Part shown: positions 1 to 64,000 of the stretch, piece after piece
How the letters are laid out: each line of letters starts with the position of its first letter
How positions within the stretch are numbered: the stretch's first letter is position 1
Source of the DNA: Escherichia coli
GTDB taxonomy: Bacteria > Pseudomonadota > Gammaproteobacteria > Enterobacterales > Enterobacteriaceae
Length of the DNA: 64,000 nt
Strand: one strand, 5' to 3'
Assembly: GCF_024223415.1 (NCBI RefSeq)
Contig: NZ_CP100500.1
Position numbers and translations under genes: made by a program
The notes under the pieces: model-generated
What the model saw: only the letters and a program-made list of their open reading frames with translations
What the model was told of the DNA's origin: nothing
The model's database searches: none

Positions 1-10
1 AACGCATCGT

Positions 11-86
<76 letters not shown>

Positions 87-95
87 AATTTCCAA

Positions 96-122
96 CCCTC
101 GCTGCAAAGCGGGGGTTTTTTG
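96..122 (+). terminator. Rho-independent terminator after tRNA-Ala
   Basis: GC-rich hairpin CCCTCGC-TGCAA-AGCGGGGG followed by a T-run. Confidence 0.6.
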
Positions 123-293
123 TCTCTGCTTTTTGCCGCTTTTGTAATACAGTCTACGTCCGGGTTAGCGCCGCCTGGTGAAAGCATCATTGGATGAAAA
201 ATCGGCAACAGGCTGGCCCCTGTTTGCTTCGCGATGCGAATAAACTTATTATTTGTGTGCCTGAAAACCCCGATCAGTGAGAGTAGTGTACTC

Positions 294-2483
294 ATGTTTG
301 TGGAGCATAACCTGATAAAAAATATCAAGATATTCACACTAGCGTTTACGCTCACCGTGGTACTTATTCAGCTTTCCCGTTTTATTTCGCCACTTGCCAT
401 TATCCATTCCAGTTATATCTTTCTGGCGTGGATGCCACTGTGCGTAATGCTGTCAATCTTGTTTATCTTTGGCTGGCGCGGTGTCGTTCCCGTTTTATGC
501 GGGATGTTTTGCACCAATCTGTGGAACTTTCATCTCTCTTTTTTACAGACTGCGGTCATGCTCGGTAGCCAGACGTTTGTCGTGTTGTGTGCCTGCGCAA
601 TATTACGCTGGCAGCTGGGGACGCGTTGGCGTTATGGATTGACCAGCCGATATGTCTGGCAACGTCTGTTCTGGCTTGGTTTGGTGACGCCGATCGGCAT
701 CAAATGCAGCATGTATCTTGTGGGGAGCTTCTTTGATTTCCCGCTAAAGATATCCACCTTTTTCGGCGATGCGGATGCCATTTTCACGGTCGTTGATTTG
801 CTAAGCCTTTTCACCGCTGTGCTGATTTACAACATGCTTTTCTACTATCTCACTCGCATGATTGTAAGTCCCCACTTTGCGCAGATATTGTGGCGCAGGG
901 ATATCGCTCCGTCGTTGGGCAAAGAGAAACGCGCATTTACCTTAAGCTGGCTGGCAGCGTTAAGCGTGCTGCTACTTCTGTTGTGCACACCTTATGAAAA
1001 CGACTTTATTGCCGGTTACCTGGTACCCGTTTTCTTCATCATCTTTACCCTCGGGGTCGGTAAGCTTCGCTATCCGTTTTTAAATCTCACTTGGGCTGTT
1101 TCAACGCTTTGCCTGCTGAATTACAACCAGAACTTTTTGCAAGGGGTGGAAACCGAATATTCGCTGGCATTTATTCTCGCGGTGCTGATTTCCTTTAGCG
1201 TTTGCCTGCTCTATATGGTGCGCATTTATCATCGCAGTGAATGGCTTAATCGACGCTGGCATTTGCAGGCGCTGACCGATCCGTTAACGCTCCTACCCAA
1301 TTTTCGTGCGTTGGAACAAGCGCCGGAGCAAGAGGCGGGCAAGAGTTTTTGCTGCCTGCGCATTGATAATCTTGAGTTTATGAGTCGTCATTACGGGTTA
1401 ATGATGCGCGTTCACTGTATCCGATCAATTTACCGTACGCTGCTGCCGTTGATGCAGGAAAACGAAAAGTTGTATCAATTGCCGGGTAGTGAACTGCTGT
1501 TAGTGCTGAGCGGGCCGGAAACGGAAGGGCGACTCCAGCATATGGTTAACATCCTGAATAGTCGGCAAATTCACTGGAACAATACCGGGCTGGATATGGG
1601 CTATGGTGCTGCCTGGGGGCGTTTTGATGGAAATCAGGAAACCCTGCAACCCTTGTTGGGGCAGTTAAGCTGGCTGGCGGAGCAATCCTGTGCACATCAT
1701 CATGTGCTGGCGCTGGATAGCAGAGAGGAGATGGTTTCCGGGCAGACCACTAAACAGGTGCTATTGCTGAATACCATTCGAACGGCGTTAGATCAGGGTG
1801 ATTTGCTGCTCTACGCCCAGCCAATTCGCAACAAAGAGGGTGAAGGTTATGATGAGATCCTCGCGCGACTGAAATATGACGGCGGCATTATGACCCCGGA
1901 TAAGTTTCTGCCCCTTATTGCTCAGTTTAACCTTAGCGCGCGTTTTGATTTGCAAGTGCTGGAATCCTTGTTGAAGTGGCTGGCAACACACCCTTGCGAC
2001 AAAAAAGGCCCGCGCTTTTCAGTTAATTTAATGCCGCTCACGCTGCTGCAAAAGAATATTGCCGGGCGGATTATTCGTCTATTTAAGCGTTATCACATCT
2101 CCCCGCAGGCGGTCATTCTTGAGATCACCGAGGAGCAGGCGTTTTCTAACGCAGAAAGCAGCATGTACAACATCGAGCAGCTGCATAAGTTTGGTTTCCG
2201 GATTGCGATTGATGACTTTGGCACCGGCTATGCCAACTACGAACGGTTAAAGCGTTTGCAGGCTGATATCATCAAAATTGATGGCGTCTTTGTGAAAGAT
2301 ATTGTCACGAATACGCTGGATGCGATGATTGTGAGATCAATTACCGATCTGGCGAAAGCGAAGTCATTGAGTGTGGTCGCGGAGTTTGTCGAGACGCAAC
2401 AGCAGCAGGCGTTATTGCATAAGCTCGGGGTGCAATATCTGCAGGGGTATTTGATTGGTCGCCCGCAGCCATTAGCTGATTAA
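294..2483 (+). CDS. pdeA: c-di-GMP phosphodiesterase PdeA (YfeA), membrane protein with C-terminal EAL domain
   Basis: ORF 234..2483; the recalled K-12 protein is 729 aa starting MFVEHNLIKN, which is the internal Met 20 codons downstream of the ORF start. Multiple N-terminal hydrophobic segments and an EAL-like C-terminus. Confidence 0.85.
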   Translation: MFVEHNLIKNIKIFTLAFTLTVVLIQLSRFISPLAIIHSSYIFLAWMPLCVMLSILFIFGWRGVVPVLCGMFCTNLWNFHLSFLQTAVMLGSQTFVVLCACAILRWQLGTRWRYGLTSRYVWQRLFWLGLVTPIGIKCSMYLVGSFFDFPLKISTFFGDADAIFTVVDLLSLFTAVLIYNMLFYYLTRMIVSPHFAQILWRRDIAPSLGKEKRAFTLSWLAALSVLLLLLCTPYENDFIAGYLVPVFFIIFTLGVGKLRYPFLNLTWAVSTLCLLNYNQNFLQGVETEYSLAFILAVLISFSVCLLYMVRIYHRSEWLNRRWHLQALTDPLTLLPNFRALEQAPEQEAGKSFCCLRIDNLEFMSRHYGLMMRVHCIRSIYRTLLPLMQENEKLYQLPGSELLLVLSGPETEGRLQHMVNILNSRQIHWNNTGLDMGYGAAWGRFDGNQETLQPLLGQLSWLAEQSCAHHHVLALDSREEMVSGQTTKQVLLLNTIRTALDQGDLLLYAQPIRNKEGEGYDEILARLKYDGGIMTPDKFLPLIAQFNLSARFDLQVLESLLKWLATHPCDKKGPRFSVNLMPLTLLQKNIAGRIIRLFKRYHISPQAVILEITEEQAFSNAESSMYNIEQLHKFGFRIAIDDFGTGYANYERLKRLQADIIKIDGVFVKDIVTNTLDAMIVRSITDLAKAKSLSVVAEFVETQQQQALLHKLGVQYLQGYLIGRPQPLAD

Positions 2484-2491
2484 CAGGCGTA

Positions 2492-2523
2492 AAAAAACCG
2501 GGGAATTATCCCCGGCTTTTTTA
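2492..2523. terminator. Bidirectional rho-independent terminator between convergent pdeA and nupC
   Basis: Hairpin AAAAAAACCGGGGAATTATCCCCGGCTTTTTT with A-run on one side and T-run on the other. No IS element lies between the two genes. Confidence 0.7.
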
Positions 2524-2532
2524 TGTATGGTC

Positions 2533-3735
2533 TTACAGCACCAGTGCTGCGATTGACGCAGACAGCACACTCACCAGGGTAGAGCCGTAAACCAGCTTCA
2601 GACCGAAGCGAGAAACCACGTTACCTTGCTCTTCATTCAGGCCTTTAACTGCACCTGCGATAATCCCGATTGAAGAGAAGTTAGCGAAGGAAACCAGGAA
2701 CACAGAGATGATGCCTTCAGCACGCGGAGAGAGTGTAGAGGCAATTTTCTGCAGATCCATCATCGCAACGAACTCGTTAGAAACCAGTTTGGTCGCCATG
2801 ATACTGCCCACTTGCAGTGCTTCACTGGAAGGAACACCCATCACCCATGCAATCGGATAGAAGATGTAGCCCAGGATGCCCTGGAAGGAGATGCTGTAGC
2901 CAAACCAGCCAGTCACGGTAGCAAACAGTGCGTTCAGCGCGGCGATCAGGGCGATAAAGCCGATCAGCATCGCGGCAACGATAATGGCAACTTTGAAACC
3001 TGCCAGAATGTATTCACCCAGCATTTCGAAGAAGCTCTGACCTTCGTGCAGGTTGGACATCTGAATGTTTTCTTCACTGGCATCAACACGGTAAGGGTTG
3101 ATCAGCGACAGCACGATAAAGGTGCTGAACATGTTCAGTACCAGCGCCGCAACGACATATTTCGGCTCCAGCATGGTCATGTATGCACCAACGATGGACA
3201 TAGATACGGTGGACATCGCCGTTGCTGCCATGGTATACATACGATTGCGGGAGATTTTGCCGAGGATATCTTTATAGGCAATAAAGTTTTCAGACTGACC
3301 CAGAATCAGGGAGCTGACGGCGTTAAAGGATTCCAGTTTGCCCATGCCGTTGACTTTGGAGAGCAGGAAACCAATTGCGCGGATAATCACCGGCAACACG
3401 CGAATGTGCTGGAGAATACCGATCAGTGCAGAGATAAAGACGATTGGGCACAGCACTTTCAGGAAGAAGAATGCCAGGCCTTGATCATTCATGCTACCAA
3501 AGACGAAGTTAGTCCCTTCGTTGGCAAATCCGAGCAGTTTTTCGAACATTTCGGAGAAGCCTTTCACGAAGCCTAAACCAACGTCGGAGTTCAGGAAGAA
3601 CCACGCCAGTAACACTTCGATAACAAGCAGTTGAATAACATAACGGATACGAATTTTTTTGCGGTCGCTGCTTACCAGCAGTGCGAGAATCGCAACAACG
3701 GCAAGTGCCAGTACAAAATGAAGGACGCGGTCCAT
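2533..3735 (-). CDS. nupC: Nucleoside:H+ symporter NupC
   Basis: ORF 2533..3774; protein matches NupC from [14 protein letters not shown] (400 aa). The first 13 codons of the ORF are probably an upstream extension. Confidence 0.9.
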
Positions 3736-4002
3736 ATTTGCTCCAAATATGAGGCAGGTTAAATTTCCGTGCACATTCTATGTAACATGGTTAAGGAAAA
3801 CGAGATCTGACACACACTATAATGACGTCCTGTGACAAGCTTCAAAAATAGTGAGCTGTCATACATTTCTGCTATGTTGTGTATGGAAGCTGAAAGTTAT
3901 GTAAATGTGCTAACATTAAACATAACCATAACATTCAAGTCATCAATCTTTTCGTAGTCATAATCCTGGTCTATCAGAGAAATCACCACAACCCATTTAA
4001 AT

Positions 4003-4021
4003 GAATTTGATAATCATTCTC
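4003..4021 (+). promoter_or_regulatory. Fur box in the mntH promoter
   Basis: TTGATAATCATTCTC-like sequence resembling the Fur consensus GATAATGATAATCATTATC, about 50 nt upstream of the mntH start. Confidence 0.5.
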
Positions 4022-4036
4022 GTTTGGCATAGCATG

Positions 4037-4058
4037 AAACATAGCAAAGGCTATGTTT
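4037..4058 (+). promoter_or_regulatory. MntR operator in the mntH promoter
   Basis: Near-perfect palindrome AAACATAGC-AAA-GGCTATGTTT immediately upstream of the mntH RBS, matching the known MntR box. Confidence 0.65.
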
Positions 4059-4061
4059 TAG

Positions 4062-5309
<1,248 letters not shown>

Positions 5310-5336
5310 TTCAACTGGTGTCGCATCTGGCACCAT

Positions 5337-5428
<92 letters not shown>

Positions 5429-5449
5429 GTGCTCCATTGGCGAATGTGT

Positions 5450-5776
5450 TTAATGGCGGTGTCCATGTCCGCGGCCTTTTCCGCGATGATCGTCACGATC
5501 GCGCCAGCCTTCACGATAGCCACGCTCATATGCTTTACGCTTATCCCAGCCACGATGGTAGCCATTATCATGACGCCACCAGCGGTTTTTACGCCATTCA
5601 TAATTGCGATGCCAGTAGTCACGGTCGCGCCAGTGACCACCGTCCCAGTAATTACCGTAATGATCGCGATCGCCAATTTGTAATTTGATTGATGGCAGTA
5701 GGGTGATTTCGCCTGCGTTTGCTGCAAGCGGGGTAAATGCCATCAGGGCGGCCGCCAGAAACAGTGACCTGAACAT
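5450..5776 (-). CDS. ypeC: DUF2502 small secreted protein YpeC
   Basis: 108-aa ORF with a signal peptide ([21 protein letters not shown]) and a basic, Trp/Arg/Asp/His-rich low-complexity C-terminus, as in YpeC. Confidence 0.8.
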
Positions 5777-5890
5777 TGTTATTCTCCTTCACGATCGAAG
5801 CCGTCAGCGGCCTGTTAACGCAATATTACGGGGAGGTAAAGCCCCGTATCATCGCCATAACTCTTAAATCATAAAGGAGAGCATTTTTTG

Positions 5891-7147
5891 CTAAACGTTA
5901 TCGTGGGGTGGCTGTTGCTTCGGACGATTGACCATCATCATCGGCTTACCTGCTAATAACAGCCATGCCGGAAGCATGACGATACAGAGCAGCGGTAGCA
6001 ATGTGGTATTGGGTACAACGACTGCCGCCATAAAAAGACTTAACCAGCCATCGCGTGTTACCACCAGCACGATGCCGAGAATAGCGCAGGAAACGGTTAT
6101 TGCCGCTGGTACGGCGGGAACGTGCTCATGCAGCATCAACCCTAATGCCACGCCGACAAACACTGCCGGGAAGATTCGCCCACCGCGAAAGCCACTGGCG
6201 GCAGCAACGACCAGGGCGGCAAGTTTAATTACCGCCAGCAAAAAGTAATCGCTGGTGCTGAAAGCCTGATTTGCCACCATCTGCTGCATCTCATCCAGCC
6301 CTTTAAACAGCGAAACTGGTCCACCAATAACCCCCAGAATACCGAGAATAAATCCACCAATACCCAGCACGAGCACCGGATTTTTCATTTGATGCATCAT
6401 CGCGTGCAACCGTGGTAAGCACCATACGGCGACCATCCCTGCTGCGATGGCAATCGCCGCGACAATTGCACCGCTGAGAATATCGGTCATTTCCATCTGT
6501 CCGTAATGCGCAATGGGCAATGAAAAATGAGGATGGAAAAATAATCCGGTAGTAAGTGCACCAGCTGCTGCCGCCATTAACGGCGCAAAAAGACGATCCC
6601 ATAGCGGAACTTCACTACTGCCATTTAAGGTTTGCGAAAATATCAACGCCGCCGCAACAGGTGTACCAAACAGCGCGCCGATGGTTCCGGCAGAGGCTAA
6701 AATAGTCCACTCCATTCGGTTGACGCGCGGTAACAGACGAGCGCCAATGGCAACCGCAAGGGCGATATTGACGGTCATGATCGGATGTTCCGGCCCCAGG
6801 CTGACGCCGCCAGCAAGACCGAGAATTAATGCTACGATAAGTCCTGGTAGCGCAGAGGGCGGAACCGGTGCGCCGATCAGCGGTTCACAGGCGGGGTCTG
6901 GTCCGGCATGACCCTGGCTGAAACGGATAACCAACCCCACCGCAATACCCGTTAGCGTTAATACACCGATGATCCAGAGAGGTGAATCCTGTGCTATTCC
7001 CAGAGTTCCCGGCAGTCGTTGCCAGAGCAAATTCTGTAATACCGAGGCGATTTTCATCACCACAATCAGAATAAGACTGGACGCAATCCCAATTGCCACG
7101 GCGGGGAGCGATAATAACAACATGGTTCTGGCTCGCGGATGGAGCAT
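5891..7147 (-). CDS. yfeO: Putative ion channel/transporter YfeO (ClC-like family)
   Basis: 418-aa polytopic membrane ORF between ypeC and glk, in the conserved position of yfeO. Confidence 0.85.
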
Positions 7148-7350
7148 GTTCTATTCCTTATGCGGGGTCAGATACTTAGTTTGCCCAGCTTGCAAAAAGG
7201 CATCGCTGCAATTGGTGCTGAAACGATAAAGTAATTGTGTGACCCAGATCGATATTTACTGGGAGCCTGCCTTTCCGGCGTTGTTGTTATGCCCCCAGGT
7301 ATTTACAGTGTGAGAAAGAATTATTTTGACTTTAGCGGAGCAGTTGAAGA

Positions 7351-8316
7351 ATGACAAAGTATGCATTAGTCGGTGATGTGGGCGGCACCAACGCACGTCT
7401 TGCTCTGTGTGATATTGCCAGTGGTGAAATCTCGCAGGCTAAGACCTATTCAGGGCTTGATTACCCCAGCCTCGAAGCGGTCATTCGCGTTTATCTTGAA
7501 GAACATAAGGTCGAGGTGAAAGACGGCTGTATTGCCATCGCTTGCCCGATTACCGGAGACTGGGTGGCAATGACCAACCATACCTGGGCGTTCTCAATTG
7601 CCGAAATGAAAAAGAATCTCGGTTTTAGCCATCTGGAAATTATTAACGATTTTACCGCTGTATCGATGGCGATCCCGATGCTGAAAAAAGAGCATCTGAT
7701 TCAGTTTGGTGGCGCAGAGCCGATAGAAGGTAAGCCTATTGCGGTTTACGGTGCCGGAACGGGGCTTGGGGTTGCGCATCTGGTCCATGTCGATAAGCGT
7801 TGGGTAAGCTTGCCGGGCGAAGGCGGTCACGTTGATTTTGCGCCGAATAGTGAAGAAGAGGCCATTATCCTCGAAATATTGCGTGCGGAAATTGGTCATG
7901 TTTCGGCGGAACGCGTGCTTTCTGGCCCAGGACTGGTGAATTTGTATCGCGCAATTGTTAAAGCCGACAACCGCCTGCCAGAAAATCTCAAGCCAAAAGA
8001 TATTACCGAACGCGCGCTGGCTGACAGCTGCACCGATTGCCGCCGTGCGTTGTCGCTGTTTTGCGTCATTATGGGCCGTTTTGGCGGCAATCTGGCGCTC
8101 AATCTCGGGACATTTGGCGGCGTGTTTATTGCGGGCGGTATCGTGCCGCGCTTCCTTGAGTTCTTCAAAGCCTCTGGTTTCCGTGCCGCATTTGAAGATA
8201 AAGGGCGCTTTAAAGAATATGTCCATGATATTCCGGTGTATCTCATCGTCCATGACAATCCGGGTCTTCTCGGTTCCGGTGCACATTTACGCCAGACCTT
8301 AGGTCACATTCTGTAA
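7351..8316 (+). CDS. glk: Glucokinase
   Basis: 321-aa ORF starting [21 protein letters not shown], the glucokinase N-terminus with its ATP-binding motif. Confidence 0.95.
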
Positions 8317-8534
8317 ATCCTTCCTGTTATATCGGGAGGTAACTCTCCCGATAATCTTTTAAATCATACAGTTAATTCAATTTTTCTTTGTGTCCCCTCA
8401 CAAGGCCGACCTGCGTCACACTTCCGTACAGCGGGATTAATTCTCCAGTAAATGCATTATTTGTCTGGTAACGGCGATTTGTTTTGCACGTTCATAATTT
8501 CACTCGTCAACTATCACTGAACGAGGAATTAACG

Positions 8535-8861
8535 ATGAGTAAGAAACTGATTGCCTTATGTGCCTGCCCGATGGGCCTGGCTCATACCTTTATGGCCGCT
8601 CAGGCGCTGGAAGAAGCAGCGGTAGAAGCCGGTTATGAAGTGAAAATTGAAACCCAGGGCGCGGACGGTATCCAGAATCGCCTGACGGCGCAGGATATCG
8701 CCGAAGCGACCATCATCATCCACTCCGTGGCAGTAACCCCGGAAGATAACGAACGTTTCGAATCACGCGATGTTTATGAAATCACTTTGCAGGACGCAAT
8801 TAAAAACGCTGCGGGCATCATCAAAGAAATCGAAGAGATGATTGCCTCTGAACAACAGTAA
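8535..8861 (+). CDS. fryB: PTS fructose-like IIB component FryB
   Basis: ORF 8484..8861; the 108-aa protein from internal Met MSKKLIALCACPMGLAHTF has the IIB Cys motif, and a GAGGA RBS precedes this ATG. Confidence 0.85.
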   Translation: MSKKLIALCACPMGLAHTFMAAQALEEAAVEAGYEVKIETQGADGIQNRLTAQDIAEATIIIHSVAVTPEDNERFESRDVYEITLQDAIKNAAGIIKEIEEMIASEQQ

Positions 8862-8882
8862 TATTCGACAGGGATAATTGTT

Positions 8883-10130
8883 ATGGCCATTAAAAAACGC
8901 AGTGCAACCGTTGTGCCTGGCGCATCCGGTGCGGCAGCGGCAGTTAAGAATCCGCAGGCCTCTAAAAGCAGCTTCTGGGGTGAACTCCCGCAGCATGTGA
9001 TGTCAGGGATTTCACGCATGGTGCCGACCTTAATTATGGGCGGTGTGATCCTCGCTTTCAGCCAGCTGATTGCTTATAGCTGGCTTAAAATTCCTGCTGA
9101 TATCGGCATCATGGATGCTCTTAATAGCGGGAAATTCTCCGGTTTCGACCTCTCCTTACTGAAATTTGCCTGGTTGTCGCAGTCCTTCGGCGGCGTGTTG
9201 TTTGGTTTTGCCATTCCGATGTTTGCTGCTTTTGTGGCGAACTCTATCGGTGGCAAACTGGCGTTTCCGGCTGGTTTTATCGGCGGCTTGATGTCTACCC
9301 AGCCGACGCAACTGCTGAACTTCGATCCCAGCACTATGCAATGGGCGACCTCTTCGCCGGTGCCGTCCACCTTCATTGGTGCGCTGATTATTTCTATCGT
9401 TGCCGGTTACCTTGTGAAATGGATGAACCAGAAAATCCAGTTACCGGATTTCCTGTTAGCGTTCAAAACCACATTTTTGCTACCGATTCTTTCCGCCATT
9501 TTTGTCATGCTGGCGATGTACTACGTCATCACCCCATTTGGTGGCTGGATCAACGGCGGTATCCGTACCGTGCTGACTGCCGCAGGTGAGAAGGGCGCGC
9601 TGATGTACGCAATGGGGATCGCCGCGGCGACAGCAATCGACCTTGGTGGCCCGATCAACAAAGCCGCAGGTTTTGTTGCCTTCAGCTTTACCACTGACCA
9701 CGTATTACCGGTCACCGCACGTTCTATCGCTATCGTTATTCCGCCGATTGGTCTGGGTCTGGCGACCATTATCGACCGTCGTTTAACCGGCAAACGCCTG
9801 TTCAACGCACAACTTTATCCGCAGGGTAAGACCGCGATGTTCCTTGCCTTTATGGGGATCAGTGAGGGTGCGATTCCGTTTGCACTGGAAAGCCCCATCA
9901 CCGCCATTCCGTCCTATATGGTCGGCGCGATTGTCGGCTCAACCGCCGCTGTCTGGTTGGGCGCAGTGCAATGGTTCCCGGAGTCCGCTATCTGGGCATG
10001 GCCACTGGTCACTAACCTCGGCGTCTACATGGCGGGGATCGCGCTGGGGGCAGTCATTACTGCGCTGATGGTGGTGTTCCTGCGTCTGATGATGTTCCGT
10101 AAAGGCAAATTGTTAATCGATAGCCTGTAA
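8883..10130 (+). CDS. fryC: PTS fructose-like IIC permease FryC
   Basis: 415-aa polytopic membrane ORF directly downstream of fryB. Confidence 0.85.
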
Positions 10131-10144
10131 GAAGGAAAATCCAG

Positions 10145-11230
10145 ATGACATTACTCGCTTCGCTGCGTGACTGGCTTAAGGCGCAACAACTGGATGCGGT
10201 GCTTCTCTCCTCACGGCAGAACAAACAGCCGCATCTGGGGATCTCCACCGGATCAGGCTATGTGCTGATTAGCCGTGAAAGTGCGCACATTCTGGTGGAC
10301 TCGCGCTATTACGCGGATGTAGAAGCCCGCACGCAAGGTTACCAGCTGCATTTGCTTGACGCGACGTACACGCTTACAACCATCGCCAGGCAAATCATTG
10401 CCGATGAGCAGTTGCAAACGCTCGGTTTTGAAGGCCAGCAGGTGAGTTGGGAAACCGCGCACCGCTGGCAGTCTGAACTCAATGCGAAACTGGTTAGCGC
10501 CACGCCGGATGTGCTGCGGCAAATCAAAACGCCAGAGGAGGTGGAGAAAATCCGCCTTGCCTGTGGGATTGCCGATCGCGGTGCAGAGCATATTCGCCGC
10601 TTTATTCAGGCGGGGATGAGCGAGCGCGAGATAGCCGCTGAACTGGAGTGGTTTATGCGCCAGCAGGGCGCAGAAAAAGCCTCTTTTGACACCATTGTTG
10701 CCAGTGGCTGGCGTGGGGCGCTGCCGCACGGCAAAGCCAGCGACAAGATTGTTGCAGCGGGCGAGTTTGTCACTCTCGATTTCGGTGCGCTCTATCAGGG
10801 CTACTGCTCTGATATGACGCGCACCTTGCTGGTGAATGGCGAAGGGGTGAGCGCCGAATCTCATCCGCTGTTTAACGTCTATCAGATTGTTTTGCAGGCA
10901 CAGCTCGCAGCAATCTCTGCAATTCGCCCCGGCGTGCGCTGCCAGCAGGTTGACGACGCCGCGCGTCGGGTGATTACCGAGGCAGGATTTGGCGACTATT
11001 TTGGTCACAACACCGGTCATGCTATTGGCATTGAAGTACACGAAGATCCGCGTTTTTCACCGCGGGACACCACGACGCTACAGCCAGGCATGTTGCTGAC
11101 CGTGGAGCCGGGGATTTATTTGCCAGGGCAAGGGGGCGTGCGCATCGAGGATGTTGTGCTGGTCACCCCGCAAGGCGCAGAAGTGCTCTACGCCATGCCG
11201 AAAACAGTGTTGCTCACGGGAGAGGCATAA
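10145..11230 (+). CDS. ypdF: M24-family Xaa-Pro aminopeptidase YpdF
   Basis: 361-aa ORF with a pita-bread metallopeptidase C-terminal region ([13 protein letters not shown]), in the ypdF position. Confidence 0.85.
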
Positions 11231-12267
11231 TGGATTTATCGCTATTGAAAGCGTTGAGCGAGGCAGATGCGATCGCCTCCTCGGAACAGGAAGTGCGGCA
11301 GATCCTGCTGGAAGAAGCGGATCGCCTGCAAAAAGAAGTGCGATTTGATGGGCTGGGATCGGTGCTGATCCGCCTCAATGAATCGACAGGTCCGAAAGTG
11401 ATGCTCTGTGCGCATATGGACGAAGTTGGATTTATGGTGCGCAGTATCTCCCGCGAAGGCGCAATTGATGTGCTGCCGGTTGGCAACGTGCGCATGGCTG
11501 CCCGCCAGCTGCAGCCGGTGCGCATCACCACCCGTGAAGAGTGCAAAATTCCAGGCCTGCTTGACGGCGACCGGCAGGGGAATGATGTCAGCGCCATGCG
11601 CGTGGATATTGGCGCGCGCTCGTATGACGAAGTGATGCAGGCGGGAATTCGTCCAGGCGATCGCGTCACGTTTGATACTACTTTTCAGGTTCTCCCTCAC
11701 CAGCGGGTGATGGGGAAAGCCTTTGATGACCGCCTCGGTTGCTACCTGCTGGTGACGTTACTGCGCGAACTACACAGCGCTGAACTGCCTGCGGAAGTGT
11801 GGCTGGTGGCCAGTTCCAGCGAAGAGGTGGGGTTACGCGGCGGGCAAACTGCCACCCGCGCGGTGTCGCCGGACGTCGCCATTGTCCTTGATACCGCCTG
11901 CTGGGCGAAAAACTTTGATTATGGCGCGGCTAACCATCGCCAGATTGGTAACGGCCCGATGCTGGTGTTAAGCGACAAGTCACTGATTGCGCCGCCAAAA
12001 CTCACCGCCTGGATCGAAACCGTGGCGGCAGAAATTGGCGTGCCGTTACAGGCGGATATGTTCAGTAACGGCGGCACGGACGGTGGAGCGGTGCACTTAA
12101 CCGGTACTGGCGTACCCGCAGTGGTGATGGGGCCTGCCACCCGCCACGGACATTGCGCCGCGTCGATTGCCGATTGCCGCGACATTTTGCAGATGGAGCA
12201 ACTTTTATCTGCCCTTATTCAACGTCTTACGCGTGAGACGGTTGTTCAACTGACGGATTTCAGATGA
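11230..12267 (+). CDS. ypdE: M42-family aminopeptidase YpdE
   Basis: 345-aa ORF; its start overlaps the ypdF stop (ATAATGG), in the ypdE position. Confidence 0.85.
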
Positions 12268-12291
12268 TCTCCTGATTAACCCGGAGCGGTT

Positions 12292-14787
12292 ATGTTAACG
12301 ATTCAATTTCTCTGTCCTTTGCCTAACGGTCTACATGCTCGTCCGGCGTGGGAACTTAAAGAACAGTGCAGCCAGTGGCAAAGCGAAATCACTTTTATTA
12401 ACCATCGCCAGAACGCAAAGGCCGATGCCAAAAGCTCGCTGGCGCTGATTGGCACCGGCACCTTATTTAATGACAGTTGCAGCCTGAACATTAGCGGCAG
12501 CGATGAAGAGCAGGCGCGGCGCGTGCTGGAAGAGTACATCCAGGTGCGCTTTATCGACAGCGACAGCATCCAGCCAACGCAGGCAGAACTGACGGCGCAT
12601 CCGCTGCCGCGTTCATTAAGTCGCCTGAACCCTGATTTACTGTATGGCAATGTGCTGGCAAGCGGCGTCGGTGTGGGGACGCTGACCCTGTTACAGAGCG
12701 ACAGCCTCGACAGTTACCGGGCGATCCCCGCCAGTGCGCAAGATTCCACCCGGCTGGAGCACAGCCTGGCAACGCTTGCCGAGCAACTGAACCAGCAATT
12801 GCGTGAGCGTGACGGCGAAAGCAAAACTATCCTCAGCGCCCATTTGTCGCTGATTCAGGATGATGAGTTCGCGGGCAATATCCGTCGCCTGATGACAGAA
12901 CAGCATCAGGGGCTGGGGGCGGCGATCATCAGCAATATGGAGCAGGTTTGCGCCAAACTTTCTGCTTCTGCCAGCGATTATCTGCGCGAACGTGTTAGCG
13001 ACATTCGCGATATTAGCGAACAGTTGCTGCATATTACCTGGCCGGAACTGAAGCCGCGCAACAATCTGGTTCTGGAAAAACCGACTATTCTGGTAGCCGA
13101 GGATTTAACCCCAAGCCAGTTTTTGAGCCTCGATTTAAAAAATCTTGCGGGCATGATTCTGGAGAAAACCGGGCGCACCTCGCATACCCTGATTCTGGCC
13201 CGCGCCTCGGCGATCCCGGTACTGAGCGGCCTGCCGCTGGATGCGATTGCCCGTTATGCCGGGCAACCTGCAGTGCTTGACGCCCAGTGCGGCGTGCTGG
13301 CGATTAACCCGAATGACGCGGTGAGCGGTTATTATCAGGTCGCGCAGACGCTGGCGGATAAACGCCAAAAACAACAGGCGCAGGCTGCCGCGCAGCTGGC
13401 TTATTCCCGTGATAACAAGCGTATTGATATCGCGGCGAATATTGGCACCGCTCTGGAAGCGCCTGGCGCGTTTGCCAACGGCGCGGAAGGCGTCGGGCTG
13501 TTCCGTACCGAAATGCTCTATATGGATCGCGACAGCGCGCCGGACGAGCAGGAGCAATTTGAAGCCTACCAGCAGGTGCTACTGGCAGCGGGCGACAAGC
13601 CGATTATCTTCCGCACAATGGACATCGGAGGCGATAAAAGCATTCCTTATCTGAATATTCCCCAGGAAGAGAACCCGTTCCTCGGCTATCGCGCGGTACG
13701 TATTTACCCGGAATTTGCTGGCCTGTTCCGCACTCAACTGCGGGCCATTTTGCGCGCCGCCAGTTTCGGCAACGCCCAGTTGATGATCCCGATGGTTCAC
13801 AGCCTCGATCAGATCTTATGGGTGAAGGGCGAGATCCAAAAAGCGATCGTTGAGCTTAAGCGCGATGGCCTGCGTCATGCAGAGACGATTACGCTGGGTA
13901 TCATGGTGGAAGTGCCGTCGGTGTGCTACATCATCGACCACTTCTGCGATGAGGTCGATTTCTTCAGTATCGGCTCCAACGATATGACCCAGTATCTGTA
14001 TGCGGTCGATCGTAATAACCCGCGCGTATCGCCGCTGTATAACCCGATTACGCCATCGTTCCTGCGCATGTTGCAGCAGATAGTTACCACTGCGCATCAG
14101 CGAGGCAAATGGGTAGGCATTTGCGGTGAACTGGGCGGTGAAAGCCGTTATCTGCCGCTACTGCTTGGGCTGGGCCTGGATGAGCTGAGTATGAGTAGCC
14201 CGCGCATTCCGGCGGTGAAAAGCCAGCTTCGTCAACTGGATAGCGAGGCGTGTCGGGAACTGGCACGTCAGGCGTGTGAATGTCGCAGCGCACAGGAAAT
14301 TGAAGCGTTACTCACCGCCTTTACGCCGGAAGAAGACGTTCGCCCGCTGCTGGCGCTGGAGAATATCTTCGTTGATCAGGCCTTTAGCAATAAAGAGCAG
14401 GCGATCCAGTTCCTGTGCGGTAACCTCGGCGTTAACGGGCGCACTGAACATCCGTTCGAGCTGGAAGAGGATGTCTGGCAGCGGGAAGAGATTGTCACCA
14501 CTGGCGTTGGTTTTGGCGTGGCGATCCCGCACACCAAATCTCAGTGGATCCGTCATTCCAGTATCAGCATTGCCCGGCTGGCGAAACCGGTTGACTGGCA
14601 GTCAGAAATGGGCGAAGTCGAACTGGTGATCATGCTGACGCTGGGTGCTAACGAAGGGATGAATCATGTGAAAGTCTTCTCGCAGCTGGCGCGTAAACTG
14701 GTGAATAAAAACTTCCGCCAGTCGTTGTTTGCCGCGCAAGATGCACAAAGTATCCTGACGCTGCTGGAAACAGAATTAACCTTCTGA
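12292..14787 (+). CDS. fryA: Multiphosphoryl transfer protein FryA (fused HPr/Enzyme I/IIA domains)
   Basis: 831-aa ORF containing an Enzyme I-like PEP-utilising region (GGRTSHTLILARA, GSNDMTQY motifs) plus additional PTS domains. Confidence 0.9.
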   Translation: MLTIQFLCPLPNGLHARPAWELKEQCSQWQSEITFINHRQNAKADAKSSLALIGTGTLFNDSCSLNISGSDEEQARRVLEEYIQVRFIDSDSIQPTQAELTAHPLPRSLSRLNPDLLYGNVLASGVGVGTLTLLQSDSLDSYRAIPASAQDSTRLEHSLATLAEQLNQQLRERDGESKTILSAHLSLIQDDEFAGNIRRLMTEQHQGLGAAIISNMEQVCAKLSASASDYLRERVSDIRDISEQLLHITWPELKPRNNLVLEKPTILVAEDLTPSQFLSLDLKNLAGMILEKTGRTSHTLILARASAIPVLSGLPLDAIARYAGQPAVLDAQCGVLAINPNDAVSGYYQVAQTLADKRQKQQAQAAAQLAYSRDNKRIDIAANIGTALEAPGAFANGAEGVGLFRTEMLYMDRDSAPDEQEQFEAYQQVLLAAGDKPIIFRTMDIGGDKSIPYLNIPQEENPFLGYRAVRIYPEFAGLFRTQLRAILRAASFGNAQLMIPMVHSLDQILWVKGEIQKAIVELKRDGLRHAETITLGIMVEVPSVCYIIDHFCDEVDFFSIGSNDMTQYLYAVDRNNPRVSPLYNPITPSFLRMLQQIVTTAHQRGKWVGICGELGGESRYLPLLLGLGLDELSMSSPRIPAVKSQLRQLDSEACRELARQACECRSAQEIEALLTAFTPEEDVRPLLALENIFVDQAFSNKEQAIQFLCGNLGVNGRTEHPFELEEDVWQREEIVTTGVGFGVAIPHTKSQWIRHSSISIARLAKPVDWQSEMGEVELVIMLTLGANEGMNHVKVFSQLARKLVNKNFRQSLFAAQDAQSILTLLETELTF

Positions 14788-14789
14788 CG

Positions 14790-15647
14790 TTAGCCCTGAA
14801 AACGGGCGCTGTACTCTCCCGGCGTCAGACCAAACTGACGCCGGAAAACGCGACAAAAATAGTCGCTATCCGGAAAACCGCAACGCTGTGCCACTTCATG
14901 AATTGACAGATGATATTTCTGCAAAATCATCCTCGCCTTCGCCATTCGCACCCAACGCACATACTCGATAAAACGCATCGTTCCATGCTGAGCAAACAGT
15001 TTTGACAGATGATTGGGCGTGATATTAAAAAACTGCGCCACGCTCTCGCGGGTGAGCGGCTGGGCATAATTATCCTGAACCCAGTTACAAATGCTGTGAT
15101 AGAGAAAATCGCCGCGCGGCTGCGAATTGCCCGGCGGCATATTCACCACGTTACGGCAAAGATGCAGCAAACTTAACACCAGCGGCTGAATGATATTTTG
15201 CTCCAGCGGCGAACGGCTAAGATGGGTGAGGGCGGTAAGCATCGCTTCACCTTCACCGCGTTGCAGGCTGGGAAGCTGGATCTGGCGAGCAGGATGCAAC
15301 AACGACGTGGTGCGGCTATCGTAAAACGATAACCCAAGCCAGGTCGGAGCGAACACCAGGCTTAACAGCATCACCGGTTTGTTGTTGACCGGTAAATTAG
15401 CCGCGCGTGCCGGAATAAACAGCATTTCTCCTTCCACCAAACGTTGCTGCTTTGCTTCCAGCAGATTGCCGTATTCGCCGCGCAGCACGATATCCAGACG
15501 GGGAAAATCAATACATAAACTGCCCACCGGCAACGAGGCAGGCTGGCTGGCAAACCAGACGCGCCCCAGTAGTTGCGGGTTAAGCACCAGGCCGCTGAAC
15601 AGATCGGCGAAAAATTGTTGATCGGCGGGCAAGCCTGGTGCTTTCAT
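14790..15647 (-). CDS. ypdC: AraC-family transcriptional regulator YpdC
   Basis: 285-aa ORF with a C-terminal AraC-type helix-turn-helix (HLSIHEVAQRCGFPDSDYFCRVFRRQFGLTPGEY). Confidence 0.85.
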   Translation of the reverse strand: MKAPGLPADQQFFADLFSGLVLNPQLLGRVWFASQPASLPVGSLCIDFPRLDIVLRGEYGNLLEAKQQRLVEGEMLFIPARAANLPVNNKPVMLLSLVFAPTWLGLSFYDSRTTSLLHPARQIQLPSLQRGEGEAMLTALTHLSRSPLEQNIIQPLVLSLLHLCRNVVNMPPGNSQPRGDFLYHSICNWVQDNYAQPLTRESVAQFFNITPNHLSKLFAQHGTMRFIEYVRWVRMAKARMILQKYHLSIHEVAQRCGFPDSDYFCRVFRRQFGLTPGEYSARFQG

Positions 15648-15659
15648 GAAAGTTCCCGA

Positions 15660-16412
15660 TTAAAGATGCATTAACTGGCGGAATTCTTTAACTTTGCTGC
15701 GGCTGACCGGCACTTCAAAATCCAGATCTTTCAGCCGCAGAATATAGGTGTTATTAAACCACGGTTCGATTTCGCGGATTTTGTTCAGATTGACACAAAA
15801 TGAGCGATGGCAGCGGAAAAAATGCGACGGCGGCAGTTTGCTGCAAAATTCGGTAATGTTCATCGGCATTACGTAGGATTCACGCCGCGTATAGACAAAG
15901 GTCATTTTCTCGTGCGCTTCGGCGTAATAGATATCGTTAATTGGCGTGACGATGATTCGCTCATCTTTCACCAGATTAATGGTGTCATTCTCACGCGTTA
16001 CCGTCGCGGCAGGCGTACTGCTGGTCTGCTGTTGCTGCCAGGCCGCTTCCAGTTTTTGCAGCATCCCGGTAATGCGTGACTCCTGATACGGTTTGAGAAT
16101 GTAGTCAAACGCCTCAAGTTCAAACGCTTCTACCGCATGTTCTTTCCACGCGGTGATAAACACAATAAACGGTTTATGTGCGAACTGGCTGATGTTTTGT
16201 GCCAGCAACACACCATCCAGCGACGGAATATTGATATCCAGAAAAATGGCGTCGACGCGGTTATGCTGCAAAAACTTCAACACGTCCAGACCGTCGTCAA
16301 AGGTGCCGACAATCTCCATCTGGCTGTGCTCTTTAATTAGCCAGCTCAGTTCCTGTTGTGCCAGGAATTCGTCTTCAACAATGATGACTTTCACAATATC
16401 ACTCCGGCTCAA
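15660..16412 (-). CDS. ypdB: LytTR-family response regulator YpdB
   Basis: 250-aa ORF with a receiver domain ([10 protein letters not shown]) and LytTR DNA-binding domain. The true start may be the GTG six codons downstream, giving the recalled 244 aa. Confidence 0.8.
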
Positions 16413-18106
16413 AGCAATAACGTAGCCTGTGAGGCGACTGGGGTGCGTTGGTTAGGAATGTAAAACGCAATTTCCGTTCCTGGTTCCAGGCGGCGGATAT
16501 GCAGCCCCTCGCCATACAATAACTTCACGCGATGATGGACATTCAGCAGGCCAATTTTATTGCCCGGCATTTCATTCGCTTCGACCCGCTCAATCACCTT
16601 TGGATCGATGCCGTGCCCGGTATCCCGCACCGCAATGCGTACCCGATTGCCGCACTCTGCAACGCTGATGGTGACAACGCCTTTACCTTTGCAAGGCTGG
16701 ATACCGTGGACAATGGCATTCTCCACCAACGGCTGGATCAGCAGGCTGGGAATGCAGCAATTCACCTCTTCATCAATATCATAGATAACCGTGAGCTTGT
16801 CGCCAAAGCGGGCCTGCTCAATGGCAATATAGTCTTTAATTTGATACAGCTCTTTTTTGATATCGATTTGCTCATCATCTTTTAATTCAATGTTATAGCG
16901 CAGATAACGCGACAGATTAAAGATCAGCTGGCGAGCGGTATCCGGATTCAGACGGATCGACGATGAAATAGCGTTCAGAGCGTTAAACAGAAAATGGGGA
17001 TTAATTTTGCTTTGCAGGGCGCGAAGCTCTGCCTTATTTGCCATTTCACGTAGCTGCTCGGCGCGTGAAACCTCCAGTTGCGTGGAGATGATTTGCGACA
17101 GACCAACCGCCATTTCCTGTAATGACGAGGTTATCTGATGCGCGTGGCAGTAGTAAATTTTCAGCGTTCCGGTCACAACGCCTTTCTCCCACAATGGGAT
17201 CACCAGCATGGAATGAATCTCTGGTGTGCGGTGGGCTTCATCATTGTTTTTAATGATGATTTTTCCGTAATTCATCGCCTGACGGGTAGTCGGGCTAATG
17301 AAGTCATCGCCATTCTGATAGTTATGTTCACCCACGCCAACATAGGCCAGCACATGATCGGTATTGGTAATCGCCACCGCATCGGCGTGAATGTCATCGC
17401 GAATAATTTCACAAACTTTGCGTAATGACTCGCTATTGACATGGCGAAACAGAGGTAGCGTTTTGTTGGCGATATCCAGCGCCAACTTGGCCTGCCGCGC
17501 GGCGCTGGCCTCTTTTTCGCCCTCAACGCTTTGCACCAGAAGCACAATAAAGCCGATACAGACGCTGCCGAGGATCATTGGAATCCCGATTTTAGAGACG
17601 ATATCGATCCCCAACGCGGTAGTTGGTGCCCAGACAATCACCAGAATCATGGTCAACGTTTCACACAACATGCCGCCGAGAATACCGACGCGCCAGCGCT
17701 GTGCTTTGGGGATTTTCAGGTTGATCCAGCCCGATATACAACCCGCCAGAATGCTGGTGATAAAGCAGGGGATCGCCGTCACGCCGCCGATATCAATTAA
17801 ATAACGATGAATACCCGCAATCACGCCGGTAATGATGCCCACCCACGGGCCAAACAGAATCCCGCCGGACATCACCGCGATAATACGTACGTTCACCAGC
17901 GAGCCTTCTACGGGAACGCCAGACCAGGTGCTGAACAGGGCGAACAGCGAGAAAATGGCGGTAACGGCGAGCAACTCTTTCGGTGAGTGTGCCGACTTGT
18001 GCAACAGTTCGCGAAACAGGCGGATACGGATGAGAAAGAACAGGCAGATAAGCATTAACGCTGCCCGATCGAAGACCGCCAGCAGCATGTTGAATATTTC
18101 GTGCAC
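16409..18106 (-). CDS. ypdA: LytS-type sensor histidine kinase YpdA
   Basis: 565-aa ORF with an N-terminal 5TM LytS-like membrane domain, a GAF-like region and a His-kinase/ATPase C-terminus; stop adjacent to the ypdB start. Confidence 0.85.
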
Positions 18107-18482
18107 GGGTGACTCTGAATAAGGATTAAACCTCTATGATAGGTAACCTGAAGGCTGATGACCAGCAGGCCGTTTTTGAGGAAAAACCACAATTTTAAAA
18201 GGGGATTGATAGATAAATGGTGTATTAGCAATGCATCTCTTGATAATGCACTTCTGGTTAGTAAATTTATTGAAATTATTATGTTAATAAAATGAGTGGT
18301 AACTTTCTTGTTAGCGCAGATAAATTTCCTGTTTTTAAAGCAGAGTTCCTCATTTAACGTCATTAATAAAAATGTTCTAAAACGCTGGACAGACAGAAAT
18401 TAATCAGGCTATTTTCAAAACAGCCACCATCGTGACAGCGTCGCTCGGACGGTCCGGGCGCTAACGTTAATCTGAGGAAATT

Positions 18483-19721
18483 ATGGCTGACACTCGCCCT
18501 GAACGTCGCTTTACGCGCATTGATCGTCTCCCGCCCTATGTTTTTAACATTACCGCTGAACTGAAAATGGCTGCGCGTCGGCGCGGCGAAGATATTATCG
18601 ATTTCAGTATGGGTAACCCGGACGGTGCGACTCCGCCGCATATCGTCGAAAAATTATGTACTGTGGCCCAGCGCCCGGACACGCATGGTTACTCCACTTC
18701 ACGCGGTATTCCGCGGCTACGTCGCGCCATTTCCCGCTGGTATCAGGATCGCTACGACGTTGAAATCGACCCGGAATCAGAAGCCATCGTCACTATTGGT
18801 TCGAAAGAGGGCCTGGCGCATCTGATGCTGGCGACACTGGATCACGGTGACACAGTGCTGGTGCCGAATCCAAGTTACCCCATTCATATTTACGGCGCGG
18901 TGATTGCCGGGGCTCAGGTACGCTCAGTGCCGCTGGTGGAAGGTGTCGATTTCTTCAATGAACTGGAGCGCGCCATTCGCGAAAGTTATCCGAAACCGAA
19001 GATGATGATCCTCGGCTTCCCGTCGAACCCAACCGCGCAATGCGTGGAACTGGAGTTCTTCGAAAAGGTTGTGGCGCTGGCGAAACGCTACGATGTGCTG
19101 GTGGTCCATGACCTGGCCTATGCGGACATCGTCTACGATGGCTGGAAAGCGCCGTCAATCATGCAGGTGCCAGGTGCACGCGATGTGGCGGTCGAGTTCT
19201 TTACGCTGTCGAAAAGCTACAACATGGCGGGCTGGCGTATCGGCTTTATGGTTGGCAACAAAATGCTGGTCAGCGCCCTGGCACGTATTAAAAGCTATCA
19301 CGATTACGGCACCTTTACGCCGTTGCAGGTGGCGGCGATTGCGGCACTCGAGGGCGATCAACAGTGCGTGCGCGACATTGCCGAACAGTACAAACGCCGC
19401 CGTGATGTATTGGTTAAAGGGCTGCATGAAGCGGGCTGGATGGTCGAAATGCCGAAGGCTTCGATGTATGTCTGGGCGAAAATACCGGAACCGTATGCTG
19501 CCATGGGCTCGCTGGAATTTGCCAAGAAATTGCTTAACGAAGCGAAGGTCTGTGTCTCTCCGGGGATTGGCTTTGGCGACTACGGTGATACGCATGTGCG
19601 CTTTGCACTGATTGAAAACCGCGACCGTATTCGTCAGGCGATTCGTGGGATTAAAGCGATGTTCCGTGCCGACGGTTTACTACCCGCCAGCAGCAAACAT
19701 ATTCACGAAAACGCGGAATAA
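18483..19721 (+). CDS. alaC: Glutamate-pyruvate aminotransferase AlaC (YfdZ)
   Basis: 412-aa class-I aminotransferase starting [23 protein letters not shown], with the PLP-lysine region [12 protein letters not shown]. Confidence 0.9.
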
Positions 19722-19740
19722 ACACCGACCTCAGAAATGC

Positions 19741-19770
19741 AAACAGGAGCCTGATGGCTCCTGTTTTTCA
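19741..19770. terminator. Rho-independent terminator after alaC
   Basis: Hairpin AAACAGGAGCC-TGAT-GGCTCCTGTTT followed by TTT; may also terminate ypdK from the other side. Confidence 0.65.
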
Positions 19771-19785
19771 TTGCACAGTTTGCTT

Positions 19786-19857
19786 TTAGATCATCAGGGC
19801 AAAAGTACCGGCCCAAACGATGACCATAAAAGAAATGCCCATAAAGAAATATTTCAC
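19786..19857 (-). CDS. ypdK: Small membrane protein YpdK (23 aa)
   Basis: Minus-strand reading GTG AAA TAT TTC TTT ATG GGC ... ATG ATC TAA gives (M)KYFFMGISFMVIVWAGTFALMI, which I recall as YpdK. GGAGAG lies 7 nt upstream of the GTG. Absent from the supplied ORF track. Confidence 0.55.
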   Translation of the reverse strand: MKYFFMGISFMVIVWAGTFALMI

Positions 19858-20212
19858 TTTACATCTCTCCGCGTAATTGCTGTTACGCCTGAATGACTTC
19901 ATTACACCTGATACAGTGAGTTGACACCGGGCAAAACGACCTTAAAAGTCCTGTATTTTACCGTGGGCATCACCCCAGAATTCTGAGCTAAACTGCTCGA
20001 GACGGCGCTAATGTACGCCTAAAACTGAAACGAGACAAGAGGCATTTTCTTATTTACTTTTAGTAACTTACAGGTGTCTCATATCGGCGACAGTTTAATT
20101 TCTGACGGTAATAATTAGAGATTCAGCGAAGGAAAAAACCTTAAGAAAAAAGCCATAAAAACCATGAGGTTATTATGGCTTATGTGAGGAGGTAAAGAGT
20201 CAGAGCAGTTTG

Positions 20213-21133
20213 TTAAATGTATAACGACGATTCTCCCACCGGGCGCGTTTTAAAGCGACGGTGGATCCAGAGGTACTGCTCCGGTGCGCGCATGATCTCT
20301 TTCTCGATAATCTTGTTCATATAGGCAGCGGCTTGATTTTCATCTGCCGGGTAGCCTTCCATCTCTGGGGTGATGAACAAACGATATCCGCTGTAATCCG
20401 CTTTTCTTACCATCGTTACGGTCAACATGGCTGCGCCAGAGAGACGGGAGAGAACATAGGTGCCATTGGTTGTGGCGACATTTTCTACCGCAAAGAACGG
20501 CGCGAAGGAGCTGCCTTTACGACCATAATCCTGATCGGGAGCAAACCATACCGCTTCACCTTTCTTCAGTGCACTGACAATGCCGCGCAGATTATTTCTG
20601 CCGATCATCGCTTTGTTAGAGCGCATGCGACCACGGGTCTGCACCCATTCCATCAGCTGATTATTATGTGGACGATAGGTAGCCATCATTGGCTGACAAA
20701 GTCCCATCACGCGGCCGCCCAGTTCCAGCGACATAAAATGGACGCCGACAACCATTACGCCGCGATTTTGCATTTGTGCGCGTTTAAGGTTATCCAGCCC
20801 TTCAACATCAAACCATTTACGTACGCGACTGTCGGGCCAGAACCACGCCATGCCGGTTTCTACCAACGCCATGCCGAGTGAACGAAAGTTTTCGGCAATC
20901 ATCTTCTCGCGTTCTTCCGCAGAATGCTGCGGGAAGCAAAGTTCCAGGTTTTTACGGGCGATAGATTCACGCCGTTTCAGGAATGGTCGCGCCATTGCGC
21001 CAATACGCGTGCCGAGAAAGCAGAGAACAGGATAAGGAAGCTGTACCCAAAGCCAGAGTACACCAAGCCCAAACCATGTGAGCCAGTAGCGAGGATGCAT
21101 AAACTCGCGGGAAAATTTGCATTGTGGAAACAT
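20213..21133 (-). CDS. lpxP: Cold-induced lipid A palmitoleoyltransferase LpxP
   Basis: ORF 20213..21199; LpxL/LpxP-family acyltransferase. The 306-aa protein from internal Met MFPQCKFSREFMHPRYWLTW matches LpxP, and the gene sits in the lpxP position next to alaC. Confidence 0.85.
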   Translation of the reverse strand: MFPQCKFSREFMHPRYWLTWFGLGVLWLWVQLPYPVLCFLGTRIGAMARPFLKRRESIARKNLELCFPQHSAEEREKMIAENFRSLGMALVETGMAWFWPDSRVRKWFDVEGLDNLKRAQMQNRGVMVVGVHFMSLELGGRVMGLCQPMMATYRPHNNQLMEWVQTRGRMRSNKAMIGRNNLRGIVSALKKGEAVWFAPDQDYGRKGSSFAPFFAVENVATTNGTYVLSRLSGAAMLTVTMVRKADYSGYRLFITPEMEGYPADENQAAAYMNKIIEKEIMRAPEQYLWIHRRFKTRPVGESSLYI

Positions 21134-21485
21134 AGTTACCTTCTGTAGATACGAATTGTTGTATCGCAGAAGATTCCATGTCGACAGCGGTACACTCAAT
21201 TGATTAGGCCATCATGTACGACAATGGTTCCTGTAAAGAGTGTAAAGACTAGTCAGGACATAACCACGAGGAGCATGAATGCGGTATCTGTACTTTATCA
21301 CTCGCTGACTGCTTTCAGCTACTGATTATTAATCGTGCAAAGTAAATATTTTTCCGTACACAACAGTCTTGCATTTAACATGCTGTTTTCATTGATGCTT
21401 AGCAAAAATTGCCAGAGGTTAAGGATTGTCTTACTATTAAAGTGACTGAAGTTACAGGTTTTTTAGCGCGGCAGGAGGTTGAGCT

Positions 21486-21728
21486 ATGATTTATTTATGG
21501 ATGTTTCTCGCCCTGTGTATTGTCTGCGTAAGCGGATACATCGGTCAGGTACTGAACGTGGTATCGGCGGTCTCTTCTTTCTTCGGCATGGTGATCCTCG
21601 CTGCACTCATTTATTACTTCACCATGTGGTTAACTGGCGGTAATGAACTGGTGACGGGGATATTTATGTTTCTTGCCCCGGCTTGTGGCTTGATGATTCG
21701 CTTTATGGTGGGGTATGGCAGGCGGTAG
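21486..21728 (+). CDS. yfdY: DUF2545 inner membrane protein YfdY
   Basis: 80-aa ORF with two to three predicted TM segments, in the yfdY position. Confidence 0.7.
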   Translation: MIYLWMFLALCIVCVSGYIGQVLNVVSAVSSFFGMVILAALIYYFTMWLTGGNELVTGIFMFLAPACGLMIRFMVGYGRR

Positions 21729-21804
21729 TGGGTCAGGATGGCTCATTTGGGCAGGTGTTCACATCACCATCAGACATGATTGTTCACCTGCCAGGTGACA
21801 GACG

Positions 21805-22080
21805 CTATCGCACAGGATGAATAAGATAATTCGCCTTTGTCGGAAAAGGGGGCGTGGTTTCTTCTGTGAGGTTTAATGGTGGCGCATCTTCTCTCATCTT
21901 AAACAAAATTGCCTGTGATGGCTGAAGTTTTGTAGAGTGAGTTGTCGTCATCGCTGATGTTTTTTCCGTCTCTTTATAGCTCCTCTCACTTCCACCACCA
22001 GAAATGGAAAATGCAAAAACATTGCATGCCATAATAGAGACCAATAAAAATAAGCTAAAAAGCATTAAGTTTACTTTCAT
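21805..22080 (-). CDS. ypdI: Small putative lipoprotein YpdI
   Basis: 91-aa ORF with a signal peptide and a Cys in a lipobox-like context (VSIMAC), in the ypdI position. Confidence 0.7.
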   Translation of the reverse strand: MKVNLMLFSLFLLVSIMACNVFAFSISGGGSERSYKETEKTSAMTTTHSTKLQPSQAILFKMREDAPPLNLTEETTPPFPTKANYLIHPVR

Positions 22081-22222
22081 AGAAAGTTATCCTGAAAATG
22101 GTTCACTGAAAACCTACGACGTTATGGCTGTATTTACATATAATTAATCAGTATTTACATCGATATAATAAATGACATCTCTTTGTGGTATATAAGAATA
22201 GTTCTCTGTGACAGGAAGCAGA

Positions 22223-22240
22223 TTCCTACAACTGTAAGAT
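22223..22240 (+). promoter_or_regulatory. EvgA box upstream of yfdX (site 1)
   Basis: TTCCTACA-AC-TGTAAGAT, an 18-bp inverted repeat of the EvgA-box form TTCYTACA-N2-TGTARGAA. Confidence 0.55.
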
Positions 22241-22261
22241 TAAAATACTTCTTGCGATAAT

Positions 22262-22279
22262 AACTACAAGTGTAAGATA
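22262..22279 (+). promoter_or_regulatory. EvgA box-like motif upstream of yfdX (site 2)
   Basis: AACTACA-AG-TGTAAGATA; right half-site matches well, left half is weaker. Confidence 0.4.
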
Positions 22280-22375
22280 ACCCTTTCAAAATGACCGTTG
22301 CTCTCTGATTTCTCATTTCATGCTCACCCAATATGATGGCGGCGTTTTCTAAAACTGTTAAAGAATGAGGTAAGT

Positions 22376-23008
22376 ATGAAACGTTTAATTATGGCTACGA
22401 TGGTCACAGCTATTCTGGCATCTTCAACTGTATGGGCTGCTGATAATGCACCGGTAGCGGCACAACAGCAAACTCAGCAAGTTCAGCAAACCCAGAAAAC
22501 GGCAGCAGCAGAGCGTATCTCTGAACAAGGTTTATATGCGATGCGTGACGTGCAGGTAGCGCGCCTGGCTCTGTTTCATGGCGATCCGGAAAAGGCAAAA
22601 GAACTGACCAATGAAGCTTCCGCTTTGTTGTCAGATGACAGTACCGAATGGGCAAAGTTCGCTAAGCCAGGTAAAAAGACCAATCTCAATGATGACCAAT
22701 ATATTGTCATTAATGCATCTGTCGGAATTTCTGAGAGTTATGTAGCGACACCCGAAAAAGAAGCCGCGATAAAAATTGCCAATGAAAAAATGGCGAAAGG
22801 GGATAAAAAGGGCGCAATGGAAGAGCTTCGCCTGGCCGGTGTTGGTGTAATGGAAAACCAATATCTGATGCCGCTTAAACAGACTCGTAATGCACTTGCT
22901 GATGCGCAGAAACTGCTTGATAAAAAGCAATACTACGAGGCAAACCTGGCGCTTAAAGGTGCGGAAGATGGAATCATCGTCGATAGCGAAGCACTGTTTG
23001 TGAACTAA
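22376..23008 (+). CDS. yfdX: Periplasmic YfdX-family protein (EvgA regulon)
   Basis: 210-aa ORF with a signal peptide ([21 protein letters not shown]); conserved position upstream of frc. Confidence 0.85.
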
Positions 23009-23251
23009 TGCTGACTGGCAGTATATTGAGGTAAAGGATTTAACTCCCTCCAGCCGACAATTTTTTATGACCACAATACGACAGGTTGTGGTCATAAAAT
23101 TATTTGGCGCTCGCTGTTCTATAAACTCGCATTTTATATTCCTCAAAGTAAACCGCAATAATCCCGTGTCATCACAAATCATTTAATATGTTATATTTTA
23201 TGGTACGCTTTAAAAAGCGTAATCATACCCTTACTTGTAAATCACCGGCGC

Positions 23252-23269
23252 TTCTTACAGTTGTAAGAA
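23252..23269 (+). promoter_or_regulatory. EvgA box upstream of frc
   Basis: TTCTTACA-GT-TGTAAGAA: the two 8-nt halves are exact reverse complements, and it lies about 250 nt upstream of frc. Confidence 0.6.
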
Positions 23270-23520
23270 TAACATCACAAATGTCGCGGCTCTCTCTGAT
23301 TACCGCGAACCAATATTTATCATATTCTTCTTTTCGTCCTCACTACTTACCATGCAGAAAGGAATTGGAAGTGGCGATGAAATGATTTTCAGCACTTGAT
23401 ACAGGAATTTAAAAATATCGAGTGCCGCTACGACGATATTTTGCGGATTATTTATAGAGGGCGTTATGCCTTAAATAAACGCTAAATTAACACATATTTA
23501 ATTAACTAATAGGTATTGCT

Positions 23521-24771
23521 ATGTCAACTCCACTTCAAGGAATTAAAGTTCTCGATTTCACCGGTGTGCAATCTGGCCCATCTTGTACTCAAATGCTGGC
23601 CTGGTTTGGCGCTGACGTCATTAAAATTGAACGCCCCGGCGTTGGTGACGTAACGCGTCACCAGCTGCGAGATATTCCTGATATCGATGCGCTTTACTTC
23701 ACCATGCTTAACAGTAACAAACGTTCTATTGAGTTAAATACCAAAACAGCGGAAGGCAAAGAGGTAATGGAAAAGCTGATCCGCGAAGCTGATATCTTAG
23801 TCGAGAACTTTCATCCAGGGGCCATTGATCACATGGGTTTCACCTGGGAGCATATTCAAGAAATCAATCCACGTCTGATTTTTGGTTCGATCAAAGGGTT
23901 TGATGAGTGTTCGCCTTATGTGAATGTAAAAGCCTATGAAAACGTTTCTCAGGCAGCGGGTGGCGCGGCATCCACTACGGGTTTTTGGGACGGTCCGCCG
24001 CTGGTAAGCGCTGCAGCGTTAGGAGACAGCAACACCGGAATGCATTTGCTGATCGGTTTACTTGCTGCTTTGCTGCATCGCGAAAAAACGGGGCGTGGGC
24101 AACGAGTCACCATGTCAATGCAGGATGCCGTATTGAACCTTTGCCGCGTGAAATTACGCGACCAGCAGCGTCTCGATAAATTGGGTTATCTGGAAGAATA
24201 CCCGCAGTATCCGAATGGTACATTTGGTGATGCAGTTCCCCGTGGTGGTAATGCGGGTGGTGGCGGTCAACCTGGATGGATCCTGAAATGTAAAGGCTGG
24301 GAAACAGATCCTAACGCCTATATTTATTTCACTATTCAGGAGCAAAACTGGGAAAACACCTGTAAAGCCATCGGCAAACCAGATTGGATTACCGATCCGG
24401 CATACAGTACAGCCCATGCCCGACAGCCACATATTTTCGATATTTTTGCTGAAATCGAAAAATACACTGTCACTATTGATAAACATGAAGCGGTGGCCTA
24501 TTTGACTCAATTTGATATTCCTTGTGCACCGGTTTTAAGTATGAAAGAAATTTCACTTGATCCCTCTTTGCGCCAAAGTGGCAGTGTTGTCGAAGTGGAA
24601 CAACCGTTGCGTGGAAAATATCTGACAGTTGGTTGTCCAATGAAATTCTCTGCCTTTACGCCAGATATTAAAGCTGCGCCGCTATTAGGTGAACATACCG
24701 CTGCTGTATTGCAGGAGCTGGGTTATAGCGACGATGAAATTGCTGCAATGAAGCAAAACCACGCCATCTGA
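23521..24771 (+). CDS. frc: Formyl-CoA:oxalate CoA-transferase (family III CoA transferase)
   Basis: 416-aa ORF starting [40 protein letters not shown], matching Frc/YfdW. Confidence 0.95.
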
Positions 24772-24824
24772 TATTAACGGGGGCTTCTGGCTCCCAATTT
24801 ATAAAAATTTCGAGGTTATTAATC

Positions 24825-26519
24825 ATGTCAGATCAACTTCAAATGACAGATGGTATGCATATCATCGTTGAAGCATTAAAACAGAATAATATTGACACTA
24901 TTTATGGTGTTGTAGGTATTCCTGTGACGGATATGGCGCGCCATGCCCAGGCGGAAGGCATTCGTTATATTGGTTTTCGTCATGAGCAGTCGGCAGGCTA
25001 TGCCGCTGCGGCAAGCGGTTTTCTTACCCAAAAACCAGGGATCTGCCTGACAGTGTCTGCGCCAGGATTCCTCAATGGTTTGACCGCATTGGCCAACGCA
25101 ACGGTAAATGGTTTTCCGATGATCATGATTAGCGGCTCCAGCGACCGCGCGATCGTCGACCTACAGCAAGGTGATTATGAAGAGCTGGACCAAATGAATG
25201 CGGCAAAACCGTATGCCAAAGCAGCATTTCGCGTTAATCAGCCGCAGGATCTTGGCATTGCATTGGCACGCGCTATCCGGGTCTCAGTATCGGGTCGCCC
25301 TGGCGGAGTTTATCTTGATTTGCCAGCAAATGTCCTGGCCGCGACGATGGAAAAAGACGAAGCGTTAACCACGATTGTAAAAGTTGAAAATCCGTCGCCA
25401 GCATTATTGCCATGCCCGAAGTCAGTCACTAGCGCAATTTCGCTTTTAGCAAAAGCTGAACGGCCATTAATTATCCTTGGCAAAGGCGCGGCGTATTCAC
25501 AAGCTGACGAACAACTTCGTGAATTTATTGAAAGTGCCCAGATTCCATTCCTGCCAATGTCTATGGCGAAAGGGATCCTCGAAGATACGCATCCACTTTC
25601 TGCGGCAGCTGCGCGTTCGTTTGCCCTGGCAAATGCTGACGTTGTCATGCTTGTTGGTGCACGACTGAATTGGTTACTGGCACACGGTAAAAAAGGATGG
25701 GCGGCAGATACACAGTTTATTCAACTGGATATTGAACCGCAGGAAATTGACAGCAACCGCCCCATTGCTGTGCCAGTCGTTGGCGATATTGCATCCAGTA
25801 TGCAAGGTATGCTGGCAGAACTGAAACAAAACACATTTACGACTCCACTGGTATGGCGCGATATTTTAAATATCCACAAGCAGCAAAATGCACAAAAAAT
25901 GCATGAAAAATTAAGTACAGATACCCAACCATTAAATTACTTTAATGCATTAAGTGCTGTGCGCGATGTATTGCGTGAGAACCAGTATATTTATTTAGTT
26001 AATGAAGGTGCAAATACCCTGGATAATGCACGAAATATTATTGATATGTATAAACCACGTCGTCGTCTGGATTGTGGTACCTGGGGTGTCATGGGCATCG
26101 GTATGGGCTATGCCATCGGTGCTAGCGTGACCTCTGGTTCTCCGGTTGTCGCCATTGAAGGTGATAGTGCTTTTGGTTTCAGTGGGATGGAGATTGAAAC
26201 GATTTGTCGATATAACCTGCCGGTGACGATCGTTATTTTTAATAATGGCGGCATCTACAGAGGAGACGGTGTTGATCTCAGTGGCGCTGGTGCACCATCA
26301 CCAACAGATCTGTTGCACCATGCAAGGTATGACAAATTAATGGATGCGTTTCGTGGCGTTGGCTATAACGTCACCACGACAGATGAACTTCGTCATGCTT
26401 TAACCACCGGTATTCAGTCGCGCAAACCGACCATTATTAATGTGGTCATCGACCCTGCAGCAGGAACTGAAAGTGGCCATATTACCAAACTTAACCCAAA
26501 ACAAGTCGCTGGTAATTAA
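24825..26519 (+). CDS. oxc: Oxalyl-CoA decarboxylase (ThDP-dependent)
   Basis: 564-aa ORF with ThDP-enzyme organisation and a GDSAFGF-type ThDP-binding motif, directly after frc. Confidence 0.95.
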   Translation: MSDQLQMTDGMHIIVEALKQNNIDTIYGVVGIPVTDMARHAQAEGIRYIGFRHEQSAGYAAAASGFLTQKPGICLTVSAPGFLNGLTALANATVNGFPMIMISGSSDRAIVDLQQGDYEELDQMNAAKPYAKAAFRVNQPQDLGIALARAIRVSVSGRPGGVYLDLPANVLAATMEKDEALTTIVKVENPSPALLPCPKSVTSAISLLAKAERPLIILGKGAAYSQADEQLREFIESAQIPFLPMSMAKGILEDTHPLSAAAARSFALANADVVMLVGARLNWLLAHGKKGWAADTQFIQLDIEPQEIDSNRPIAVPVVGDIASSMQGMLAELKQNTFTTPLVWRDILNIHKQQNAQKMHEKLSTDTQPLNYFNALSAVRDVLRENQYIYLVNEGANTLDNARNIIDMYKPRRRLDCGTWGVMGIGMGYAIGASVTSGSPVVAIEGDSAFGFSGMEIETICRYNLPVTIVIFNNGGIYRGDGVDLSGAGAPSPTDLLHHARYDKLMDAFRGVGYNVTTTDELRHALTTGIQSRKPTIINVVIDPAAGTESGHITKLNPKQVAGN

Positions 26520-26588
26520 ATACTGACATCGTCTCCTCTTGCCAACTCATTATGCGAAGGTGAGGGGACCCTTATCGGAAATACTATT

Positions 26589-27533
26589 ATGCTAACATTT
26601 TTTATTGGCGATTTATTGCCTATTATCGTAATCATGCTGTTGGGTTATTTTAGCGGCAGACGAGAAACTTTTTCAGAAGATCAAGCCCGGGCATTTAATA
26701 AACTGGTATTAAACTACGCTCTTCCTGCGGCTCTATTTGTTTCTATTACCCGGGCAAACAGGGAAATGATTTTTGCGGACACTCGTCTGACCCTTGTATC
26801 ACTTGTGGTTATTGTCGGATGTTTCTTTTTCTCCTGGTTTGGTTGCTACAAATTTTTTAAACGTACCTATGCAGAAGCAGCTGTATGTGCATTAATTGCA
26901 GGTTCACCTACCATTGGATTCCTGGGATTTGCAGTTCTCGATCCTATTTATGGTGATTCCGTATCAACAGGTTTAGTGGTAGCAATTATTTCTATTATTG
27001 TTAACGCAATTACTATTCCTATTGGTCTGTATTTGCTGAATCCTTCCTCAGGAGCGGATGGTAAGAAGAATAGTAATCTGAGCGCATTAATTTCTGCGGC
27101 AAAGGAGCCTGTAGTATGGGCACCTGTTCTGGCAACGATCCTGGTGCTGGTTGGGGTAAAAATTCCGGCAGCATGGGACCCAACCTTTAATCTGATTGCG
27201 AAGGCTAACTCAGGGGTAGCGGTATTCGCTGCGGGGTTGACTCTGGCTGCACATAAATTCGAGTTCAGTGCCGAAATTGCTTATAACACCTTCCTGAAGC
27301 TGATTCTGATGCCACTGGCGCTGCTTCTTGTTGGTATGGCATGTCATTTGAACAGCGAACATCTGCAGATGATGGTACTGGCAGGCGCATTACCGCCGGC
27401 ATTCTCCGGAATCATTATTGCCAGCCGGTTTAATGTCTACACCCGCACTGGTACAGCGTCATTGGCTGTGAGCGTACTGGGTTTTGTCGTCACGGCTCCC
27501 TTGTGGATTTATGTCAGTCGACTGGTTTCATAA
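26589..27533 (+). CDS. yfdV: AEC-family membrane transporter YfdV
   Basis: 314-aa polytopic membrane ORF in the yfdV position of the oxalate cluster. Confidence 0.85.
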
Positions 27534-27606
27534 TTAATCATGTTATTGATTTTACATAAATGCCGAAGTGTCTTTTCACCTTCGGCTTTTTTCAAGGCAT
27601 AAGCAA

Positions 27607-28752
27607 ATGACAAATAATGAAAGCAAAGGGCCGTTTGAAGGCTTATTAGTTATCGATATGACACATGTCCTTAATGGACCTTTCGGAACTCAACTTCTTT
27701 GTAATATGGGCGCAAGGGTAATTAAAGTTGAGCCACCAGGTCATGGTGATGATACCCGCACATTTGGTCCCTATGTGGATGGACAGTCACTCTATTACAG
27801 TTTTATTAATCATGGTAAAGAGAGTGTGGTTCTTGATTTAAAGAATGATCACGATAAAAGTATATTTATAAATATGCTTAAACAAGCTGATGTATTAGCT
27901 GAGAATTTTCGCCCAGGTACAATGGAAAAACTGGGGTTTTCATGGGAAAGGTTACAAGAAATCAACCCGCGCCTCATATATGCTTCATCGTCAGGTTTCG
28001 GACATACCGGTCCGCTAAAAGATGCTCCTGCCTACGATACCATCATTCAGGCAATGAGCGGGATAATGATGGAAACAGGGTACCCTGATGCTCCGCCAGT
28101 GCGTGTTGGTACCTCTCTTGCGGATCTATGCGGCGGTGTTTATTTATTCAGCGGAATAGTGAGTGCACTTTATGGCCGCGAAAAGAGCCAAAGAGGGGCG
28201 CATGTCGATATAGCGATGTTTGATGCCACGCTGAGTTTTCTGGAGCATGGTCTGATGGCATATATTTCGACAGGGAAGTCACCACAACGCCTGGGAAATC
28301 GCCATCCCTACATGGCACCTTTTGATGTTTTCGATACTCAGGATAAGCCGATTACGATTTGTTGTGGTAATGACAAGCTTTTTTCTGCGTTATGCCAGGC
28401 ACTGGAGCTTACGGAACTGGTTAATGATCCCAGATTTAGCAGCAATATTTTACGCGTACAAAACCAGGCTATTCTTAAACAATATATTGAGCGGACGTTA
28501 AAAACGCAGGCAGCTGAAGTTTGGTTAGCCAAAATACATGAAGTCGGTGTGCCCGTAGCGCCGTTATTAAGTGTGGCTGAGGCCATTAATTTGCCACAAA
28601 CTCAGGCGAGAAATATGTTGATTGAAGCCGGAGGAATAATGATGCCGGGTAATCCGATAAAAATCAGCGGCTGCGCGGACCCGCATGTTATGCCGGGAGC
28701 GGCAACGCTCGACCAGCATGGGGAACAAATTCGCCAGGAGTTCTCATCATAA
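27607..28752 (+). CDS. yfdE: Acetyl-CoA:oxalate CoA-transferase YfdE (family III CoA transferase)
   Basis: ORF 27568..28752; a 381-aa product from internal Met MTNNESKGPFEGLLVIDMTHVLNGPFG matches YfdE and is a paralogue of Frc. Confidence 0.85.
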   Translation: MTNNESKGPFEGLLVIDMTHVLNGPFGTQLLCNMGARVIKVEPPGHGDDTRTFGPYVDGQSLYYSFINHGKESVVLDLKNDHDKSIFINMLKQADVLAENFRPGTMEKLGFSWERLQEINPRLIYASSSGFGHTGPLKDAPAYDTIIQAMSGIMMETGYPDAPPVRVGTSLADLCGGVYLFSGIVSALYGREKSQRGAHVDIAMFDATLSFLEHGLMAYISTGKSPQRLGNRHPYMAPFDVFDTQDKPITICCGNDKLFSALCQALELTELVNDPRFSSNILRVQNQAILKQYIERTLKTQAAEVWLAKIHEVGVPVAPLLSVAEAINLPQTQARNMLIEAGGIMMPGNPIKISGCADPHVMPGAATLDQHGEQIRQEFSS

Positions 28753-28773
28753 ATGTAAGATGTGCTGGTAAAT

Positions 28774-28801
28774 AGCTCCCACATTTGAACATTGTGGGAG
28801 C
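28774..28801. terminator. Hairpin between convergent yfdE and evgS
   Basis: Inverted repeat CTCCCACA-TTTGAACAT-TGTGGGAG. Confidence 0.5.
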
Positions 28802-28807
28802 CACTAT

Positions 28808-31800
28808 TTAGTTATTTTGTTGACAGAAAACAGCAATCTCCTGGTCCAGCTCTGCAATGTGTTCTTTTACAGAGTTCAGCAACTGAAGAATTTCAGGCTT
28901 ACTGTCATCTGAAACAGGTGTTATTTCTAACTGATGGCTAATATTAATCAACTTTTGCAAATTCAGGATGTTAGCCGCACCGTGGATGCGATGAATACAC
29001 TGATGGAAAGTTCTATTATCGCCAGCTTCTAGTGCATGAAACGCAGCGGATAAATCTTTATGTGTTTCATGCTGGAAAGTCATGAGAATCTCCTGCATCA
29101 GTTGTAGATCGTTCGCCGTATTATTTTTCAGGGCCTCGATATCAAGGTGGCGATACTGAGGTACAATATGCGCAACCTGGTGTAACTGACTTAAATGTGT
29201 TTTCAGTACATCCAGGGTCAACGGTTTGAACAAACATAAGTTCATGCCGCAATTTAACCCTTTTTCACGTTCGTTAGCCTGTGCGTTGGCTGTAAGCCCC
29301 CAGATGGGTAAGGACGAATTTTGCTCACGGAGTTTGCGAGTCAACTCAAAACCATCCATATTCGGCATATTAACGTCAGTAATAAGCAGATCATAATGTT
29401 GCATACTGACTTTGTGTAGCGCTTGCACACCATCAGTGGCTTCGTCAACATCATATCCTAATAGATTTAGCTGGCGTTTGAGTAATAGCCTGTTGGTCGG
29501 ATGATCATCCGCGATTAATATGCTCAACTTTTCAGGTAGTGTGATAGGTTGTTCTGCTTTTGCCTCGACAGCCGCCACTTGTTGGGTAATTTCTACCGGG
29601 ATTGTGATCGTAAATGTTGTTCCTATGCCTGGATGACTTTCTAATGACAAATCACCCTGCATGTTTTTAATTAATTCTTTGCAGATCATTAAGCCTAAAC
29701 CAGAACCTGTTTGCTGACGACCTGCACTTGTTTGGCTATAACGTTTAAACAGTTGTTGTTGTTCTTCCTGTGATAATCCACTTCCAGAATCCATAATCGT
29801 CATTTTGATTACAGCGTGGTTGTCATCAATGTGAACCAGGGCGGTCGTAATTTTTACTGCCCCCTCGGTGGTAAATTTGAGAGCATTACTCAGTAAATTT
29901 GATAAGAGCTGCTTAAACGCCTGAGGGTCGATCTTAACCAGGTAATGTTCAGGAAACGTACTGCTGCAACTTAATGCGATCGATTTGCTTGCAGTAATCG
30001 CACCGAAAGAGTGACAAGTGTTCTGGACTAAAGTAGGAATATCGACCCATTGTGGTTGAAGTTGATAGTTACCCGATTCAATTTTGTCGACATCAAGGAT
30101 TTCACCAATTAAGCCGAGGAGTGATTGTCCGGTGGCGTAGGCAAGTGAAATCGCCTCCACCCGTTGTTCCTTGCTAAGACCAGAACCCGACAGAAGTTCC
30201 AGGAAGCCCATAATGGAGCTTATTGGTGTTCTTATTTCGTGACTCATTGTTGCCAGAAACTGACTTTTTGCGACAGTTGCATTGATCGCTTTATTTCTCT
30301 CTACTTCGAGTGCATGAATTAAATCACGCGTCTCGGTAATATCTTGCCAACCACAAATATAAACAGCATGTTCGCTGGCTGGCAGATTACATAATGTATG
30401 CCAGTGATTAATGCATCTTTTCTCGATGCCATTATCAATTTCAAATACCTGTGTGTATATTGTTCGGTTTTCTTTCGTCTCTGCTGTGACTTCATGCGTA
30501 TTAGAAAAAACATCTTTAAAGGGTGATTCACTGTTTTCTAATGGCAACATTGCATTTTTGTAGTAATCAGCAGTGAAATAATGTTCAAATGCACTATTGT
30601 GACTAATGACATTACCTTGCCAGTTTACAACATAAGTTGGATTCGGTAAGGAGTCCGAGAGCGCTTTCCGGAATGATATTTGGTTTTCTAAATCACCCTG
30701 AATGACTTTACGACGACGAACTGAGCGTAACAGGTAGAATCCCCATAAAAGGCTACTGCCAACTAATAAAACGGATAATGTCGTAACAATATAAAATTGC
30801 TCGCTATAGAGGTCCCATGTGTCAATGGTCACATTGGGCATTTTAATCCATTTTTCGGTCAGGCGCAGAACTTCGCTTGGGGGGATTGCATTCAGTGCTT
30901 TATTAATAATATCCTTAAGTTCCGGTTCTCCGCGAGGAAAAGCGAACGAAAGCGATGCATTCGGAACGCCGGGAATAAGAAAATGATAAAGTTCATTAGG
31001 ATAGTAATGGTCGATCATGTAACGTGAATTTAACTGTGTCGCGACCAGAGCATCAAGTTCGCCTTCCTTGACCTTGTGAAATGCAGCGCTGGCGTTATCG
31101 ACTTTTATCCACTCTACCTCCGGATACATCTCTTTTAATTGCGAATGAAGCTCATAATAATATGGAATGGCAACTTTCATTCCTTTTTTTAATGTTTGTT
31201 CACTGTCAGGCGCTTTTTGCATGACAAAAACGTAAGGCGTTGTTATGAAGGCTTCAGCAAATAAAACATTATTTTCTCTATCTTCACTATAAATAGCACC
31301 GGGTAATATATCCCATCCGCCGGGATTCAGCTGTGTTCCGGCATGGATATTGTGTGAAACGGTGATCGGAGAAAAATTTAAACCTGTTTGCAAGGTAATA
31401 ATATTAAGAATGTCCCCCATAACGCCCCGAACCGAGCCATTTTCATCCGTCATAGAATAGGGGGGCGAGTAAGGATTTTCCAGCACCTTTAAATCGGGAT
31501 GCTGCTTAATCCACTGTTTTTCATGTTCAGTGAGTTCTAATGGCTTGTTCAGAAAGGCCAGGTTTCCTGTATCAAGCCAATTTTGTGATACTTCATAGCG
31601 AACTTCATTTGTTAAAGCATCAACAAATCGATTGAGTACTTCATTAAGAATGACAGATTCTTTTCTGGTTAAGAAGAAGTTATATTGACGCGGTGAGTTA
31701 TAATATTTCACTACATTTAAGGAGTGAGTGAAATAGCGGGAAATCATACTGCTGGTAATGATGTTACTACCAATAAAGTAATCATTCTGTCCGGCTGAGA

Positions 31801-32401
31801 CGGATGCTAATGCCTGATATAAATTTGTAAAAGAGATAATTGTTGCTTTTGGAAATGATTGATGAATTACCTCGTCAGGGGGATAATTTGCTACTCGAGC
31901 AATATTTACTGGTTTTGATGAGGTAAGCGGTCGCATTGAATCGTGAAGGGTGGTGACCAGTGCCGGAAAGGTAATTATCAGTGGTTTGGTTGCAGCAATG
32001 TCATCATTAAGAGGCGGCGAAGTAACTAAATGTGATAACACTATATCGACTTCACCTTCTTCCAGCGCGTCCATTGCTTTTTGATGATCGGCGTATTCCC
32101 GGAGTGTTAATTTGATATTTAACGCTCTTTTTAAAAGATTTAAATAATCAGCATTAATACCACGAACCCGTTGCTGCGAATCGGTATGCAACAACGTAGC
32201 CGTTTGGGACTTGTGTACTGCAATCACAAGATTTTTTTTGCTCGCTAACCAACGTAATTCCTTGTTGCTCAGACGTAGTGGATCAAGTGTGACACGGTTG
32301 TTACTACTGATGCCACGGTATTCGATGTAATCTTCGTCTGCGAAACTTATGGTCGACCAAAGACCACAACAGAGAAGAAAAATATAGGGTAAAAACTTCA
32401 T
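28808..32401 (-). CDS. evgS: Hybrid sensor histidine kinase EvgS
   Basis: 1197-aa ORF with a signal peptide, two periplasmic solute-binding-like domains, HisKA/ATPase, receiver and HPt domains. Confidence 0.95.
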   Translation of the reverse strand: MKFLPYIFLLCCGLWSTISFADEDYIEYRGISSNNRVTLDPLRLSNKELRWLASKKNLVIAVHKSQTATLLHTDSQQRVRGINADYLNLLKRALNIKLTLREYADHQKAMDALEEGEVDIVLSHLVTSPPLNDDIAATKPLIITFPALVTTLHDSMRPLTSSKPVNIARVANYPPDEVIHQSFPKATIISFTNLYQALASVSAGQNDYFIGSNIITSSMISRYFTHSLNVVKYYNSPRQYNFFLTRKESVILNEVLNRFVDALTNEVRYEVSQNWLDTGNLAFLNKPLELTEHEKQWIKQHPDLKVLENPYSPPYSMTDENGSVRGVMGDILNIITLQTGLNFSPITVSHNIHAGTQLNPGGWDILPGAIYSEDRENNVLFAEAFITTPYVFVMQKAPDSEQTLKKGMKVAIPYYYELHSQLKEMYPEVEWIKVDNASAAFHKVKEGELDALVATQLNSRYMIDHYYPNELYHFLIPGVPNASLSFAFPRGEPELKDIINKALNAIPPSEVLRLTEKWIKMPNVTIDTWDLYSEQFYIVTTLSVLLVGSSLLWGFYLLRSVRRRKVIQGDLENQISFRKALSDSLPNPTYVVNWQGNVISHNSAFEHYFTADYYKNAMLPLENSESPFKDVFSNTHEVTAETKENRTIYTQVFEIDNGIEKRCINHWHTLCNLPASEHAVYICGWQDITETRDLIHALEVERNKAINATVAKSQFLATMSHEIRTPISSIMGFLELLSGSGLSKEQRVEAISLAYATGQSLLGLIGEILDVDKIESGNYQLQPQWVDIPTLVQNTCHSFGAITASKSIALSCSSTFPEHYLVKIDPQAFKQLLSNLLSNALKFTTEGAVKITTALVHIDDNHAVIKMTIMDSGSGLSQEEQQQLFKRYSQTSAGRQQTGSGLGLMICKELIKNMQGDLSLESHPGIGTTFTITIPVEITQQVAAVEAKAEQPITLPEKLSILIADDHPTNRLLLKRQLNLLGYDVDEATDGVQALHKVSMQHYDLLITDVNMPNMDGFELTRKLREQNSSLPIWGLTANAQANEREKGLNCGMNLCLFKPLTLDVLKTHLSQLHQVAHIVPQYRHLDIEALKNNTANDLQLMQEILMTFQHETHKDLSAAFHALEAGDNRTFHQCIHRIHGAANILNLQKLINISHQLEITPVSDDSKPEILQLLNSVKEHIAELDQEIAVFCQQNN

Positions 32402-32405
32402 GTGG

Positions 32406-33020
32406 TTAGCCGATTTTGTTACGTTGTGCGAATGTGTAAAGATCCATCAGTGATTTACATTCTAATTTTTCCATCAGGCGACTTTTATAAGTGCTGACAG
32501 TTTTGTTGCTGATGAACATTTTTTCAGCAATGTCATTATTATCCTTGCCATCAAGAATATAGCGCATGACACTAATTTCTTGTTTCGATAAGGAGTCGAG
32601 TTTTTGCTGGTCGGACGTTAAACTTCCAACAAACCGGTTGAGAGAGAAGGGGAAATAGCAGTAGCCATTTTTTGCAGCTTCAATAGCCGCAATGATATTG
32701 TTCATGCCTTCTTTTTTACTCACGAAACCATTAGCGCCAGCATCAGCACAATGTTTCCCGTAAAAATGGTCATTTTTAGCGGAGACGATAATAATAATTC
32801 CGCTATATTGGCGCTTCCTCAGCGTTTCTAACACCTGGATACCGTTAACTCCGGGGATATCGACATCAATGATGACGATATCAGGCTTAAGTGTTTCCAC
32901 CCGCTGAACGGCACTTCCGCCTTCAGTCAACTCTGCTAAGATTTCAATATCGTTTTTGATCAATAAATTACGAATTGCTGCGATAGCAAGAGGATGGTCA
33001 TCAATAATTATTGCGTTCAT
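32406..33020 (-). CDS. evgA: Response regulator EvgA (NarL/FixJ family)
   Basis: 204-aa ORF starting MNAIIIDDHPLAIAAIRNLLIKNDIEILAEL with a LuxR-type HTH C-terminus. Confidence 0.95.
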   Translation of the reverse strand: MNAIIIDDHPLAIAAIRNLLIKNDIEILAELTEGGSAVQRVETLKPDIVIIDVDIPGVNGIQVLETLRKRQYSGIIIIVSAKNDHFYGKHCADAGANGFVSKKEGMNNIIAAIEAAKNGYCYFPFSLNRFVGSLTSDQQKLDSLSKQEISVMRYILDGKDNNDIAEKMFISNKTVSTYKSRLMEKLECKSLMDLYTFAQRNKIG

Positions 33021-33245
33021 AGATTATTCCCTTTGCAATGAAGCATCTCCCTTCTCCCTGTAGTAATACAGACATAAGGCATCATCTCATTTTCTCAATA
33101 AAAATAAGAAAATTTGAGCTTCCTTTAAGATAATTCGACAAGTATACCATATAAATAGTCGGCATATATGAAATGTCAACAATAAAATCAGGGATTATAC
33201 CGATGATTTATAGTTTCAAGTTAGCACTATAAGTCTTCTCACTAA

Positions 33246-33262
33246 TCCTACAGGCGTAAGAA
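33246..33262 (+). promoter_or_regulatory. EvgA box in the evgA-emrK divergent promoter region
   Basis: TCCTACA-GGCG-TAAGAA, resembling the EvgA-box half-sites with non-canonical spacing. Confidence 0.45.
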
Positions 33263-33435
33263 TTGTATTGCAAAAGCCACGGTTTAGTCCTCTGTTGTTT
33301 TTTTTGCACCTCATTTAAATTAGGCCTCCAACGTTCCTGGGATAATGTGCAACACATGCACTGTGTTTGATATGAAGAATGAATACTCTTTTCATTCAAT
33401 TCATAAATTTCATCTATGCGAAATGAGAGATAATA

Positions 33436-34599
33436 GTGGAACAGATTAATTCAAATAAAAAACATTCTAACAGAAGAAAATACTTTTCTTTATTGGCGAT
33501 AGTTTTATTTATTGCGTTTTCAGGTGCTTATGCCTATTGGTCAATGGAATTAGAAGACATGATTAGTACAGATGACGCCTATGTCACGGGGAATGCAGAT
33601 CCAATTTCTGCACAAGTCTCAGGTAGTGTCACTGTAGTTAATCATAAAGATACGAACTACGTTCGACAGGGTGACATTTTAGTTTCACTGGATAAAACTG
33701 ATGCCACTATCGCACTCAATAAAGCTAAAAATAATCTGGCAAATATTGTTCGGCAAACGAATAAACTGTACTTACAGGATAAACAATACAGTGCCGAAGT
33801 CGCTTCAGCACGTATTCAGTATCAACAATCTTTAGAAGATTATAACCGTCGTGTGCCTTTAGCGAAGCAGGGGGTTATTTCAAAAGAAACGCTGGAGCAT
33901 ACCAAAGATACGTTAATAAGTAGCAAAGCGGCATTGAATGCCGCTATCCAGGCTTATAAAGCGAATAAAGCTTTAGTAATGAACACACCATTAAACCGTC
34001 AGCCACAAGTCGTTGAAGCTGCGGATGCAACCAAAGAAGCCTGGTTGGCGCTTAAACGTACGGATATTAAGAGTCCGGTTACCGGCTATATTGCCCAGAG
34101 AAGTGTTCAGGTCGGCGAAACAGTGAGCCCCGGACAATCGTTAATGGCTGTCGTACCGGCACGTCAAATGTGGGTTAATGCCAACTTTAAAGAAACACAA
34201 CTCACGGATGTACGGATTGGTCAATCGGTCAATATTATCAGCGATCTTTATGGTGAAAATGTTGTGTTTCATGGCCGGGTGACAGGGATCAATATGGGAA
34301 CCGGCAATGCGTTCTCCTTATTACCTGCACAAAATGCGACAGGGAACTGGATCAAAATCGTTCAGCGTGTACCGGTTGAAGTTTCTCTTGATCCAAAAGA
34401 ACTCATGGAACACCCCTTGCGCATTGGTTTATCGATGACTGCAACTATTGATATGAAGGACGAAGACATTGCTGAGATGCCTGATCTGGCTTCAACCGTG
34501 ACCTCCATGCCTGCTTATACCAGTAAGGCTTTAGTTATCGATACCAGTCCGATAGAAAAAGAAATTAGCAACATTATTTCGCATAATGGACAACTTTAA
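33436..34599 (+). CDS. emrK: Multidrug efflux membrane fusion protein EmrK
   Basis: 387-aa ORF with an N-terminal TM anchor and HlyD-like periplasmic adaptor region. Confidence 0.9.
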   Translation: MEQINSNKKHSNRRKYFSLLAIVLFIAFSGAYAYWSMELEDMISTDDAYVTGNADPISAQVSGSVTVVNHKDTNYVRQGDILVSLDKTDATIALNKAKNNLANIVRQTNKLYLQDKQYSAEVASARIQYQQSLEDYNRRVPLAKQGVISKETLEHTKDTLISSKAALNAAIQAYKANKALVMNTPLNRQPQVVEAADATKEAWLALKRTDIKSPVTGYIAQRSVQVGETVSPGQSLMAVVPARQMWVNANFKETQLTDVRIGQSVNIISDLYGENVVFHGRVTGINMGTGNAFSLLPAQNATGNWIKIVQRVPVEVSLDPKELMEHPLRIGLSMTATIDMKDEDIAEMPDLASTVTSMPAYTSKALVIDTSPIEKEISNIISHNGQL

Positions 34600-36137
34600 T
34601 GGCAATCACTAAATCAACTCCGGCACCATTAACCGGTGGGACGTTATGGTGCGTCACTATTGCATTGTCATTAGCGACGTTTATGCAAATGTTGGATTCC
34701 ACTATTTCTAACGTCGCAATACCGACAATATCTGGCTTTCTGGGAGCATCAACAGACGAAGGCACCTGGGTTATCACCTCGTTTGGCGTAGCAAATGCCA
34801 TTGCGATCCCTGTTACCGGCAGGCTGGCACAAAGAATAGGCGAATTAAGGTTATTTTTACTTTCAGTCACTTTTTTTTCGCTGTCTTCCTTAATGTGTAG
34901 TTTATCGACCAATCTTGATGTGCTGATATTTTTTAGAGTCGTTCAGGGATTAATGGCGGGGCCGTTAATTCCACTGTCACAGAGTTTATTATTAAGGAAT
35001 TATCCACCAGAAAAAAGAACATTTGCTCTGGCATTATGGTCTATGACCGTGATTATCGCTCCGATATGTGGGCCGATATTAGGCGGTTATATTTGTGATA
35101 ACTTTAGCTGGGGTTGGATATTTTTAATCAATGTCCCTATGGGGATTATCGTCCTGACATTATGCTTAACCTTACTTAAAGGAAGAGAAACTGAGACTTC
35201 ACCGGTCAAAATGAATCTACCAGGACTGACCCTGTTAGTGCTCGGTGTTGGTGGCTTGCAAATTATGCTTGATAAAGGGCGCGATCTGGATTGGTTCAAC
35301 TCGAGTACAATAATAATATTAACAGTAGTATCAGTTATTTCTCTGATCTCTTTAGTCATTTGGGAGTCGACCTCAGAGAACCCGATTCTTGATCTCAGTT
35401 TGTTTAAGTCCCGTAACTTCACCATTGGTATTGTGAGTATCACATGCGCGTATTTATTTTACTCTGGAGCGATAGTCCTTATGCCGCAGTTACTCCAGGA
35501 AACAATGGGGTATAATGCGATTTGGGCTGGGCTTGCTTATGCGCCCATCGGCATCATGCCGCTATTAATATCACCTTTGATAGGACGTTATGGCAACAAA
35601 ATTGATATGCGGTTGTTGGTGACATTTAGTTTTTTAATGTATGCGGTTTGCTATTACTGGCGTTCTGTGACATTTATGCCAACGATTGATTTTACAGGCA
35701 TCATTTTGCCACAGTTTTTTCAGGGATTCGCCGTCGCCTGTTTCTTTTTACCCTTAACAACGATTTCGTTTTCAGGTTTGCCAGATAATAAATTTGCCAA
35801 TGCCTCGAGTATGAGTAATTTTTTTCGTACCTTGTCAGGATCAGTTGGTACGTCGTTGACAATGACGCTGTGGGGACGCCGAGAATCATTACACCATAGT
35901 CAGTTGACAGCAACCATCGATCAATTTAACCCCGTGTTTAATTCATCGTCACAAATTATGGATAAATACTATGGTTCGCTTTCAGGGGTTCTTAATGAAA
36001 TTAATAATGAAATAACTCAGCAGTCACTTTCAATTTCTGCAAATGAGATTTTCCGTATGGCGGCTATTGCTTTTATCTTACTTACGGTATTGGTTTGGTT
36101 TGCGAAACCGCCGTTTACAGCGAAAGGTGTTGGGTGA
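34599..36137 (+). CDS. emrY: MFS (DHA2) multidrug efflux pump EmrY
   Basis: 512-aa 14-TM MFS ORF whose start overlaps the emrK stop. Confidence 0.9.
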   Translation: MAITKSTPAPLTGGTLWCVTIALSLATFMQMLDSTISNVAIPTISGFLGASTDEGTWVITSFGVANAIAIPVTGRLAQRIGELRLFLLSVTFFSLSSLMCSLSTNLDVLIFFRVVQGLMAGPLIPLSQSLLLRNYPPEKRTFALALWSMTVIIAPICGPILGGYICDNFSWGWIFLINVPMGIIVLTLCLTLLKGRETETSPVKMNLPGLTLLVLGVGGLQIMLDKGRDLDWFNSSTIIILTVVSVISLISLVIWESTSENPILDLSLFKSRNFTIGIVSITCAYLFYSGAIVLMPQLLQETMGYNAIWAGLAYAPIGIMPLLISPLIGRYGNKIDMRLLVTFSFLMYAVCYYWRSVTFMPTIDFTGIILPQFFQGFAVACFFLPLTTISFSGLPDNKFANASSMSNFFRTLSGSVGTSLTMTLWGRRESLHHSQLTATIDQFNPVFNSSSQIMDKYYGSLSGVLNEINNEITQQSLSISANEIFRMAAIAFILLTVLVWFAKPPFTAKGVG

Positions 36138-36245
36138 TGGTAAAAAGAGAGAGCTATAGCAGGTAAGACGGTAGAATCTTAAGCCTGCGCCATCGGCAGC
36201 ATCGCTCACCCAGGGAAAGGATGGCGATGCTGCATTGAAAATTAA

Positions 36246-37574
36246 TTAGCGGCCTTTTGCCAGATATTGCTCCATCTCTTCTTCCGGCACCATTCCACCT
36301 CCCGTCGCCCACACCAGATGAGTGGCATTACGCAGTTGTTCTGCGCTGAAACCGTGCATCTGTTGGTAACTTACTGATGCGCACACGCGCTGAGGCCCGG
36401 CCATACCCGCCAGTGCCGAAGGTTCAAGACGAATACCTTCTTCCTGCGTCAGCCAGCCAAGCATGTCATACATGGTTGGATCGCTAAGGGTATAGAAGCC
36501 ATCCAGCAGACGCTCCATTGCCCGCCCGACAAAGCCTGATGCGCGACCAACAGCAAGGCCATCCGCTGCGGTAAGGTTGTCGATACCAATATCCTGAACA
36601 GAGATCTGATCGTGTAATCCTGTATGGACGCCTAACAGCATACAAGGGGAGTGCGTTGGTTCGGCAAAAAAACAGTGAACATGATCGCCAAACGCCAGTT
36701 TAAGTCCGAATGCGACGCCACCAGGACCACCGCCAACACCACACGGCAGATAGACAAACAGAGGGTTATCAGCATCGACGATACGACCTTGCTCGGCAAA
36801 TTGCGCTTTAAGACGCTGGCCAGCGACGGAATACCCAAGGAACAACGTGCGGGAATTTTCGTCATCAATAAAGAAACAGTTCGGGTCAGACTGCGCTGCT
36901 TTACGTCCTTCCTCGACGGCAACACCATAATCTTGCTCATATTCCACGACCGTAACGCCATGGCTGCGCAGTTTCGCTTTTTTCCATGCCCGGGCATCAG
37001 CAGACATATGCACTGTCACCTTAAAGCCAATGCGGGCGCTCATAATGCCGATTGATAACCCCAGATTTCCGGTTGAGCCCACAGCAATGCTGTATTGGCT
37101 AAAGAACTGTTTAAACTCCGGAGAAAGCAGTTTGCTGTAGTCATCATCAAGCGTCAGCAACCCCGCTTCCAGAGCCAGTTTTTCTGCGTGTGCCAGGACT
37201 TCATAAATCCCGCCGCGTGCTTTTATGGAGCCGGAAATGGGCAAATGGCTATCTTTTTTCAGTAACAGTTGCCCGCTGATCGGTTGTTGATATTCCTTTT
37301 CCAGCCGTTTTTGCATAGCCGGAATGGCAACCAGTTCTGATTCAATAATCCCCCCAGTGGCAGCAGTTTCAGGAAATGCTTTTGCCAGATAGGGTGCAAA
37401 ACGGGATAAGCGCGCATGGGCGTCCTGAACATCCTGTTCGGTCAGGCCAACATAAGGTAAACCTTCAGCCAATGAGGTCGTGCCAGGATTAAACCAGGTG
37501 GTTTCTTTAAGAGCAACCAGATCCTTTACCAACGGATACTGGGCGATGAGCGAGTTCATTTTAGCGTTTTCCAT
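36246..37574 (-). CDS. dsdA: D-serine ammonia-lyase (D-serine dehydratase)
   Basis: 442-aa ORF starting [31 protein letters not shown], with the PLP-lysine region SGSIKARGG. Confidence 0.95.
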
Positions 37575-37591
37575 AGTACGTCTCTTTGCGC

Positions 37592-37810
37592 TTAGATGAT
37601 AAATGACAGCAGGAATGTGCCCGCCAGAGCGACGACTGAAGCGATAAATGTCGCTGTCGTATAGTATTTAAATGTTTCATTGAGCGTAGCGCCGCAATAT
37701 TGCTTCACCAGCCAGAAAAGCGAGTCCGTAACGATCGTGCAGCCAATCGCGCCTGAACCGATAGCAATCGTAATAATTTCCGGGCTGATGTCGGGATACA
37801 GCGGCAGCAC
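37592..37810 (-). pseudogene. dsdX: 3' remnant of D-serine permease gene dsdX (C-terminal ~72 codons only)
   Basis: Short ORF encoding the GntP-family C-terminal TM segments ([56 protein letters not shown]) directly upstream of dsdA; no N-terminal coding sequence follows, only the cscR upstream region. Confidence 0.75.
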
Positions 37811-38040
37811 AATGATCCATATTTATATTTTCTTCTCCAGGTTGGCGATGCCAGTTGGCATGTTTTACTTACTTGCCTATATGGTTACTCGTTGGCGAGA
37901 ACAGAGGCGGAATTGGGGACAATTGTCCGGGAATTATTGTTATTTTTTATTGTATTGCCGTGTCAGGTGATAGGGCGTTGGATCTCGCCAGTGACGTCTG
38001 TTTCTGCTACAGTGCCCGTTTTACGGCAAACGGCTTGGAT

Positions 38041-39036
38041 ATGGCTTCATTAAAGGATGTCGCACGCCTGGCGGGAGTGTCGATGATGACAGTCTCCCGG
38101 GTGATGCATAATGCAGAATCTGTGCGTCCTGCAACGCGTGACCGCGTATTGCAGGCAATCCAGACCCTGAATTATGTTCCTGATCTTTCCGCCCGTAAGA
38201 TGCGCGCTCAAGGACGTAAGCCGTCGACTCTCGCCGTGCTGGCGCAGGACACTGCTACCACTCCTTTCTCTGTTGATATTCTGCTTGCCATTGAGCAAAC
38301 CGCCAGCGAGTTCGGCTGGAATAGTTTTTTAATCAATATTTTTTCTGAAGATGACGCTGCCCGCGCGGCACGTCAGCTGCTTGCTCACCGTCCGGATGGC
38401 ATTATCTATACTACAATGGGGCTGCGACATATCACGCTGCCTGAGTCTCTGTATGGTGAAAATATTGTATTGGCGAACTGTGTGGCGGATGACCCAGCGT
38501 TACCCAGTTATATCCCTGATGATTACACTGCACAATATGAATCAACACAGCATTTGCTCGCGGCGGGCTATCGTCAACCGTTATGCTTCTGGCTACCGGA
38601 AAGTGCGTTGGCAACAGGGTATCGTCGGCAGGGATTTGAGCAGGCCTGGCGTGATGCTGGACGAGATCTGGCTGAGGTGAAACAATTTCACATGGCAACA
38701 GGTGATGATCACTACACCGATCTCGCAAGTTTACTCAATGACCACTTCAAATCGGGCAAACCAGATTTTGATGTTCTGATATGTGGTAACGATCGCGCAG
38801 CCTTTGTGGCTTATCAGGTTCTCCTGGCGAAGGGGGTACGTATCCCGCAGGATGTCGCCGTAATGGGCTTTGATAATCTGGTTGGCGTCGGGCATCTGTT
38901 TTTACCGCCGCTGACCACAATTCAGCTTCCACATGACATTATCGGGCGGGAAGCTGCATTGCATATTATTGAAGGTCGTGAAGGGGGAAGTGTGACGCGG
39001 ATCCCTTGCCCGCTGTTGATCCGTTGTTCCACCTGA
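38041..39036 (+). CDS. cscR: LacI-family sucrose operon repressor CscR
   Basis: ORF 37855..39036; a 331-aa product from MASLKDVARLAGVSMMTVSRVMHN has a LacI-type HTH followed by a periplasmic-binding-protein-like domain. Confidence 0.85.
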   Translation: MASLKDVARLAGVSMMTVSRVMHNAESVRPATRDRVLQAIQTLNYVPDLSARKMRAQGRKPSTLAVLAQDTATTPFSVDILLAIEQTASEFGWNSFLINIFSEDDAARAARQLLAHRPDGIIYTTMGLRHITLPESLYGENIVLANCVADDPALPSYIPDDYTAQYESTQHLLAAGYRQPLCFWLPESALATGYRRQGFEQAWRDAGRDLAEVKQFHMATGDDHYTDLASLLNDHFKSGKPDFDVLICGNDRAAFVAYQVLLAKGVRIPQDVAVMGFDNLVGVGHLFLPPLTTIQLPHDIIGREAALHIIEGREGGSVTRIPCPLLIRCST

Positions 39037-39043
39037 TATTATG

Positions 39044-40486
39044 CTAACCCAGTTGCCAGAGTGCTCCATGTTGCACCACAGCCACTCCGTGGGAGGCATA
39101 AAGCGACAGTTCCCGTTCTTCTGGCTGCGGATAGATTCGACTACTCATCACCGCTTCCCCGTCGTTAATAAATACTTCCACGGATGATGTATCGATAAAT
39201 ATCCTTAGGGCGAGCGTCTCACCCTGCGGGAGGAGAATACTACGGTAGCCGTCTAAATTCTCGTGTGGGTAATACCGCCACAAAACAAGTCGCTCAGATT
39301 GGTTATCAATATACAGCCGCATTCCTGTGCCGAGCTGTAATCCGTAATGTTCGGCATCACTGTTCTTCAGCGCCCACTGCAACTGAATCTCAACTGCTTG
39401 CGCGTTTTCCTGCAAAACATATTTATTGCTGATTGTGCGGGGAGAGATAGATTGATGCTGCTGGCGTAACGACTCAGCTTCGTGTACCGGGCGTTGTAGA
39501 AGTTTGCCATTGCTCTCTGATAGCTCGCGCGCCAGCGTCATGCAGCCTGCCCAGCCTTCACGTTTTGAGGGCATTGGCGATTCCCACATATCCATCCAGC
39601 CGATAACAATACGCCGACCATCCTTCGCTACAAAGCTTTGTGGTGCATAAAAGTCATGCCCGTTATCAAGTTCAGTAAAATGCCCGGATTGTGCAAAAAG
39701 TCGTCCTGGCGACCACATTTCGGGTATTACGCCACTTTGAAAGCGATTTCGGTAACTGTATCCCTCGGCCTTCATTCCCTGCGGGGAAAACATCAGATAA
39801 TGCTGATCGCCAAGGCTGAAAAAGTCCGGACATTCCCACATATAGCTTTCACCCGCATCAGCGTGGGCCAGTACGCGATCGAAAGTCCATTCACGTAATG
39901 AACTGCCGCGATAAAGCAGGATCTGCCCCGTGTTGCCTGGGTCTTTCGCCCCGACTACCATCCACCATGAGTCGGCTTCACGCCACACTTTAGGATCGCG
40001 GAAGTGCATGATTCCTTCTGGTGGAGTGAGGATCACACCCTGTTTCTCGAAATGAATACCATCCCGACTGGTAGCCAGACATTGTACTTCGCGAATTGCA
40101 TCGTCATTACCTGCACCATCGAGCCAGACGTGTCCGGTGTAGATAAGTGAGAGGACACCATTGTCATCGACAGCACTACCTGAAAAACACCCGTCTTTGT
40201 CATTCTCGTCTCCTGGCGCTAGCGCAATAGGCTCATGCTGCCAGTGGATCATATCGTCGCTGGTGGCATGTCCCCAGTGCATTGGCCCCCAGTGTTCGCT
40301 CATCGGGTGATGTTGATAAAACGCGTGATAACGATTGTTAAACCAGATCAGGCCGTTTGGATCGTTCATCCACCCGGCAGGAGGCGCGAGGTGAAAATGG
40401 GGATAGAAAGTGTTACCTCGGCGCTCGTGAAGTTTTGCTAGTGCGTTTTGCGCCGCATGCAATCGAGATTGCGTCATTTTTATCAT
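39044..40486 (-). CDS. cscA: Sucrose-6-phosphate hydrolase / invertase CscA (GH32)
   Basis: 480-aa ORF with GH32 motifs (WMNDPNG, FRDP, EC); the true start may be Met-4 (MTQSRLHAAQ) at 40477. Confidence 0.9.
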   Translation of the reverse strand: MIKMTQSRLHAAQNALAKLHERRGNTFYPHFHLAPPAGWMNDPNGLIWFNNRYHAFYQHHPMSEHWGPMHWGHATSDDMIHWQHEPIALAPGDENDKDGCFSGSAVDDNGVLSLIYTGHVWLDGAGNDDAIREVQCLATSRDGIHFEKQGVILTPPEGIMHFRDPKVWREADSWWMVVGAKDPGNTGQILLYRGSSLREWTFDRVLAHADAGESYMWECPDFFSLGDQHYLMFSPQGMKAEGYSYRNRFQSGVIPEMWSPGRLFAQSGHFTELDNGHDFYAPQSFVAKDGRRIVIGWMDMWESPMPSKREGWAGCMTLARELSESNGKLLQRPVHEAESLRQQHQSISPRTISNKYVLQENAQAVEIQLQWALKNSDAEHYGLQLGTGMRLYIDNQSERLVLWRYYPHENLDGYRSILLPQGETLALRIFIDTSSVEVFINDGEAVMSSRIYPQPEERELSLYASHGVAVVQHGALWQLG

Positions 40487-40510
40487 CCTGGTTAAGCAAA
40501 TTTGGTGAAT

Positions 40511-40524
40511 TGTTAACGTTAACT
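40511..40524. promoter_or_regulatory. Candidate CscR operator (copy 1) in the cscA-cscK divergent promoter region
   Basis: TGTTAACGTTAACT, with palindromic core GTTAACGTTAAC; an identical copy lies 64 nt away. Confidence 0.45.
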
Positions 40525-40574
40525 TTAATAAAAATAAAGTCCCTTACTTTCATAAATGCGATGAATATCACAAA

Positions 40575-40588
40575 TGTTAACGTTAACT
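40575..40588. promoter_or_regulatory. Candidate CscR operator (copy 2)
   Basis: Second exact copy of TGTTAACGTTAACT. A CRP-like half-site TGTGATCGAATATGCA follows at about 40598..40613. Confidence 0.45.
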
Positions 40589-40692
40589 ATGACATTTTGT
40601 GATCGAATATGCATGTTTTAGTTAATCCATGACGATTTTGCGAAAAAGAGGTTTATCACTATGCGTAAGTCAGATGAATTTAAGGGAAAAAA

Positions 40693-41607
40693 ATGTCAGC
40701 CAAAGTATGGGTTTTAGGGGATGCGGTAGTAGATCTCTTGCCAGAATCAGACGGGCGCCTACTGCCTTGTCCTGGCGGCGCGCCAGCTAACGTTGCGGTG
40801 GGAATCGCCAGATTAGGCGGAATAAGTGGGTTTATAGGTCGGGTCGGTGATGATCCTTTTGGTGCATTAATGCAAAGAACGCTGCTAACTGAGGGAGTCG
40901 ATATCACGTATCTGAAGCAAGATGAATGGCACCGGACATCCACGGTGCTTGTCGATCTGAACGATCAAGGGGAACGTTCATTTACGTTTATGGTCCGCCC
41001 CAGTGCCGATCTTTTTTTAGAGACGACAGACTTGCCCTGCTGGCGACATGGCGAATGGTTACATCTCTGTTCAATTGCGTTGTCTGCCGAGCCTTCGCGT
41101 ACCAGCGCATTTACTGCGATGACGGCGATCCGGCATGCCGGAGGTTTTGTCAGCTTCGATCCCAATATTCGTGAAGATCTATGGCAAGACGAGCATTTGC
41201 TCCGCTTGTGTTTGCGGCAGGCGCTACAACTGGCGGATGTCGTCAAGCTCTCGGAAGAAGAATGGCGACTTATCAGTGGAAAAACACAGAACGATCGGGA
41301 TATATGCGCCCTGGCAAAAGAGTATGAGATCGCCATGCTGTTGGTGACTAAAGGTGCAGAAGGGGTGGTGGTCTGTTATCGAGGACAAGTTCACCATTTT
41401 GCTGGAATGTCTGTGAATTGTGTTGATAGCACGGGGGCGGGAGATGCGTTCGTTGCCGGGTTACTCACAGGTCTGTCCTCTACGGGATTATCTACAGATG
41501 AGAGAGAAATGCGACGAATTATCGATCTCGCTCAACGTTGCGGAGCGCTTGCAGTAACAGCGAAAGGGGCAATGACAGCGCTGCCATGTCGACAAGAACT
41601 GGAATAG
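40693..41607 (+). CDS. cscK: Fructokinase CscK (PfkB/ribokinase family)
   Basis: 304-aa ORF with PfkB-family motifs (N-terminal GDAVVD, C-terminal DSTGAGDAF). Confidence 0.9.
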   Translation: MSAKVWVLGDAVVDLLPESDGRLLPCPGGAPANVAVGIARLGGISGFIGRVGDDPFGALMQRTLLTEGVDITYLKQDEWHRTSTVLVDLNDQGERSFTFMVRPSADLFLETTDLPCWRHGEWLHLCSIALSAEPSRTSAFTAMTAIRHAGGFVSFDPNIREDLWQDEHLLRLCLRQALQLADVVKLSEEEWRLISGKTQNDRDICALAKEYEIAMLLVTKGAEGVVVCYRGQVHHFAGMSVNCVDSTGAGDAFVAGLLTGLSSTGLSTDEREMRRIIDLAQRCGALAVTAKGAMTALPCRQELE

Positions 41608-41678
41608 TGAGAAGTAAACGGCGAAGTCGCTCTTATCTCTAAATAGGACGTGAATTTTTTAACGACAGGCAGGTAATT

Positions 41679-42926
41679 ATGGCACTGAATATTCCATTCA
41701 GAAATGCGTACTATCGTTTTGCATCCAGTTACTCATTTCTCTTTTTTATTTCCTGGTCGCTGTGGTGGTCGTTATACGCTATTTGGCTGAAAGGACATCT
41801 AGGGTTGACAGGGACGGAATTAGGTACACTTTATTCGGTCAACCAGTTTACCAGCATTCTATTTATGATGTTCTACGGCATCGTTCAGGATAAACTCGGT
41901 CTGAAGAAACCGCTCATCTGGTGTATGAGTTTCATCCTGGTCTTGACCGGACCGTTTATGATTTACGTTTATGAACCGTTACTGCAAAGCAATTTTTCTG
42001 TAGGTCTAATTCTGGGGGCGCTCTTTTTTGGCCTGGGGTATCTGGCGGGATGCGGTTTGCTTGACAGCTTCACCGAAAAAATGGCGCGAAATTTTCATTT
42101 CGAATATGGAACAGCGCGCGCCTGGGGATCTTTTGGCTATGCTATTGGCGCGTTCTTTGCCGGCATATTTTTTAGTATCAGTCCCCATATCAACTTCTGG
42201 TTGGTCTCGCTATTTGGCGCTGTATTTATGATGATCAACATGTGTTTTAAAGATAAGGATCACCAGTGCGTAGCGGCGGATGCGGGAGGGGTAAAAAAAG
42301 AGGATTTTATCGCAGTTTTCAAGGATCGAAACTTCTGGGTTTTCGTCATATTTATTGTTGGGACGTGGTCTTTCTATAACATTTTTGATCAACAACTTTT
42401 TCCTGTTTTTTATGCAGGTTTATTCGAATCACACGATGTAGGAACGCGCCTGTATGGTTATCTCAACTCATTCCAGGTGGTACTCGAAGCGCTGTGCATG
42501 GCGATTATTCCTTTCTTTGTGAATCGGATAGGGCCAAAAAATGCATTACTTATCGGTGTTGTGATTATGGCGTTGCGTATCCTTTCCTGCGCGCTGTTCG
42601 TTAACCCCTGGATTATTTCATTAGTGAAGCTGTTACATGCCATTGAGGTTCCACTTTGTGTCATATCCGTCTTCAAATACAGCGTGGCAAACTTTGATAA
42701 GCGCCTGTCGTCGACGATCTTTCTGATTGGTTTTCAAATTGCCAGTTCGCTTGGGATTGTGCTGCTTTCAACGCCGACTGGGATACTCTTTGACCACGCA
42801 GGCTACCAGACAGTTTTCTTCGCAATTTCGGGTATTGTCTGCCTGATGTTGCTATTTGGCATTTTCTTCCTGAGTAAAAAACGCGAGCAAATAGTTATGG
42901 AAACGCCTGTACCTTCAGCAATATAG
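41679..42926 (+). CDS. cscB: Sucrose:H+ symporter CscB (MFS oligosaccharide:H+ symporter family)
   Basis: 415-aa 12-TM ORF starting MALNIPFRNAYYRFASSYSFLFFISWSLWWSLYAIWL, LacY-like. Confidence 0.9.
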   Translation: MALNIPFRNAYYRFASSYSFLFFISWSLWWSLYAIWLKGHLGLTGTELGTLYSVNQFTSILFMMFYGIVQDKLGLKKPLIWCMSFILVLTGPFMIYVYEPLLQSNFSVGLILGALFFGLGYLAGCGLLDSFTEKMARNFHFEYGTARAWGSFGYAIGAFFAGIFFSISPHINFWLVSLFGAVFMMINMCFKDKDHQCVAADAGGVKKEDFIAVFKDRNFWVFVIFIVGTWSFYNIFDQQLFPVFYAGLFESHDVGTRLYGYLNSFQVVLEALCMAIIPFFVNRIGPKNALLIGVVIMALRILSCALFVNPWIISLVKLLHAIEVPLCVISVFKYSVANFDKRLSSTIFLIGFQIASSLGIVLLSTPTGILFDHAGYQTVFFAISGIVCLMLLFGIFFLSKKREQIVMETPVPSAI

Positions 42927-43349
42927 ACGTAAACTTTTTCCGGTCGTTGTCGATATCTCCATATCCTTCAATCGGAAAATAATAATACTAAAATGCTTAG
43001 CCCTGCTAATAATCACCTATGTTCTGGTACAGTCGCTCAAATGTACTCCGGATACACGGTTCGCTGATTTCCAGGACATTGTCGTCATTCAGCGACCTGT
43101 CCCGTGTATCACGGGCCTGCAAATTCATCAAGGAATGCATTGCGGAGTGAAGTATCGAGTCACGCCGTATTTCGCTATCAGGATTCTGTGTGATGGTTAC
43201 ATCGCCCGGCCCAGGGCTGTTTAGTCATCAGCGCTTTCTGACAGTGCTGAGATTTCAACCTGTTGCAGTAAAAATGAGTAGATATAGGGCAAGTGTGCTG
43301 CCAAACCCATCTTTTATGGGGTGAAGGTAGATTTCGTTTGAAGGGTATC

Positions 43350-43424
43350 TGGTGTCCCCTGCAGGAATCGAACCTGCAATTAGCCCTTAGGAGGGGCTCG
43401 TTATATCCATTTAACTAAGAGGAC
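43350..43424 (-). tRNA. argW: tRNA-Arg (anticodon CCU)
   Basis: Reverse complement reads GTCCTCTTAGTTAAATGGATATAACGAGCCCCTCCTAAGGGCTAATTGCAGGTTCGATTCCTGCAGGGGACACCA, with the anticodon loop CT-CCT-AA; its 3' end faces cscB. Confidence 0.9.
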
Positions 43425-43499
43425 AATGCGGCATGAGTATACCCGCTAATGGACTGCGGGGTAAGTACGCTGCCGCTCGATTGCTTAAACCCTCGCCAT

Positions 43500-44432
43500 T
43501 TATGCCGGGTTTTTATCATTTTTCTTAATGTTTTCCGCACGTTCTGCTTTTTGGCGTGCTTCTGCTTTGCGCTTGTTGCTCATGTCGTTACGGATCTGTG
43601 CATGACTCATTAACGCGAAGATAAAGGTGCCGCCGCAGATGTTCCCCGCTAAAGTAGGTAGTGCGAAGGGCCAGATGAAATCGCTCCAGTGCAGCGTACC
43701 GTTAAACACCAGATAGAGGATTTCTACAGAACCGACAACGATGTGAGTGGTGTCACCCAGGGCAATAAGCCAGGTCATCAATATAATCACCACAATCTTT
43801 GCCGCACCCGCTGCAGGAAACATCCATACCATAGTGGCGATCAGCCAGCCGGAAATGATCGCGTTGGCAAACATCTCGCTGGGGGTGTTCTTCATCACAT
43901 CCATGCCGATTTTGACAAATGCATCGCGAGTTTCTTCATTGAAGATTGGCATATATTCAAATGCCCACGCCGCAATACCTGTCCCGAGAATATTACCCAG
44001 CAGCACGACGCCCCATAACCGCATAAGTAAGCCAACGTTGCTCATTGTCGGTTTTTGCATGACGGGTAGTACCGCAGTCACGGTGTTTTCGGTAAATAAT
44101 TGCTGGCGGGCCATAATGACGATAATAAAACCAAAGGTATAACCGAGATTCTCCAGCAAGAAGCTGCCCGGCACACCTTCCAGTTCGACATGAAATATCC
44201 CTTTTGCCAGTAATGAAGCGCCCATCGACAGACCCGCCGCAATGGCTGACCACAGTAGTGCCATTGCGTCGCGTTCCAGCTCTTTTTCACCATCCTGGCG
44301 GATATGCTCATGAATTGCCATCGCCCGGGAGGGGAGTCGATCTTCATCTATTTCTATTTTTTTGCCACGCTCTTTTTCTTCGCTCTCAACTTCAATTTCG
44401 TCGCTGTGTTGATCAATTTTGTCGTTGTCCAT
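43500..44432 (-). CDS. yfdC: Formate/nitrite transporter-family inner membrane protein YfdC
   Basis: ORF 43500..44549; a 310-aa product from internal Met MDNDKIDQHSDEIE, a polytopic FNT-like membrane protein. Confidence 0.8.
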   Translation of the reverse strand: MDNDKIDQHSDEIEVESEEKERGKKIEIDEDRLPSRAMAIHEHIRQDGEKELERDAMALLWSAIAAGLSMGASLLAKGIFHVELEGVPGSFLLENLGYTFGFIIVIMARQQLFTENTVTAVLPVMQKPTMSNVGLLMRLWGVVLLGNILGTGIAAWAFEYMPIFNEETRDAFVKIGMDVMKNTPSEMFANAIISGWLIATMVWMFPAAGAAKIVVIILMTWLIALGDTTHIVVGSVEILYLVFNGTLHWSDFIWPFALPTLAGNICGGTFIFALMSHAQIRNDMSNKRKAEARQKAERAENIKKNDKNPA

Positions 44433-44725
44433 GGTCTCTTCTCTTGAATTAGCACGTATAGCTAAAGCGTAGCGGCTTTTTTGCTCGCAACTGGCGGGAG
44501 TTACTCTGAAAATGTAGAAAAGGCCGCGTTTGCCTTTTTCTGTTTCCATAGAATCAAGTAGCCTACAGGGCGGCGATTACCAGGCTATGATCAAATCAGC
44601 AAATCAGGGCGTCTGGACATCAGTTGACGTGCTGTTACAATCGCCCACACCTAAACAGGCGGATACGGTATCGTTCCGTCATGGATGGCAAACTGCATAA
44701 GCCATAAAAAAACAGGGAGACATTT

Positions 44726-64000: not shown

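Follow-up and report, generated by a model that had tools for sequence, protein, structure and literature searches.

An intact, predicted bidirectional terminator hairpin between pdeA and nupC and an unoccupied argW site in a non-K-12 Escherichia coli chromosome segment

The insertion sequence IS186 uses the target 5'-GGGG(N6/N7)CCCC-3', a consensus built from mutation-accumulation lines in which 59 insertion sites were reconstructed (Lee et al. 2016, NAR, PMC5009759). Single sites are struck repeatedly and in either orientation, the motif being palindromic, and one site received 16 independent hits (PMC5009759). Bidirectional Rho-independent terminators of convergent E. coli genes consist of a GC-rich stem of 6–7 bp and a short loop, flanked on opposite sides by an A-tract and a T-tract, and each strand is read as a stem-loop plus a U-run.

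The 3' end of the tRNA gene argW is the attachment site of the K-12 prophage CPS-53 (KpLE1) and adjoins a variable island. The csc regulon is located between the variable argW region and dsdX in strains that have lost D-serine use (PMC3032704). The cscBKAR genes replace dsdCX in most LEE-positive strains, and argW is described as a recombination hotspot (PMC4366372). Almost all phylogroup B1 strains carry the csc genes, which also occur in D and E but not in A or F (PMC11251922).

The window, the whole 64-kb stretch of DNA analysed here, is an E. coli chromosome segment that runs from alaX to aroC in reverse orientation relative to MG1655. A tRNA-Ala(GGC) gene, equivalent to alaX, ties the window to K-12 position ~2,518,1xx in reverse orientation. 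The entire window was compared with MG1655 2,430,000–2,520,000 by blastn.

11–86, plus strand: tRNA-Ala(GGC), alaX equivalent (ARAGORN, blastn to K-12, K-12 annotation)
1–2512: K-12 2518126–2515614, 99.2% identity (blastn)
2501–37809: K-12 2514276–2478967, 97.9% identity (blastn)
37810–43349: no K-12 counterpart; csc island and spacer (blastn)
43350 onward: K-12 2466383 downward, collinearity resuming at argW (blastn)

With ~98% identity to K-12 and several structural differences, the window has the non-K-12 background proposed in the original prediction. K-12 differs from the window at both of the sites named there. IS186C lies between yfeA (pdeA) and nupC in K-12 and CPS-53 is annotated at argW, as stated there, and both are missing from the window. 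Neither the same 49-bp pdeA–nupC gap nor an empty argW was found in K-12 MG1655 by alignment. The window is almost certainly a non-K-12 segment in which two well-known insertion sites are both unoccupied. The absence of the IS186 copy and CPS-53 is an ordinary strain difference that has been documented before; both sites belong to known and largely published classes, and current understanding is unchanged. The two sites have a bookkeeping value as marks of a non-K-12, csc-carrying strain, and the window displays the pre-insertion sequence of the IS186C site of K-12.

The first site is formed by two convergent genes and the spacer between them.

294–2483, plus strand: pdeA (yfeA), c-di-GMP phosphodiesterase with MASE1, degenerate GGDEF and EAL domains (ORF, RefSeq, Pfam)
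2484–2532, no strand: intergenic gap between the convergent stops of pdeA and nupC, 49 bp (ORF table and sequence)
2491–2522, no strand: predicted bidirectional intrinsic-terminator hairpin, A7-CCGGGG-AATTAT-CCCCGG-C-T6 (terminator scan and folding)
2500–2513, no strand: unoccupied IS186 target motif GGGG(N6)CCCC, GGGGAATTATCCCC (consensus of PMC5009759)
2533–3735, minus strand: nupC, nucleoside:H+ symporter (ORF, RefSeq, Pfam)

The gene names pdeA and nupC were taken from the RefSeq annotation of 100%-identical genomes. The mechanical ORF of pdeA begins at position 234, and the RefSeq-style start lies at ~294; the reading frame closes with GAT TAA (stop codon 2481–2483). Pfam detects strong MASE1 and EAL domains in PdeA and a sub-threshold GGDEF domain. 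The GGDEF match scores 20.3 bits against a gathering cut-off of 23.8 and covers a partial profile (positions 1–109 of 161), which is consistent with a degenerate domain in a phosphodiesterase. The mechanical ORF of nupC reaches position 3774, the annotated gene spans 1,203 nt with its stop codon at 2533–2535 on the minus strand, and NupC contains three nucleoside-transporter domains (Pfam).

The spacer reads cag gcg t, followed by the hairpin element and atg. The hairpin is composed of an A-tract (2491–2497), the CCGGGG arm (2498–2503), the CCCCGG arm (2510–2515) and a T-tract (2517–2522), and is located between the convergent stop codons of pdeA (2481–2483) and nupC (2533–2535). The stem comprises seven base pairs, six of which are GC, and the isolated hairpin has a folding energy of −12.7 kcal/mol. 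In its 66-nt context, the folding energy is −29.9 kcal/mol on the plus strand and −27.6 kcal/mol on the minus strand (z = −6.5 and −6.2, respectively), and none of 200 shuffled sequences was as stable. A U-run follows the stem on both strands, T6 (2517–2522) on the plus strand and A7 (2491–2497), read as U7, on the minus strand, and a consensus scan predicted a terminator on both strands. The gap of about 50 bp with a single bidirectional terminator that had been claimed for this locus is borne out by a 49-bp spacer with one hairpin. The hairpin lies 7–17 nt past each stop codon, as in known bidirectional terminators, and its membership in this class is assigned on sequence criteria alone. The hairpin probably terminates both the pdeA and nupC transcripts in vivo.

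The GGGG-AATTAT-CCCC core of the stem-loop fits the IS186 target perfectly, with a six-nucleotide interval. No other GGGG(N6/N7)CCCC motif besides GGGGAATTATCCCC was found in the 64-kb window. The earlier reading of the hairpin as a terminator agrees with its sequence, but that reading missed that the hairpin is also the IS186 target motif. In MG1655, IS186C/insL3 (b2394) is annotated at 2514273–2515617 between nupC and pdeA. The K-12 junctions read AAAAAAACCGGGGAATTATCCC joined to ATAAGCGCTAACTTAAGGGTTG at one end of IS186 and CAACCCTTAAGTTAGCGCTTAT joined to GGGAATTATCCCCGGCTTTTTT at the other, and these sequences show that the K-12 element splits the hairpin and is bracketed by direct copies of GGGAATTATCCC. 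GGGAATTATCCC corresponds to window positions 2501–2512, and one copy flanks IS186 at each end in K-12 and in other strains. The two blastn blocks flanking the K-12 element overlap by 12 bp in the window (2501–2512), and this overlap is the target-site duplication. The duplication is 12 bp as read, or 10 bp if the terminal C/G is assigned to the 23-bp inverted repeat of IS186, and is centred on the 6-nt core, as predicted by published IS186 behaviour (PMC5009759).

These features suggest an account of the first site. The intact spacer would function as a Rho-independent bidirectional terminator for the two convergent genes, and its G4/C4 stem and 6-nt loop make up a perfect GGGG(N6)CCCC target for IS186. 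The hairpin has been split by IS186, with duplication of GGGAATTATCCC (10–12 bp), in K-12 and in about 17% of the complete genomes, and the insertion parts pdeA and nupC each from its own U-tract. After insertion, the stem left to each gene is weakened (approximately −5 versus −12.7 kcal/mol), and the U-run is on the far side of the IS. Intrinsic termination is thereby predicted to be lost for both pdeA and nupC in IS-bearing strains. Such a loss would matter when K-12 is used as the reference for termination or 3'-UTR studies at pdeA–nupC. The site resembles the IS186 hot spots of Lee et al. (2016, NAR, PMC5009759) in that the same position is filled elsewhere in either orientation; unlike those hot spots, the site is empty in the window, and the target also makes up the stem of the predicted bidirectional terminator. 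The point worth keeping is that one stem can serve both as terminator and as transposon target. A partial literature search returned no prior description of the coincidence of terminator and IS186 target or of the two-orientation polymorphism at pdeA–nupC.

The occupancy of the site was surveyed in 5,426 complete E. coli genomes using a 1.2-kb query spanning the gap, and IS orientations were assigned by 300-bp junction queries. The pdeA–nupC gap is uninterrupted in 4,460 of the 5,426 genomes, and strain EC1515 carries the empty site with a 100% match over 1.2 kb. IS186 is present in the K-12 orientation in 474 genomes and in the opposite orientation in 467, which places IS186 at exactly this site in 941 of 5,426 genomes, half of them opposite to K-12; the resulting ~17%, like other percentages from this collection, is not a population frequency, as the collection is biased to laboratory K-12 derivatives and clinical isolates. 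Of the 5,425 genomes matched, the other 24 belong neither to the uninterrupted class nor to either orientation class (5,425 − 4,460 − 941). Most genomes without an intact gap break at query position 613, which corresponds to window position 2512 inside the hairpin. The IS186-bearing genomes include wild isolates from India, China, Mozambique, Germany, Switzerland and Pakistan. Among the 40 best of the 474 K-12-orientation matches, 38 are apparently laboratory strains, K-12 derivatives for the most part, and the other two (510016 and 14EC001) are human isolates. The description of this IS186 insertion as K-12-specific does not survive the finding of the same site filled, in both orientations, in 941 of 5,426 genomes.

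An empty hairpin could also arise as an assembly artefact, in which an IS186 copy collapsed out and left a clean 49-bp gap. Short-read assemblies commonly lose or break IS elements; such a collapse, however, produces contig breaks rather than a perfect single-copy hairpin without the duplication, and the identical empty-site sequence recurs in 4,460 complete genomes, including the EC1515 match noted above. An artefact is scarcely credible here, and was rejected as the source of the empty hairpin, as was precise excision, which is considered with the flanking sequences below.

In K-12, NCTC122, Ec-050, 41EC2, 510016, 300709, 14EC001 and 25-07338, a 1,337-bp IS186 is located between direct copies of GGGAATTATCCC. 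The transposase gene is co-directional with nupC in K-12, 510016 and 14EC001, and with pdeA in NCTC122, Ec-050, 41EC2, 300709 and 25-07338. Read in reverse complement, the NCTC122 element equals the K-12 copy without a mismatch over 1,337 bp and has the same duplication, and the elements of NCTC122, Ec-050 and 41EC2 are all identical to the K-12 copy (1337/1337 bases) in the opposite orientation. The flanks of K-12 and those of NCTC122 and 300709 show no mismatches over 2.2 and 2.1 kb (4.3 kb in total) despite the opposite IS orientation. A single IS186-bearing clade with one orientation was considered and is contradicted by the two orientations.

At least two events are required at pdeA–nupC. 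The inversion of one ancestral IS186 through its 23-bp terminal inverted repeats would yield both orientations and would fit the identical flanks, element and duplication of K-12 on one side and NCTC122 and 300709 on the other. Inverted repeats of ~25 bp are, however, a poor substrate for homologous recombination, and IS186 is known to re-enter the same GGGG(N6)CCCC site in both orientations, as in the 16 independent hits cited above (PMC5009759). With the cut positions set by the target motif, independent hits yield the same duplication, and empty sites are present on a near-K-12 haplotype. Inversion is accordingly regarded as unlikely. Given the published behaviour of IS186, recurrent independent insertion appears to be the simplest reading, and the two orientations probably reflect independent insertions. 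Repeated hits in both orientations, even with identical flanks, would be expected because the hairpin stem is a perfect target motif.

The flanking haplotypes also bear on precise excision, by which the lineage of the window would have lost an earlier IS186 from the hairpin and the empty site would be derived. IS186-bearing and empty sites do occur on near-identical haplotypes, as the hairpin is empty and intact in strain 90-1, whose near-K-12 haplotype differs from K-12 by 4 mismatches over 2.2 kb and 7 over 2.1 kb; the polarity of gain and loss therefore cannot be read from the flank data alone. The window itself, however, differs from every IS-bearing genome examined by 19–20 mismatches on the pdeA side and 18–25 on the nupC side, and the hairpin is intact in the large class of 4,460 genomes. 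Excision is very rare, as mutation-accumulation lines yielded 1 case among 857 IS events (PMC5009759), and only the removal of a single copy of the duplication, neither more nor less, would give back a perfect hairpin. Precise excision is thus very improbable, and the empty site is most likely ancestral for the lineage of the window. In 510016 and 14EC001, the pdeA-side haplotype is that of K-12 (0–1 mismatch over 2.2 kb) and the nupC side differs at 24–25 positions over 2.1 kb. This haplotype switch at IS186 may mark a recombination breakpoint at the IS.

Recurrent insertion can be extended to a broader proposal, in which the pdeA–nupC terminator is a natural, recurrent IS186 hot spot with many independent gains in two orientations on phylogroup-A-like backgrounds, each with loss of both U-tracts. 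This proposal is speculative and, in our estimate, rather doubtful. If it were true, the site would provide a population-scale test of selection on GGGG(N6)CCCC targets and insertions, a question left open by Lee et al. 2016 (PMC5009759). Selection could then act through altered expression of pdeA (c-di-GMP) or nupC, or through antisense read-through into the transposase gene.

The second site is located at argW, where the window carries the csc genes next to a remnant of the dsd locus.

36246–37574, minus strand: dsdA, D-serine ammonia-lyase, retained (RefSeq annotation, Pfam)
37592–37809, minus strand: dsdX 3' remnant; K-12 homology stops at 37809 (K-12 2478967)
37810–43349, no strand: 5.5-kb segment without K-12 counterpart, csc island and spacer (blastn)
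38041–39036, plus strand: cscR, LacI-family repressor (RefSeq annotation, Pfam)
39044–40477, minus strand: cscA, sucrose-6-phosphate hydrolase/invertase, GH32 (RefSeq annotation, Pfam)
40693–41607, plus strand: cscK, fructokinase of the PfkB family (RefSeq annotation, Pfam)
41679–42926, plus strand: cscB, sucrose:H+ symporter of the LacY family (RefSeq annotation, Pfam)
43006–43170, minus strand: truncated DUF4942 gene fragment, 54 codons (Pfam positions 13–60 of 190, E = 3e-6)
43350–43424, minus strand: argW, tRNA-Arg(CCU) (ARAGORN)
43500–44432, minus strand: yfdC, conserved flank in which K-12 collinearity resumes (blastn)

All four csc genes are present, as judged from Pfam E-values of 1e-21 to 2e-193 and the RefSeq annotation of strain KV7. 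The island lies between argW and the truncated dsdX, and dsdC and most of dsdX are replaced (blastn and annotation). From the 3' end of argW, the order is DUF4942 fragment, cscB, cscK, cscA, cscR, dsdX remnant and dsdA. No integrase or phage gene was found by annotation and Pfam at the argW 3' end, which is followed instead by the DUF4942 fragment and cscB/K/A/R; gene order and Pfam thus agree with the earlier statement that argW is followed by the csc island without a phage integrase. The locus resembles the argW–dsdCXA variable island (Jahreis 2002; Moritz & Welch 2006, as far as these are conveyed in PMC3032704, PMC4366372 and PMC11251922), with dsdC lost and dsdA retained. Its layout is that described for E. 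coli W, EC3132 and EHEC. E. coli W (Table 2, PMC3032704) and O157:H7 also carry an argW prophage, whereas argW is unoccupied in the window. The replacement of dsdCX by csc at argW is well documented, and the layout is known from the literature to confer sucrose use and abolish D-serine use (PMC3032704, PMC11251922, PMC4366372). The dsdA–csc–argW–fadL layout (window 36000–50000) is common to ~1,439 of the 5,426 genomes, and the csc–argW arrangement is typical of non-A phylogroups.

The argW 3' end (43350–43372) is the attB of CPS-53-type and P22-like prophages and is unoccupied in the window. The 23-mer at this end, TGGTGTCCCCTGCAGGAATCGAA, occurs once in the window with up to three mismatches allowed, and no second copy of the argW 3' end, as expected for a hidden integrated element, was found in the window; the window therefore contains no element bounded by att repeats. 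In K-12, CPS-53 (2466369–2476583, intS first) is integrated at argW, with intS 162 bp from argW (annotation). K-12 2466384–2478966, which stands in place of window 37810–43349, contains CPS-53 (intS to torI and the pawZ attR remnant), dsdC and the 5' part of dsdX. The argW of the window is an empty tRNA attB beside cscRAKB, with cscRAKB in place of dsdC and most of dsdX; K-12 retains dsdCXA and carries the cryptic prophage CPS-53 in the argW 3' end.

Although CPS-53 itself is missing from the window, its class of element is widespread. At least 80% of a 701-bp K-12 junction query (yfdC end, argW and intS start) could be aligned in 1,859 of 5,426 genomes; an intS-type integrase thus adjoins argW far beyond K-12, contrary to the view of the argW prophage as K-12-specific. 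The junction of the window from the cscB end to argW was matched over at least 80% in 2,613 genomes, and many of these alignments end 23 nt into the argW 3' end, at query position 573. A 22-nt argW remnant (attR) adjoins the csc spacer in O157:H7 FRIK2533, and a recombinase and P22-like tail genes lie beyond it. The csc island and an argW prophage had been treated as alternatives; FRIK2533 has both, with the prophage between argW and the csc-proximal sequence.

The csc island probably first entered the chromosome at the argW hotspot, through integration or recombination, and the DUF4942 fragment may be a scar. The island may have been carried in by a tRNA-targeting integrative element that has since decayed, as opposed to homologous recombination of the flanks. 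A cargo origin would explain the truncated DUF4942 gene, of a family typical of integrative islands, between cscB and argW, and would fit the exact junction of the island with the argW 3' end (blastn) and the designation of argW as a recombination and integration hotspot in the literature (PMC11251922, PMC4366372). However, both an integrase and a second argW 3'-end repeat are missing in the window, the distal boundary lies within dsdX and not at an attR, and the present strain distribution is equally compatible with transfer by flanking homology. Delivery by such an element is possible, if less probable than not. The DUF4942 fragment is kept next to csc in many genomes, including O157:H7, and is likely the relic of an older integrated island.

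Other differences from K-12 are distributed along the window. The yfc chaperone–usher fimbrial operon (window 54065–60715, yfcV to yfcO) has only ~80% identity to K-12. The sixA–yfcV spacer (window 53652–54064) and the yfcO region (window 59891–60882) have no K-12 homology or only ~72% (blastn). This yfc allele (window 53000–61000) is rare, with matches of at least 99% in 6 of 5,426 genomes and of 95–99% in 93; identity is 100% in the pig isolate KV7 and ~95% in EDL933, in which the match spans 69% of the query. The operon appears to be a divergent fimbrial variant brought in by recombination.

The homologue of yfdF (window 45663–46943, minus strand; hypothetical in RefSeq) encodes 426 residues, compared with 352 in K-12. 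Its residues 1–130 match K-12 residues 1–129 with 92% identity, and its residues 145–426 match K-12 residues 77–352 with 74% identity. The stretch equivalent to K-12 residues 77–129 is therefore present twice in diverged form, by mosaicism or internal duplication. A blast anomaly in this gene (46513–46575) was considered as a tandem repeat and dismissed, as Tandem Repeats Finder gave only a 6-bp/18-bp microrepeat. In the mntH–ypeC intergenic region, window 5336–5436 matches the distant K-12 segment 2443787–2443879 with 81% identity (blastn), which is consistent with a dispersed REP/BIME-type repeat.

Follow-up and report, generated by a model that had tools for sequence, protein, structure and literature searches.

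ypeC of Escherichia coli encodes a small, predicted periplasmic DUF2502 protein of the Rcs and MarA/SoxS stress responses

Beside the metal transporter gene mntH, the chromosome of E. coli carries a short gene, ypeC, whose product begins with a signal peptide and continues as a chain rich in Trp, Arg, Asp, His and Tyr. The locus thus raises the question of what such a protein binds, and whether the transporter next door has anything to do with it. An earlier note, made from the sequence of this locus, proposed affinity for metals or nucleic acids and pointed to the proximity of mntH. Here we analyse ypeC within a stretch of E. coli DNA of 64,000 nucleotides, referred to below as the window. 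In our reading, ypeC encodes a small protein of the DUF2502 family that is exported by the Sec route to the periplasm and made as part of the programmes that respond to envelope damage and to antibiotic and oxidant stress. The parts of this explanation that concern the gene, its localisation and its regulation are held with high confidence; what the protein binds is a more tentative matter, and it is weighed below against the alternatives.

The identity of the gene is clear. The translation quoted earlier, for which no strand was stated, matches exactly a minus-strand ORF of 108 codons, and the name ypeC agrees with RefSeq, which annotates positions 5450-5776 as WP_000490072.1, ‘DUF2502 domain-containing protein YpeC’ (UniProt P64542), with mntH converging from one side and yfeO on the other. 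The span of 5429-5776 assigned before is right at the start codon end, but at the other end it runs 21 nt past the stop codon and touches the edge of a REP element. A 601-nt query around ypeC has matches of 100% identity in several E. coli chromosomes. ypeC belongs to the core genes of E. coli and is subject to strong purifying selection: it is present at a coverage of at least 80% in 5389 of 5426 complete E. coli genomes, and its dN/dS is 0.03–0.11 over its whole length, residues 71–98 included (orthologs from 12 genera). Long ORFs in alternative frames also run over the gene; they were rejected as genes of their own, because it is the ypeC frame that is under this selection. The database ‘proteins’ in these frames are frameshifted assemblies. 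The possibility that ypeC is a mobile gene was also rejected, because its plasmid and phage matches are in essence pieces of chromosome that carry a plasmid label by mistake. ypeC is not new: it is annotated, assigned to DUF2502, paralogous to yaaX and documented as a member of the Mar/Sox and Rcs regulons. For a genome scan, an annotated core gene of this kind holds no surprise.

The N-terminus of YpeC reads as that of a classical Sec substrate, in line with the signal peptide proposed earlier. Reading of the sequence gives an MFR n-region, a hydrophobic core and an A-N-A motif. A19 and A21 are invariant in the family alignment, the conserved mature N-terminus begins directly after them, and the pattern is kept in all 58 aligned DUF2502 members. 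Neither a Cys nor a twin-arginine motif is present in the signal region; as there is no Cys, there is no lipobox. Because of its signal peptide, YpeC is predicted to be exported by the Sec route and to reside in the periplasm.

The mature protein (87 residues) has an extreme composition. Trp, Arg, His, Asp and Tyr together make up 57% of it, versus a maximum of 27% among the 55 long ORFs of the window. Trp is enriched 6.0-fold (P = 6e-5), His 4.6-fold (P = 2e-4) and Arg 3.3-fold (P = 2e-5), and aliphatic residues amount to 8% versus about 36% expected (P = 1.5e-9). The GRAVY value is −2.14, the pI is about 10 and Gly accounts for 14–15% of the residues. The bias described in the earlier note is thus far beyond chance. 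The repeats it described are not seen: Tandem Repeats Finder returns no tandem repeat in the ypeC DNA, and the sole internal echo in the protein is WRDRD, at residues 49 and 91. The description of the mature part as a low-complexity tail is apt for the C-terminal third, which is predicted to be disordered, but not for residues ~22–72, which are conserved and predicted by AlphaFold2 to be folded. Across Enterobacteriaceae residues 22–98 are nearly invariant, and the last ~10 Gly/His/Arg/Lys residues alone vary in length.

YpeC matches the Pfam family PF10697 (DUF2502) with 85.4 bits versus a cut-off of 27 (E = 3e-24), its residues 23–106 covering profile positions 1–90 of 90. All 58 aligned relatives match DUF2502 too, and a Pfam scan of these 58 members at E ≤ 1 returns nothing besides it. 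Alignment of 56 clean members gives the signature i...Pg..l.iGdrD.rG.YWDG..WRd..wW..h. In YpeC the corresponding core, IGDRDxxGxYWDGxxWRDxxWW, occupies residues 34–55, after the signal peptide, as in DUF2502 proteins generally; G35, G41 and W44 are invariant in 58 of 58 sequences. In approximately 14 of the 56 members a second copy of the core unit lies 29 residues downstream, and the stretch YEWRKNRWW of YpeC aligns with this second copy.

The family is narrow. A word-indexed search finds 278 relatives, nearly all of them enterobacterial, and an exhaustive profile search of 1.84 billion representatives finds 119 clusters, many of which are frameshifted assemblies. At the level of species (one genome per species) the ypeC gene occurs in 198 of 100,044, and the best 80 of these 198 are all Enterobacteriaceae. 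Distant DUF2502 members are found in Rouxiella, Brenneria, Serratia, Nissabacter and the betaproteobacterium Jeongeupia, and the core signature is kept as far out as Serratia, Brenneria, Rouxiella and a betaproteobacterium. The earlier statement that the function is unknown holds. Pfam offers only DUF2502, and an NCBIfam search with YpeC gives no match. In the PDB, a sequence search with the family profile has no match at E ≤ 1, and Foldseek with the YpeC model returns a single meaningless match (E = 7). As no structural neighbour is detectable there, nothing can be transferred to YpeC by homology. Likewise, no functional study of YpeC was found in the literature that mentions ypeC.

AlphaFold2 gives concordant models in two runs, one with 22 and one with 58 sequences. 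Their global score is moderate (pTM 0.38–0.46), with pLDDT of 80–90 for residues ~24–71 and below 50 for residues 73–108. The predicted fold opens with two strands at the N-terminus, followed by a YW-DGG-HW hairpin, a short helix and one more hairpin. Hence, mature YpeC is predicted to begin with a compact module of about 50 residues, built of beta-hairpins and rich in Trp, Tyr, Arg and Asp, and to continue as a disordered basic segment that ends in Gly and His. The segment ~71–98 is absent from YaaX and from the distant relatives. YaaX (b0005), the E. coli paralog, is 62% identical to YpeC over residues 2–66 and shares with it the signal peptide, the core and a His-rich tail; unlike YpeC, it has a Pro/His-rich tail in place of segment ~71–98.

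The C-terminal tails of the 56 members cannot be aligned, and they are always His-rich (median 16%, range 5–40%), with (GH)n and HDHD runs among them. Their overall composition is 16.5% His, 16% Arg, 16% Gly, 10% Asp and 8% Pro, with Ile, Leu, Val and Met each below 1%. YpeC has such a His-rich, aliphatic-poor C-terminal tail as well. The net charge of the tails spans −9 to +11, which argues against a purely polycationic mechanism.

Features of the ypeC locus, with positions in the window (the strand is that of the feature)
Feature	Position	Strand	Description and basis
ypeC coding sequence	5450..5776	-	108 codons and TAA stop at 5450-5452; ORF list, RefSeq, Pfam, dN/dS
Signal peptide, residues 1-21	5714..5776	-	Predicted signal peptidase I cleavage after A-N-A, before G22; read from sequence
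DUF2502 core, residues 22-72	5561..5713	-	Predicted beta-hairpin, DRDxYG, Trp hairpin, short helix, second hairpin; AlphaFold2 and family signature
YpeC-specific conserved segment, residues 73-98	5483..5560	-	Predicted disordered (pLDDT <50); nearly invariant in Enterobacteriaceae, low dN/dS
Gly/His/Arg/Lys C-terminal tail, residues 99-108	5453..5482	-	Length-variable; indels and (GH)n expansions among orthologs
Shine-Dalgarno AAGGAG within invariant block CGATCGTGAAGGAGA	5784..5789	-	Invariant in upstream alignments of 21-23 genera
Stem-loop AGGCCG-CTGA-CGGCTT	5798..5813	-	5' end of the 38-nt 5' UTR; begins 1 nt after the inferred transcription start
Inferred transcription start (C of AACAGG)	5814	-	Homology with the Salmonella ypeC Cappable-seq start (PMC10268841, Fig. 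S1)
-10 hexamer TAATAT	5823..5828	-	Nearly invariant in 23 genera; correct spacing from the inferred start
Conserved block GATTTA(A/G)GAGTT, GATTTAAGAGTT	5859..5870	-	About -56 to -45; 23 genera; candidate Rcs-responsive element, TAAGA half-site only
Marbox GCATTTTTTGCTAAA (MarA/SoxS site)	5881..5895	+	Reverse relative to ypeC, overlaps the yfeO stop codon; exact match unique in the window
Two REP-type hairpins	5338-5367, 5392-5427		Between the convergent mntH and ypeC 3' ends; inverted repeats I4 and I2

The features upstream of the gene are those of a regulated transcript. A sigma-70 consensus scan upstream of ypeC finds no promoter, because the −35 element is poor; the promoter was located via the published marbox, the published start site and phylogenetic footprinting. 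ypeC is thus served by a sigma-70 promoter of its own, the weak −35 of which would fit an activator-dependent promoter. Over 23 genera the marbox, the GATTTA(A/G)GAGTT block, the −10 hexamer, the leader hairpin and the Shine-Dalgarno block travel with ypeC whatever gene lies upstream, yfeO in Escherichia and gpr elsewhere. In the leader stem-loop 79% of the cells are paired, with compensatory changes, versus 34–49% in slid controls (both helices counted together).

The marbox connects ypeC to MarA and SoxS. MarA ChIP-seq in E. coli H10407 reports gcattttttgctaaa as the site at ypeC, bound in vitro at 0.3 μM, and ypeC is also among the SoxS ChIP-exo targets (PMC5684230). The published 15-mer GCATTTTTTGCTAAA has one copy in the window, that given in the table. 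In Salmonella SoxS binds the same marbox sequence, and ypeC is in the list of class I promoters, with a Cappable-seq start site (PMC10268841, Fig. S1). A class I marbox is in reverse orientation, with its centre near −62 or −72. The ypeC marbox is oriented in this way, and its centre lies at −73 in Salmonella (published start) and at −74 in E. coli (start by homology). Hence, ypeC is a class I MarA/SoxS target that would be activated via a reverse marbox, the evidence in E. coli being that of binding. For YaaX no marbox is reported.

The second input is the Rcs phosphorelay, on which expression of ypeC strongly depends according to literature data. Upon inhibition of LolCDE ypeC is the 7th most induced gene (42- and 60-fold), together with osmB, bdm, wca, ivy and mliC (PMC5105897); spy, cpxP, osmY, osmC and otsAB are also co-induced with it. 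In an O157:H7 isolate with disrupted rcsB, ypeC is down 23.7-fold (PMC5343319). The induction by Rcs is shared by the paralog: yaaX is a member of the RcsB regulon, and both colicin M and the Lol inhibitor induce it. The Rcs response extends to Serratia marcescens, where the promoter of SMDB11_2817, a DUF2502 gene like ypeC, serves as an rcsB-dependent reporter and is up several log10 in a gumB mutant (PMC8470065). The earlier note, which missed the published MarA/SoxS and Rcs regulation, had named a lack of expression under any condition as the point that would speak against its reading; these published data show that ypeC is expressed.

The canonical RcsB homodimer box, TN(G/A)GAN4TC(T/C)NA (PMC7913699), is absent from the 224 nt upstream of ypeC, where matches are found only with 2 mismatches and at the rate of chance. 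Upstream of yaaX and of three distant homologs there is no match at ≤1 mismatch. Words of the TAAGA/TTAGAG type recur in front of yaaX and of the homologs in Brenneria and Serratia. As the box is absent, the Rcs control of ypeC could be indirect or use a partner protein.

On these grounds we propose the following role. YpeC would be non-enzymatic: no catalytic features are seen, and the protein would act by binding. The aromatic-rich module may dock onto an envelope component, such as peptidoglycan, LPS or another periplasmic glycan, or onto an envelope lipid, and the His/Asp/Arg-rich tail may bind protons or divalent cations. In this way YpeC would serve to buffer the periplasm, or to stabilise it, in cells with a compromised outer membrane or cell wall. 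The hairpin module is the conserved element of the family and therefore probably carries the specific interaction; binding of metal or protons by the His-rich tail is plausible, judging by its composition. Taken as a whole, the reading of YpeC as a non-enzymatic periplasmic binder in envelope stress is the best explanation and stands at about even chances. The specific mechanism, with the module on an envelope component and the tail on protons or cations, draws on composition and regulon membership and is tentative, somewhat below even. We also note that the Trp and Tyr residues, instead of offering a surface to a ligand, may simply be the core of a mini-domain with few aliphatics.

The module recalls Trp/Arg-rich cationic peptides and tryptophan zippers by its YWDGGHW stretch and high Trp and Arg content. 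In these peptides and designed zipper hairpins aromatic pairs flank a D-G or N-G turn, and the Trp and Arg contents are high. It is a resemblance only, as YpeC, unlike such peptides, has many Asp and Glu residues, is predicted to have a folded domain and a tail, would stay in the periplasm of its own producer, and is not known as an antimicrobial. A bolder extension, which we regard as doubtful, takes DUF2502 for a periplasmic mini-domain that has so far gone unrecognised and is an orphan in structure: a beta-hairpin unit of about 29 residues, similar to a Trp zipper and capable of tandem duplication, would bind one particular molecule of the envelope, be it peptidoglycan, LPS core or a periplasmic glycan, and, joined to a His-rich, metal- or pH-responsive tail, would make a dedicated effector of Rcs and Mar/Sox across Enterobacterales.

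Rcs and Mar/Sox are the main survival circuits of enteric bacteria against cell-wall antibiotics, cationic peptides, lysozyme and oxidants, and several of the genes that they induce most strongly, ypeC included, have no known function. To know what the DUF2502 module binds would account for a transcriptional output that is among the largest of Rcs, and a small binding fold of a new kind might come to light. With its marbox and candidate Rcs-responsive element, the ypeC promoter is already a natural dual stress reporter. New in this analysis are, on the side of the protein, the division of the chain into a folded core, a segment specific to YpeC and a His tail, the family signature with its duplication, and the narrow taxonomic range; on the side of the DNA, they are the promoter anatomy in window coordinates and the negative operator tests for RcsB, MntR and Fur.

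Among the alternatives, the one that survives best is possible though doubtful: YpeC could be a periplasmic metal buffer or metallochaperone acting independently of mntH, its tail binding Zn, Cu, Ni (or Mn), induced when a leaky envelope admits metals. His enrichment is the one property kept across the unalignable C-termini, reaching 40% in some of them, and in four cusS mutants yaaX changes in concert with zraP and the cus genes, which is a weak hint in the same direction. However, the searches for MntR and Fur sites reveal no metal-responsive operator upstream of ypeC, with no Fur consensus near the gene within 3 mismatches, and its known regulators are Rcs and MarA/SoxS. The part that defines the family is the Trp-rich core rather than the tail, and of the last 12 residues in the tail of the E. 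coli protein only 5 are His. Stress proteins of the ZraP/Spy/CpxP type and His-rich metal binders of the periplasm are, like YpeC, small, exported and induced by envelope stress, and they too may bind metal via His-rich segments. Unlike YpeC, they respond to other regulators and show no sequence or structural similarity to it: ZraP, Spy and CpxP form alpha-helical oligomers, while for the DUF2502 core a structure rich in beta-hairpins is predicted.

Next, YpeC might be a protectant of the hydrophilin or LEA type, hydrophilic, Gly-rich and largely disordered, giving the periplasm non-specific protection in osmotic or desiccation stress; we consider this unlikely. Hydrophilins are defined by more than 6% Gly and high hydrophilicity, and both apply to YpeC with the Gly content and GRAVY given above. 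The co-induction with osmB, osmY, osmC and otsAB would suit such a role. Against it stand the strong position-specific conservation, the duplication of the motif in relatives and the confidently predicted folded core, which is conserved and atypical for this class. Conservation, predicted fold and duplication point to a specific interaction rather than to bulk physicochemistry.

A partnership with MntH in manganese acquisition, for instance by concentrating periplasmic Mn2+, is very unlikely. The adjacency from which it starts is real and conserved: ypeC and mntH converge in nearly all Enterobacteriaceae sampled and also in Serratia proteamaculans, although the YpeC homolog there has diverged to 38% identity. 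An Asp/His-rich composition would suit Mn2+, and oxidative stress acts on both genes, though on ypeC via SoxS and on mntH via OxyR. However, the two genes are convergent and have separate promoters, with REP hairpins between their 3' ends. These hairpins give sub-threshold matches to Rfam naRNA4, which is REP-derived, and may act as a terminator or a stabiliser. The only MntR palindrome of the window lies at 4038-4057, in front of mntH. ypeC thus shows neither a metal-responsive operator nor co-transcription with mntH.

The adjacency also belongs to a larger syntenic block, yfeO...ipdC-gpr-ypeC><mntH-nupC, which is recorded as well in PMC5770404, and since the whole block is syntenic, the pairing of ypeC with mntH is not specific. 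The paralog lies in the context thrC-yaaX-yaaA, unrelated to metal transporters, and no recurring partner gene is found near the distant DUF2502 genes of Jeongeupia, Brenneria and another Serratia locus. As the paralog and the distant homologs are in such unrelated contexts, the position of ypeC gives little functional information. Of the earlier argument from proximity the conserved adjacency thus remains, but hardly its bearing on function, and we infer that YpeC is not functionally coupled to MntH.

It is equally improbable that YpeC inhibits, or serves as a decoy for, an agent that attacks the envelope, such as a lysozyme-type enzyme or cationic peptides. It would then act like the Rcs-induced periplasmic lysozyme inhibitors Ivy and MliC, whose compartment and regulon behaviour it shares, its gene being co-induced with ivy and mliC, and a small periplasmic protein induced by damage to the cell wall and the outer membrane would be well placed for such a task. 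However, YpeC has no homology to Ivy or MliC and no similarity of sequence or fold to any known inhibitor, and a basic protein would be an odd decoy for basic attackers. Finally, we give hardly any credence to a nucleic-acid-binding peptide or a spurious ORF: the basic, Arg/Trp/Tyr-rich composition does resemble RNA and DNA binders, but binding of nucleic acids, proposed in the earlier note, is unlikely for a protein exported by Sec, and the signal peptide, the purifying selection on the frame, the curated Pfam family and the strongly regulated transcript speak against both.

Some minor observations can be added. Weaker mentions of ypeC in the literature concern a modest induction after an acid shift, a place as a multi-stress hub and, in E. 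coli as well as in Klebsiella, a response to RP4 conjugation. Within the family, two core repeats are frequent in the Serratia homologs, and eight of the tails end in CPPGQAKKGxC.

In Escherichia the marbox of ypeC, the MarA/SoxS site at 5881-5895, overlaps the stop codon of the upstream gene yfeO (5891-5893). In most other genera (matched genomic loci L009-L082) yfeO is separated from ypeC by ipdC and gpr, and despite these intervening 3 kb or so the same promoter block lies directly 5' of ypeC there too. The core promoter of ypeC contains a conserved GC-rich hairpin, whose stem shows compensatory changes, for example AAAGC/GCTT in Salmonella and GGAGC/GCTCC in K. indica. The hairpin could terminate transcription of the upstream gene, or it could act as a regulatory DNA or RNA structure.

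A second conserved structure opens the ypeC leader, 1 nt past the inferred start site. In Raoultella its stem is retained and the loop is larger by about 22 nt. The stem-loop is followed by an invariant CGATCGTG, placed immediately 5' of the Shine-Dalgarno sequence. These features suggest a role in mRNA stabilisation or post-transcriptional control.

Structural features and overlapping reading frames around ypeC and mntH
Feature	Position	Strand	Remark
18-codon CDS (accession ending _418134935.1)	4034-4090	+	RefSeq annotation
REP-type palindrome pair, BIME-like unit	5294-5476; hairpins 5338-5367 and 5392-5427		gap between convergent mntH and ypeC 3' ends
Long alternative-frame/antisense ORFs	5368-5727 (-); 5429-5683 (+); 5437-5688 (+)		over ypeC
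Leader stem-loop and invariant block	5790-5813	-	within 38-nt ypeC leader
GC-rich hairpin TACGGGG-N8-CCCCGTA	5827-5848	-	between weak -35 and -10 of ypeC, upstream of start site

On the other side of ypeC, three matches to the REP-derived Rfam family naRNA4 fall in the gap towards mntH, all of them below the gathering score.

The long ORFs overlapping ypeC in other frames or antisense are a side effect of the gene's codon bias. Among the database 'homologs', many are frameshifted versions whose tails are T/A/I/V-rich. The cluster representatives P0180 and P0134 are YpeC/MntH chimeras, though the two genes lie on opposite strands, and are probably assembly artefacts. The E. coli ypeC sequence carried at 100% identity by a 398-nt contig labelled Rhizobium wenxiniae (L003) is almost certainly contamination.

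A distant DUF2502 subgroup (P0164, P0179, P0181, P0186, P0201, P0204, P0211 and P0214), with a member from the betaproteobacterium Jeongeupia, has in place of the His-rich end a Cys-bracketed CPPGQAKKG(N/R)C, a motif which suggests a disulfide loop.

We also note the position of the 18-codon CDS: its start lies within the promoter of mntH, it shares sequence with the MntR operator (4038-4057), and it extends into the start codon of mntH at 4071.

Follow-up and report, generated by a model that had tools for sequence, protein, structure and literature searches.

Gene order and products of the fry locus

The genes fryB, fryC, ypdF, ypdE and fryA occupy positions 8535-14787 on the plus strand of the window, the whole 64,000-nucleotide stretch of E. 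coli chromosomal DNA that was analysed. Gene starts were mapped from the RefSeq annotation of a 100% identical E. coli chromosome match (e.g. NCTC10444), and this annotation contains the same genes as the ORF list of the window. The sequence-only reading had placed the start at 8484, where the longest ORF begins with TTG; in the annotation fryB starts with the ATG at 8535, which has a GAGGA Shine-Dalgarno sequence just upstream. The gene identities given in that reading hold, every named domain being confirmed by Pfam, and so does its description of five co-oriented genes with short gaps or overlaps. The measured spacings are 21 nt (fryB/fryC), 14 nt (fryC/ypdF), -1 nt (ypdF/ypdE) and 24 nt (ypdE/fryA), and the stop codon of ypdF and the start codon of ypdE overlap in the sequence TAATG. 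The two peptidase genes are embedded in the PTS operon, as had been proposed, and the last three of these gaps leave no room for promoters of their own. The five genes, which have been handled as a single transcription unit, fryBC-ypdF-ypdE-fryA (PMC2731931), are probably co-transcribed.

The stop codon of glk is at 8316. Just 3' of it a terminator-like hairpin on the plus strand (8330-8353; 10-bp stem with five G-C pairs, then ATCTTTTAAA) marks the upstream limit of the fry unit. The remaining AT-rich part of the glk-fryB intergenic sequence (8354-8534, plus strand) is the presumed fry promoter region; the G+C content is 0.41 over 8317-8534. A CRP-like site, TTTGTGTCCCCTCACA, is found at 8387-8402, with two mismatches to TGTGA-N6-TCACA, and the CRP targets obtained by genomic SELEX include fryB (PMC3105977). 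Inside the operon there was no excess of promoter- or terminator-like sites, the scan counts being equal to the shuffled expectation and thus uninformative beyond the glk terminator.

The PTS enzyme IIB encoded by fryB (8535-8861, 108 amino acids; Pfam PF02302, 71 bits) has its phospho-accepting Cys11 within the motif CPMGLAHT, and this cysteine is invariant across 73 related IIB genes. The fryA gene (12292-14787, plus strand) encodes a multiphosphoryl transfer protein of 831 amino acids in which Pfam finds five domains, successively HPr, EI-N, mobile, PEP-binding and EIIA_2. Its phospho-histidines are H15 (HPr), H298 (EI) and H747 (IIA), in the motifs GLHAR, GRTSHT and VAIPH, so that the three modules of a FryA/PtsA-type protein are present in one chain with a phospho-histidine in each. 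PtsA of E. coli, like FryA about 830 amino acids long, is 45% identical end to end, which implies the same fused HPr/EI/IIA make-up.

The permease FryC (enzyme IIC, 8883-10130, plus strand, 415 amino acids) scores 51.8 bits against PF02378 (cut-off 30.7) and lies exactly at the threshold of TIGR01427 (157.5, cut-off 157.55), with scores far under the cut-offs for all E. coli equivalog models. At E<=1e-30 its relatives are only 54 cluster representatives among 1.84 billion, and identity to FruA, FrwC, MngA and FrvB of E. coli is 27-29%. On these comparisons FryC is probably a member of a rare subclade of the Fru family. Of the marks of the PTS Fru family (TC 4.A.2), the IIB phospho-cysteine and an EIIA_2 domain with its phospho-histidine are present. 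The gene-level traits of a fructose-specific (FruBKA-like) PTS are absent, with no fruK-like gene in the window and 27% identity between FryC and FruA; databases label the system "fructose-like".

The two hydrolases are a cytoplasmic M24B aminopeptidase of Xaa-Pro type, YpdF (10145-11230, plus strand, 361 amino acids; PF00557 and PF01321, Creatinase_N), and an M42 aminopeptidase, YpdE (11230-12267, plus strand, 345 amino acids; PF05343, 283 bits). YpdF is near-identical to the solved structure 5CNX, "Aminopeptidase YpdF", and has the Creatinase_N domain, the pita-bread domain and the Asp, Asp, His, Glu, Glu ligands of M24B Xaa-Pro peptidases; the metal-ligand motif (D212, D223, H292, E321, E335) is invariant in 50 PTS-linked M24 genes. 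YpdE is near-identical to the structure 1YLO and has the fold and two-metal ligand set (His, Asp, Glu-Glu, Asp, His) of M42 (TET-type) enzymes. The motif residues H62/D64, D166-D167, E198-E199, D221 and H308, which we take to be the M42 metal ligands, are invariant in 36 PTS-linked M42 genes. Both enzymes reportedly cleave ordinary peptides in vitro (as Zheng et al. are said to have found in 2005, J Bacteriol 187:3671). A dodecamer assembly of YpdE has been mentioned as unpublished data, and both proteins have been described as general aminopeptidases (PMC3511314).

Downstream of fryA, and convergent with it on the minus strand, are ypdC (14790-15647), an AraC-family regulator of 285 amino acids (Pfam HTH_18 and HTH_AraC), ypdB (pyrR, 15660-16394), a LytTR response regulator by Pfam and the K-12 annotation PyrR, and ypdA (pyrS, 16409-18106), a LytS-type pyruvate-responsive histidine kinase by its Pfam domains (5TMR-LYT, GAF, His_kinase, HATPase_c) and K-12 annotation. 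Only 2 bp separate the stop codons of fryA and ypdC. That these genes follow the operon had been noted correctly as to presence and adjacency, but not their opposite orientation; the end at 16412 given earlier is the longest-ORF start of ypdB, so ypdA extends beyond it.

Loci encoding relatives of FryC

The gene content of 80 loci encoding FryC relatives was determined by tblastn. The 26 Enterobacterales loci have the order IIB-IIC-M24-M42-(HPr/EI/IIA) with a convergent AraC gene, and 13 Firmicutes loci have a PRD regulator followed by IIA-IIB-IIC-M24-M42-PatB. A PepV-like M20 dipeptidase takes the place of M42 in 12 loci; this enzyme belongs to the PepV/Sapep family and scores 195 bits against the Cys-Gly-3M3SH dipeptidase model, below the cut-off of 1025. 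A GH38 alpha-mannosidase, found without any peptidase, is encoded in 29 loci. Peptidases and GH38 occurred together in none of the 80, and GH38 was seen only in sister loci, never in the 26 enterobacterial ones.

The order IIB-IIC-M24-M42 is common to Enterobacterales and Clostridia, at 40-67% protein identity, and the 80 loci show the pairing of PTS and peptidases to be ancient. The clostridial cassettes have no EI/HPr fusion, yet IIA-IIB-IIC and the peptidases are kept, which makes permease and hydrolases the conserved core. The M24 protein of Clostridium asparagiforme is closer to YpdF (5CNX, 323 bits) than to a Bacillus structure (290 bits), and its M42 protein closer to the YpdE orthologue 1YLO (263 bits) than to a Bacillus structure (195 bits), which argues that the cassette was inherited as a block. 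Judged by gene content, six genes travel as a unit, fryB-fryC-ypdF-ypdE-fryA plus ypdC, with a site that differs among genera.

The regulators differ in this respect. The convergent ypdC gene adjoins the fryA homologue, at more than one chromosomal site, in 22 of the 23 sufficiently long enterobacterial loci, and YpdC is probably the cognate regulator of the cassette. In the same set ypdAB adjoins the cassette in only 10, and ypdAB is missing from the loci of Salmonella, Enterobacter, Hafnia and Serratia, which have retained both cassette and ypdC. YpdAB (PyrSR) is a pyruvate sensor with yhjX as its target (PMC5552118). This target and the low co-occurrence led to the rejection of ypdAB as regulator of the fry operon; by the distribution of the genes, ypdB and ypdA are each only a neighbour, outside the fry module. 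Of the two flanking elements in the sequence-only reading, the AraC gene was thus retained and the two-component system was not.

A PatB/MalY-family C-S lyase is encoded in 21 Firmicutes loci (TIGR04350, 345 and 342 bits, cut-off 340); neither the window nor any of the 26 enterobacterial loci has one. In three loci the gene directly downstream of PatB encodes a type I phosphomannose isomerase, and in three more such a gene lies nearby, which makes six of the 25 non-enteric peptidase-type loci, some of them closely related; no other sugar-phosphate enzyme recurs across these 25. RidA is encoded near two loci, in one of which (L003) it adjoins an alanine-dehydrogenase-like gene. The IIC tree, a neighbour-joining distance tree and not a maximum likelihood tree, has peptidase-linked and GH38-linked permeases interleaved rather than in separate clades, which indicates that partner enzymes were swapped repeatedly and that the aglycone cannot be told from the permease alone. 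Residues discriminate only partially between the peptidase-linked and GH38-linked types, for example at FryC positions 245 (G/A versus V/I/L) and 344 (S/A/C versus L); they may hint at a roomier pocket.

Some neighbouring genes lie outside the cassette. Upstream of fryB, Enterobacter-type loci have dcuC and an RNase T2 gene, which are flanking synteny. An argininosuccinate-lyase-like gene beside the Rahnella cassette was considered as a substitute for PatB and rejected; with a LysR-type regulator and a pyridine-nucleotide oxidoreductase nearby it was read as flanking synteny, resembling the argH-oxyR-sthA neighbourhood of E. coli.

Comparison with known systems

The embedding of peptidase genes in a PTS operon had been called unusual. 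It is recurrent, since all three M42 paralogues of E. coli (ypdE, frvX and sgcX) lie within PTS operons and the PTS-M24-M42 arrangement recurs in Clostridia. The operons frvABXR and sgcXBCQAER are, like fry, orphan PTS operons with an embedded M42 gene, labelled "aminopeptidase/cellulase-M-like", and the identity of YpdE is 35% with FrvX and 31% with SgcX. Unlike fry, both are without an M24 gene and an EI/HPr fusion; sgc has instead sgcE (a putative epimerase) and sgcQ, and identity between FrvB and FryC is no more than 27%. As late as 2026 the sgc operon counted as uncharacterised, with a role in pentitol-related carbohydrate metabolism suggested (PMC13343008). In the frw locus FrwB is 46% identical to FryB but FrwC only 29% to FryC, and pflCD-like genes are present instead of peptidases.

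The nearest non-peptidase relatives of FryC, at 48-64% identity, belong to loci of Firmicutes and Fusobacteria with IIA-IIB-IIC and GH38, and relatives at 37-41% identity to IIABC-GH38-GH13 loci, half of which have a glycerate kinase gene. The mannosylglycerate system MngA/MngB is a Fru-family PTS with a GH38 alpha-mannosidase (MngB), in which the phosphorylated cargo is split in the cytoplasm by MngB, yielding mannose-6-phosphate. E. coli MngA itself was rejected as the closest characterised relative of FryC, being 27% identical with a bit score below that of FruA; the likeness is to the GH38-linked permeases of other phyla. The fry system differs from the MngA/MngB type in that no GH38 gene is found in the window and its hydrolases are a pair of metallo-aminopeptidases, implying a partner joined by an amide bond rather than a purely glycosidic one.

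Two further kinds of pathway share single features with the fry cassettes. In the thioalcohol pathway of Staphylococcus hominis a peptidase acts first and a beta-lyase second on cysteine conjugates, and in the M20-type relatives of fry a PepV/Sapep-family dipeptidase is similarly found together with a PatB-family lyase. That pathway has a peptide transporter and involves neither PTS nor sugar, and the E. coli fry operon is without M20 and PatB. Sugar-amino acid compounds are imported by the frl, gfr and fra (Amadori/Heyns) systems and by Salmonella dga (D-glucosaminate PTS), in the case of gfr and dga through a PTS, and in dga a PLP-dependent lyase acts on the phosphorylated product. These systems differ from fry in having Man-family PTS or non-PTS transporters with SIS-type deglycases or kinases, and are not known to have M24 or M42 peptidases; Pfam and the census gave no SIS enzyme or kinase in fry cassettes.

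The cargo of the fry system and alternative explanations

A substrate was not established as of 2017 (PMC5364489) and the literature searched gives no later one, as the sequence-only reading had supposed; nor does it show, for any system of the clade, what is transported, what induces it or that transport takes place. Two mutant phenotypes are circumstantial support for the explanation given next. An in-frame fryA deletion gave better growth on LB plates after prolonged culture in LB and no difference on glucose minimal plates (PMC5364489), and a ypdE deletion in UTI89 had a competitive index of 0.30 in the mouse bladder (PMC8767336).

The explanation that fits best, with chances that we consider evenly balanced, is a six-gene, horizontally mobile catabolic module whose PTS would import and phosphorylate a mannosyl-amino acid or mannosyl-peptide, to be trimmed by YpdF and YpdE. 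FryA would run a phosphorelay of its own from PEP through EI His298, HPr His15 and IIA His747; the phosphate would pass to Cys11 of FryB, and FryC would bring in the cargo, phosphorylated on a sugar hydroxyl. The cargo would be a hexose, most likely mannose, joined to an amino acid or short peptide, for example an O-mannosyl-Ser/Thr peptide, from which the cytoplasmic YpdF and YpdE would remove aminoacyl residues. In the clostridial versions the PatB-family PLP lyase would act next, and in some loci phosphomannose isomerase would lead on to fructose-6-phosphate. Both enzymes are absent from the E. coli operon, where enzymes encoded elsewhere would serve.

A glycosylated or peptide-linked substrate had been proposed already. 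This proposal has gained real comparative support, and the census of 80 loci suggests that the nutrient may be a mannose-linked amino acid or peptide. What the data establish is the anatomy of the locus, the intact catalytic residues, purifying selection and conserved linkage, and the substrate class and each step after import are what we infer. Against this stands the E. coli operon itself, which encodes neither a lyase nor a glycosidase that could release the sugar phosphate, leaving the pathway incomplete there. YpdE and YpdF, which reportedly cleave ordinary peptides, need not act on glyco-conjugates, and we know of no precedent for a PTS carrying an amino-acid or peptide conjugate. A bolder version, which we hold only tentatively and think rather unlikely, is that fry-type cassettes are the first PTS pathway for O-mannosylated Ser/Thr, as free glyco-amino acids or short glycopeptides derived for example from yeast or actinobacterial mannoproteins. 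Mannose would be phosphorylated during import, M24 and M42 (or M20) would trim the peptide, and in Clostridia the PatB-family PLP enzyme would free mannose-6-phosphate by beta-elimination of the glycosylated amino acid, acting as a glycan-releasing lyase rather than a glycosidase, with RidA and phosphomannose isomerase removing the products.

Among the alternatives, an unlikely one has as cargo an aminoacyl-amino-sugar or a comparable amide, such as Cys-GlcN-malate (bacillithiol-like) or another aminoacyl-hexosamine glycoside, with the "aminopeptidases" serving as amidases that would remove the aminoacyl group of a phosphorylated amino sugar. Aminopeptidases of M24/M42-type families do accept non-peptide leaving groups, the sister permeases pair with mannosylglycerate-type GH38 and so handle a hexose glycoside of a small acid, and the pairing of M20 with PatB fits cysteine conjugates. 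The phosphomannose isomerase beside PatB indicates mannose-6-phosphate, however, and not a hexosamine phosphate, and no deacetylase, deaminase or amino-sugar glycosidase recurs in the 25 non-enteric peptidase-type loci. The database name, the general aminopeptidase activity ascribed to YpdE and YpdF (PMC3511314) and the lack of an enzyme in the operon that releases sugar from a conjugate would all agree with an ordinary fructose-like or mannose PTS, both peptidases being housekeeping enzymes with no functional tie to the sugar. Such an arrangement is nevertheless decidedly unlikely: the ypdF/ypdE junction is translationally coupled, the gene order is kept from Enterobacterales to Clostridia, permeases that are closely related have either GH38 or peptidases as partners but never both, the operon has no FruK or other sugar-phosphate enzyme, and FryC is distant from the Fru-family permeases of E. 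coli, at the TIGR01427 cut-off.

E. coli has non-transporting PTS branches, PtsP-PtsO-PtsN and DhaM, and FryA is a complete stand-alone relay whose deletion phenotype was seen in peptide-rich LB. FryA could accordingly be imagined as an alternative Enzyme I signalling carbon or nitrogen state, for example by controlling peptidase activity, with FryBC vestigial; this is very improbable, as purifying selection on the intact FryC is strong (dN/dS 0.028 versus K-12) and the clostridial cassettes keep permease and peptidases without the EI/HPr fusion. It can hardly be that the operon is a truly cryptic, decaying remnant retained for no other reason than its linkage to glk and the ypd genes. No inducer is known, synonymous divergence of ypdF and ypdE from K-12 is high (dS 0.155-0.165), and many draft assemblies of E. 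coli and Shigella carry an allele with an 81-bp in-frame ypdE deletion. That allele is found in less than 1% of complete genomes, however, and 5424 of the 5426 complete E. coli genomes have the region. None of the five ORFs is truncated, dN/dS against K-12 is 0-0.079, catalytic residues are invariant, and the ypdE mutant is less fit in vivo. Intact domains and residues, purifying selection and near-universal presence make the operon an orphan rather than a decaying one; the pseudogene interpretation was rejected on dN/dS and ORF integrity, and the word "cryptic", in the sense of decay, was dropped.

The fry locus is long catalogued; what is new here is the census of 80 loci encoding FryC relatives and a sharper hypothesis. 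Few other PTS systems of E. coli K-12 still lack an assigned substrate, and structures have been solved for two of the fry proteins. The comparative result gives a short list of candidates (mannosyl-Ser/Thr, their Pro-containing peptides, yeast mannoprotein digests and aminoacyl-hexosamines) and singles out YpdC as the regulator to manipulate. Should the transported compound prove to be a conjugate of a sugar with an amino acid or peptide, the PTS would cover a wider chemical range than is now known, and the presence of M42 "aminopeptidases" in PTS operons of E. coli, Clostridia and elsewhere could be explained. It would also name a nutrient niche for colonisation of the gut and bladder, in view of the reduced fitness of the ypdE mutant in the mouse bladder.

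Gene order and transcription of the fry region

The gene order was taken from the RefSeq annotation of the best match and transferred to window coordinates. The region of about 9 kb is 100% identical to E. coli chromosomes, for example that of strain NCTC10444, and is present in 5424 of the 5426 complete E. coli genomes. On the + strand glk (7351-8316) is followed by fryB (8535-8861, Lac/Cel-type IIB), fryC (8883-10130, EIIC), ypdF (10145-11230, Creatinase_N and M24), ypdE (11230-12267, M42) and fryA (12292-14787), which encodes HPr, three Enzyme I domains and EIIA_2 in a single chain of 831 amino acids. The - strand carries ypdC (14790-15647, AraC HTH), ypdB (15660-16394, LytTR response regulator) and ypdA (16409-18106, 5TMR-LYT/GAF histidine kinase), and alaC (18483-19721) is again on the + strand; glk and alaC follow the RefSeq annotation. 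Since Pfam confirms every assignment, the gene list of the sequence-only reading is correct. Its limits need revision: the start at 8484 is the TTG of the longest open reading frame, the annotated ATG at 8535 being preceded by a GAGGA ribosome-binding site, and ypdA falls beyond the end at 16412. The genes ypdC, ypdB and ypdA, which it placed in succession after fryA, are present but lie on the opposite strand, convergent with fryA. In matching genomes 12292-14787 is named "ptsP: phosphoenolpyruvate--protein phosphotransferase" by RefSeq/PGAP and fryA in K-12; the ptsP label misleads, since ptsP proper (EI-Ntr) is another gene.

A terminator-like hairpin 3' of glk (8330-8353) is followed by an AT-rich spacer of 181 bp before fryB (G+C 0.41 across 8317-8534), with a putative CRP-like site at 8387-8402; fryB is included in the genomic-SELEX list of CRP targets (PMC3105977). 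The gaps between the five fry genes are 21, 14, -1 (TAATG) and 24 nt, and a purine-rich ribosome site is found 5' of each start. In a promoter and terminator scan of the fry operon, sites were no commoner than in shuffled sequence. Independent transcription of the peptidase genes, which the sequence-only reading had set against its own view, left no sign in that scan, and with gaps this short there is physically little room for a separate peptidase promoter. The genes fryBC-ypdF-ypdE-fryA have been described as a single transcription unit, with ypdA-ypdB-ypdC forming a second (PMC2731931), and the five fry genes are presumably co-transcribed. The convergent stop codons of fryA and ypdC are 2 bp apart (14785-14792, TGA-CG-TTA), so there is no intergenic room for terminators and transcripts from each side must enter the other gene.

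Functional state of the genes

The phosphorelay residues are present in FryA (H15 in GLHAR, H298 in GRTSHT and H747 in VAIPH) and in FryB (C11 in CPMGLAHT). YpdF retains the M24 metal-ligand motif residues D212, D223, H292, E321 and E335, and YpdE the M42 motif residues H62/D64, D166-D167, E198-E199, D221 and H308; in the two peptidase families these motif residues are the ligands. YpdF and YpdE are genuine M24B and M42 peptidases, respectively, with solved structures for YpdF (5CNX) and for the Shigella orthologue of YpdE (1YLO).

The locus is very unlikely to be a decaying remnant; it had been called cryptic, and "orphan" describes the data better. All five open reading frames have the same length as in K-12 MG1655, with dN/dS values against that strain of 0 (fryB), 0.028 (fryC), 0.079 (ypdF), 0.047 (ypdE) and 0.023 (fryA). 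A ypdE deletion put UTI89 at a disadvantage in competition in the mouse bladder (competitive index 0.30; PMC8767336), and a 48-bp in-frame deletion in fryA, following long culture in LB, gave better growth on LB plates and no difference on glucose minimal plates (PMC5364489). These two phenotypes argue against an inert locus.

A ypdE allele with an 81-bp in-frame deletion (window 11443-11523, codons 72-98, between two VR repeats, 27 residues lost) is found in many draft assemblies and in less than 1% of complete genomes. Protein clusters of 318-319 amino acids with this deletion are numerous in E. coli and Shigella (e.g. P0032, 157 contigs); the allele of the window is full-length. Compared with K-12, dS is 0.155-0.165 for ypdF and ypdE, about twice that of glk, fryB, fryC, ypdA and ypdB (0.06-0.09), and ypdC is nearly identical (dS 0.005). 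For a 201-bp segment of ypdE, 1811 of the 5389 records that match share no more than 90-95% identity. This pattern looks like a mosaic of recombined alleles. In one locus of Escherichia sp. MOD1-EC7003 (L017, about 12.3-13.4 kb) the ypdE homologue consists of two tblastn segments with 81% and 98% identity and a called open reading frame of only 219 amino acids, probably a disrupted copy in that lineage.

Distribution of the permease and limits of the module

FryC is a rare permease type, matched at E<=1e-30 by no more than 54 of 1.84 billion cluster representatives. It is 27-29% identical to the E. coli proteins FruA, FrwC, MngA and FrvB, and its score on the fructose-IIC model is exactly at the cut-off. 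The system qualifies for the Fru family by IIA and IIB features and is borderline by the IIC model; the label "fructose-like" derives from family membership alone, and FruK is absent. Among the first relatives examined, a fused IIABC of about 54% identity was found between RidA, alanine-dehydrogenase-like and RpiR genes and M24, M20 and class I-II aminotransferase genes, and those with 39-44% identity to FryC adjoin a GH38 alpha-mannosidase, most with GH13 and two with a glycerate kinase gene.

A FryC alignment searched against a single genome of each species gave 80 loci with 10-kb flanks, labelled by tblastn with reference proteins and checked with Pfam and NCBIfam, and these fall into five gene contexts. 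Type E (26 loci, FryC identity 73-99%) has the order IIB-IIC-M24-M42-(HPr/EI/IIA) with a convergent AraC gene and is found in the Enterobacterales genera Escherichia, Citrobacter, Salmonella (arizonae/diarizonae), Superficieibacter, Pseudocitrobacter, Enterobacter, Hafnia, Serratia, Huaxiibacter and Pluralibacter. Type A (13 loci, 59-67%) is found in Firmicutes (C. asparagiforme, Enterocloster, Breznakia, Caproiciproducens and Lachnospiraceae) as PRD regulator-IIA-IIB-IIC-M24-M42-PatB. Type B (52-60%) comprises eight loci of Clostridia and Negativicutes with PepV-like M20, a regulator and IIA-IIB-IIC-M24-PatB, and four of Rahnella and a related Enterobacterales bacterium with M20-IIB-IIC-M24, without PatB and in Rahnella with a LacI-family regulator upstream. 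Type C (17 loci, 48-61%; Leptotrichia, Sebaldella, Streptococcus suis, Anaerococcus and others) is IIA-IIB-IIC-GH38, and type D (12 loci, 37-41%; Bacillaceae and Paraclostridium) is RpiR / IIABC-GH38-GH13, with glycerate kinase in six. Peptidases and GH38 were found together in none of the 80 loci.

The bootstrapped neighbour-joining tree of the IIC domains gave 100% for a clade of E, A, B and C, for D, and for the split between these two clades and the E. coli paralogues; E (100%) and A (97%) are monophyletic. Peptidase-linked and GH38-linked permeases are interleaved and do not form two clades.

A variant cassette on a metagenome contig (L003, Logan SRR30067240, 313-7936) contains RidA, alanine-dehydrogenase-like, RpiR, fused IIABC, M24, M20 and PatB-like genes. 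Its IIABC shares 53% identity with FryC but its M24 only 28% with YpdF, and the PTS is adjoined by three enzymes that act in 2-aminoacrylate, pyruvate and alanine chemistry. The C. asparagiforme cassette (L044), whose PatB homologue is at 13349-14536, is directly followed at 14658-17333 by an 891-aa LevR-like sigma-54 activator with PRD and EIIA-Man domains, probably belonging to the next PTS locus.

The fry module comprises six genes, with ypdC included and ypdAB excluded. In enterobacterial loci long enough to tell, ypdC is convergent to the fryA homologue in 22 of 23, with ypdAB adjacent in 10 and glk in 14. The module adjoins dcuC and an RNase T2 gene, not glk, in Enterobacter-type genomes, and the Rahnella M20 variant adjoins LysR-type regulator, pyridine-nucleotide oxidoreductase and argininosuccinate-lyase-like genes. 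G+C is 0.53-0.58 from fryC to ypdC and 0.505 in fryB, against 0.484 for the 64-kb window; this excess and the differing neighbours are consistent with an old horizontal acquisition. Judged by the co-occurrence of ypdC, the varied flanks and the G+C content, the cassette looks mobile, YpdC is likely its regulator and YpdAB is simply adjacent to it. The YpdAB system senses pyruvate, controls yhjX and is missing from Salmonella (PMC5552118). In E. coli ypdC starts 12 nt after ypdB, so its expression may be linked to the ypdAB promoter.

Embedding of peptidases in a PTS operon, regarded as unusual in the sequence-only reading, is not so in E. coli: all three M42 genes of K-12 are within PTS operons, ypdE in fry, frvX in frvABXR and sgcX in sgcXBCQAER. 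YpdE shares 35% identity with FrvX and 31% with SgcX. Distinctive of fry is the M24 and M42 pair together with a dedicated HPr-EI-IIA protein that shares 45% identity with PtsA.

Candidate substrate and pathway

The peptidases are unlikely to be hitch-hikers in a plain sugar PTS and more probably belong to the pathway of the permease. Comparison of the loci argues for the latter: the gene order is common to fry-type cassettes of different phyla, the C. asparagiforme M24 and M42 enzymes match YpdF (323 vs 290 bits) and YpdE (263 vs 195 bits) better than they match the Bacillus structures, all 50 M24 and all 36 M42 linked genes keep the metal ligands unchanged, and loci without peptidases have a glycosidase in their place. 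The sugar is probably mannose, as suggested by GH38 as the alternative partner and by type I phosphomannose isomerase as the sole recurrent sugar-phosphate enzyme in peptidase-type loci. The latter is directly 3' of PatB in three loci (L047, L050, L059), upstream of the cassette on the opposite strand in two (L069, L089) and a weak match in L045; the chance expectation of about 0.2 of 25 loci is our own estimate, and some of the loci are related to one another. An amino acid carrying a beta-substituent is the probable aglycone, since the "aminotransferase" of the cassettes is a PatB/MalY-family C-S lyase (TIGR04350, 345 and 342 bits, cut-off 340). RidA, an enzyme that removes the enamines such lyases produce, is near two type A loci and in L003 is next to the alanine-dehydrogenase-like gene.

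Given the domain architecture and with every phosphorelay residue intact, PEP would phosphorylate FryA in the order EI, HPr and IIA, and FryA would pass the phosphate to FryB; a regulatory relay instead of a transporter is an unlikely alternative. As a transporter, FryC would import a mannosyl-amino acid or mannosyl-peptide conjugate, phosphorylated on the sugar, from which YpdF (Xaa-Pro type) and YpdE, neither of which has a signal peptide, would strip N-terminal residues. In Clostridia the glycosyl-amino acid left over would then undergo beta-elimination by PatB, and phosphomannose isomerase would channel the sugar into glycolysis. The main weakness of this mechanism is that the E. coli fry operon encodes nothing to carry out the final cleavage; that MalY or MetC might do so is speculative. 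Less probably, the cargo would be an aminoacyl-amino-sugar, the peptidases acting as amidases. With import, phosphorylation and cytoplasmic cleavage in turn, fry would work in the manner of MngA/MngB, but it falls outside that system, as it is without GH38 and FryC is only 27% identical to MngA.

In the literature searched, none of fry, frv, sgc and the clostridial cassettes has an assigned substrate, in line with what the sequence-only reading had stated for fry. Its idea of a sugar-peptide substrate is strengthened by the census (PatB, phosphomannose isomerase, peptidases or GH38), though unproven. The locus is well known and an orphan, and was read correctly; the new content is comparative. 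The boundary of the module, with ypdC in and ypdAB out, the cross-phylum cassette with PatB lyase and phosphomannose isomerase, and the either-or relation of peptidases and GH38 together make the old question of the substrate directly testable.

Follow-up and report, generated by a model that had tools for sequence, protein, structure and literature searches.

The ypdK locus and its surroundings

On the minus strand of the window, by which we mean the whole 64,000-nt stretch of Escherichia coli DNA that was analysed, positions 19786-19857 read GTG-KYFFMGISFMVIVWAGTFALMI-TAA, an open reading frame of 23 codons with the full translation VKYFFMGISFMVIVWAGTFALMI*. The codons run GTG AAA TAT TTC TTT ATG GGC ... 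ATG ATC TAA, with the start codon GTG at 19857-19855, 22 further codons, and the stop codon TAA at 19788-19786; the product, MKYFFMGISFMVIVWAGTFALMI, is predicted to form a single transmembrane helix. A Shine-Dalgarno (SD) sequence, GGAGAG, at 19865-19870 on the same strand is separated from the GTG by 7 nt (19864-19858). The alaC ORF, on the plus strand at 18483-19721, converges with this frame, with 64 nt between the two stop codons. A sequence-only reading of the window, made without database searches, had described a 23-codon hydrophobic ORF on the minus strand at 19786-19857, with a GTG start, GGAGAG 7 nt before it and a position downstream of alaC. The translation agreed with this exactly, the SD motif could be read from the sequence at 19870-19865, and the ORF lay 64 nt beyond the alaC stop.

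The locus is ypdK, a gene already known and annotated in E. coli, whose product is a very small membrane protein with a single predicted helix. A 701-bp query taken around it matched, at 95-100% identity, 5422 of the 5426 complete E. coli genomes, with a median of one place per genome, and ypdK was annotated beneath the match in all 20 records sampled across the ranking of those matches. Over the same 701 bp the locus was 100% identical to that of E. coli strain DSM 103246. In this identical strain and in K-12 DH1 the RefSeq CDS "ypdK, membrane protein YpdK" (WP_010723117.1), at 2687-2758 in the coordinates of loci L001 and L002, corresponds exactly to 19786-19857 of the window; as it ends at exactly 19857, the RefSeq start is the GTG. 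The NCBIfam equivalog for YpdK, NF033437, scored 57.5 bits against a cutoff of 30 (E = 9.4e-16) in a full-length alignment, with YpdK residues 1-23 on profile positions 1-23 of 23, and the exact 23-aa sequence carries the name YpdK in both UniRef and NCBI (UniRef n = 262, Enterobacteriaceae, at least 1000 contigs). Set beside K-12 YpdK (WP_010723117.1, NF033437), the 23-aa sequence, the GTG start and the position convergent to alaC were identical and no difference was seen, the two being one gene in two E. coli strains. The sequence-only reading had named the ORF as YpdK and had proposed comparison with the annotated protein as a check; the RefSeq CDS, with the same coordinates, the same start and the same protein, and the NF033437 score bear the name out. 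Its remark that the ORF track had missed the gene also holds, the gene being below the lister's default 60-aa threshold, and so does its more general point that length-thresholded tracks hide small proteins: here ypdK was hidden and a longer, spurious antisense ORF was shown.

Between the stop codons of alaC and ypdK, at 19741-19766, lies a GC-rich hairpin with an 11-bp stem (AAACAGGAGCC / GGCTCCTGTTT), a 4-nt loop and flanking A- and T-runs, which folds on both strands with a z-score of about -3.1. Each of the 78 alaC-anchored loci described below has a stem here of 7 bp or more, 4 or more of them G-C, in 38 differing arm sequences that all still pair, and on this evidence the hairpin is a predicted bidirectional intrinsic terminator, conserved and common to both genes. 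The ypdK transcript would end at this hairpin, which would also serve convergent alaC. A pattern scanner called neither the terminator nor the promoter of ypdK, both of which were established by folding and comparison; it missed the terminator because the stem absorbs part of the T-run. ypdK never parts from alaC, probably because the terminator is shared.

The upstream side of ypdK is variable. lpxP adjoins ypdK in 19 of the 78 loci, and other upstream neighbours include an MFS transporter, dipeptidase-like and hutH-like genes, a TetR-type regulator and an MCP, among others, which makes ypdK a stand-alone unit. Co-transcription or a functional link with lpxP was considered and rejected, since the two are adjacent in those 19 loci only and the promoter-like block described below travels with ypdK regardless. 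A rearrangement hotspot lies upstream of ypdK, holding unrelated genes in other genera; in Citrobacter (L005-L011) an extra gene of about 218 aa lies between ypdK and lpxP, and a report on an O26:H11 strain places an inserted stx2a prophage in the "mlaA-ypdK intergenic region" (PMC6667211). The lister extends lpxP (20213-21199, minus strand) to a TTG start, giving 328 aa, and RefSeq gives it 306 aa, with the start MFPQCKF, at 20213-21133. A 2025 study of RNA regulatory switches mentions lpxP repeatedly (PMC13271884), and the title of a companion preprint names thermometers too.

Conservation of the reading frame and the choice of start codon

Conservation was assessed in 80 loci from species-representative genomes, which were picked by similarity to the neighbouring AlaC protein and not via ypdK because selection on ypdK itself was to be avoided. 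The loci, all with at least 90% AlaC identity, represent about 30 genera from the Enterobacteriaceae and Erwiniaceae and were searched for YpdK-like frames by a BLOSUM62 scan of all six frames. In 78 of the 80 loci a YpdK-like frame followed alaC immediately, on the strand opposite to it, and the two loci that lacked it are contigs ending 53 and 159 nt after alaC; ypdK is thereby syntenic across both families. In all 78 informative loci the start codon was GTG, and in all of them GGAG ended 7-10 nt before it. The frame was 23 codons long in 58 loci and 24 codons long in a further 19, and was free of indels in 77 of the 78. The remaining locus, from Candidatus Pantoea haifensis (L078:4293-4366), has the ypdK frame broken by a frameshift after codon 10, and may be either a pseudogene or an assembly error.

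Across the 68 distinct 69-nt blocks in this set, the ypdK frame had a pS of 0.53 and a pN of 0.136, and its pN/pS of 0.26 was the lowest of the six frames; synonymous changes were found, for example, in codons 3-4 (TAT/TAC and TTC/TTT). This substitution pattern points clearly to purifying selection at the protein level, far beyond what chance would give. Loss of the frame in relatives was the observation that the sequence-only reading had named as counting against a gene here; frame, GTG and SD were present in 78/78 informative loci.

The longest ORF over the interval in this window lies on the other strand, a 94-aa frame at 19612-19896 (plus) that starts with TTG inside alaC, in a different frame from alaC, and is the codon-aligned antisense of ypdK. 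Its length is what would recommend it as the real gene, with the minus-strand frame as its shadow. Against this, its frame had a pN/pS of 1.6 and a stop inside the ypdK overlap in 34 of the 68 distinct orthologous sequences; it spans ypdK without a stop in only 40 of 78 loci, its stop-to-stop length varies from 11 to 108 codons, and it would have to run through the terminator hairpin. Its product matched no NCBIfam or Pfam family. That it is open is to be expected anyway, because the antisense of a frame rich in Phe, Ile, Val and Met seldom holds stops. These comparative data already refute the 94-aa ORF as a gene, to a point where we would attach next to no probability to it, in keeping with the earlier judgement that it was most likely spurious.

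Two other overlapping frames were also rejected as genes. The antisense frame offset by one had a pN/pS of 0.41 but no ORF with a start codon in the window, and its low ratio is a shadow of ypdK, with which it shares its wobble positions. The +2 sense frame over ypdK (19703-19816, minus strand) was stop-free in 68/68 distinct sequences, but had a pN/pS of 2.5 and is open by composition; in Citrobacter (L005:3529-4383) it grows into a 284-aa ORF antisense to alaC.

The assignment of the start codon deserves more attention, as the sequence-only reading overlooked that in E. coli the GTG frame stays open upstream to an ATG. When run at a 20-aa threshold the ORF lister gives ypdK as a 38-aa ORF at 19786-19902, because it takes the first in-frame start, this ATG. 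The extension, at 19858-19902 on the minus strand up to the ATG at 19902-19900, lies outside the conserved gene. Several hundred E. coli and Shigella records have the 38-aa protein from ATG 19902, and if this were the true product it would account for the open frame in E. coli and for the 38-39 aa cluster members present in NCBI and UniRef, ATG being also a stronger initiator than GTG. The comparative evidence argues strongly for the shorter form, however. In 43 of 78 loci an in-frame stop precedes the GTG by at most 2 codons, usually the TGA of a conserved GATGA, and no other in-frame ATG, GTG or TTG precedes the GTG in 50 of 78. The 15 upstream codons are not conserved; the sole SD-like sequence for the ATG, AGGTG, is 2 nt from it, whereas GGAG is at a canonical distance from the GTG; and RefSeq and NCBIfam both take the 23-aa form.

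The pentamer between the SD and the GTG (about 19859-19865, minus strand) indicates how the longer frame arose. It reads GATGA with at least 90% conservation, and its TGA is the in-frame stop in most genera; Escherichia has GATGT, in which TGA has become TGT, leaving the frame open up to ATG 19902. The extension is therefore lineage-specific and unconserved, and the 38-aa ATG-initiated version is annotated only in E. coli and Shigella records. On the cross-genus sequence data the 38-aa form is best regarded as an Escherichia-specific artefact, with very little probability of being the true product, and the comparison settles the predicted start as GTG and the predicted length as 23 aa. Initiation at the internal Met6 is likewise unlikely, as K2 and Y3 are invariant despite synonymous changes and GGAG is more than 20 nt from that ATG. 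The Escherichia GATGT also creates an out-of-frame ATG-TAA start-stop.

A promoter-like block and a predicted structured leader RNA

A putative sigma-70 promoter of ypdK was found at 20010-20064 on the minus strand, consisting of an UP-like A/T-rich tract (about 20064-20044), a -35 hexamer TTGTCT (20038-20033), a 17-nt spacer, a -10 hexamer TACATT (20015-20010) and a GC-rich discriminator, AGCGCCG. Of the 78 loci, 50 carry a block with the consensus A/T-rich tract, CTTGTc, 17-nt spacer, TACATT and AGCGCCG, lying 128-167 nt before the GTG whatever the upstream gene. The -10 block served as the search anchor for this comparison and its invariance is therefore circular; in addition to it, CTTG was found at the fixed 17-nt spacing and the A-tract was conserved. 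The scanner made no promoter call because only 8 of 12 hexamer positions match the consensus. We infer from this a sigma-70 promoter, complete with UP-like element and GC-rich discriminator. A conserved TGTAAGT motif was also seen about 25 nt upstream of the -35 hexamer, and the AGCGCCG discriminator resembles those of stringently controlled promoters.

Transcription from this conserved block, about 150 nt upstream of the gene, would produce a structured leader. The predicted ypdK 5' leader, with its 5' end placed from the putative promoter, is about 146 nt long (19858-20003, minus strand). Its first element is a hairpin at the 5' terminus (about 20002-19982). A long-range helix follows (about 19977-19917), whose arms, 19977-19968 and about 19926-19917, enclose an inner stem-loop, and next to the SD stands a hairpin, GCGTAA...TTACGC (19888-19871), with arms at 19888-19883 and 19876-19871, whose end directly adjoins that motif. 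The same elements recur when leaders from different genera are folded individually. When 48 leaders were aligned, the GCGGAG of the SD region was invariant or nearly so, and the RNAalifold consensus held two helices with compensatory changes in 13 of 15 pairs. A four-helix model of the leader was 74.1% paired, compared with 38-49% in slid controls, and its covariation score of 0.248 exceeded the controls (at most 0.104) and was reached by 0 of 500 shuffles. Of the leader helices, the strongest support goes to the long-range one and to the hairpin beside the SD.

A covariance model built from these leaders (R1) recovered the element across most of the Enterobacteriaceae among the alaC-anchored loci, including 20 loci outside its training set, such as those of Buttiauxella, Cedecea, Shimwellia and Mangrovibacter; these 20 leaders were 74.5% paired, compared with 36-47% when slid, a value that leans towards structure because the alignment was fitted by the model. 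In the 64,000-nt window R1 found one copy. The R1 search did not recover the leader in Pantoea, Mixta or Erwinia, although the ypdK ORF is present in these genera. In the interval 19400-20400, on both strands, no Rfam 15 family reached its gathering threshold, and the two weak hits, to a plastid 3'UTR family and a snoRNA family, are chance matches. The ypdK leader thus appears, from alignment and folding, to form a conserved and apparently undescribed structure. Part of it varies: in E. coli SCPM-O-B-8794 (L003:4360-4487) and in Pseudocitrobacter (L013, L015 and L016) 33-40 nt are gone from inside the long-range helix while its arms are kept, and the insert therefore appears to be dispensable.

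Two further ideas about the leader were tried and rejected. Sequestration of the SD by codons 3-5, as in an RNA thermometer, gave 88.7% pairing but zero covariation, because each side is conserved for another reason, and so is unsupported. The palindrome CTCAGAATTCTGAG, considered as a protein-binding site or hairpin, retained only AATT as invariant, and its flanks lose their symmetry.

The ompA-type stabilising 5' untranslated region is a known comparison for leaders that bear hairpins. The ypdK leader is like it in being more than 100 nt long, in having a hairpin a few nt from its predicted 5' end, and in having another hairpin shortly before a ribosome-binding site that is left exposed. It differs in that its sequence is unrelated, it adds a long-range helix with a variable and sometimes deleted insert, and its 5' end and its stabilising effect are predictions. 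The 5'-terminal and SD-adjacent hairpins of ypdK would most likely stabilise a short mRNA and keep its ribosome-binding site exposed. A more ambitious proposal, in our view on the doubtful side, is that the leader, transcribed from a promoter whose GC-rich discriminator is rRNA-like, is an undescribed Enterobacteriaceae RNA element that might control stability or translation in response to a signal, such as growth rate through ppGpp, temperature or a ligand, or might belong to a dual-function RNA.

Taken further, the same evidence could mean that a structured regulatory RNA is the primary product of the locus and the ORF a secondary feature; such an RNA might be dual-function, like SgrS/SgrT, or a cis-acting leader sensor. 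The leader is twice the length of the ORF, has helices supported by covariation, and comes with its own conserved promoter-like block and terminator, while the peptide is without a known function. The ORF, however, is under clear purifying selection at the protein level and has an invariant start and SD, so the peptide is not incidental. One E. coli strain and Pseudocitrobacter have lost the inside of the long-range helix, and the leader is unrecovered in Pantoea, Mixta and Erwinia, which retain the ORF, so that the RNA element is more dispensable than the peptide. With no Rfam family match and no evidence of base-pairing targets, we think it improbable that the RNA is the primary product, and favour a protein-coding gene with a structured leader.

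The YpdK peptide, its expression and a proposed role

YpdK consists of Met-Lys followed by 21 uncharged and mostly hydrophobic residues. Its GRAVY, calculated from the sequence, is 1.73, rising to 1.99 for the uncharged residues 3-23, and Lys2 is the sole charged residue. Among 33 distinct orthologues, which are 23-24 residues long (19 are one residue longer, mostly with a terminal Glu), no variation was seen at K2, Y3, M6, G7, S9, G17, T18, F19 and M22 and hardly any at W15 and L21; the other positions swap among Ile, Val, Leu, Phe and Met. Conservation along the helix in this set had no clean 100-degree periodicity. Searches with YpdK returned no PDB chain at E values up to 10 and no Pfam family.

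Evidence for expression came from the literature. The sequence-only reading had proposed ribosome profiling as a check, and the occupancy it looked for is on record: Supplementary Table S1 of PMC12350097 lists ypdK in its "Ribo-ret only" column, reporting initiating ribosomes on the gene in plain LB growth. In the comparison table of the same paper YpdK is undetected by PIRT-seq fusions and by mass spectrometry (PMC12350097), which is to be expected for a 23-residue hydrophobic peptide. PMC3009722 counts ypdK among the 18 small ORFs of Hemm et al. 2008 (PMID 19121005) and terms its product a putative single-transmembrane peptide, and a tiling-array study describes a UV-responsive transcript that partly overlaps ypdK. 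The expression evidence for ypdK is confined to the Ribo-RET listing and a tagged-protein report. The searchable literature yielded no phenotype or reported function for YpdK, and its remaining mentions, as a machine-learning attention score in Klebsiella and as an stx-phage insertion site, carry no functional information.

Short hydrophobic peptides behind long structured leaders are typical of type I toxin mRNAs, and it is natural to ask whether YpdK is such a peptide, comparable to Ibs, TisB, DinQ or ShoB, with a leader that restrains translation and a product that damages the membrane when overproduced. The ypdK mRNA does share with tisB, dinQ, shoB and zorO a very short, extremely hydrophobic peptide and a long structured 5' leader, and convergent alaC could supply an antisense RNA by read-through. 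Type I toxins have a patchy distribution, however, and are often duplicated, whereas ypdK is a core gene, in single copy and in synteny throughout two bacterial families, present in the 5422 of 5426 E. coli genomes noted above. The conserved helices supported by covariation leave the SD unpaired, and the sole possible pairing that would occlude it is without covariation. A strong terminator separates ypdK from alaC in 78/78 loci, no match to a known antitoxin sRNA family in Rfam was found in 19400-20400, and initiating ribosomes are reported in plain LB growth. A type I toxin nature of YpdK is unlikely, and we would give it only a slim chance.

The role we favour, by analogy, is that of a regulatory membrane microprotein. 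Known examples of this class in bacteria include AcrZ, KdpF, CydX, MgrB, MgtS and PmrR, and of these AcrZ, KdpF, CydX, MgrB and MgtS bind and modulate larger membrane proteins. Like them, YpdK has fewer than 50 residues, a single predicted transmembrane helix, and conserved small or polar residues in that helix, suggesting that it packs against a partner. Several of these microproteins have genes inside or beside the partner's operon, or belong to a defined regulon, whereas ypdK stands alone: no partner gene was co-encoded with it in the 78 loci, and its sole constant neighbour, convergent alaC, encodes a soluble aminotransferase on the opposite strand. Such genetic linkage, which ypdK lacks, is common among these microproteins but not obligatory.

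In the mechanism we propose, translation would begin at GTG 19857, by means of the GGAG 7-10 nt upstream, and yield a 23-residue, almost wholly hydrophobic helix. Lys2 would be cytoplasmic, with the helix spanning the inner membrane and the C-terminus in the periplasm. Invariant small and polar residues inside a transmembrane helix suggest a specific helix-packing surface, and G7, S9, G17 and T18, together with Y3, M6, W15, F19 and M22, might form it. Such a surface is the reason for favouring the partner-binding model, in which YpdK may bind and modulate a larger inner-membrane protein. Nothing contradicts the identity or the coding nature of the gene, and the partner-binding role is suggested by the conserved residues and the analogy. 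Taken as a whole, it seems very probable that ypdK is a stand-alone enteric gene for a GTG-started 23-residue peptide, with a structured leader and a helix that would modulate a partner.

ypdK has carried an annotation since 2008 and NCBI's pipeline calls it as a matter of routine, so that for the gene itself little changes; the new point appears to be its conserved structured leader RNA. The case illustrates that a reader of raw sequence can recover a genuine 23-codon gene of a kind that length-thresholded ORF tracks conceal, displaying a longer spurious antisense ORF instead. It also settles the GTG start and the 23-aa product against the 38-aa ATG form carried by several hundred E. coli and Shigella records. 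The invariant surface of G7, S9, G17 and T18, the conserved leader and the putative promoter provide concrete handles for experiments on this small membrane protein.

Follow-up and report, generated by a model that had tools for sequence, protein, structure and literature searches.

The three palindromes upstream of yfdX and frc are very probably EvgA boxes, through which EvgA would activate two promoters, i.e., that of yfdX and that of frc-oxc-yfdV-yfdE. The existence of EvgA boxes at yfdX and frc is already known: the regulatory link dates back about twenty years and is re-derived here from the sequence alone, and the main finding is ordinary. Minor by-products of the analysis are: (i) a predicted assignment of the two yfdX boxes as proximal and distal; (ii) a geometry in which the box would be centred at about -74.5; (iii) a structurally constrained hairpin; (iv) a polymorphism in box copy number.

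The mechanism proposed would be as follows. At mildly acidic pH, EvgS would phosphorylate EvgA, and the phosphorylated EvgA dimer (NarL/FixJ-type, encoded about 9 kb away) would recognise 18-bp operators. Bound to a box whose centre is about 74 bp before the start, EvgA would activate two separate, activator-dependent sigma-70 promoters with a weak -35, one of them driving yfdX and the other frc-oxc-yfdV-yfdE. The proximal box of yfdX (22261-22278) would be assisted by an extra distal box (22223-22240), and frc would depend on a single perfect box. A conserved hairpin terminator after yfdX would insulate both units, at least partly.

Direct control of yfdX and of the frc cluster by EvgA, as proposed by the sequence-only reading, is supported by the literature together with the motif, its conservation and its geometry. 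According to their abstract, Masuda and Church reportedly identified with AlignACE, for the seven operons under direct regulation, an 18-bp inverted repeat present in six of the upstream regions; they are also said to have shown the binding of EvgA by gel shifts, an assay that stands in for the footprinting proposed as a check. Mullins et al. 2013, citing Masuda & Church 2003, state that the inverted repeats in front of yfdX and of yfdWUVE are bound by EvgA. A PyfdX-yfp fusion is described as «directly activated by phosphorylated EvgA», and PyfdX is in use as a standard reporter for the activity of EvgS/EvgA in natural isolates (Roggiani et al. 2017, PMC5706723). The transcriptome of a constitutive evgS allele, which had been proposed as a check, is already published (Johnson et al. 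2014, PMC4283999) and all five genes are induced, with log2 values of 8.37 for frc (the most induced gene), 6.97 for yfdX, 6.59 for oxc, 6.16 for yfdV and 3.57 for yfdE. In the same work, the upstream regions of all genes with strong induction were searched for EvgA sites, which turned up at known EvgA targets only; emrKY is one of the known targets (PMC4283999). As to the reporter fusions also proposed, the yfdX half has been realized, i.e., PyfdX (PMC5706723), and no separate frc reporter was found in the literature search. A search of the literature for the consensus string or for «EvgA box» found no paper quoting the sequence.

Location and enrichment of the boxes

The window, i.e., the whole stretch of DNA analysed, is a 64,000-nt segment of an E. 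coli chromosome, in the orientation opposite to that of K-12. Positions 21800-23600 are present in 5,422 of the 5,426 complete E. coli genomes compared, with a 100% match to strain SCU-316. Gene names were transferred from an annotated E. coli chromosome matching at 100%. In this annotation, ypdI (21805-22080, minus strand) is followed on the plus strand by yfdX (22376-23008), which encodes a periplasmic YfdX-family protein (Pfam PF10938, E = 2.9e-44), then by frc (23521-24771), oxc (24825-26519), yfdV (26589-27533) and yfdE (27607-28752). The last four genes make up the oxalate / acid-tolerance operon frc-oxc-yfdV-yfdE (23521-28752, plus strand). The sensor kinase gene evgS (28808-32401) and the response regulator gene evgA (32406-33020) come next on the minus strand, and emrK starts at 33436 on the plus strand, emrKY being also contained in the window. 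A domain search found in EvgA a Response_reg domain and a GerE/LuxR helix-turn-helix; such a make-up is of the kind expected to read a palindrome as a dimer.

The consensus TTCYTACA-N2-TGTARGAA (18 bp), which reportedly originates from Masuda and Church, was re-derived here from six promoters. The window was searched with the pattern TTCYTACANNTGTARGAA, the chance level being obtained from 100 dinucleotide shuffles. With at most 1 mismatch, 2 matches were found vs. 0.00 expected in the 64-kb window; with at most 3 mismatches, 4 matches vs. 0.66 expected (4 was reached by 1 of the 100 shuffles). The four matches are all located between genes, ahead of members of the EvgA regulon.

The three palindromes claimed upstream of yfdX and frc are all among them; no strand is assigned to these boxes. 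Box 1 of yfdX, TTCCTACAACTGTAAGAT, is located at 22223-22240 and has 1 mismatch to the consensus. Box 2 of yfdX, TAACTACAAGTGTAAGAT, noted as (T)AACTACAAGTGTAAGAT(A), is located at 22261/2-22278/9 and departs from the consensus by 3 mismatches, which all fall in outer positions. The frc box, TTCTTACAGTTGTAAGAA, at 23252-23269, has 0 mismatches and is a perfect palindrome: each of its 8-nt arms is the exact reverse complement of the other, as the sequence-only reading had it. The fourth match, ATCCTACAGGCGTAAGAA (33245-33262, 2 mismatches, likewise without strand), lies in the divergent intergenic region of emrK/evgA, another classical EvgA-controlled region, and serves as an internal positive control.

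It must be noticed that palindromy by itself is unremarkable, since perfect 8-N2-8 palindromes number 3 in the window vs. about 1.2 expected; the signal consists of the specific motif and its placement. One of these perfect palindromes, TACGCTTTAAAAAGCGTA (23204-23221), lies 48 bp before the frc box and was taken as chance because it is variable among E. coli strains and absent in Yersinia. A 65-aa open reading frame extending across the frc box (23188-23385) was judged spurious on account of the indels found there among alleles.

Conservation of the boxes and occurrence of the motif at other targets

Nine E. coli alleles were compared, i.e., those of the window, of K-12, of one divergent E. 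coli and of six strains taken from different ranks of the BLAST results. The core half-site positions of the three boxes are variable in 0 of 39 cases, the spacer or outermost box positions in 6 of 15, and the remainder of both intergenic regions in 163 of 753 (core vs. rest, Fisher p = 1e-4). The half-sites are under purifying selection, from which the spacer is spared. In box 1 the spacer and the last base alone vary; in box 2 the core CTACA-N2-TGTAAGA is invariant; in the frc box the spacer alone varies.

The comparison was extended to other species by a search for YfdX. With only 9 loci recovered, including a fragment of 241 bp, the phylogenetic footprint is thin. A contig of Yersinia vastinensis carries the whole cluster yfdX-frc-oxc-yfdV-yfdE-evgS, with 80-96% amino-acid identity. 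Upstream of frc, similarity between Yersinia and E. coli is lost above the box and comes back exactly at TTCTTACACGCGTAAGAA, to continue for ~40 nt; the frc box and the following 40 nt are the best-conserved block of the 512-bp yfdX-frc intergenic region. Upstream of yfdX, conservation with Yersinia extends from just before box 1, whose counterpart is TTCTTACCGGTATAAGAC, through box 2 and the predicted promoter, and box 2 is contained in the best-conserved block of this region.

Six species of Buttiauxella have yfdX beside an evgSA-like pair, without frc/oxc between them. Two tandem palindromes are present upstream of their yfdX, 20 bp apart, with half-sites TCTGACA/TGTCAGA, followed by the same CTCTGATTT element as in E. 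coli. A co-evolution of the TCTGACA half-site with the EvgA-like protein of Buttiauxella was considered and dropped, because that regulator and the EvgA of E. coli have identical recognition helices. The variant half-site is read as probably lying within the same specificity.

The motif is also present at independently established EvgA targets unlinked to the cluster. The K-12 reference was fetched for three targets outside the window, and upstream regions of K-12 contain one copy of the 18-mer each at ydeP (AGCCTACACCTGTAAGAA), safA (TGCCTACAGCTGTAAGAA), yegR (TTCCTACTTATGTAGGAA) and emrK/evgA. The frc box of K-12 is identical to that of the window, and the differences between K-12 and the window in the yfdX boxes are confined to the 2-bp spacer and the last base.

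Predicted promoter geometry and the tandem yfdX boxes

The promoters of ydeP, safA, yegR, emrK, frc and yfdX (box 2) were aligned on the box, without gaps. All have a -10-like hexamer 48-57 nt after the box, mostly at 53-54; the offset is 54 for safA, yegR, emrK, frc and yfdX box 2. For emrK, the hexamer is TAAATT at offset 54 from the 33245-33262 box, in the direction of emrK. In five of the six promoters, the expected -35 begins with «TT». All six have CA (offsets 9-10) and TC (offsets 26-27) downstream of the box, which is a weak hint (circular-shift control, 137/5000).

The predicted core promoter of yfdX (22309-22337, plus strand) has a weak -35, TTTCTC/TTCTCA (22309-22315), and the -10 TATGAT (22332-22337). 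It was found by the promoter scan and is invariant in the nine E. coli alleles; its -10 is also conserved in Yersinia. The transcription start is predicted at about 22344. The predicted core promoter of frc (23300-23328, plus strand) has the weak -35 TTACCG (23300-23305, offset 31) and the -10 TATTCT (23323-23328), an arrangement also seen at safA, yegR, emrK and yfdX box 2. In Yersinia this -10 becomes TATTAT, and the alternative candidate TATCAT is lost. Initiation would take place at about 23335, leaving a leader of about 186 nt. From these predicted starts, the centres of yfdX box 2 and of the frc box would be at about -74.5. The common box-to-(-10) distance gives testable predictions of the starts of yfdX and frc.

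The promoter scan did not pick out the -35/-10 pair of frc, and the sigma-70-like sites that it found are not enriched (6 vs. 4.6 in shuffles). The literature search found no start-site data for frc downstream of the box. Folding of the predicted frc leader (23335-23530) gave z = -2.5, and an Rfam scan of 21000-24000 (E <= 1) returned no match, i.e., no known riboswitch or leader in the long 5' region of frc.

The sequence-only reading had called the 22261-22278 box the weaker one of yfdX. It is indeed the poorer match with its 3 mismatches, yet it would be promoter-proximal, at the canonical distance from the predicted -10: no -10 hexamer occurs at the canonical offset after box 1 and TATGAT is at offset 54 after box 2, therefore box 2 is probably the proximal one. 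Box 1, the better match, would then be an extra distal site, 38 bp further upstream, at about -112; this division of labour is suggested by the placement of the hexamers.

Boxes 1 and 2 of yfdX have a 15-bp core in common and are 38 bp apart. In strain Z1322HEC0009, a tandem duplication of 38 bp creates a third box, and the diagnostic duplication junction is found in 414 of the 5,426 complete E. coli genomes (about 8%). Strain IBS28 has four yfdX boxes. The reciprocal single-box junction, searched in two versions, occurs in none of the 5,426 genomes. The position of the promoter-proximal box is unchanged in every allele. A crude literature search found no mention of this copy-number polymorphism. 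A joint reading may be considered, which is possible though rather doubtful: a variable number of boxes, made by recombination, would tune the output of yfdX between strains, on a fixed -74.5 architecture in which the weaker box would contact RNA polymerase. If extra distal boxes alter the threshold or the amplitude of the acid induction, the region would be a copy-number-variable operator array tuning one output of EvgS/EvgA, and variation in box number would come on top of the natural variation already known for EvgS. PyfdX alleles with extra boxes could also be relevant to comparisons of native yfdX expression among strains.

Alternative explanations and related systems

The sequence-only reading had suggested a possible internal promoter for frc-oxc-yfdV-yfdE, and this proposal gains support from a -10 at the shared offset, from the hairpin and from the stronger induction of frc. 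The opposite explanation is that frc has no promoter of its own: frc-oxc-yfdV-yfdE would be transcribed by read-through from yfdX alone, and the perfect palindrome would be a distal or redundant EvgA site, a roadblock or an architectural element. We consider this very improbable. Between yfdX and frc, the terminator scan found a terminator-like hairpin (TTTTATGACCACAA...TTGTGGTCATAAAA, 23063-23099, plus strand) with a stem of 14-15 bp and a fold of -25.4 kcal/mol (z = -6.1). It is structurally constrained: the stem is unchanged in Yersinia, in which loop and flanks differ, and strain EC476 has a compensatory change from A:T to G:C at 23070/23092. Only 4 of the 15 stem pairs are G-C and the T-tract is modest (5 T in 8). 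The hairpin is predicted to insulate the yfdX and frc units at least in part, with an efficiency that may be incomplete. Read-through from yfdX probably contributes to the expression of frc, because the T-tract is modest and because the unit is often named «yfdXWUVE» in the literature. The weak T-tract and the name «yfdXWUVE operon» in several papers are also what speaks for read-through alone, together with the failure of the consensus scan to detect the frc -35/-10 pair and the unusually long distance (252 bp) from the box to the frc ATG. This last point loses its force, since the ydeP box is likewise 252 bp before its ATG and a long leader is thus not unusual for the regulon. Against read-through alone stand the frc -10, whose offset is that of five other EvgA promoters and whose sequence is improved in Yersinia (TATTAT), and the conservation of the frc box with the 40 nt after it. 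Induction of frc exceeds that of yfdX (log2 8.37 vs. 6.97), although a lower baseline, and not a promoter of its own, could account for the higher fold change. Finally, Mullins 2013 (citing Masuda & Church 2003) gives yfdX and yfdWUVE as induced separately and as having an inverted repeat each. Taken with the sequence, the data support a separate, predicted EvgA-dependent promoter for frc.

The other alternative concerns the protein that reads the palindromes, which would be mainly another regulator of the NarL/FixJ family, e.g., RcsB alone or with GadE, and not EvgA. RcsB and EvgA half-sites may have TAAGAA/TTCCTA-like words in common, a point to be counted in favour of RcsB. An RcsB-box match with 2 mismatches, TAGGAATCTGCTTC (22215-22228), overlaps box 1 in its left half; none occurs at box 2 or at the frc box, and over the window the matches to KMRGAWTMWYCTGS are near chance (58 vs. 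43.8 expected, 58 being reached by 3 of 100 shuffles). An RcsB box is thus marginal at box 1 and absent at the other two, and was rejected as an explanation of the palindromes. In Klebsiella pneumoniae, the production of YfdX at acid pH requires RcsB, which binds PyfdX (PMC6394985). The 18-bp motif is, on the contrary, specifically common to the direct EvgA targets ydeP, safA, yegR and emrK, and both EvgA dependence and EvgA binding are published. It is thus extremely improbable that another regulator is the main reader of these sites; RcsB could still co-regulate yfdX without displacing EvgA.

With EvgA retained as the regulator, the boxes of the window can be compared with known systems. The direct EvgA regulon of K-12 (ydeP, safA-ydeO, yegR, emrKY/evgAS, yfdX, yfdWUVE; Masuda & Church 2003) has the same 18-bp inverted repeat. 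None of the boxes of the window is different in kind from those of K-12, the window strain having polymorphisms in the spacer and outer bases, and the predicted box-to-(-10) distance is common to the boxes of the window and to the K-12 regulon.

Loci linked to KvhAS / KvgAS in Klebsiella and the loci of Buttiauxella resemble that of E. coli, since yfdX adjoins a two-component system of EvgAS type; they differ by the absence of frc-oxc-yfdV-yfdE between yfdX and the kinase gene. Like E. coli, Buttiauxella has two tandem palindromes and the CTCTGATTT element before yfdX, but its boxes are 20 bp apart vs. 38 in E. coli and have the half-site TCTGACA/TGTCAGA. Klebsiella differs in that the regulator demonstrated for yfdX is RcsB (PMC6394985).

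A further comparison can be made with Bordetella. Among the homologues of EvgA that have been characterised, BvgA is the closest known. In both systems an inverted repeat (heptads in the case of BvgA) is located well upstream of an activator-dependent promoter, at -88.5 for fhaB. At BvgA promoters, low-affinity secondary sites are filled cooperatively down to the -35, whereas EvgA promoters give weak hints of such sites, and the consensus half-sites of the two regulators differ.

EvgA boxes and the promoter element downstream

The two EvgA boxes upstream of yfdX form a direct repeat with a 38-bp spacing (22226-22278 in the window; 427-520 and 326-457 in the E. coli loci L015 and L020, respectively), and their copy number differs among strains. 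Two boxes represent the state of most strains. Three boxes result from a 38-bp tandem duplication, whose junction is present in 414 of the 5,426 complete genomes, and strain IBS28 has four. Two junction sequences expected of a single-box allele were searched in the complete E. coli genomes, and neither revealed such an allele.

The yfdX and frc promoters also share the element GCNCTCT(CT)GATT, localized directly upstream of the weak predicted -35 (22300-22310 for yfdX and 23289-23301 for frc) and found as well in the yfdX promoters of Buttiauxella (about 7925-7940 in loci L007 and L008). Downstream of the box, the six EvgA promoters, i.e., ydeP, safA, yegR, emrK, frc and yfdX (box 2), all carry CA (offsets 9-10) and TC (offsets 26-27), with weak statistical support (137/5000 circular shifts). 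The shared element and positions could correspond to secondary EvgA contacts, or to promoter paralogy.

Other repeats and the hairpin between yfdX and frc

Besides the frc EvgA box, the sequence TACGCTTTAAAAAGCGTA (23204-23221), localized 48 bp upstream of it, is also a perfect 8-N2-8 palindrome. This palindrome varies among E. coli strains and is not present in Yersinia, and is therefore probably due to chance. The hairpin of the same intergenic region (23063-23099) carries in strain EC476 a compensatory double substitution, A:T to G:C at 23070/23092, and its stem is unchanged in the Yersinia copy of the cluster; taken together, these two results indicate that the structure is under selection.

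It must be noted that a direct repeat with two copies of GTATTTACAT(A/C), 21 bp apart, precedes the EvgA boxes in the ypdI-yfdX divergent region (22130-22169); this repeat may be part of the ypdI promoter or else relate to another regulator.

The evgL leader and a YfdX fragment

The K-12 annotation contains evgL, a 9-codon leader ORF that overlaps the start of evgA (1730-1759 in the K-12 locus L002, equivalent to about 33020-33050 on the minus strand in the window); the strain that matches the window has no evgL entry in its annotation. A 241-bp scaffold of a Lactobacillus assembly (Limosilactobacillus vaginalis, L013) encodes the last 54 residues of YfdX with 100% identity to E. coli, and is almost certainly a contamination of that assembly.

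The cluster in Yersinia and the yfdX locus in Buttiauxella

In Yersinia vastinensis, a 590-kb contig (NZ_CACVAF010000001.1; L006, whole locus) contains an E. coli-like yfdX-frc-oxc-yfdV-yfdE-evgS cluster with 80-96% amino-acid identity. This is far above expectation for the genus and suggests that the whole regulon module, EvgA boxes included, moved by horizontal transfer.

In Buttiauxella (L007-L012, about 7860-12840), an evgSA-like pair directly adjoins yfdX without frc/oxc (EvgA 70% identical, kinase about 38-40%), and an additional box, TGACTACATGTGTAGGAA, is found upstream of the evgA-like gene. This arrangement suggests that the linkage of yfdX to an EvgA-type regulator predates the insertion of the oxalate genes.

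Follow-up and report, generated by a model that had tools for sequence, protein, structure and literature searches.

The window analyzed here is a 64,000-nt stretch of Escherichia coli DNA (RefSeq assembly GCF_024223415.1, contig NZ_CP100500.1) that comprises the lpxP/yfdY/ypdI/yfdX/frc/oxc region. On its plus strand, yfdX (22376-23008; 210 aa) is followed by frc (23521-24771), which encodes formyl-CoA transferase, and by oxc, which starts at 24825. The assignments of yfdX and frc come from the open reading frame list and from the RefSeq annotation of E. coli loci, in which the product of yfdX is a "YfdX family protein" at identical or near-identical loci. The 512-nt spacer between yfdX and frc contains a long perfect hairpin (23063-23099), under which RefSeq holds no annotated feature. 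In MG1655, this hairpin occupies positions 2493676-2493712 on the minus strand.

Two frc promoter elements lie 3' of the hairpin. A promoter scan identifies a sigma-70 promoter-like site, TTTATA-18-AATAAT (23133-23162, plus strand), and an inverted-repeat search identifies TTCTTACA-GT-TGTAAGAA (23252-23269, plus strand) in the frc (yfdW) promoter, which matches the EvgA-box consensus TTCYTACA-N2-TGTARGAA. A second EvgA-box-like repeat, TTCCTACA-AC-TGTAAGAT, is located upstream of yfdX at about 22225-22242. The TTTATA and AATAAT hexamers are those given for the frc "constitutive promoter" in RpoD genomic SELEX, and H-NS has been noted for the yfdX-frc spacer (PMC3946193). EvgA binds inverted repeats both upstream of yfdX and upstream of yfdWUVE (PMC3720670). 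The literature is inconsistent as to the operon, which is described either as yfdXWUVE or as yfdX plus yfdWUVE. The hairpin is the last element of the yfdX unit, and all known or predicted frc promoters lie beyond it, in keeping with its initial annotation as an element between yfdX and the frc promoter, and a scan finds it to be the sole terminator-like site in the spacer.

The hairpin was initially annotated as a perfect 10-bp stem about 60 nt after the yfdX stop codon. This stem is exact, being composed of ATGACCACAA (23067-23076), the loop TACGACAGG (23077-23085), and TTGTGGTCAT (23086-23095), and it begins 59 nt after the end of the stop codon at 23008. Its length was understated: the T-run and the A-run that flank the 10-bp stem pair with each other, so that the perfect inverted repeat is 14 bp long and starts 55 nt after the stop codon. 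The annotated end at 23098 already included three of the four A residues that follow the 10-bp stem. The left arm, TTTTATGACCACAA (23063-23076), holds a covarying position, 23070, whose partner in the right arm, TTGTGGTCATAAAA (23086-23099), is position 23092, a T that is replaced by C in a compensated variant. The 9-nt loop is free to vary, and T23077 and G23085 at its two ends can form a U.G closing pair, giving 15 pairs in the RNA fold. Directly after the stem is a U-rich tail, TTATTTGG (23100-23107), which provides a weak, intrinsic-terminator-like context in E. coli only.

Folded as plus-strand RNA, the sequence has an energy of -20.3 kcal/mol, compared with -7.3 +/- 2.3 kcal/mol for shuffled sequences (z = -5.65); the minus-strand fold is weaker, at -16.6 kcal/mol. 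Dinucleotide shuffling of the 64-kb window, repeated 100 times, produced no perfect hairpin of at least 14 bp, and a shuffled window is expected to contain the pattern 0.01 times. The real window contains six distinct perfect hairpins of at least 10 bp, this one included. The hairpin is not a chance feature. Within the window it occurs once, even when up to three mismatches are allowed, and E. coli genomes contain it in one place each at E <= 1e-3. A laxer search of the E. coli genomes returned a median of two places, most likely the result of the palindrome matching its own other strand at a lax E-value. A search of positions 21000-25000 against Rfam 15 gave no match on either strand at E <= 10, and the hairpin does not belong to an RNA family described there by a covariance model.

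Several other assignments were considered and set aside. A 39-aa open reading frame that starts at an ATG in the hairpin (23067-23186) has no Shine-Dalgarno sequence, is stopped after four codons in Yersinia, and lacks the ATG in the distant relative L031 described below. An outer helix around the hairpin, GCCGA/UUGGC, gave an energy gain no better than that of shuffled flanks in 7 of 7 sequences. The loop, which is not conserved, could pair with 22943-22951 over 9 nt, one of them mismatched; this was treated as chance. A mobile-element end or a dispersed repeat is at odds with the single occurrence in the window and the single location in each E. coli genome. The only match in a viral contig falls in an AT-rich repeat of a giant-virus MAG, in a different context, and was judged to be chance.

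Of 5,426 complete E. coli genomes, 5,412 contain the spacer, in most cases 95-99% identical to the window, and about 5,404 (~99.6%) contain the hairpin. Among seven diverse E. coli strains, none of the 37 columns of the hairpin varies, compared with 46 of 475 in the rest of the spacer (one-sided Fisher p = 0.027), and the invariant run that contains it, 23062-23108, is the second longest in the spacer for these strains. Of 5,405 matching records, 4,666 are identical to the window across the approximately 47 nt of 23058-23105. The most frequent departure is a loop change, G23085A, in 397 genomes, which converts the U.G closing pair to U-A. It is followed by a double change within the stem, A23070G with T23092C, in 257 genomes, which replaces one A-U pair with G-C, and by T23062A, just outside the stem, in 19 genomes; about 65 matching genomes carry variants other than these. 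Neither A23070G alone nor T23092C alone was found in any E. coli genome matching the full length of 23058-23105. Four carriers of the double change that were compared have a common local haplotype, with up to 12 of 550 positions different among them, and the 257 G-C carriers probably represent one old event rather than many. The double change is a natural, within-species compensatory base-pair change that may serve as a teaching or benchmarking case.

Two strains deserve a separate description. In E. coli SCPM-O-B-8794 (L007, 3628-4150), which has a YfdX 99% identical to that of the window, the spacer is more diverged than in the seven strains; the hairpin arms are intact, and the loop differs at two positions. 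In strain 730V1 (E. coli O19:H7; L021, 280-360 and 1500-1560), an IS5 lies between the yfdX stop codon and the hairpin, where it separates GGATTTAA from GGAAGGTGCG, and an IS903B lies exactly at the junction of the loop and the right arm, between TACGACAGG and GGCTTTGTTG. These insertions destroy the hairpin and separate yfdX from frc.

Outside E. coli, the hairpin is found in Yersinia vastinensis, Y. alsatica, and a related Yersinia lineage (L029 and L030). All of them carry a yfdX-frc-oxc island whose YfdX shares 83-84% identity with that of E. coli. IS1 and IS3 genes flank the island, and the cluster looks like a horizontally acquired island; in Y. alsatica and related contigs (L023-L028), the IS1 and IS3-family transposase genes are directly upstream of yfdX. 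Only three blocks of the Yersinia spacer align with that of E. coli: the hairpin, the EvgA-box promoter region, and the ribosome-binding region of frc. Both 14-nt arms are identical (28 of 28 positions) in Y. vastinensis, Y. alsatica, and E. coli. The loop differs at four of nine positions, the flanks are unalignable, and the tail reads CTCTCTGT in place of TTATTTGG. In the L029/L030 lineage, the equivalent of position 23070 is G and the T opposite is kept, creating a G.U wobble. This wobble pairs in the plus-strand RNA only and is an A.C mismatch on the minus strand, with L029 folding energies of -18.1 and -12.8 kcal/mol for the plus and minus strands, respectively.

A more distant relative with the hairpin, L031, derives from a metagenome and encodes a YfdX that is 68% identical to that of E. 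coli, within the gene order hdeA-hdeD-yfdX-frc. Its spacer is 785 nt long and G+C-rich, with a recognizable EvgA-box-like promoter block. The frc EvgA box and the approximately 50 nt that follow it (including CTCTCTGATTAC) are kept in the Yersinia islands and can also be recognized in L031. In L031, GCCGACAAT is kept upstream and is followed by GGCCACAACC-ACGGAAC-GGTTGTGGCC. The resulting stem has the same CCACAA/TTGTGG core, with G-C at the variable pair, and is rebuilt around it into 10 G+C-rich pairs, with two new C-G pairs on top and the bottom pairs gone. The spacing between the two halves of the core is 11 nt, compared with 9 nt in E. coli and Yersinia, and the stem is followed by ATGTCCTG, without a T-tract. 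The rebuilt stem, the altered spacing, and the lack of a T-tract fit a hairpin, and fit neither an operator nor a canonical terminator.

Across the eight distinct sequences available, 94% of the cells are paired, compared with 35-50% when the partner columns are slid. The covariation is thin, with just one pair changed on both sides among these eight sequences: 23070:23092 is A-U in most E. coli, G-C in 257 E. coli genomes and in L031, and G.U in the L029 lineage. The identity of the arms between E. coli and Yersinia beside unalignable flanks, together with the retention of the hairpin in ~99.6% of E. coli genomes, argues for purifying selection acting on the stem.

The distribution of the hairpin among relatives follows the layout of the spacer. 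In six further lineages with the order hdeA-hdeD-yfdX-frc (L035 and L039-L043), yfdX and frc are only about 115-125 nt apart, no EvgA-box-like repeat was seen in the spacer, the CCACAA hairpin is absent, and frc is presumably co-transcribed with yfdX. The short spacers of L035 and L043 contain other strong hairpins (z = -3.35 and z = -3.0, respectively), that of L042 is marginal, and in L039 no significant structure follows yfdX (z = -0.46). In both Buttiauxella and Klebsiella, REP-like repeats or a G+C-rich hairpin unrelated to this one come after yfdX, and a convergent sensor kinase gene lies beyond them. E. coli, Yersinia, and L031 all combine the CCACAA/TTGTGG hairpin with a long spacer that contains an EvgA-box promoter. 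The hairpin thus travels with the arrangement of a long spacer plus a promoter dedicated to frc.

[quoted passage not shown] The spacer of L035 contains, at 760-800, CACAA-G-GCCATATGC-ATAAACG-GCATATGGC-G-TTGT, with a decayed version at about 2685-2720 in L039-L041. The CACAA/TTGT base of this element resembles the top of the E. coli stem. Homology between the L035/L039 hairpin and that of E. coli was considered; the two have the CACAA...TTGT base in common and differ in their apical helix, so that the resemblance is suggestive rather than demonstrable.

These observations bear on whether the hairpin has a function at all. The palindrome could be kept by quasi-palindrome template switching, or it could be a relic of the insertion that produced the long spacer, an origin consistent with the contrast between this spacer and the short ones that share the resemblance over the last ~30 nt. 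The double change in E. coli, which lacks intermediates, is the outcome expected of templated correction, and it could have arisen by template switching without selection. The IS903B in the loop of 730V1 indicates further that disruption is tolerated in at least one strain. A structure without function is nonetheless improbable: the arms are identical at 28 of 28 positions between E. coli and Yersinia while the loop has diverged and the adjacent flanks are unalignable, and the hairpin is kept in about 5,404 of 5,426 genomes. In addition, the G.U pair of L029 has stayed uncorrected, and thus templated correction is not obligatory, and the single-copy nature of the hairpin identifies it as neither an IS end nor a MITE end.

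A protein-binding palindrome was among the roles proposed in the initial annotation, and it corresponds to a DNA operator at which a dimeric regulator would control the downstream frc promoters. The hairpin is a perfect palindrome about 35 nt upstream of the sigma-70 -35 hexamer, in a spacer for which H-NS has been noted (PMC3946193), and its CCACAA/TTGTGG core is conserved in sequence, and not merely in pairing, in three lineages; an operator therefore keeps a small probability. The evolution of the arms disfavors this role. Operators have half-sites at a fixed spacing that evolve independently of pairing, whereas here the distance between the conserved cores shifts from 9 to 11 nt in L031, and the changes in the arms preserve pairing, being either coordinated (G-C) or a one-strand wobble (G.U), which is not expected of independent half-sites. 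Moreover, arms of 14 nt around a 9-nt gap are an unusual operator geometry, no second site is found in the window or the genome, and there is no resemblance to the EvgA box. Similar to the hairpin, the EvgA box is a conserved inverted repeat in the yfdX-frc spacer that is retained in Yersinia. The hairpin differs from it in sequence, in its longer arms, and in a gap of 9 nt rather than 2 nt; the geometry of the EvgA box is fixed in E. coli and Yersinia, whereas the core spacing of the hairpin varies among lineages. We regard an operator as very improbable.

The invariance of the CCACAA/UUGUGG core in E. coli, Yersinia, and L031, around which the stem ends and the loop have changed, may also point to a hairpin that is read by both sequence and shape. 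Such a hairpin would be the site for a dedicated RNA-binding factor or RNase that sets the ratio of yfdX to frc-oxc in the EvgA acid response. We put this forward as a highly speculative reading.

Intrinsic terminators are typically found where the hairpin is, between the end of a gene and the following promoter. The initial annotation dismissed this role on the ground that the stem is preceded by a T-run and followed by A-rich sequence, the reverse of the required context. Canonical terminators are indeed arranged as an A-tract and a U-tract, and the yfdX hairpin shows the reverse order, with the T-run upstream and the A-run downstream. As these two runs lengthen the stem, the sequence left behind it is TTATTTGG, with five T residues in eight, and a consensus scan calls the 15 pairs and this tail terminator-like on the plus strand. 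The dismissal is thus upheld only in part, by the lack of conservation of the tail outside E. coli. An efficient, self-sufficient intrinsic (Rho-independent) terminator would end yfdX transcription at about 23105-23108, and the presence of a hairpin on the sense strand after the gene is as in canonical terminators. The hairpin is stable (-18 to -20 kcal/mol) and correctly placed, but its composition is unlike theirs: A and U predominate in the stem, where G-C accounts for only 4 of 14 pairs and the base beside the tail consists of six A-U pairs. Canonical terminators also have a U-tract of ~7-9 nt that is conserved with the stem, and here the stem is kept in Yersinia and L031 with CTCTCTGT and ATGTCCTG, respectively, as the tails. 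Since the tail differs in these relatives while the stem is kept, the conserved part of the element is not the part that defines a terminator.

The hairpin was also compared with the five other perfect hairpins of at least 10 bp in the window (14819-14844, 19741-19766, 45491-45522, 47262-47290, and 53640-53672). Four of the five have T-runs and the appearance of classic intrinsic terminators, partly bidirectional; the fifth, at 14819 (CCGGCGTCAG and CTGACGCCGG), is G+C-rich and lacks a T-tract on both strands. On a rough d'Aubenton-Carafa-type discriminant, calculated from the hairpin energy per nucleotide and a weighted T count with modern energy parameters, the yfdX hairpin scores -16.9, which is below threshold, whereas four of the other five reach +0.8 to +30; the scores are approximate and serve only for ranking within the window. 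A terminator on the minus strand was also considered and rejected, as the hairpin is followed there by AAAAAATTG and the score is far below threshold. Taken together, these comparisons make an efficient intrinsic terminator unlikely, albeit a reading that retains some weight.

Stem-loops of another kind combine stability with the lack of a U-tract. As reported by Dar and Sorek, E. coli transcripts that are terminated by Rho end at stable, U-tract-less stem-loops with C-over-G sequence downstream; trimming of the transcripts by PNPase and RNase II stops at the stem-loops, and at weakly U-rich ones inefficient intrinsic termination may act together with Rho (PMC6061677). Similar to these stem-loops, the yfdX hairpin is stable, is located soon after a stop codon, and has a tail that is U-poor or weakly U-rich and not conserved. 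C also exceeds G immediately downstream, within a long untranslated stretch where Rho could load. The C-rich, G-poor region at 23100-23199 on the plus strand, a candidate rut-like (Rho-loading) region, contains 21 C and 11 G, a skew of 0.31 that corresponds to the 98.9th percentile of the 100-nt plus-strand windows. The corresponding skews in Yersinia are 0.47-0.50; L031 shows a weak skew over 100 nt, although its first ~30 nt are C-rich. Counting against this likeness, the downstream region of E. coli is AT-rich and has just 21% C. With its moderately U-rich tail, the E. coli hairpin may represent the intermediate case of inefficient intrinsic termination plus Rho described by those authors (PMC6061677).

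The reading that we favor, with confidence slightly above even, is that the hairpin is a stem-loop that defines the 3' end of the yfdX mRNA and protects it from exonucleases, that it is at most a weak intrinsic terminator, and that Rho probably terminates transcription downstream. The hairpin of 14-15 bp would form 55 nt after the stop codon once yfdX is transcribed from its EvgA-dependent promoter. In E. coli, the weak U-rich tail might stop transcription at this point inefficiently; more likely, Rho would end it slightly further on, in the long untranslated, C-rich and G-poor spacer, the 512 nt of which are where Rho is expected to act. Exonucleases working 3' to 5' would then trim the transcript back to the hairpin. 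The yfdX mRNA would be monocistronic, its 3' end fixed and protected by the hairpin, with the separate promoters of frc-oxc-yfdVE lying further downstream. It is from structure, conservation, pair-preserving variation, strand preference, position, and base composition that we infer transcript ends at the hairpin, the involvement of Rho, and stabilization of the message. The initial annotation had named an RNA stability element as one option, and this option is favored by the stem-specific conservation, the compensatory G-C pair, the G.U pair that forms on the plus strand only, the loss of the T-tail in relatives, and the excess of C over G downstream. Some observations count against the protective stem-loop. 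The CCACAA/TTGTGG core is kept in sequence across three lineages beyond what a purely structural need would impose, and some short-spacer relatives, such as L039, have no significant structure after yfdX. The E. coli Term-seq study of Adams et al. (2021) has, in its supplements, no 3' end at about 2493667-2493712 of MG1655 and no entry across 24934xx-24937xx; this is uninformative rather than negative, as yfdX is poorly expressed without EvgA induction. A literature search returned no description of the hairpin, no sRNA, and no Rho data for yfdX.

If transcription reads through into frc, the hairpin could act instead as an intercistronic processing element or a 5'-stabilizing element on yfdX-frc transcripts, for example by marking a boundary, set by RNase III or RNase E, across which yfdX and frc-oxc-yfdVE would decay independently. 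The literature does describe yfdXWUVE as one operon, besides yfdX plus yfdWUVE, and the short-spacer relatives, which presumably co-transcribe yfdX and frc, include two with strong hairpins (L035, z = -3.35; L043, z = -3.0). A stem of 14-15 bp is short for RNase III, however, and lengthening it by the outer helix is no better than with shuffled flanks. The chance that the hairpin is such an element seems slim.

REP/BIME elements, such as that between malE and malF, are intercistronic mRNA stabilizers. The yfdX hairpin resembles them in being a palindrome that lies outside genes, between two of the same orientation, and in its potential to block 3' exonucleases. Unlike these dispersed palindromes, which occur in many copies with a common consensus, it is present in a single copy per genome, has no REP consensus, and is A+U-rich. 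The REP-like repeats found after yfdX in Buttiauxella are unrelated to it in sequence.

The hairpin is a previously unannotated member of a well-known kind of element and involves no new mechanism. Its consequence is modest: it helps to place a transcription-unit boundary within the EvgA-regulated oxalate and acid-tolerance cluster, with yfdX on its own message and frc-oxc-yfdVE driven by promoters downstream of the hairpin.

Three minor observations concern the surroundings of the hairpin and the distribution of yfdX. A small perfect palindrome, TACGCTTT-AA-AAAGCGTA, is present in the spacer at 23204-23221; it is broken in CFT073-type strains (TACGCTTTAAATAGTGTA) and absent in Yersinia, and is probably not constrained. 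The dRNA-seq table of Adams et al. (2021) includes an "internal" 5' end at MG1655 position 2494302 on the minus strand (approximately position 22476 of the window), 100 nt inside yfdX. Finally, a 241-bp scaffold of Limosilactobacillus vaginalis DSM 5837 (L015) carries the coding sequence for the final 54 residues of YfdX, 100% identical to those of E. coli, and is almost certainly an assembly contamination.

Follow-up and report, generated by a model that had tools for sequence, protein, structure and literature searches.

Two operons diverge from a single spacer at the evgA-emrK locus of Escherichia coli, and the question raised by this arrangement is where within the spacer the response regulator EvgA binds and which of the two operons it controls from there. 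We analysed a 64-kb stretch of E. coli chromosome (hereafter the window) in which evgA (32406-33020, minus strand, ATG at 33020) and evgS (28808-32401, minus strand) lie to the left of the spacer; emrK (33436-34599, plus strand, GTG start at 33436) and emrY (34599-36137, plus strand) lie to its right and together make up the target operon, which encodes an MFS efflux pump (33436-36137, plus strand). The annotation of the matching records and the list of open reading frames agree that positions 33021-33435 are the whole divergent spacer, end to end. Used as a query, these 415 bp match strain 2013C-4465 at 100% identity and K-12 at 98.1%, and they occur in 5398 of the 5426 complete E. coli genomes; their GC content is 33.5%, versus 48.4% for the window. 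EvgA itself is an acid-sensing response regulator that joins a receiver (REC) domain to a GerE domain, a LuxR-type helix-turn-helix (Pfam Response_reg, 1.5e-27; GerE, 2.8e-22). Structures of EvgA have been deposited (5F64, 8ZWN and 3F6C), and its best non-EvgA match among solved structures is NarL. Beyond emrY, the closest annotated strain (L001, 9225-12415) has dsdA as a pseudogene with an internal stop, followed by a truncated dsdX and then by a LacI-family regulator and cscA (sucrose genes); the window has a full 442-aa open reading frame at 36246-37574, one base off that strain's dsdA-pseudogene annotation.

An earlier interpretation made from the letters alone (the sequence-only reading) had placed an EvgA-like site, TCCTACA-GGCG-TAAGAA, between the divergent evgAS and emrKY operons, and the site is there: TCCTACAGGCGTAAGAA occurs at 33246-33262 on the plus strand, inside the spacer. 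The same interpretation held that the gap between the half-sites was not the canonical 2 nt, and that either the site was atypical or its own half-site assignment was wrong. The pattern TTCYTACA-N2-TGTRAGAA, which we take to be the EvgA-box consensus of E. coli K-12 EvgA-regulated promoters, served as our starting point and was afterwards re-derived from the sequences themselves. In register with the other EvgA boxes, the site is an 18-bp imperfect inverted repeat at 33245-33262, ATCCTACA-GG-CGTAAGAA (full letters ATCCTACAGGCGTAAGAA), consisting of a left half-site ATCCTACA (33245-33252, plus strand), a central 2-nt gap GG (33253-33254), and a right half-site (33255-33262) that reads CGTAAGAA on the plus strand and TTCTTACG on the minus strand. 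The left half-site has the top half-site score of the spacer, 10.7 bits. The layout is thus 8-2-8, or alternatively 7-2-7 if written TCCTACA-GG-CGTAAGA, and the box departs from TTCYTACA-NN-TGTRAGAA at 2 of 16 specified positions, A33245 and C33255.

This register settles the doubt about spacing in favour of the second of the two options. The right half proposed earlier, TAAGAA, left out its first two bases, CG (TG in the consensus), so the gap was counted as GGCG; the true right half starts at C33255. The symmetry of the box was hidden because C33255 stands where the consensus has T, and the worry about spacing was an artefact of half-sites that had been assigned wrongly. Judged from its letters, the site is canonical in spacing, 8-2-8, and carries two departures from the consensus.

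How far does such a site stand out from chance? Scanning the 64 kb with TTCYTACA-NN-TGTRAGAA at up to 3 mismatches gave 7 strand-hits at 4 loci against an expectation of 1.13, a total that no shuffle attained. Trained on five other EvgA boxes, with the evgA-emrK site left out, a symmetrised weight matrix scored this site at 19.96 bits, which ranks it third among 63,983 positions; training boxes inside the window hold the other three of the first four ranks, and the maximum outside the four boxes is 8.91 bits. A score of 19.96 bits was reached by 0 of 200 shuffled windows and 0 of 20,000 shuffled spacers. Because reliance on a consensus chosen beforehand would be circular, we also carried out a pattern-free search for shared 18-mers across the upstream regions of evgA-emrK, yfdX, frc, safA, and ydeP: the top shared 18-mer is the EvgA box, with the top seed within the evgA-emrK spacer at 33245/33246. 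The site is the best EvgA-box match in the spacer and the only strong one.

The company that the site keeps points the same way. All four loci found by the pattern scan precede genes reported to be EvgA-regulated, namely yfdX (two boxes), frc, and emrK/evgA, and the four located boxes constitute a compact check of the motif within the window. Upstream of yfdX are TTCCTACAACTGTAAGAT (22223-22240) and, as box 2, TAACTACAAGTGTAAGAT (22261-22278); upstream of frc (yfdW) is the perfect box TTCTTACAGTTGTAAGAA (23252-23269). In K-12, EvgA-type dyads lie upstream of safA (TGCCTACAGCTGTAAGAA) and ydeP (AGCCTACACCTGTAAGAA). Inverted repeats upstream of yfdX and yfdWUVE are bound by EvgA (PMC3720670). 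The frc box and yfdX box 2 also have CTCTCTGATT in common, beginning 20-22 nt past the box, and CCAATAT further down.

We compared the box across a homologue survey with one EvgA-carrying genome per species. The box is identical in K-12. In a divergent genome labelled E. coli (L004), in which EvgA is 98% and the spacer 85.5% identical, the position is unchanged and the dyad is perfect (TTCCTACAGGTGTAAGAA). In Yersinia vastinensis (L005, IP38594), in which EvgA is 94% and the spacer only 65% identical, the box reads TGCCTACACGTGTAAGAA. The cores CCTACA and GTAAGAA are unchanged in all nine aligned sequences, these two genomes included. Within 33247-33262 the nine-sequence alignment varies at 2 of 16 columns (33253 and 33255), versus 44.5% of columns in the spacer. 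The longest invariant run of the spacer, GTAAGAATTGTATT at 33256-33269, is made up of the right half-site and a conserved 3′ flank, TTGTATT (33263-33269, plus strand). Position 33255 is T, the consensus base, in both L004 and Y. vastinensis, and position 33253 is C in Yersinia; A33245 and C33255 are constant across the seven aligned spacers from complete E. coli genomes. Near the EvgA homologues of Hafnia, Klebsiella, Enterobacter, and Buttiauxella (66-71% identity), no box with up to 3 mismatches was found within 3 kb; these homologues therefore contribute nothing to the conservation footprint.

Within the species, the box is essentially fixed over about 5400 genomes. Of the 5426 complete E. 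coli genomes, 5038 carry the 52-mer around the box as it stands in the window, and 372 more carry a variant, G33253T, in the central gap; at 94% identity or more, the box-containing 52-mer or the central-gap variant is found in about 5400 of the 5426. G33253T is the sole common E. coli polymorphism within the box, and since it falls in the gap, it affects a base that a dimer bound to the dyad would not be expected to read. The perfect box of the L004 type was found in none of the complete E. coli genomes.

The evidence that EvgA acts on emrKY comes largely from published work. EvgA is reported to bind in the promoter region of emrKY and to control it directly (PMC9496106, citing Kato 2000). 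In Shigella, induction of an emrK-gfp fusion, both at pH 6 and in macrophages, requires evgA and is lost when that gene is deleted (PMC6393483). Constitutive evgS alleles induce emrKY, among others, and every directly regulated gene has an EvgA binding site (PMC4283999). The EvgA-dependent induction of the EmrKY pump proposed by the sequence-only reading is thus borne out by the box match, by its conservation in orthologous spacers, and by these reports (PMC6393483 and PMC9496106). We are highly confident that 33245-33262 is the EvgA box of the evgAS-emrKY control region and that it has a role at emrKY; the mechanistic details of how EvgA acts there we hold with less assurance. We envisage that a phosphorylated EvgA dimer, a REC and GerE/LuxR helix-turn-helix protein of the NarL/FixJ family, would bind the 18-bp dyad with one helix-turn-helix per 8-bp half, leaving the 2-bp centre uncontacted. 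Bound there, EvgA would turn on the emrKY efflux-pump operon to the right and may contribute to positive autoregulation of evgAS to the left.

Where would the emrK promoter lie relative to the box? Three EvgA-type promoters suggest a shared geometry. Exactly 23 nt past the box, the emrK side has AGTCCT (33286-33291, plus strand), as does safA, and ydeP has AGTCTT at this offset (AGTCYT overall); the functional role of this element is putative, and TCYT alone is conserved across orthologous spacers. A -10-like hexamer begins 52 nt past the box in emrK (TTAAAT, 33315-33320), safA (TATATT), and ydeP (TAATTT), and the Yersinia string at the aligned position is TAGAAT. We predict that TTAAAT/TAAATT at 33315-33321 (plus strand, 52-53 nt past the box) is the -10 of the EvgA-dependent emrK promoter. 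As a prediction only, transcription of emrK would start near 33327 and the centre of the box would lie near -73, much as it does in safA and ydeP; this distance would suggest that EvgA contacts RNA polymerase from upstream, relieves silencing by H-NS, or does both. When strict criteria are applied, a -10-like hexamer falls 51-53 nt past the box at 4 of 5 EvgA promoters; shuffled sequences give at least four at some offset with P 0.069, and the shared offset is therefore kept as a prediction rather than a result. An alternative candidate is the extended -10 TGgGATAAT (33338-33346, plus strand; TGAGAAGAT in Yersinia), with which the box centre would lie near -99. The supplement of Kim 2012 (PMC3415461) gives no start site for emrK, ydeP, yfdX, yfdW, or safA.

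The resemblance to safA and ydeP extends to the flanks as a whole. The element ACTATAAG occurs 11 nt before the box in both emrK and safA (K-12), at an identical offset. When 60 nt upstream and 110 nt downstream of the boxes were compared with shuffles, emrK and safA agreed at 66 of 170 positions (shuffles 47.5 +/- 5.7, P about 0.0008), safA and ydeP at 73 of 170 (shuffles about 47, P < 0.0002), and emrK and ydeP at 58 of 170 (shuffles about 46, P about 0.025). Read in the evgA orientation, the site has no box-anchored flank similarity comparable to that with safA and ydeP.

Several other features of the emrK side came up along the way. The sole plus-strand hit to a consensus promoter, TCGGCA-18-TAAAAT (33159-33188), lies upstream of the box and, as 2.6 hits are expected, is uninformative. 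A terminator-like hairpin, GTGCA-ACACA-TGCAC followed by TGTGTTTGAT, occupies 33347-33361 in the putative emrK leader (1 found versus 0.2 expected), and the aligned Yersinia sequence has another small hairpin, CTGT-AGTAA-ACAG. RNA structure in this putative leader was considered and set aside: the fold z is -1.65, covariation gives no support, and no Rfam family matches within 32900-33700. The heptamer GTTCCTG (33332-33338) is invariant across orthologous spacers, and its GUUCC is complementary to an invariant GGAAC just past the emrK GTG (33438-33442); this 5-bp pairing has no covariation and probably coincides with the extended -10 element by chance.

On the other side of the box, the annotated evgA promoter (33144-33179, minus strand) has its -35 TTGACA at 33179-33174, its -10 TATATG at 33153-33148, and its start at T33144. 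The reported evgA 5′UTR begins TACTTGTCG (PMC11052181, Table S5) and maps to this same position, 33144 on the minus strand, which places the box centre at -109.5. The resulting leader is 124 nt long (33021-33144, minus strand) and well conserved, and it has CsrA-binding GGA motifs, including AGGGAA over the Shine-Dalgarno sequence at 33032-33027 (PMC11052181). A hexamer TATAAT lies closer to the box, 45 nt past it toward evgA (33199-33194, minus strand), and reads TACAAT in K-12 and TATAGT in Yersinia; it is a speculative candidate for the -10 of a second, EvgA-responsive evgA promoter.

Does the box then serve evgAS at all? The sequence-only reading had also proposed autoregulation, and this claim stands in part. 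Phosphorylated EvgA is reported to positively autoregulate evgSA in EHEC (PMC11644481, citing Yang 2023b), so autoregulation as such finds support; that it runs through this same box is less secure, with the box 109.5 bp from the start and the architecture oriented toward emrK. One alternative, which we consider possible but doubtful, is that the box serves emrKY only and that evgAS is transcribed from the constitutive TTGACA-19-TATATG promoter, with autoregulation being weak, indirect, or exerted through another promoter or site. The -35 of that promoter is perfect, and a published list has it as a constitutive RpoD promoter of evgA (PMC3946193); in macrophages evgA mRNA is unchanged while emrK is strongly induced (PMC6393483). 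The position of the box centre at -109.5 from the annotated evgA start and the occurrence of safA/ydeP-like flanks solely in the emrK orientation fit this alternative as well. So does the spacing in Yersinia: between box centre and emrK start codon it is conserved, at 184.5 bp compared with 182.5 bp in both the window and L004, and between box centre and evgA start codon it is not (204.5 versus 233.5 bp). Against it are the reported autoregulation of evgSA (PMC11644481), the title of Tanabe 1998, which mentions a regulatory sequence of evgAS, and the conserved TATAAT at 33199-33194, 45 nt away from the box, which might belong to a second promoter that responds to EvgA. We retain the reading in which EvgA, bound to one box, turns on emrKY and may contribute to evgAS expression.

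Other observations on the evgA side are more isolated. Kim 2012 assigned to evgA a start site at K-12 2481164(+), 613 nt upstream of the ATG (PMC3415461 supplement). It maps at about 33633 on the minus strand, antisense within the 5′ part of emrK and downstream of a TATGAT hexamer, and transcription from there could read through the entire spacer toward evgA. Just upstream of the box is a conserved inverted repeat, TTATAGT (33208-33214) / ACTATAA (33226-33232). The element ACTATAAG differs by a single change from a TGTAAGA half-site and is also similar to a -10 on the minus strand (TATAGT). The remaining inverted repeats of the spacer are mostly AT-rich chance pairs.

Within the preferred reading, the activation step itself could take a different form, in which EvgA is mainly a counter-silencer that displaces or remodels H-NS on the AT-rich spacer and does not recruit RNA polymerase directly. 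The low GC content of the spacer relative to the window (33.5% versus 48.4%), its listing as an H-NS site (PMC3946193), and the distance of the box from both candidate promoters (-73 to -110) favour this form of activation. The -10-like hexamers of safA, ydeP, yfdX, and frc lie at a near-constant distance from their boxes, however, and a fixed protein-polymerase geometry explains this better. We regard this form of activation as rather unlikely; it is compatible with the main explanation and differs from it in the activation step only.

The weakest alternative takes the motif for a near-palindrome that arose by chance and regulates nothing, or for a binding site of some other member of the LuxR/NarL family, for instance RcsB. 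It has in its favour the two departures from the EvgA consensus and the fact that TAAGAAT also opens the RcsAB-box consensus, but it is scarcely credible given that no shuffled sequence attained 19.96 bits, that the core is unchanged over nine sequences including one with a spacer only 65% identical, and that the other strong matches in the window all lie upstream of EvgA-regulated genes. The RcsAB box is the 14-bp TaAGaatatTCctA; by manual count, TAAGAATTGTATTG (33257-33270) agrees with it at 9 of 14 positions, the TC and the terminal A of the core being among the mismatches, and this candidate was rejected.

Comparison with known systems places the site on familiar ground. The inverted repeat at K-12 EvgA-regulated promoters was reportedly described by Masuda and Church in 2003 and by Itou et al. 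in 2009, and binding of EvgA to the emrK-evgA spacer reportedly by Kato et al. in 2000 and Tanabe et al. in 1998. The locus, the sequence, the 8-2-8 dyad, and the regulon neighbours yfdX and frc are all the same here as for the K-12 EvgA box; nothing of substance is different, A33245 and C33255 being departures from the consensus. The features of a NarL/FixJ-family dyad operator, namely a REC and GerE regulator, an inverted repeat, and a short fixed centre, are all present. The NarL/NarP 7-2-7 sites are likewise inverted repeats with a 2-bp centre, read by proteins that, like EvgA, combine REC and GerE; the NarL heptamer is TACYYMT, and the EvgA half-site sequence, regulon, and signal differ.

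A second comparison is with BvgA. BvgA promoters carry secondary arrays of low-affinity sites that reach the -35 region. Such extra half-sites are not enriched here: the spacer has 4 hits of at least 4 bits, two of which are the box, versus 5.9 +/- 2.3 in shuffles, and the AGTCCT/TCYT element at +23 is only a weak candidate for a BvgA-type secondary site. The likeness lies instead in the unorthodox phosphorelay, the NarL-family activator, and a primary inverted repeat well upstream of the promoter. Among homologous systems, BvgAS of Bordetella stands closest to EvgAS (PMC9496106).

The EvgA box of the evgAS-emrKY region is already known, and because both the control region and the box are textbook-level for E. 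coli K-12, the site has little discovery value in itself. What is gained is a settled spacing, a testable position for the emrK promoter, and the finding that common variation in an otherwise essentially fixed box falls at its presumably uncontacted centre. A more far-reaching idea, which we offer tentatively and think improbable, is that the E. coli box is a deliberately sub-optimal copy set in a fixed composite architecture that is common to safA and, in part, ydeP: ACTATAAG 11 nt before the box (shared with safA only), AGTCYT 23 nt past it, and a -10-like hexamer 52 nt past it. Were both the sub-optimal copy and this architecture functional, they would point to an affinity-graded hierarchy of EvgA promoters and to a second, undescribed contact element near -40; such a hierarchy, if true, would set the firing order of the efflux, autoregulation, and acid-resistance genes.

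Finally, the database searches turned up unusual copies of the locus. A 398-bp contig labelled 'Rhizobium cauense' (L009) is 100% identical to evgA and looks like contamination. Plasmid-classed records hold spacer copies in 20, 5, and 15 places in the searches with the 415-bp spacer, the 52-mer, and the G33253T variant, respectively, and these may be mis-assigned replicons or mobilised copies. In E. coli NCTC10444 (L084), the spacer match stops at base 175 (33195) and is followed by an IS1A element; a fimbrial gene cluster takes the place of the box and emrKY, so that evgAS is left without the box. In Y. vastinensis, an evgA-emrK module (L005 1449-3615) comprises a divergent 387-aa emrK homologue and its own EvgA box, which suggests that the module and its operator may have moved together by horizontal transfer.

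Follow-up and report, generated by a model that had tools for sequence, protein, structure and literature searches.

A csc-type allele of the Escherichia coli argW-dsdCXA island with an intact, probably near-silent D-serine deaminase gene

Introduction

The window analysed here, a 64-kb stretch of Escherichia coli DNA, carries what we regard with high confidence as the csc-type allele of the argW-dsdCXA island, in which the D-serine deaminase gene dsdA is intact and near-silent, growth on D-serine is lost and sucrose utilisation is gained. The anatomy of the locus, its breakpoints, its frequency among complete genomes, and the absence of dsdC and of the 5' part of dsdX from the closest genomes are observed. 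An arrangement with csc in place of dsdCX is already known, is ordinary rather than specific to one strain, and is present in about half of complete E. coli genomes. The gain of the analysis is the typing of the window as a csc-type argW allele with exact breakpoints, with no new biology.

Substitution of dsdC and part of dsdX by csc at the argW hotspot has been described in several studies (PMC4366372; PMC7486766; PMC13054288; PMC11251922). Connolly et al. 2015 (PMC4366372) report that EDL933-type strains carry the csc locus in place of dsdC and part of dsdX, citing Jahreis 2002 and Moritz & Welch 2006, the works to which citing papers attribute both the csc-type arrangement and its consequences. 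Polymorphism between dsd and csc alleles is recognised as a determinant of niche in E. coli. D-serine catabolism has been linked to strains of the urinary tract and the bloodstream and to those associated with Crohn's disease; its absence has been linked to carrying the LEE type III secretion locus and to the use of sucrose.

Results

Layout of the locus and gene identities

The features of the region, with the evidence that identifies them, are as follows.

28808-32401, minus strand: evgS
32406-33020, minus strand: evgA
33436-34599, plus strand: emrK
34599-36137, plus strand: emrY
36246-37574, minus strand: dsdA (TIGR02035, NF002823, identity to the K-12-type protein)
37592-37810, minus strand: dsdX remnant (NF007395, tblastn, PGAP)
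37811-38040, no strand: junction and cscR upstream region (csc-island DNA, without homology to dsdX or dsdC)
38041-39036, plus strand: cscR, LacI-family sucrose repressor (broad LacI-family profiles; some RefSeq annotation)
39044-40477, minus strand: cscA, sucrose hydrolase (invertase) (TIGR01322, 475 bits; PGAP coordinates from KV7)
40693-41607, plus strand: cscK, fructokinase (NF006957, 506 bits, cut-off 450)
41679-42926, plus strand: cscB, sucrose:H+ symporter, an oligosaccharide MFS transporter (TIGR00882, 594 bits; some RefSeq annotation)
43006-43170, minus strand: DUF4942 gene fragment of 54 codons (PGAP annotation in KV7 and EC1515)
43350-43424, minus strand: argW, tRNA-Arg(CCU) (ARAGORN; Rfam tRNA, 63 bits)
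43500-44432, minus strand: yfdC
44726-45481, plus strand: mlaA

The dsdA gene is an uninterrupted 442-codon reading frame, and its product belongs to the DsdA family by a full-length match to the D-serine ammonia-lyase profile TIGR02035 (810.5 bits against a curated cut-off of 368.25, covering residues 9-438 of 442); NF002823 matches at 775 bits. By tblastn the product shares 98.9% identity with K-12-type DsdA across residues 1-442, and the translation contains the motif SGSIKARGG, in which we take the PLP-binding lysine to sit. RefSeq annotation of the near-identical EC1515 and KV7 labels the same feature dsdA. The intactness claimed for dsdA in an earlier note on this DNA is thus borne out.

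What is left of dsdX is a 72-codon open reading frame situated 18 bases upstream of dsdA. Its match to the DsdX profile NF007395 (445 positions) is confined to positions 374-445, and tblastn returns the same residues, 374-445, in agreement with the earlier estimate that about the last 72 codons remain. The dsdX content proper consists of codons 375-445 and two bases of codon 374 (37592-37809), and the GTG 'start' of the listed reading frame is a product of the junction. The remnant is a pseudogene, flagged by PGAP as 'incomplete; missing N-terminus' in EC1515, KV7 and the sampled csc+ genomes. Its translation as a 72-aa membrane peptide from the junction-made GTG was considered and rejected, given that no Shine-Dalgarno-like sequence is suitably spaced and that PGAP calls a pseudogene. 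Neither DsdC nor DsdX residues 1-373 had a tblastn match in the 64-kb window at E<=1e-3, so dsdC is missing here as had been claimed. With DsdC, the dsdC-dsdX intergenic promoter and full-length DsdX all absent, the locus is not a functional DsdC-inducible dsdXA operon.

Among the csc genes, cscR matches LacI-family profiles only below their curated cut-offs, and 'cscR: sucrose operon repressor CscR' is its label in some RefSeq records. The cscA gene lies on the dsdA strand, convergent with cscR. Mechanically called reading frames exceed the RefSeq models for two genes, namely cscA (480 aa, to 40486, against 477 aa with a start at 40477) and yfdC (ORF 43500-44549; 349 aa against the annotated 310 aa), in both cases a matter of start-codon choice only. 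An Rfam scan of 30000-46000 gave argW as its sole match. Taken as a whole the locus has an intact dsdA adjoining emrY, a dsdX cut to its 3' end at a breakpoint common to other csc+ strains, no dsdC in the window or in the closest complete genomes, and the order cscR, cscA, cscK, cscB ending at argW, which is the make-up of a csc-type allele.

Breakpoints and nature of the replacement

The left breakpoint falls between 37809 and 37810. Alignment of the junction, which had been proposed as the way to find the endpoint in dsdX, places the last dsdX-homologous base at 37809, inside codon M374, both by blastn against an intact dsdCXA locus and by base-by-base comparison. The right boundary lies between 43349 and 43350, where argW has its 3' end at 43350 and K-12-type yfdC-argW homology sets in again at exactly that base. 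Between them the csc block (37810-43349; 5,540 bp) holds cscR, cscA, cscK and cscB together with the DUF4942 gene fragment, and it stands where K-12 has dsdX codons 1-373, the dsdC-dsdX promoter region, dsdC and the CPS-53 prophage. Because this block fills the place of K-12 dsdCX, the event is a replacement and not a simple deletion. An integrase-type insertion of the csc block was also considered and was rejected after a search of 37500-43600 showed no copy of the argW 3' end repeated directly at the dsdX junction.

Several smaller observations concern the argW side of the locus. The DUF4942 fragment between cscB and argW is probably what is left of an element that had integrated at argW earlier. 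The EC1515 sequence matches the window only as far as 43372, within argW, and its annotation shows phage genes downstream of cscB, including those for portal, ogr/Delta-like and capsid morphogenesis proteins. Beyond yfdC, the KV7 annotation gives a hypothetical protein for the gene that separates mlaA from fadL (45663-46949; 29524-30810 in the KV7 locus), and the alignment to K-12-type yfdF breaks at 46465-46575, marking a further small variable spot in the window.

Frequency among complete genomes

Of 5,426 complete E. coli genomes, 2,656 (~49%) covered a junction query (37400-38200) over its full length, and in the rest homology ended at the same base; the entire block from dsdA to argW was covered in 2,646. 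The dsdC gene was found in 2,734 complete genomes. The junction and dsdC counts together come to 5,390, and the csc and dsd alleles are therefore roughly complementary. Eight csc+ genomes were picked across the identity range, among them O166:H15, O111, cattle, poultry, swine and urine isolates, and all eight had the identical breakpoint sequence and 219-nt remnant. One shared breakpoint points to a single ancestral event. The truncation of dsdX and the loss of dsdC reported in the earlier note therefore stand; their framing as a lesion of this strain does not, as the same csc replacement, with one breakpoint, is present in about half of complete genomes.

For a genome-wide check on dsdC and dsdX we used a chimeric query made of a csc anchor, the dsdX 5' part, the intergenic region and dsdC. 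In the best 60 csc+ genomes, including KV7 (which shares 47 kb with the window at 99.954% identity), SCU-316, NCTC9112 and O78 strain 3, only the anchor was matched and no second place for the dsdX 5' part or dsdC was found; each of these genomes has one copy of dsdA. A full-length dsdX or dsdC elsewhere in the genome, the finding that the earlier note had named as speaking against its reading, was thus found neither in the four closest complete genomes nor in those best 60. Stephens et al. 2024 (PMC11251922) state that dsdC is 'often retained' with csc. Our csc and dsdC genome counts do not bear this out, and the sentence may have meant dsdA instead.

Junction sequence, promoters and operators

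The junction between the dsdX remnant and cscR, which starts at 38041, is 230 bp long, as previously described, with a GC content of 0.45. It is polymorphic. At 37975/37976 the window, like strain LH09-a, is without a 12-bp segment (CGTYGAGAATWT, bordered by CGT repeats) that six other csc+ lineages carry, and strain E23 is missing a different 13 bp. The window junction also has a few SNPs relative to the sampled csc+ lineages.

A standard sigma-70 promoter scan of 36100-40800 gave no sites. In a relaxed scan the dsdA-facing matches reached only 8/12, for example 37961-37933 and 37854-37827 on the minus strand. The best promoter-like match in the junction faces cscR; this candidate promoter (37985-38013, plus strand) consists of TCGCCA, a 17-nt spacer and TACAGT preceded by TG, matches the consensus at 8/12, and ends 27 bp before the cscR ATG. 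The 12-bp gap site is located ~10 bp upstream of its -35 hexamer. From cscA to dsdA, on their own strand, a single terminator-like hairpin was called (37626-37607), located in the dsdX 3' end, a segment that the intact dsdXA operon also carries.

The palindrome TGTTAACGTTAACT is present twice, in near-perfect form, in the cscA-cscK spacer (40511-40524 and 40575-40588, 64 bp apart). With zero or one mismatch it was found nowhere else in the window, and not in the dsdA-cscR junction. The pair lies in the divergent cscA-cscK promoter region, and the two copies are likely CscR operators. A CscR operator near dsdA was rejected on the same distribution, which matches the published view that CscR acts on dsdA only indirectly.

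Sequence evolution of dsdA

Nine of ten sampled csc+ genomes have an intact dsdA. In O111 RM9322 codon 197 of the gene (347-1675) is an internal stop, and PGAP annotates a pseudogene; in A287 (344-1675) the stop codon is lost and one codon is added. The dN/dS of dsdA was 0.067 in csc+ and 0.056 in dsd+ genomes, values rejected as a test of selection on the orphan gene since the alleles intermix between the two backgrounds. Alleles of dsdA follow strain background and not csc/dsd state: genes from opposite types can differ by as little as 0 to 5 nt, and genes of one type by up to 75 nt. For example, dsdA of TUM12355 (csc+) is identical to the K-12-type gene, and 5 nt separate dsdA of E23 (csc+) from its counterpart in a dsd+ strain. 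Alleles common to csc+ and dsd+ genomes suggest that island alleles have been exchanged between lineages by homologous recombination through their conserved flanks, and so have not been inherited strictly vertically.

Discussion

Why dsdA would be silent

The silence of dsdA in the window, its D-serine phenotype and its route of reactivation are extrapolated from EHEC and other strains, in which the effects of the csc-type arrangement have been studied directly. Unless dsdA is provided on a plasmid, csc-type EHEC does not grow on D-serine, accumulates the compound and shows an SOS response (PMC4366372). O'Boyle et al. 2020 (PMC7486766) describe the system as non-functional without DsdC, and their gfp fusions of the wild-type csc-dsdA context gave a low dsdA signal. 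In the same study deletion of cscR, whether it arose spontaneously or was engineered, increased dsdA expression ~33-fold, with transcription reading through from cscAp or z3622p. The read density of dsdA in these mutants followed that of cscA, and CscR supplied in trans re-repressed dsdA via cscAp, with no direct CscR action on dsdA. A 2026 study (PMC13054288) typed gut isolates by PCR across the dsdA-cscR junction and found D-serine use to be strictly linked to the dsd allele.

Carried over to the window, these results suggest the following mechanism. The csc swap has taken away both the activator DsdC and the promoter on which it acts, which would leave an intact dsdA cryptic and near-silent. 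A cell without inducible D-serine deaminase would fail to grow on D-serine and accumulate it on exposure, while gaining the use of sucrose. Deletions removing cscR would reawaken dsdA because transcription from the cscA promoter, on the same strand, then runs into it. In the wild type we infer that cscA read-through is halted over ~1.45 kb of mostly untranslated RNA antisense to cscR, by agents such as Rho or convergent cscR transcription, and a halt of this kind would account for the unlocking of dsdA when cscR is removed. The strain is accordingly predicted, by analogy, to be sucrose-positive, D-serine-negative and D-serine-sensitive. The expectation in the earlier note that D-serine handling would differ from that of dsdCXA+ strains is supported by published work, in which D-serine accumulates in csc-type strains and does not sustain their growth (PMC4366372; PMC13054288; PMC7486766). 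Owing to the 12-bp gap and the SNPs in the junction, promoter activity there could differ from that of the experimental EHEC strains.

Alternative explanations

The earlier note had also reasoned that transcription of dsdA must now start within the 230-bp junction, and this we could not sustain: no good dsdA-facing sigma-70 match is present, and in published work the wild-type reporters are low and strong dsdA expression appears only after cscR deletion, through read-through from cscAp or z3622p (PMC7486766). A new promoter in 37811-38040, divergent with cscR, would make D-serine detoxification constitutive or differently regulated, not lost. The AT-richness of the junction, its several weak minus-strand promoter-like matches and the intact dsdA of most csc+ genomes are consistent with such a promoter. 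It nevertheless seems to us very unlikely, considering the empty result of the stricter scan over 36100-40800, the low gfp fusions in wild-type context (PMC7486766), the inability of wild-type EHEC to catabolise D-serine (PMC4366372) and the strict association of D-serine use with the dsd-type allele (PMC13054288). Sucrose offers another route, by lifting CscR so that transcription from cscAp passes antisense through cscR into the dsdX remnant and dsdA, which would make dsdA a sucrose-induced D-serine deaminase and would explain its retention. The shared strand of cscA and dsdA suits this idea, as do the fact that the only hairpin between them belongs to the dsdX 3' end and is present in intact dsdXA too, the tracking of dsdA reads with cscA and re-repression by CscR in trans in cscR-deletion mutants (PMC7486766), and the intact dsdA with low dN/dS in csc+ genomes. 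However, the wild-type reporter spanning cscAp to dsdA is low (PMC7486766), the intervening antisense RNA is mostly untranslated over its ~1.45 kb and meets convergent cscR transcription, and csc+ isolates do not grow on D-serine, as observed without sucrose co-induction (PMC13054288). We consider sucrose induction improbable, if somewhat less so than a junction promoter.

The third possibility is that dsdA is a decaying relic with no role in csc-type strains, its intact look being due to frequent recombination with dsd+ strains. One of the ten sampled csc+ genomes with an internal stop (O111 RM9322), another without a stop codon, and the alleles common to csc+ and dsd+ genomes all fit decay, and with alleles so shared the conservation of dsdA need not mean selection in its orphan state. 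A single deletion nevertheless restores full dsdA function (PMC7486766), and dsdA is present in >98% of 1,591 genomes (PMC4366372). We think decay a good deal less likely than not, though clearly more plausible than either source of expression above; it is compatible with a near-silent dsdA in a csc-type allele and differs only on the long-term fate of the gene. From its intactness and low dN/dS, dsdA could still be used under some condition. That the orphan gene is conditionally expressed, by sucrose read-through or by junction changes such as the 12-bp deletion near the candidate cscR promoter, is a conjecture to which we give little weight. If it were true, half of E. coli would keep dsdA for D-serine detoxification, on standby or in connection with sucrose, and not as a relic.

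Comparison with known systems

The csc-type allele proposed for the window resembles the published islands of O157:H7 EDL933/TUV93-0, E. coli W and EC3132, which likewise have an intact dsdA, a truncated dsdX, no dsdC and csc genes at argW. The only differences from that published island reported here are small ones in junction sequence, measured against the sampled csc+ lineages. Unlike in EC1515, argW in the window is free of prophage. The intact dsdCXA loci of K-12 and UPEC CFT073 share the left flank emrY-emrK-evgAS, and their dsdA and last 71 dsdX codons are 97-99% identical to those of the window. K-12-type and UPEC-type strains have dsdC, a DsdC/CRP-dependent dsdXA promoter and the dsdX 5' part, often with a prophage, whereas the window has no dsdC, intergenic promoter region or dsdX codons 1-373, and has csc DNA instead. 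The EHEC cscR-deletion variants LCV2, LCV10B and delta-cscR (O'Boyle et al. 2020) have the same starting architecture, with cscA on the dsdA strand. In contrast to these variants, the window keeps cscR and cscA at full length, and it therefore represents the unactivated wild-type state.
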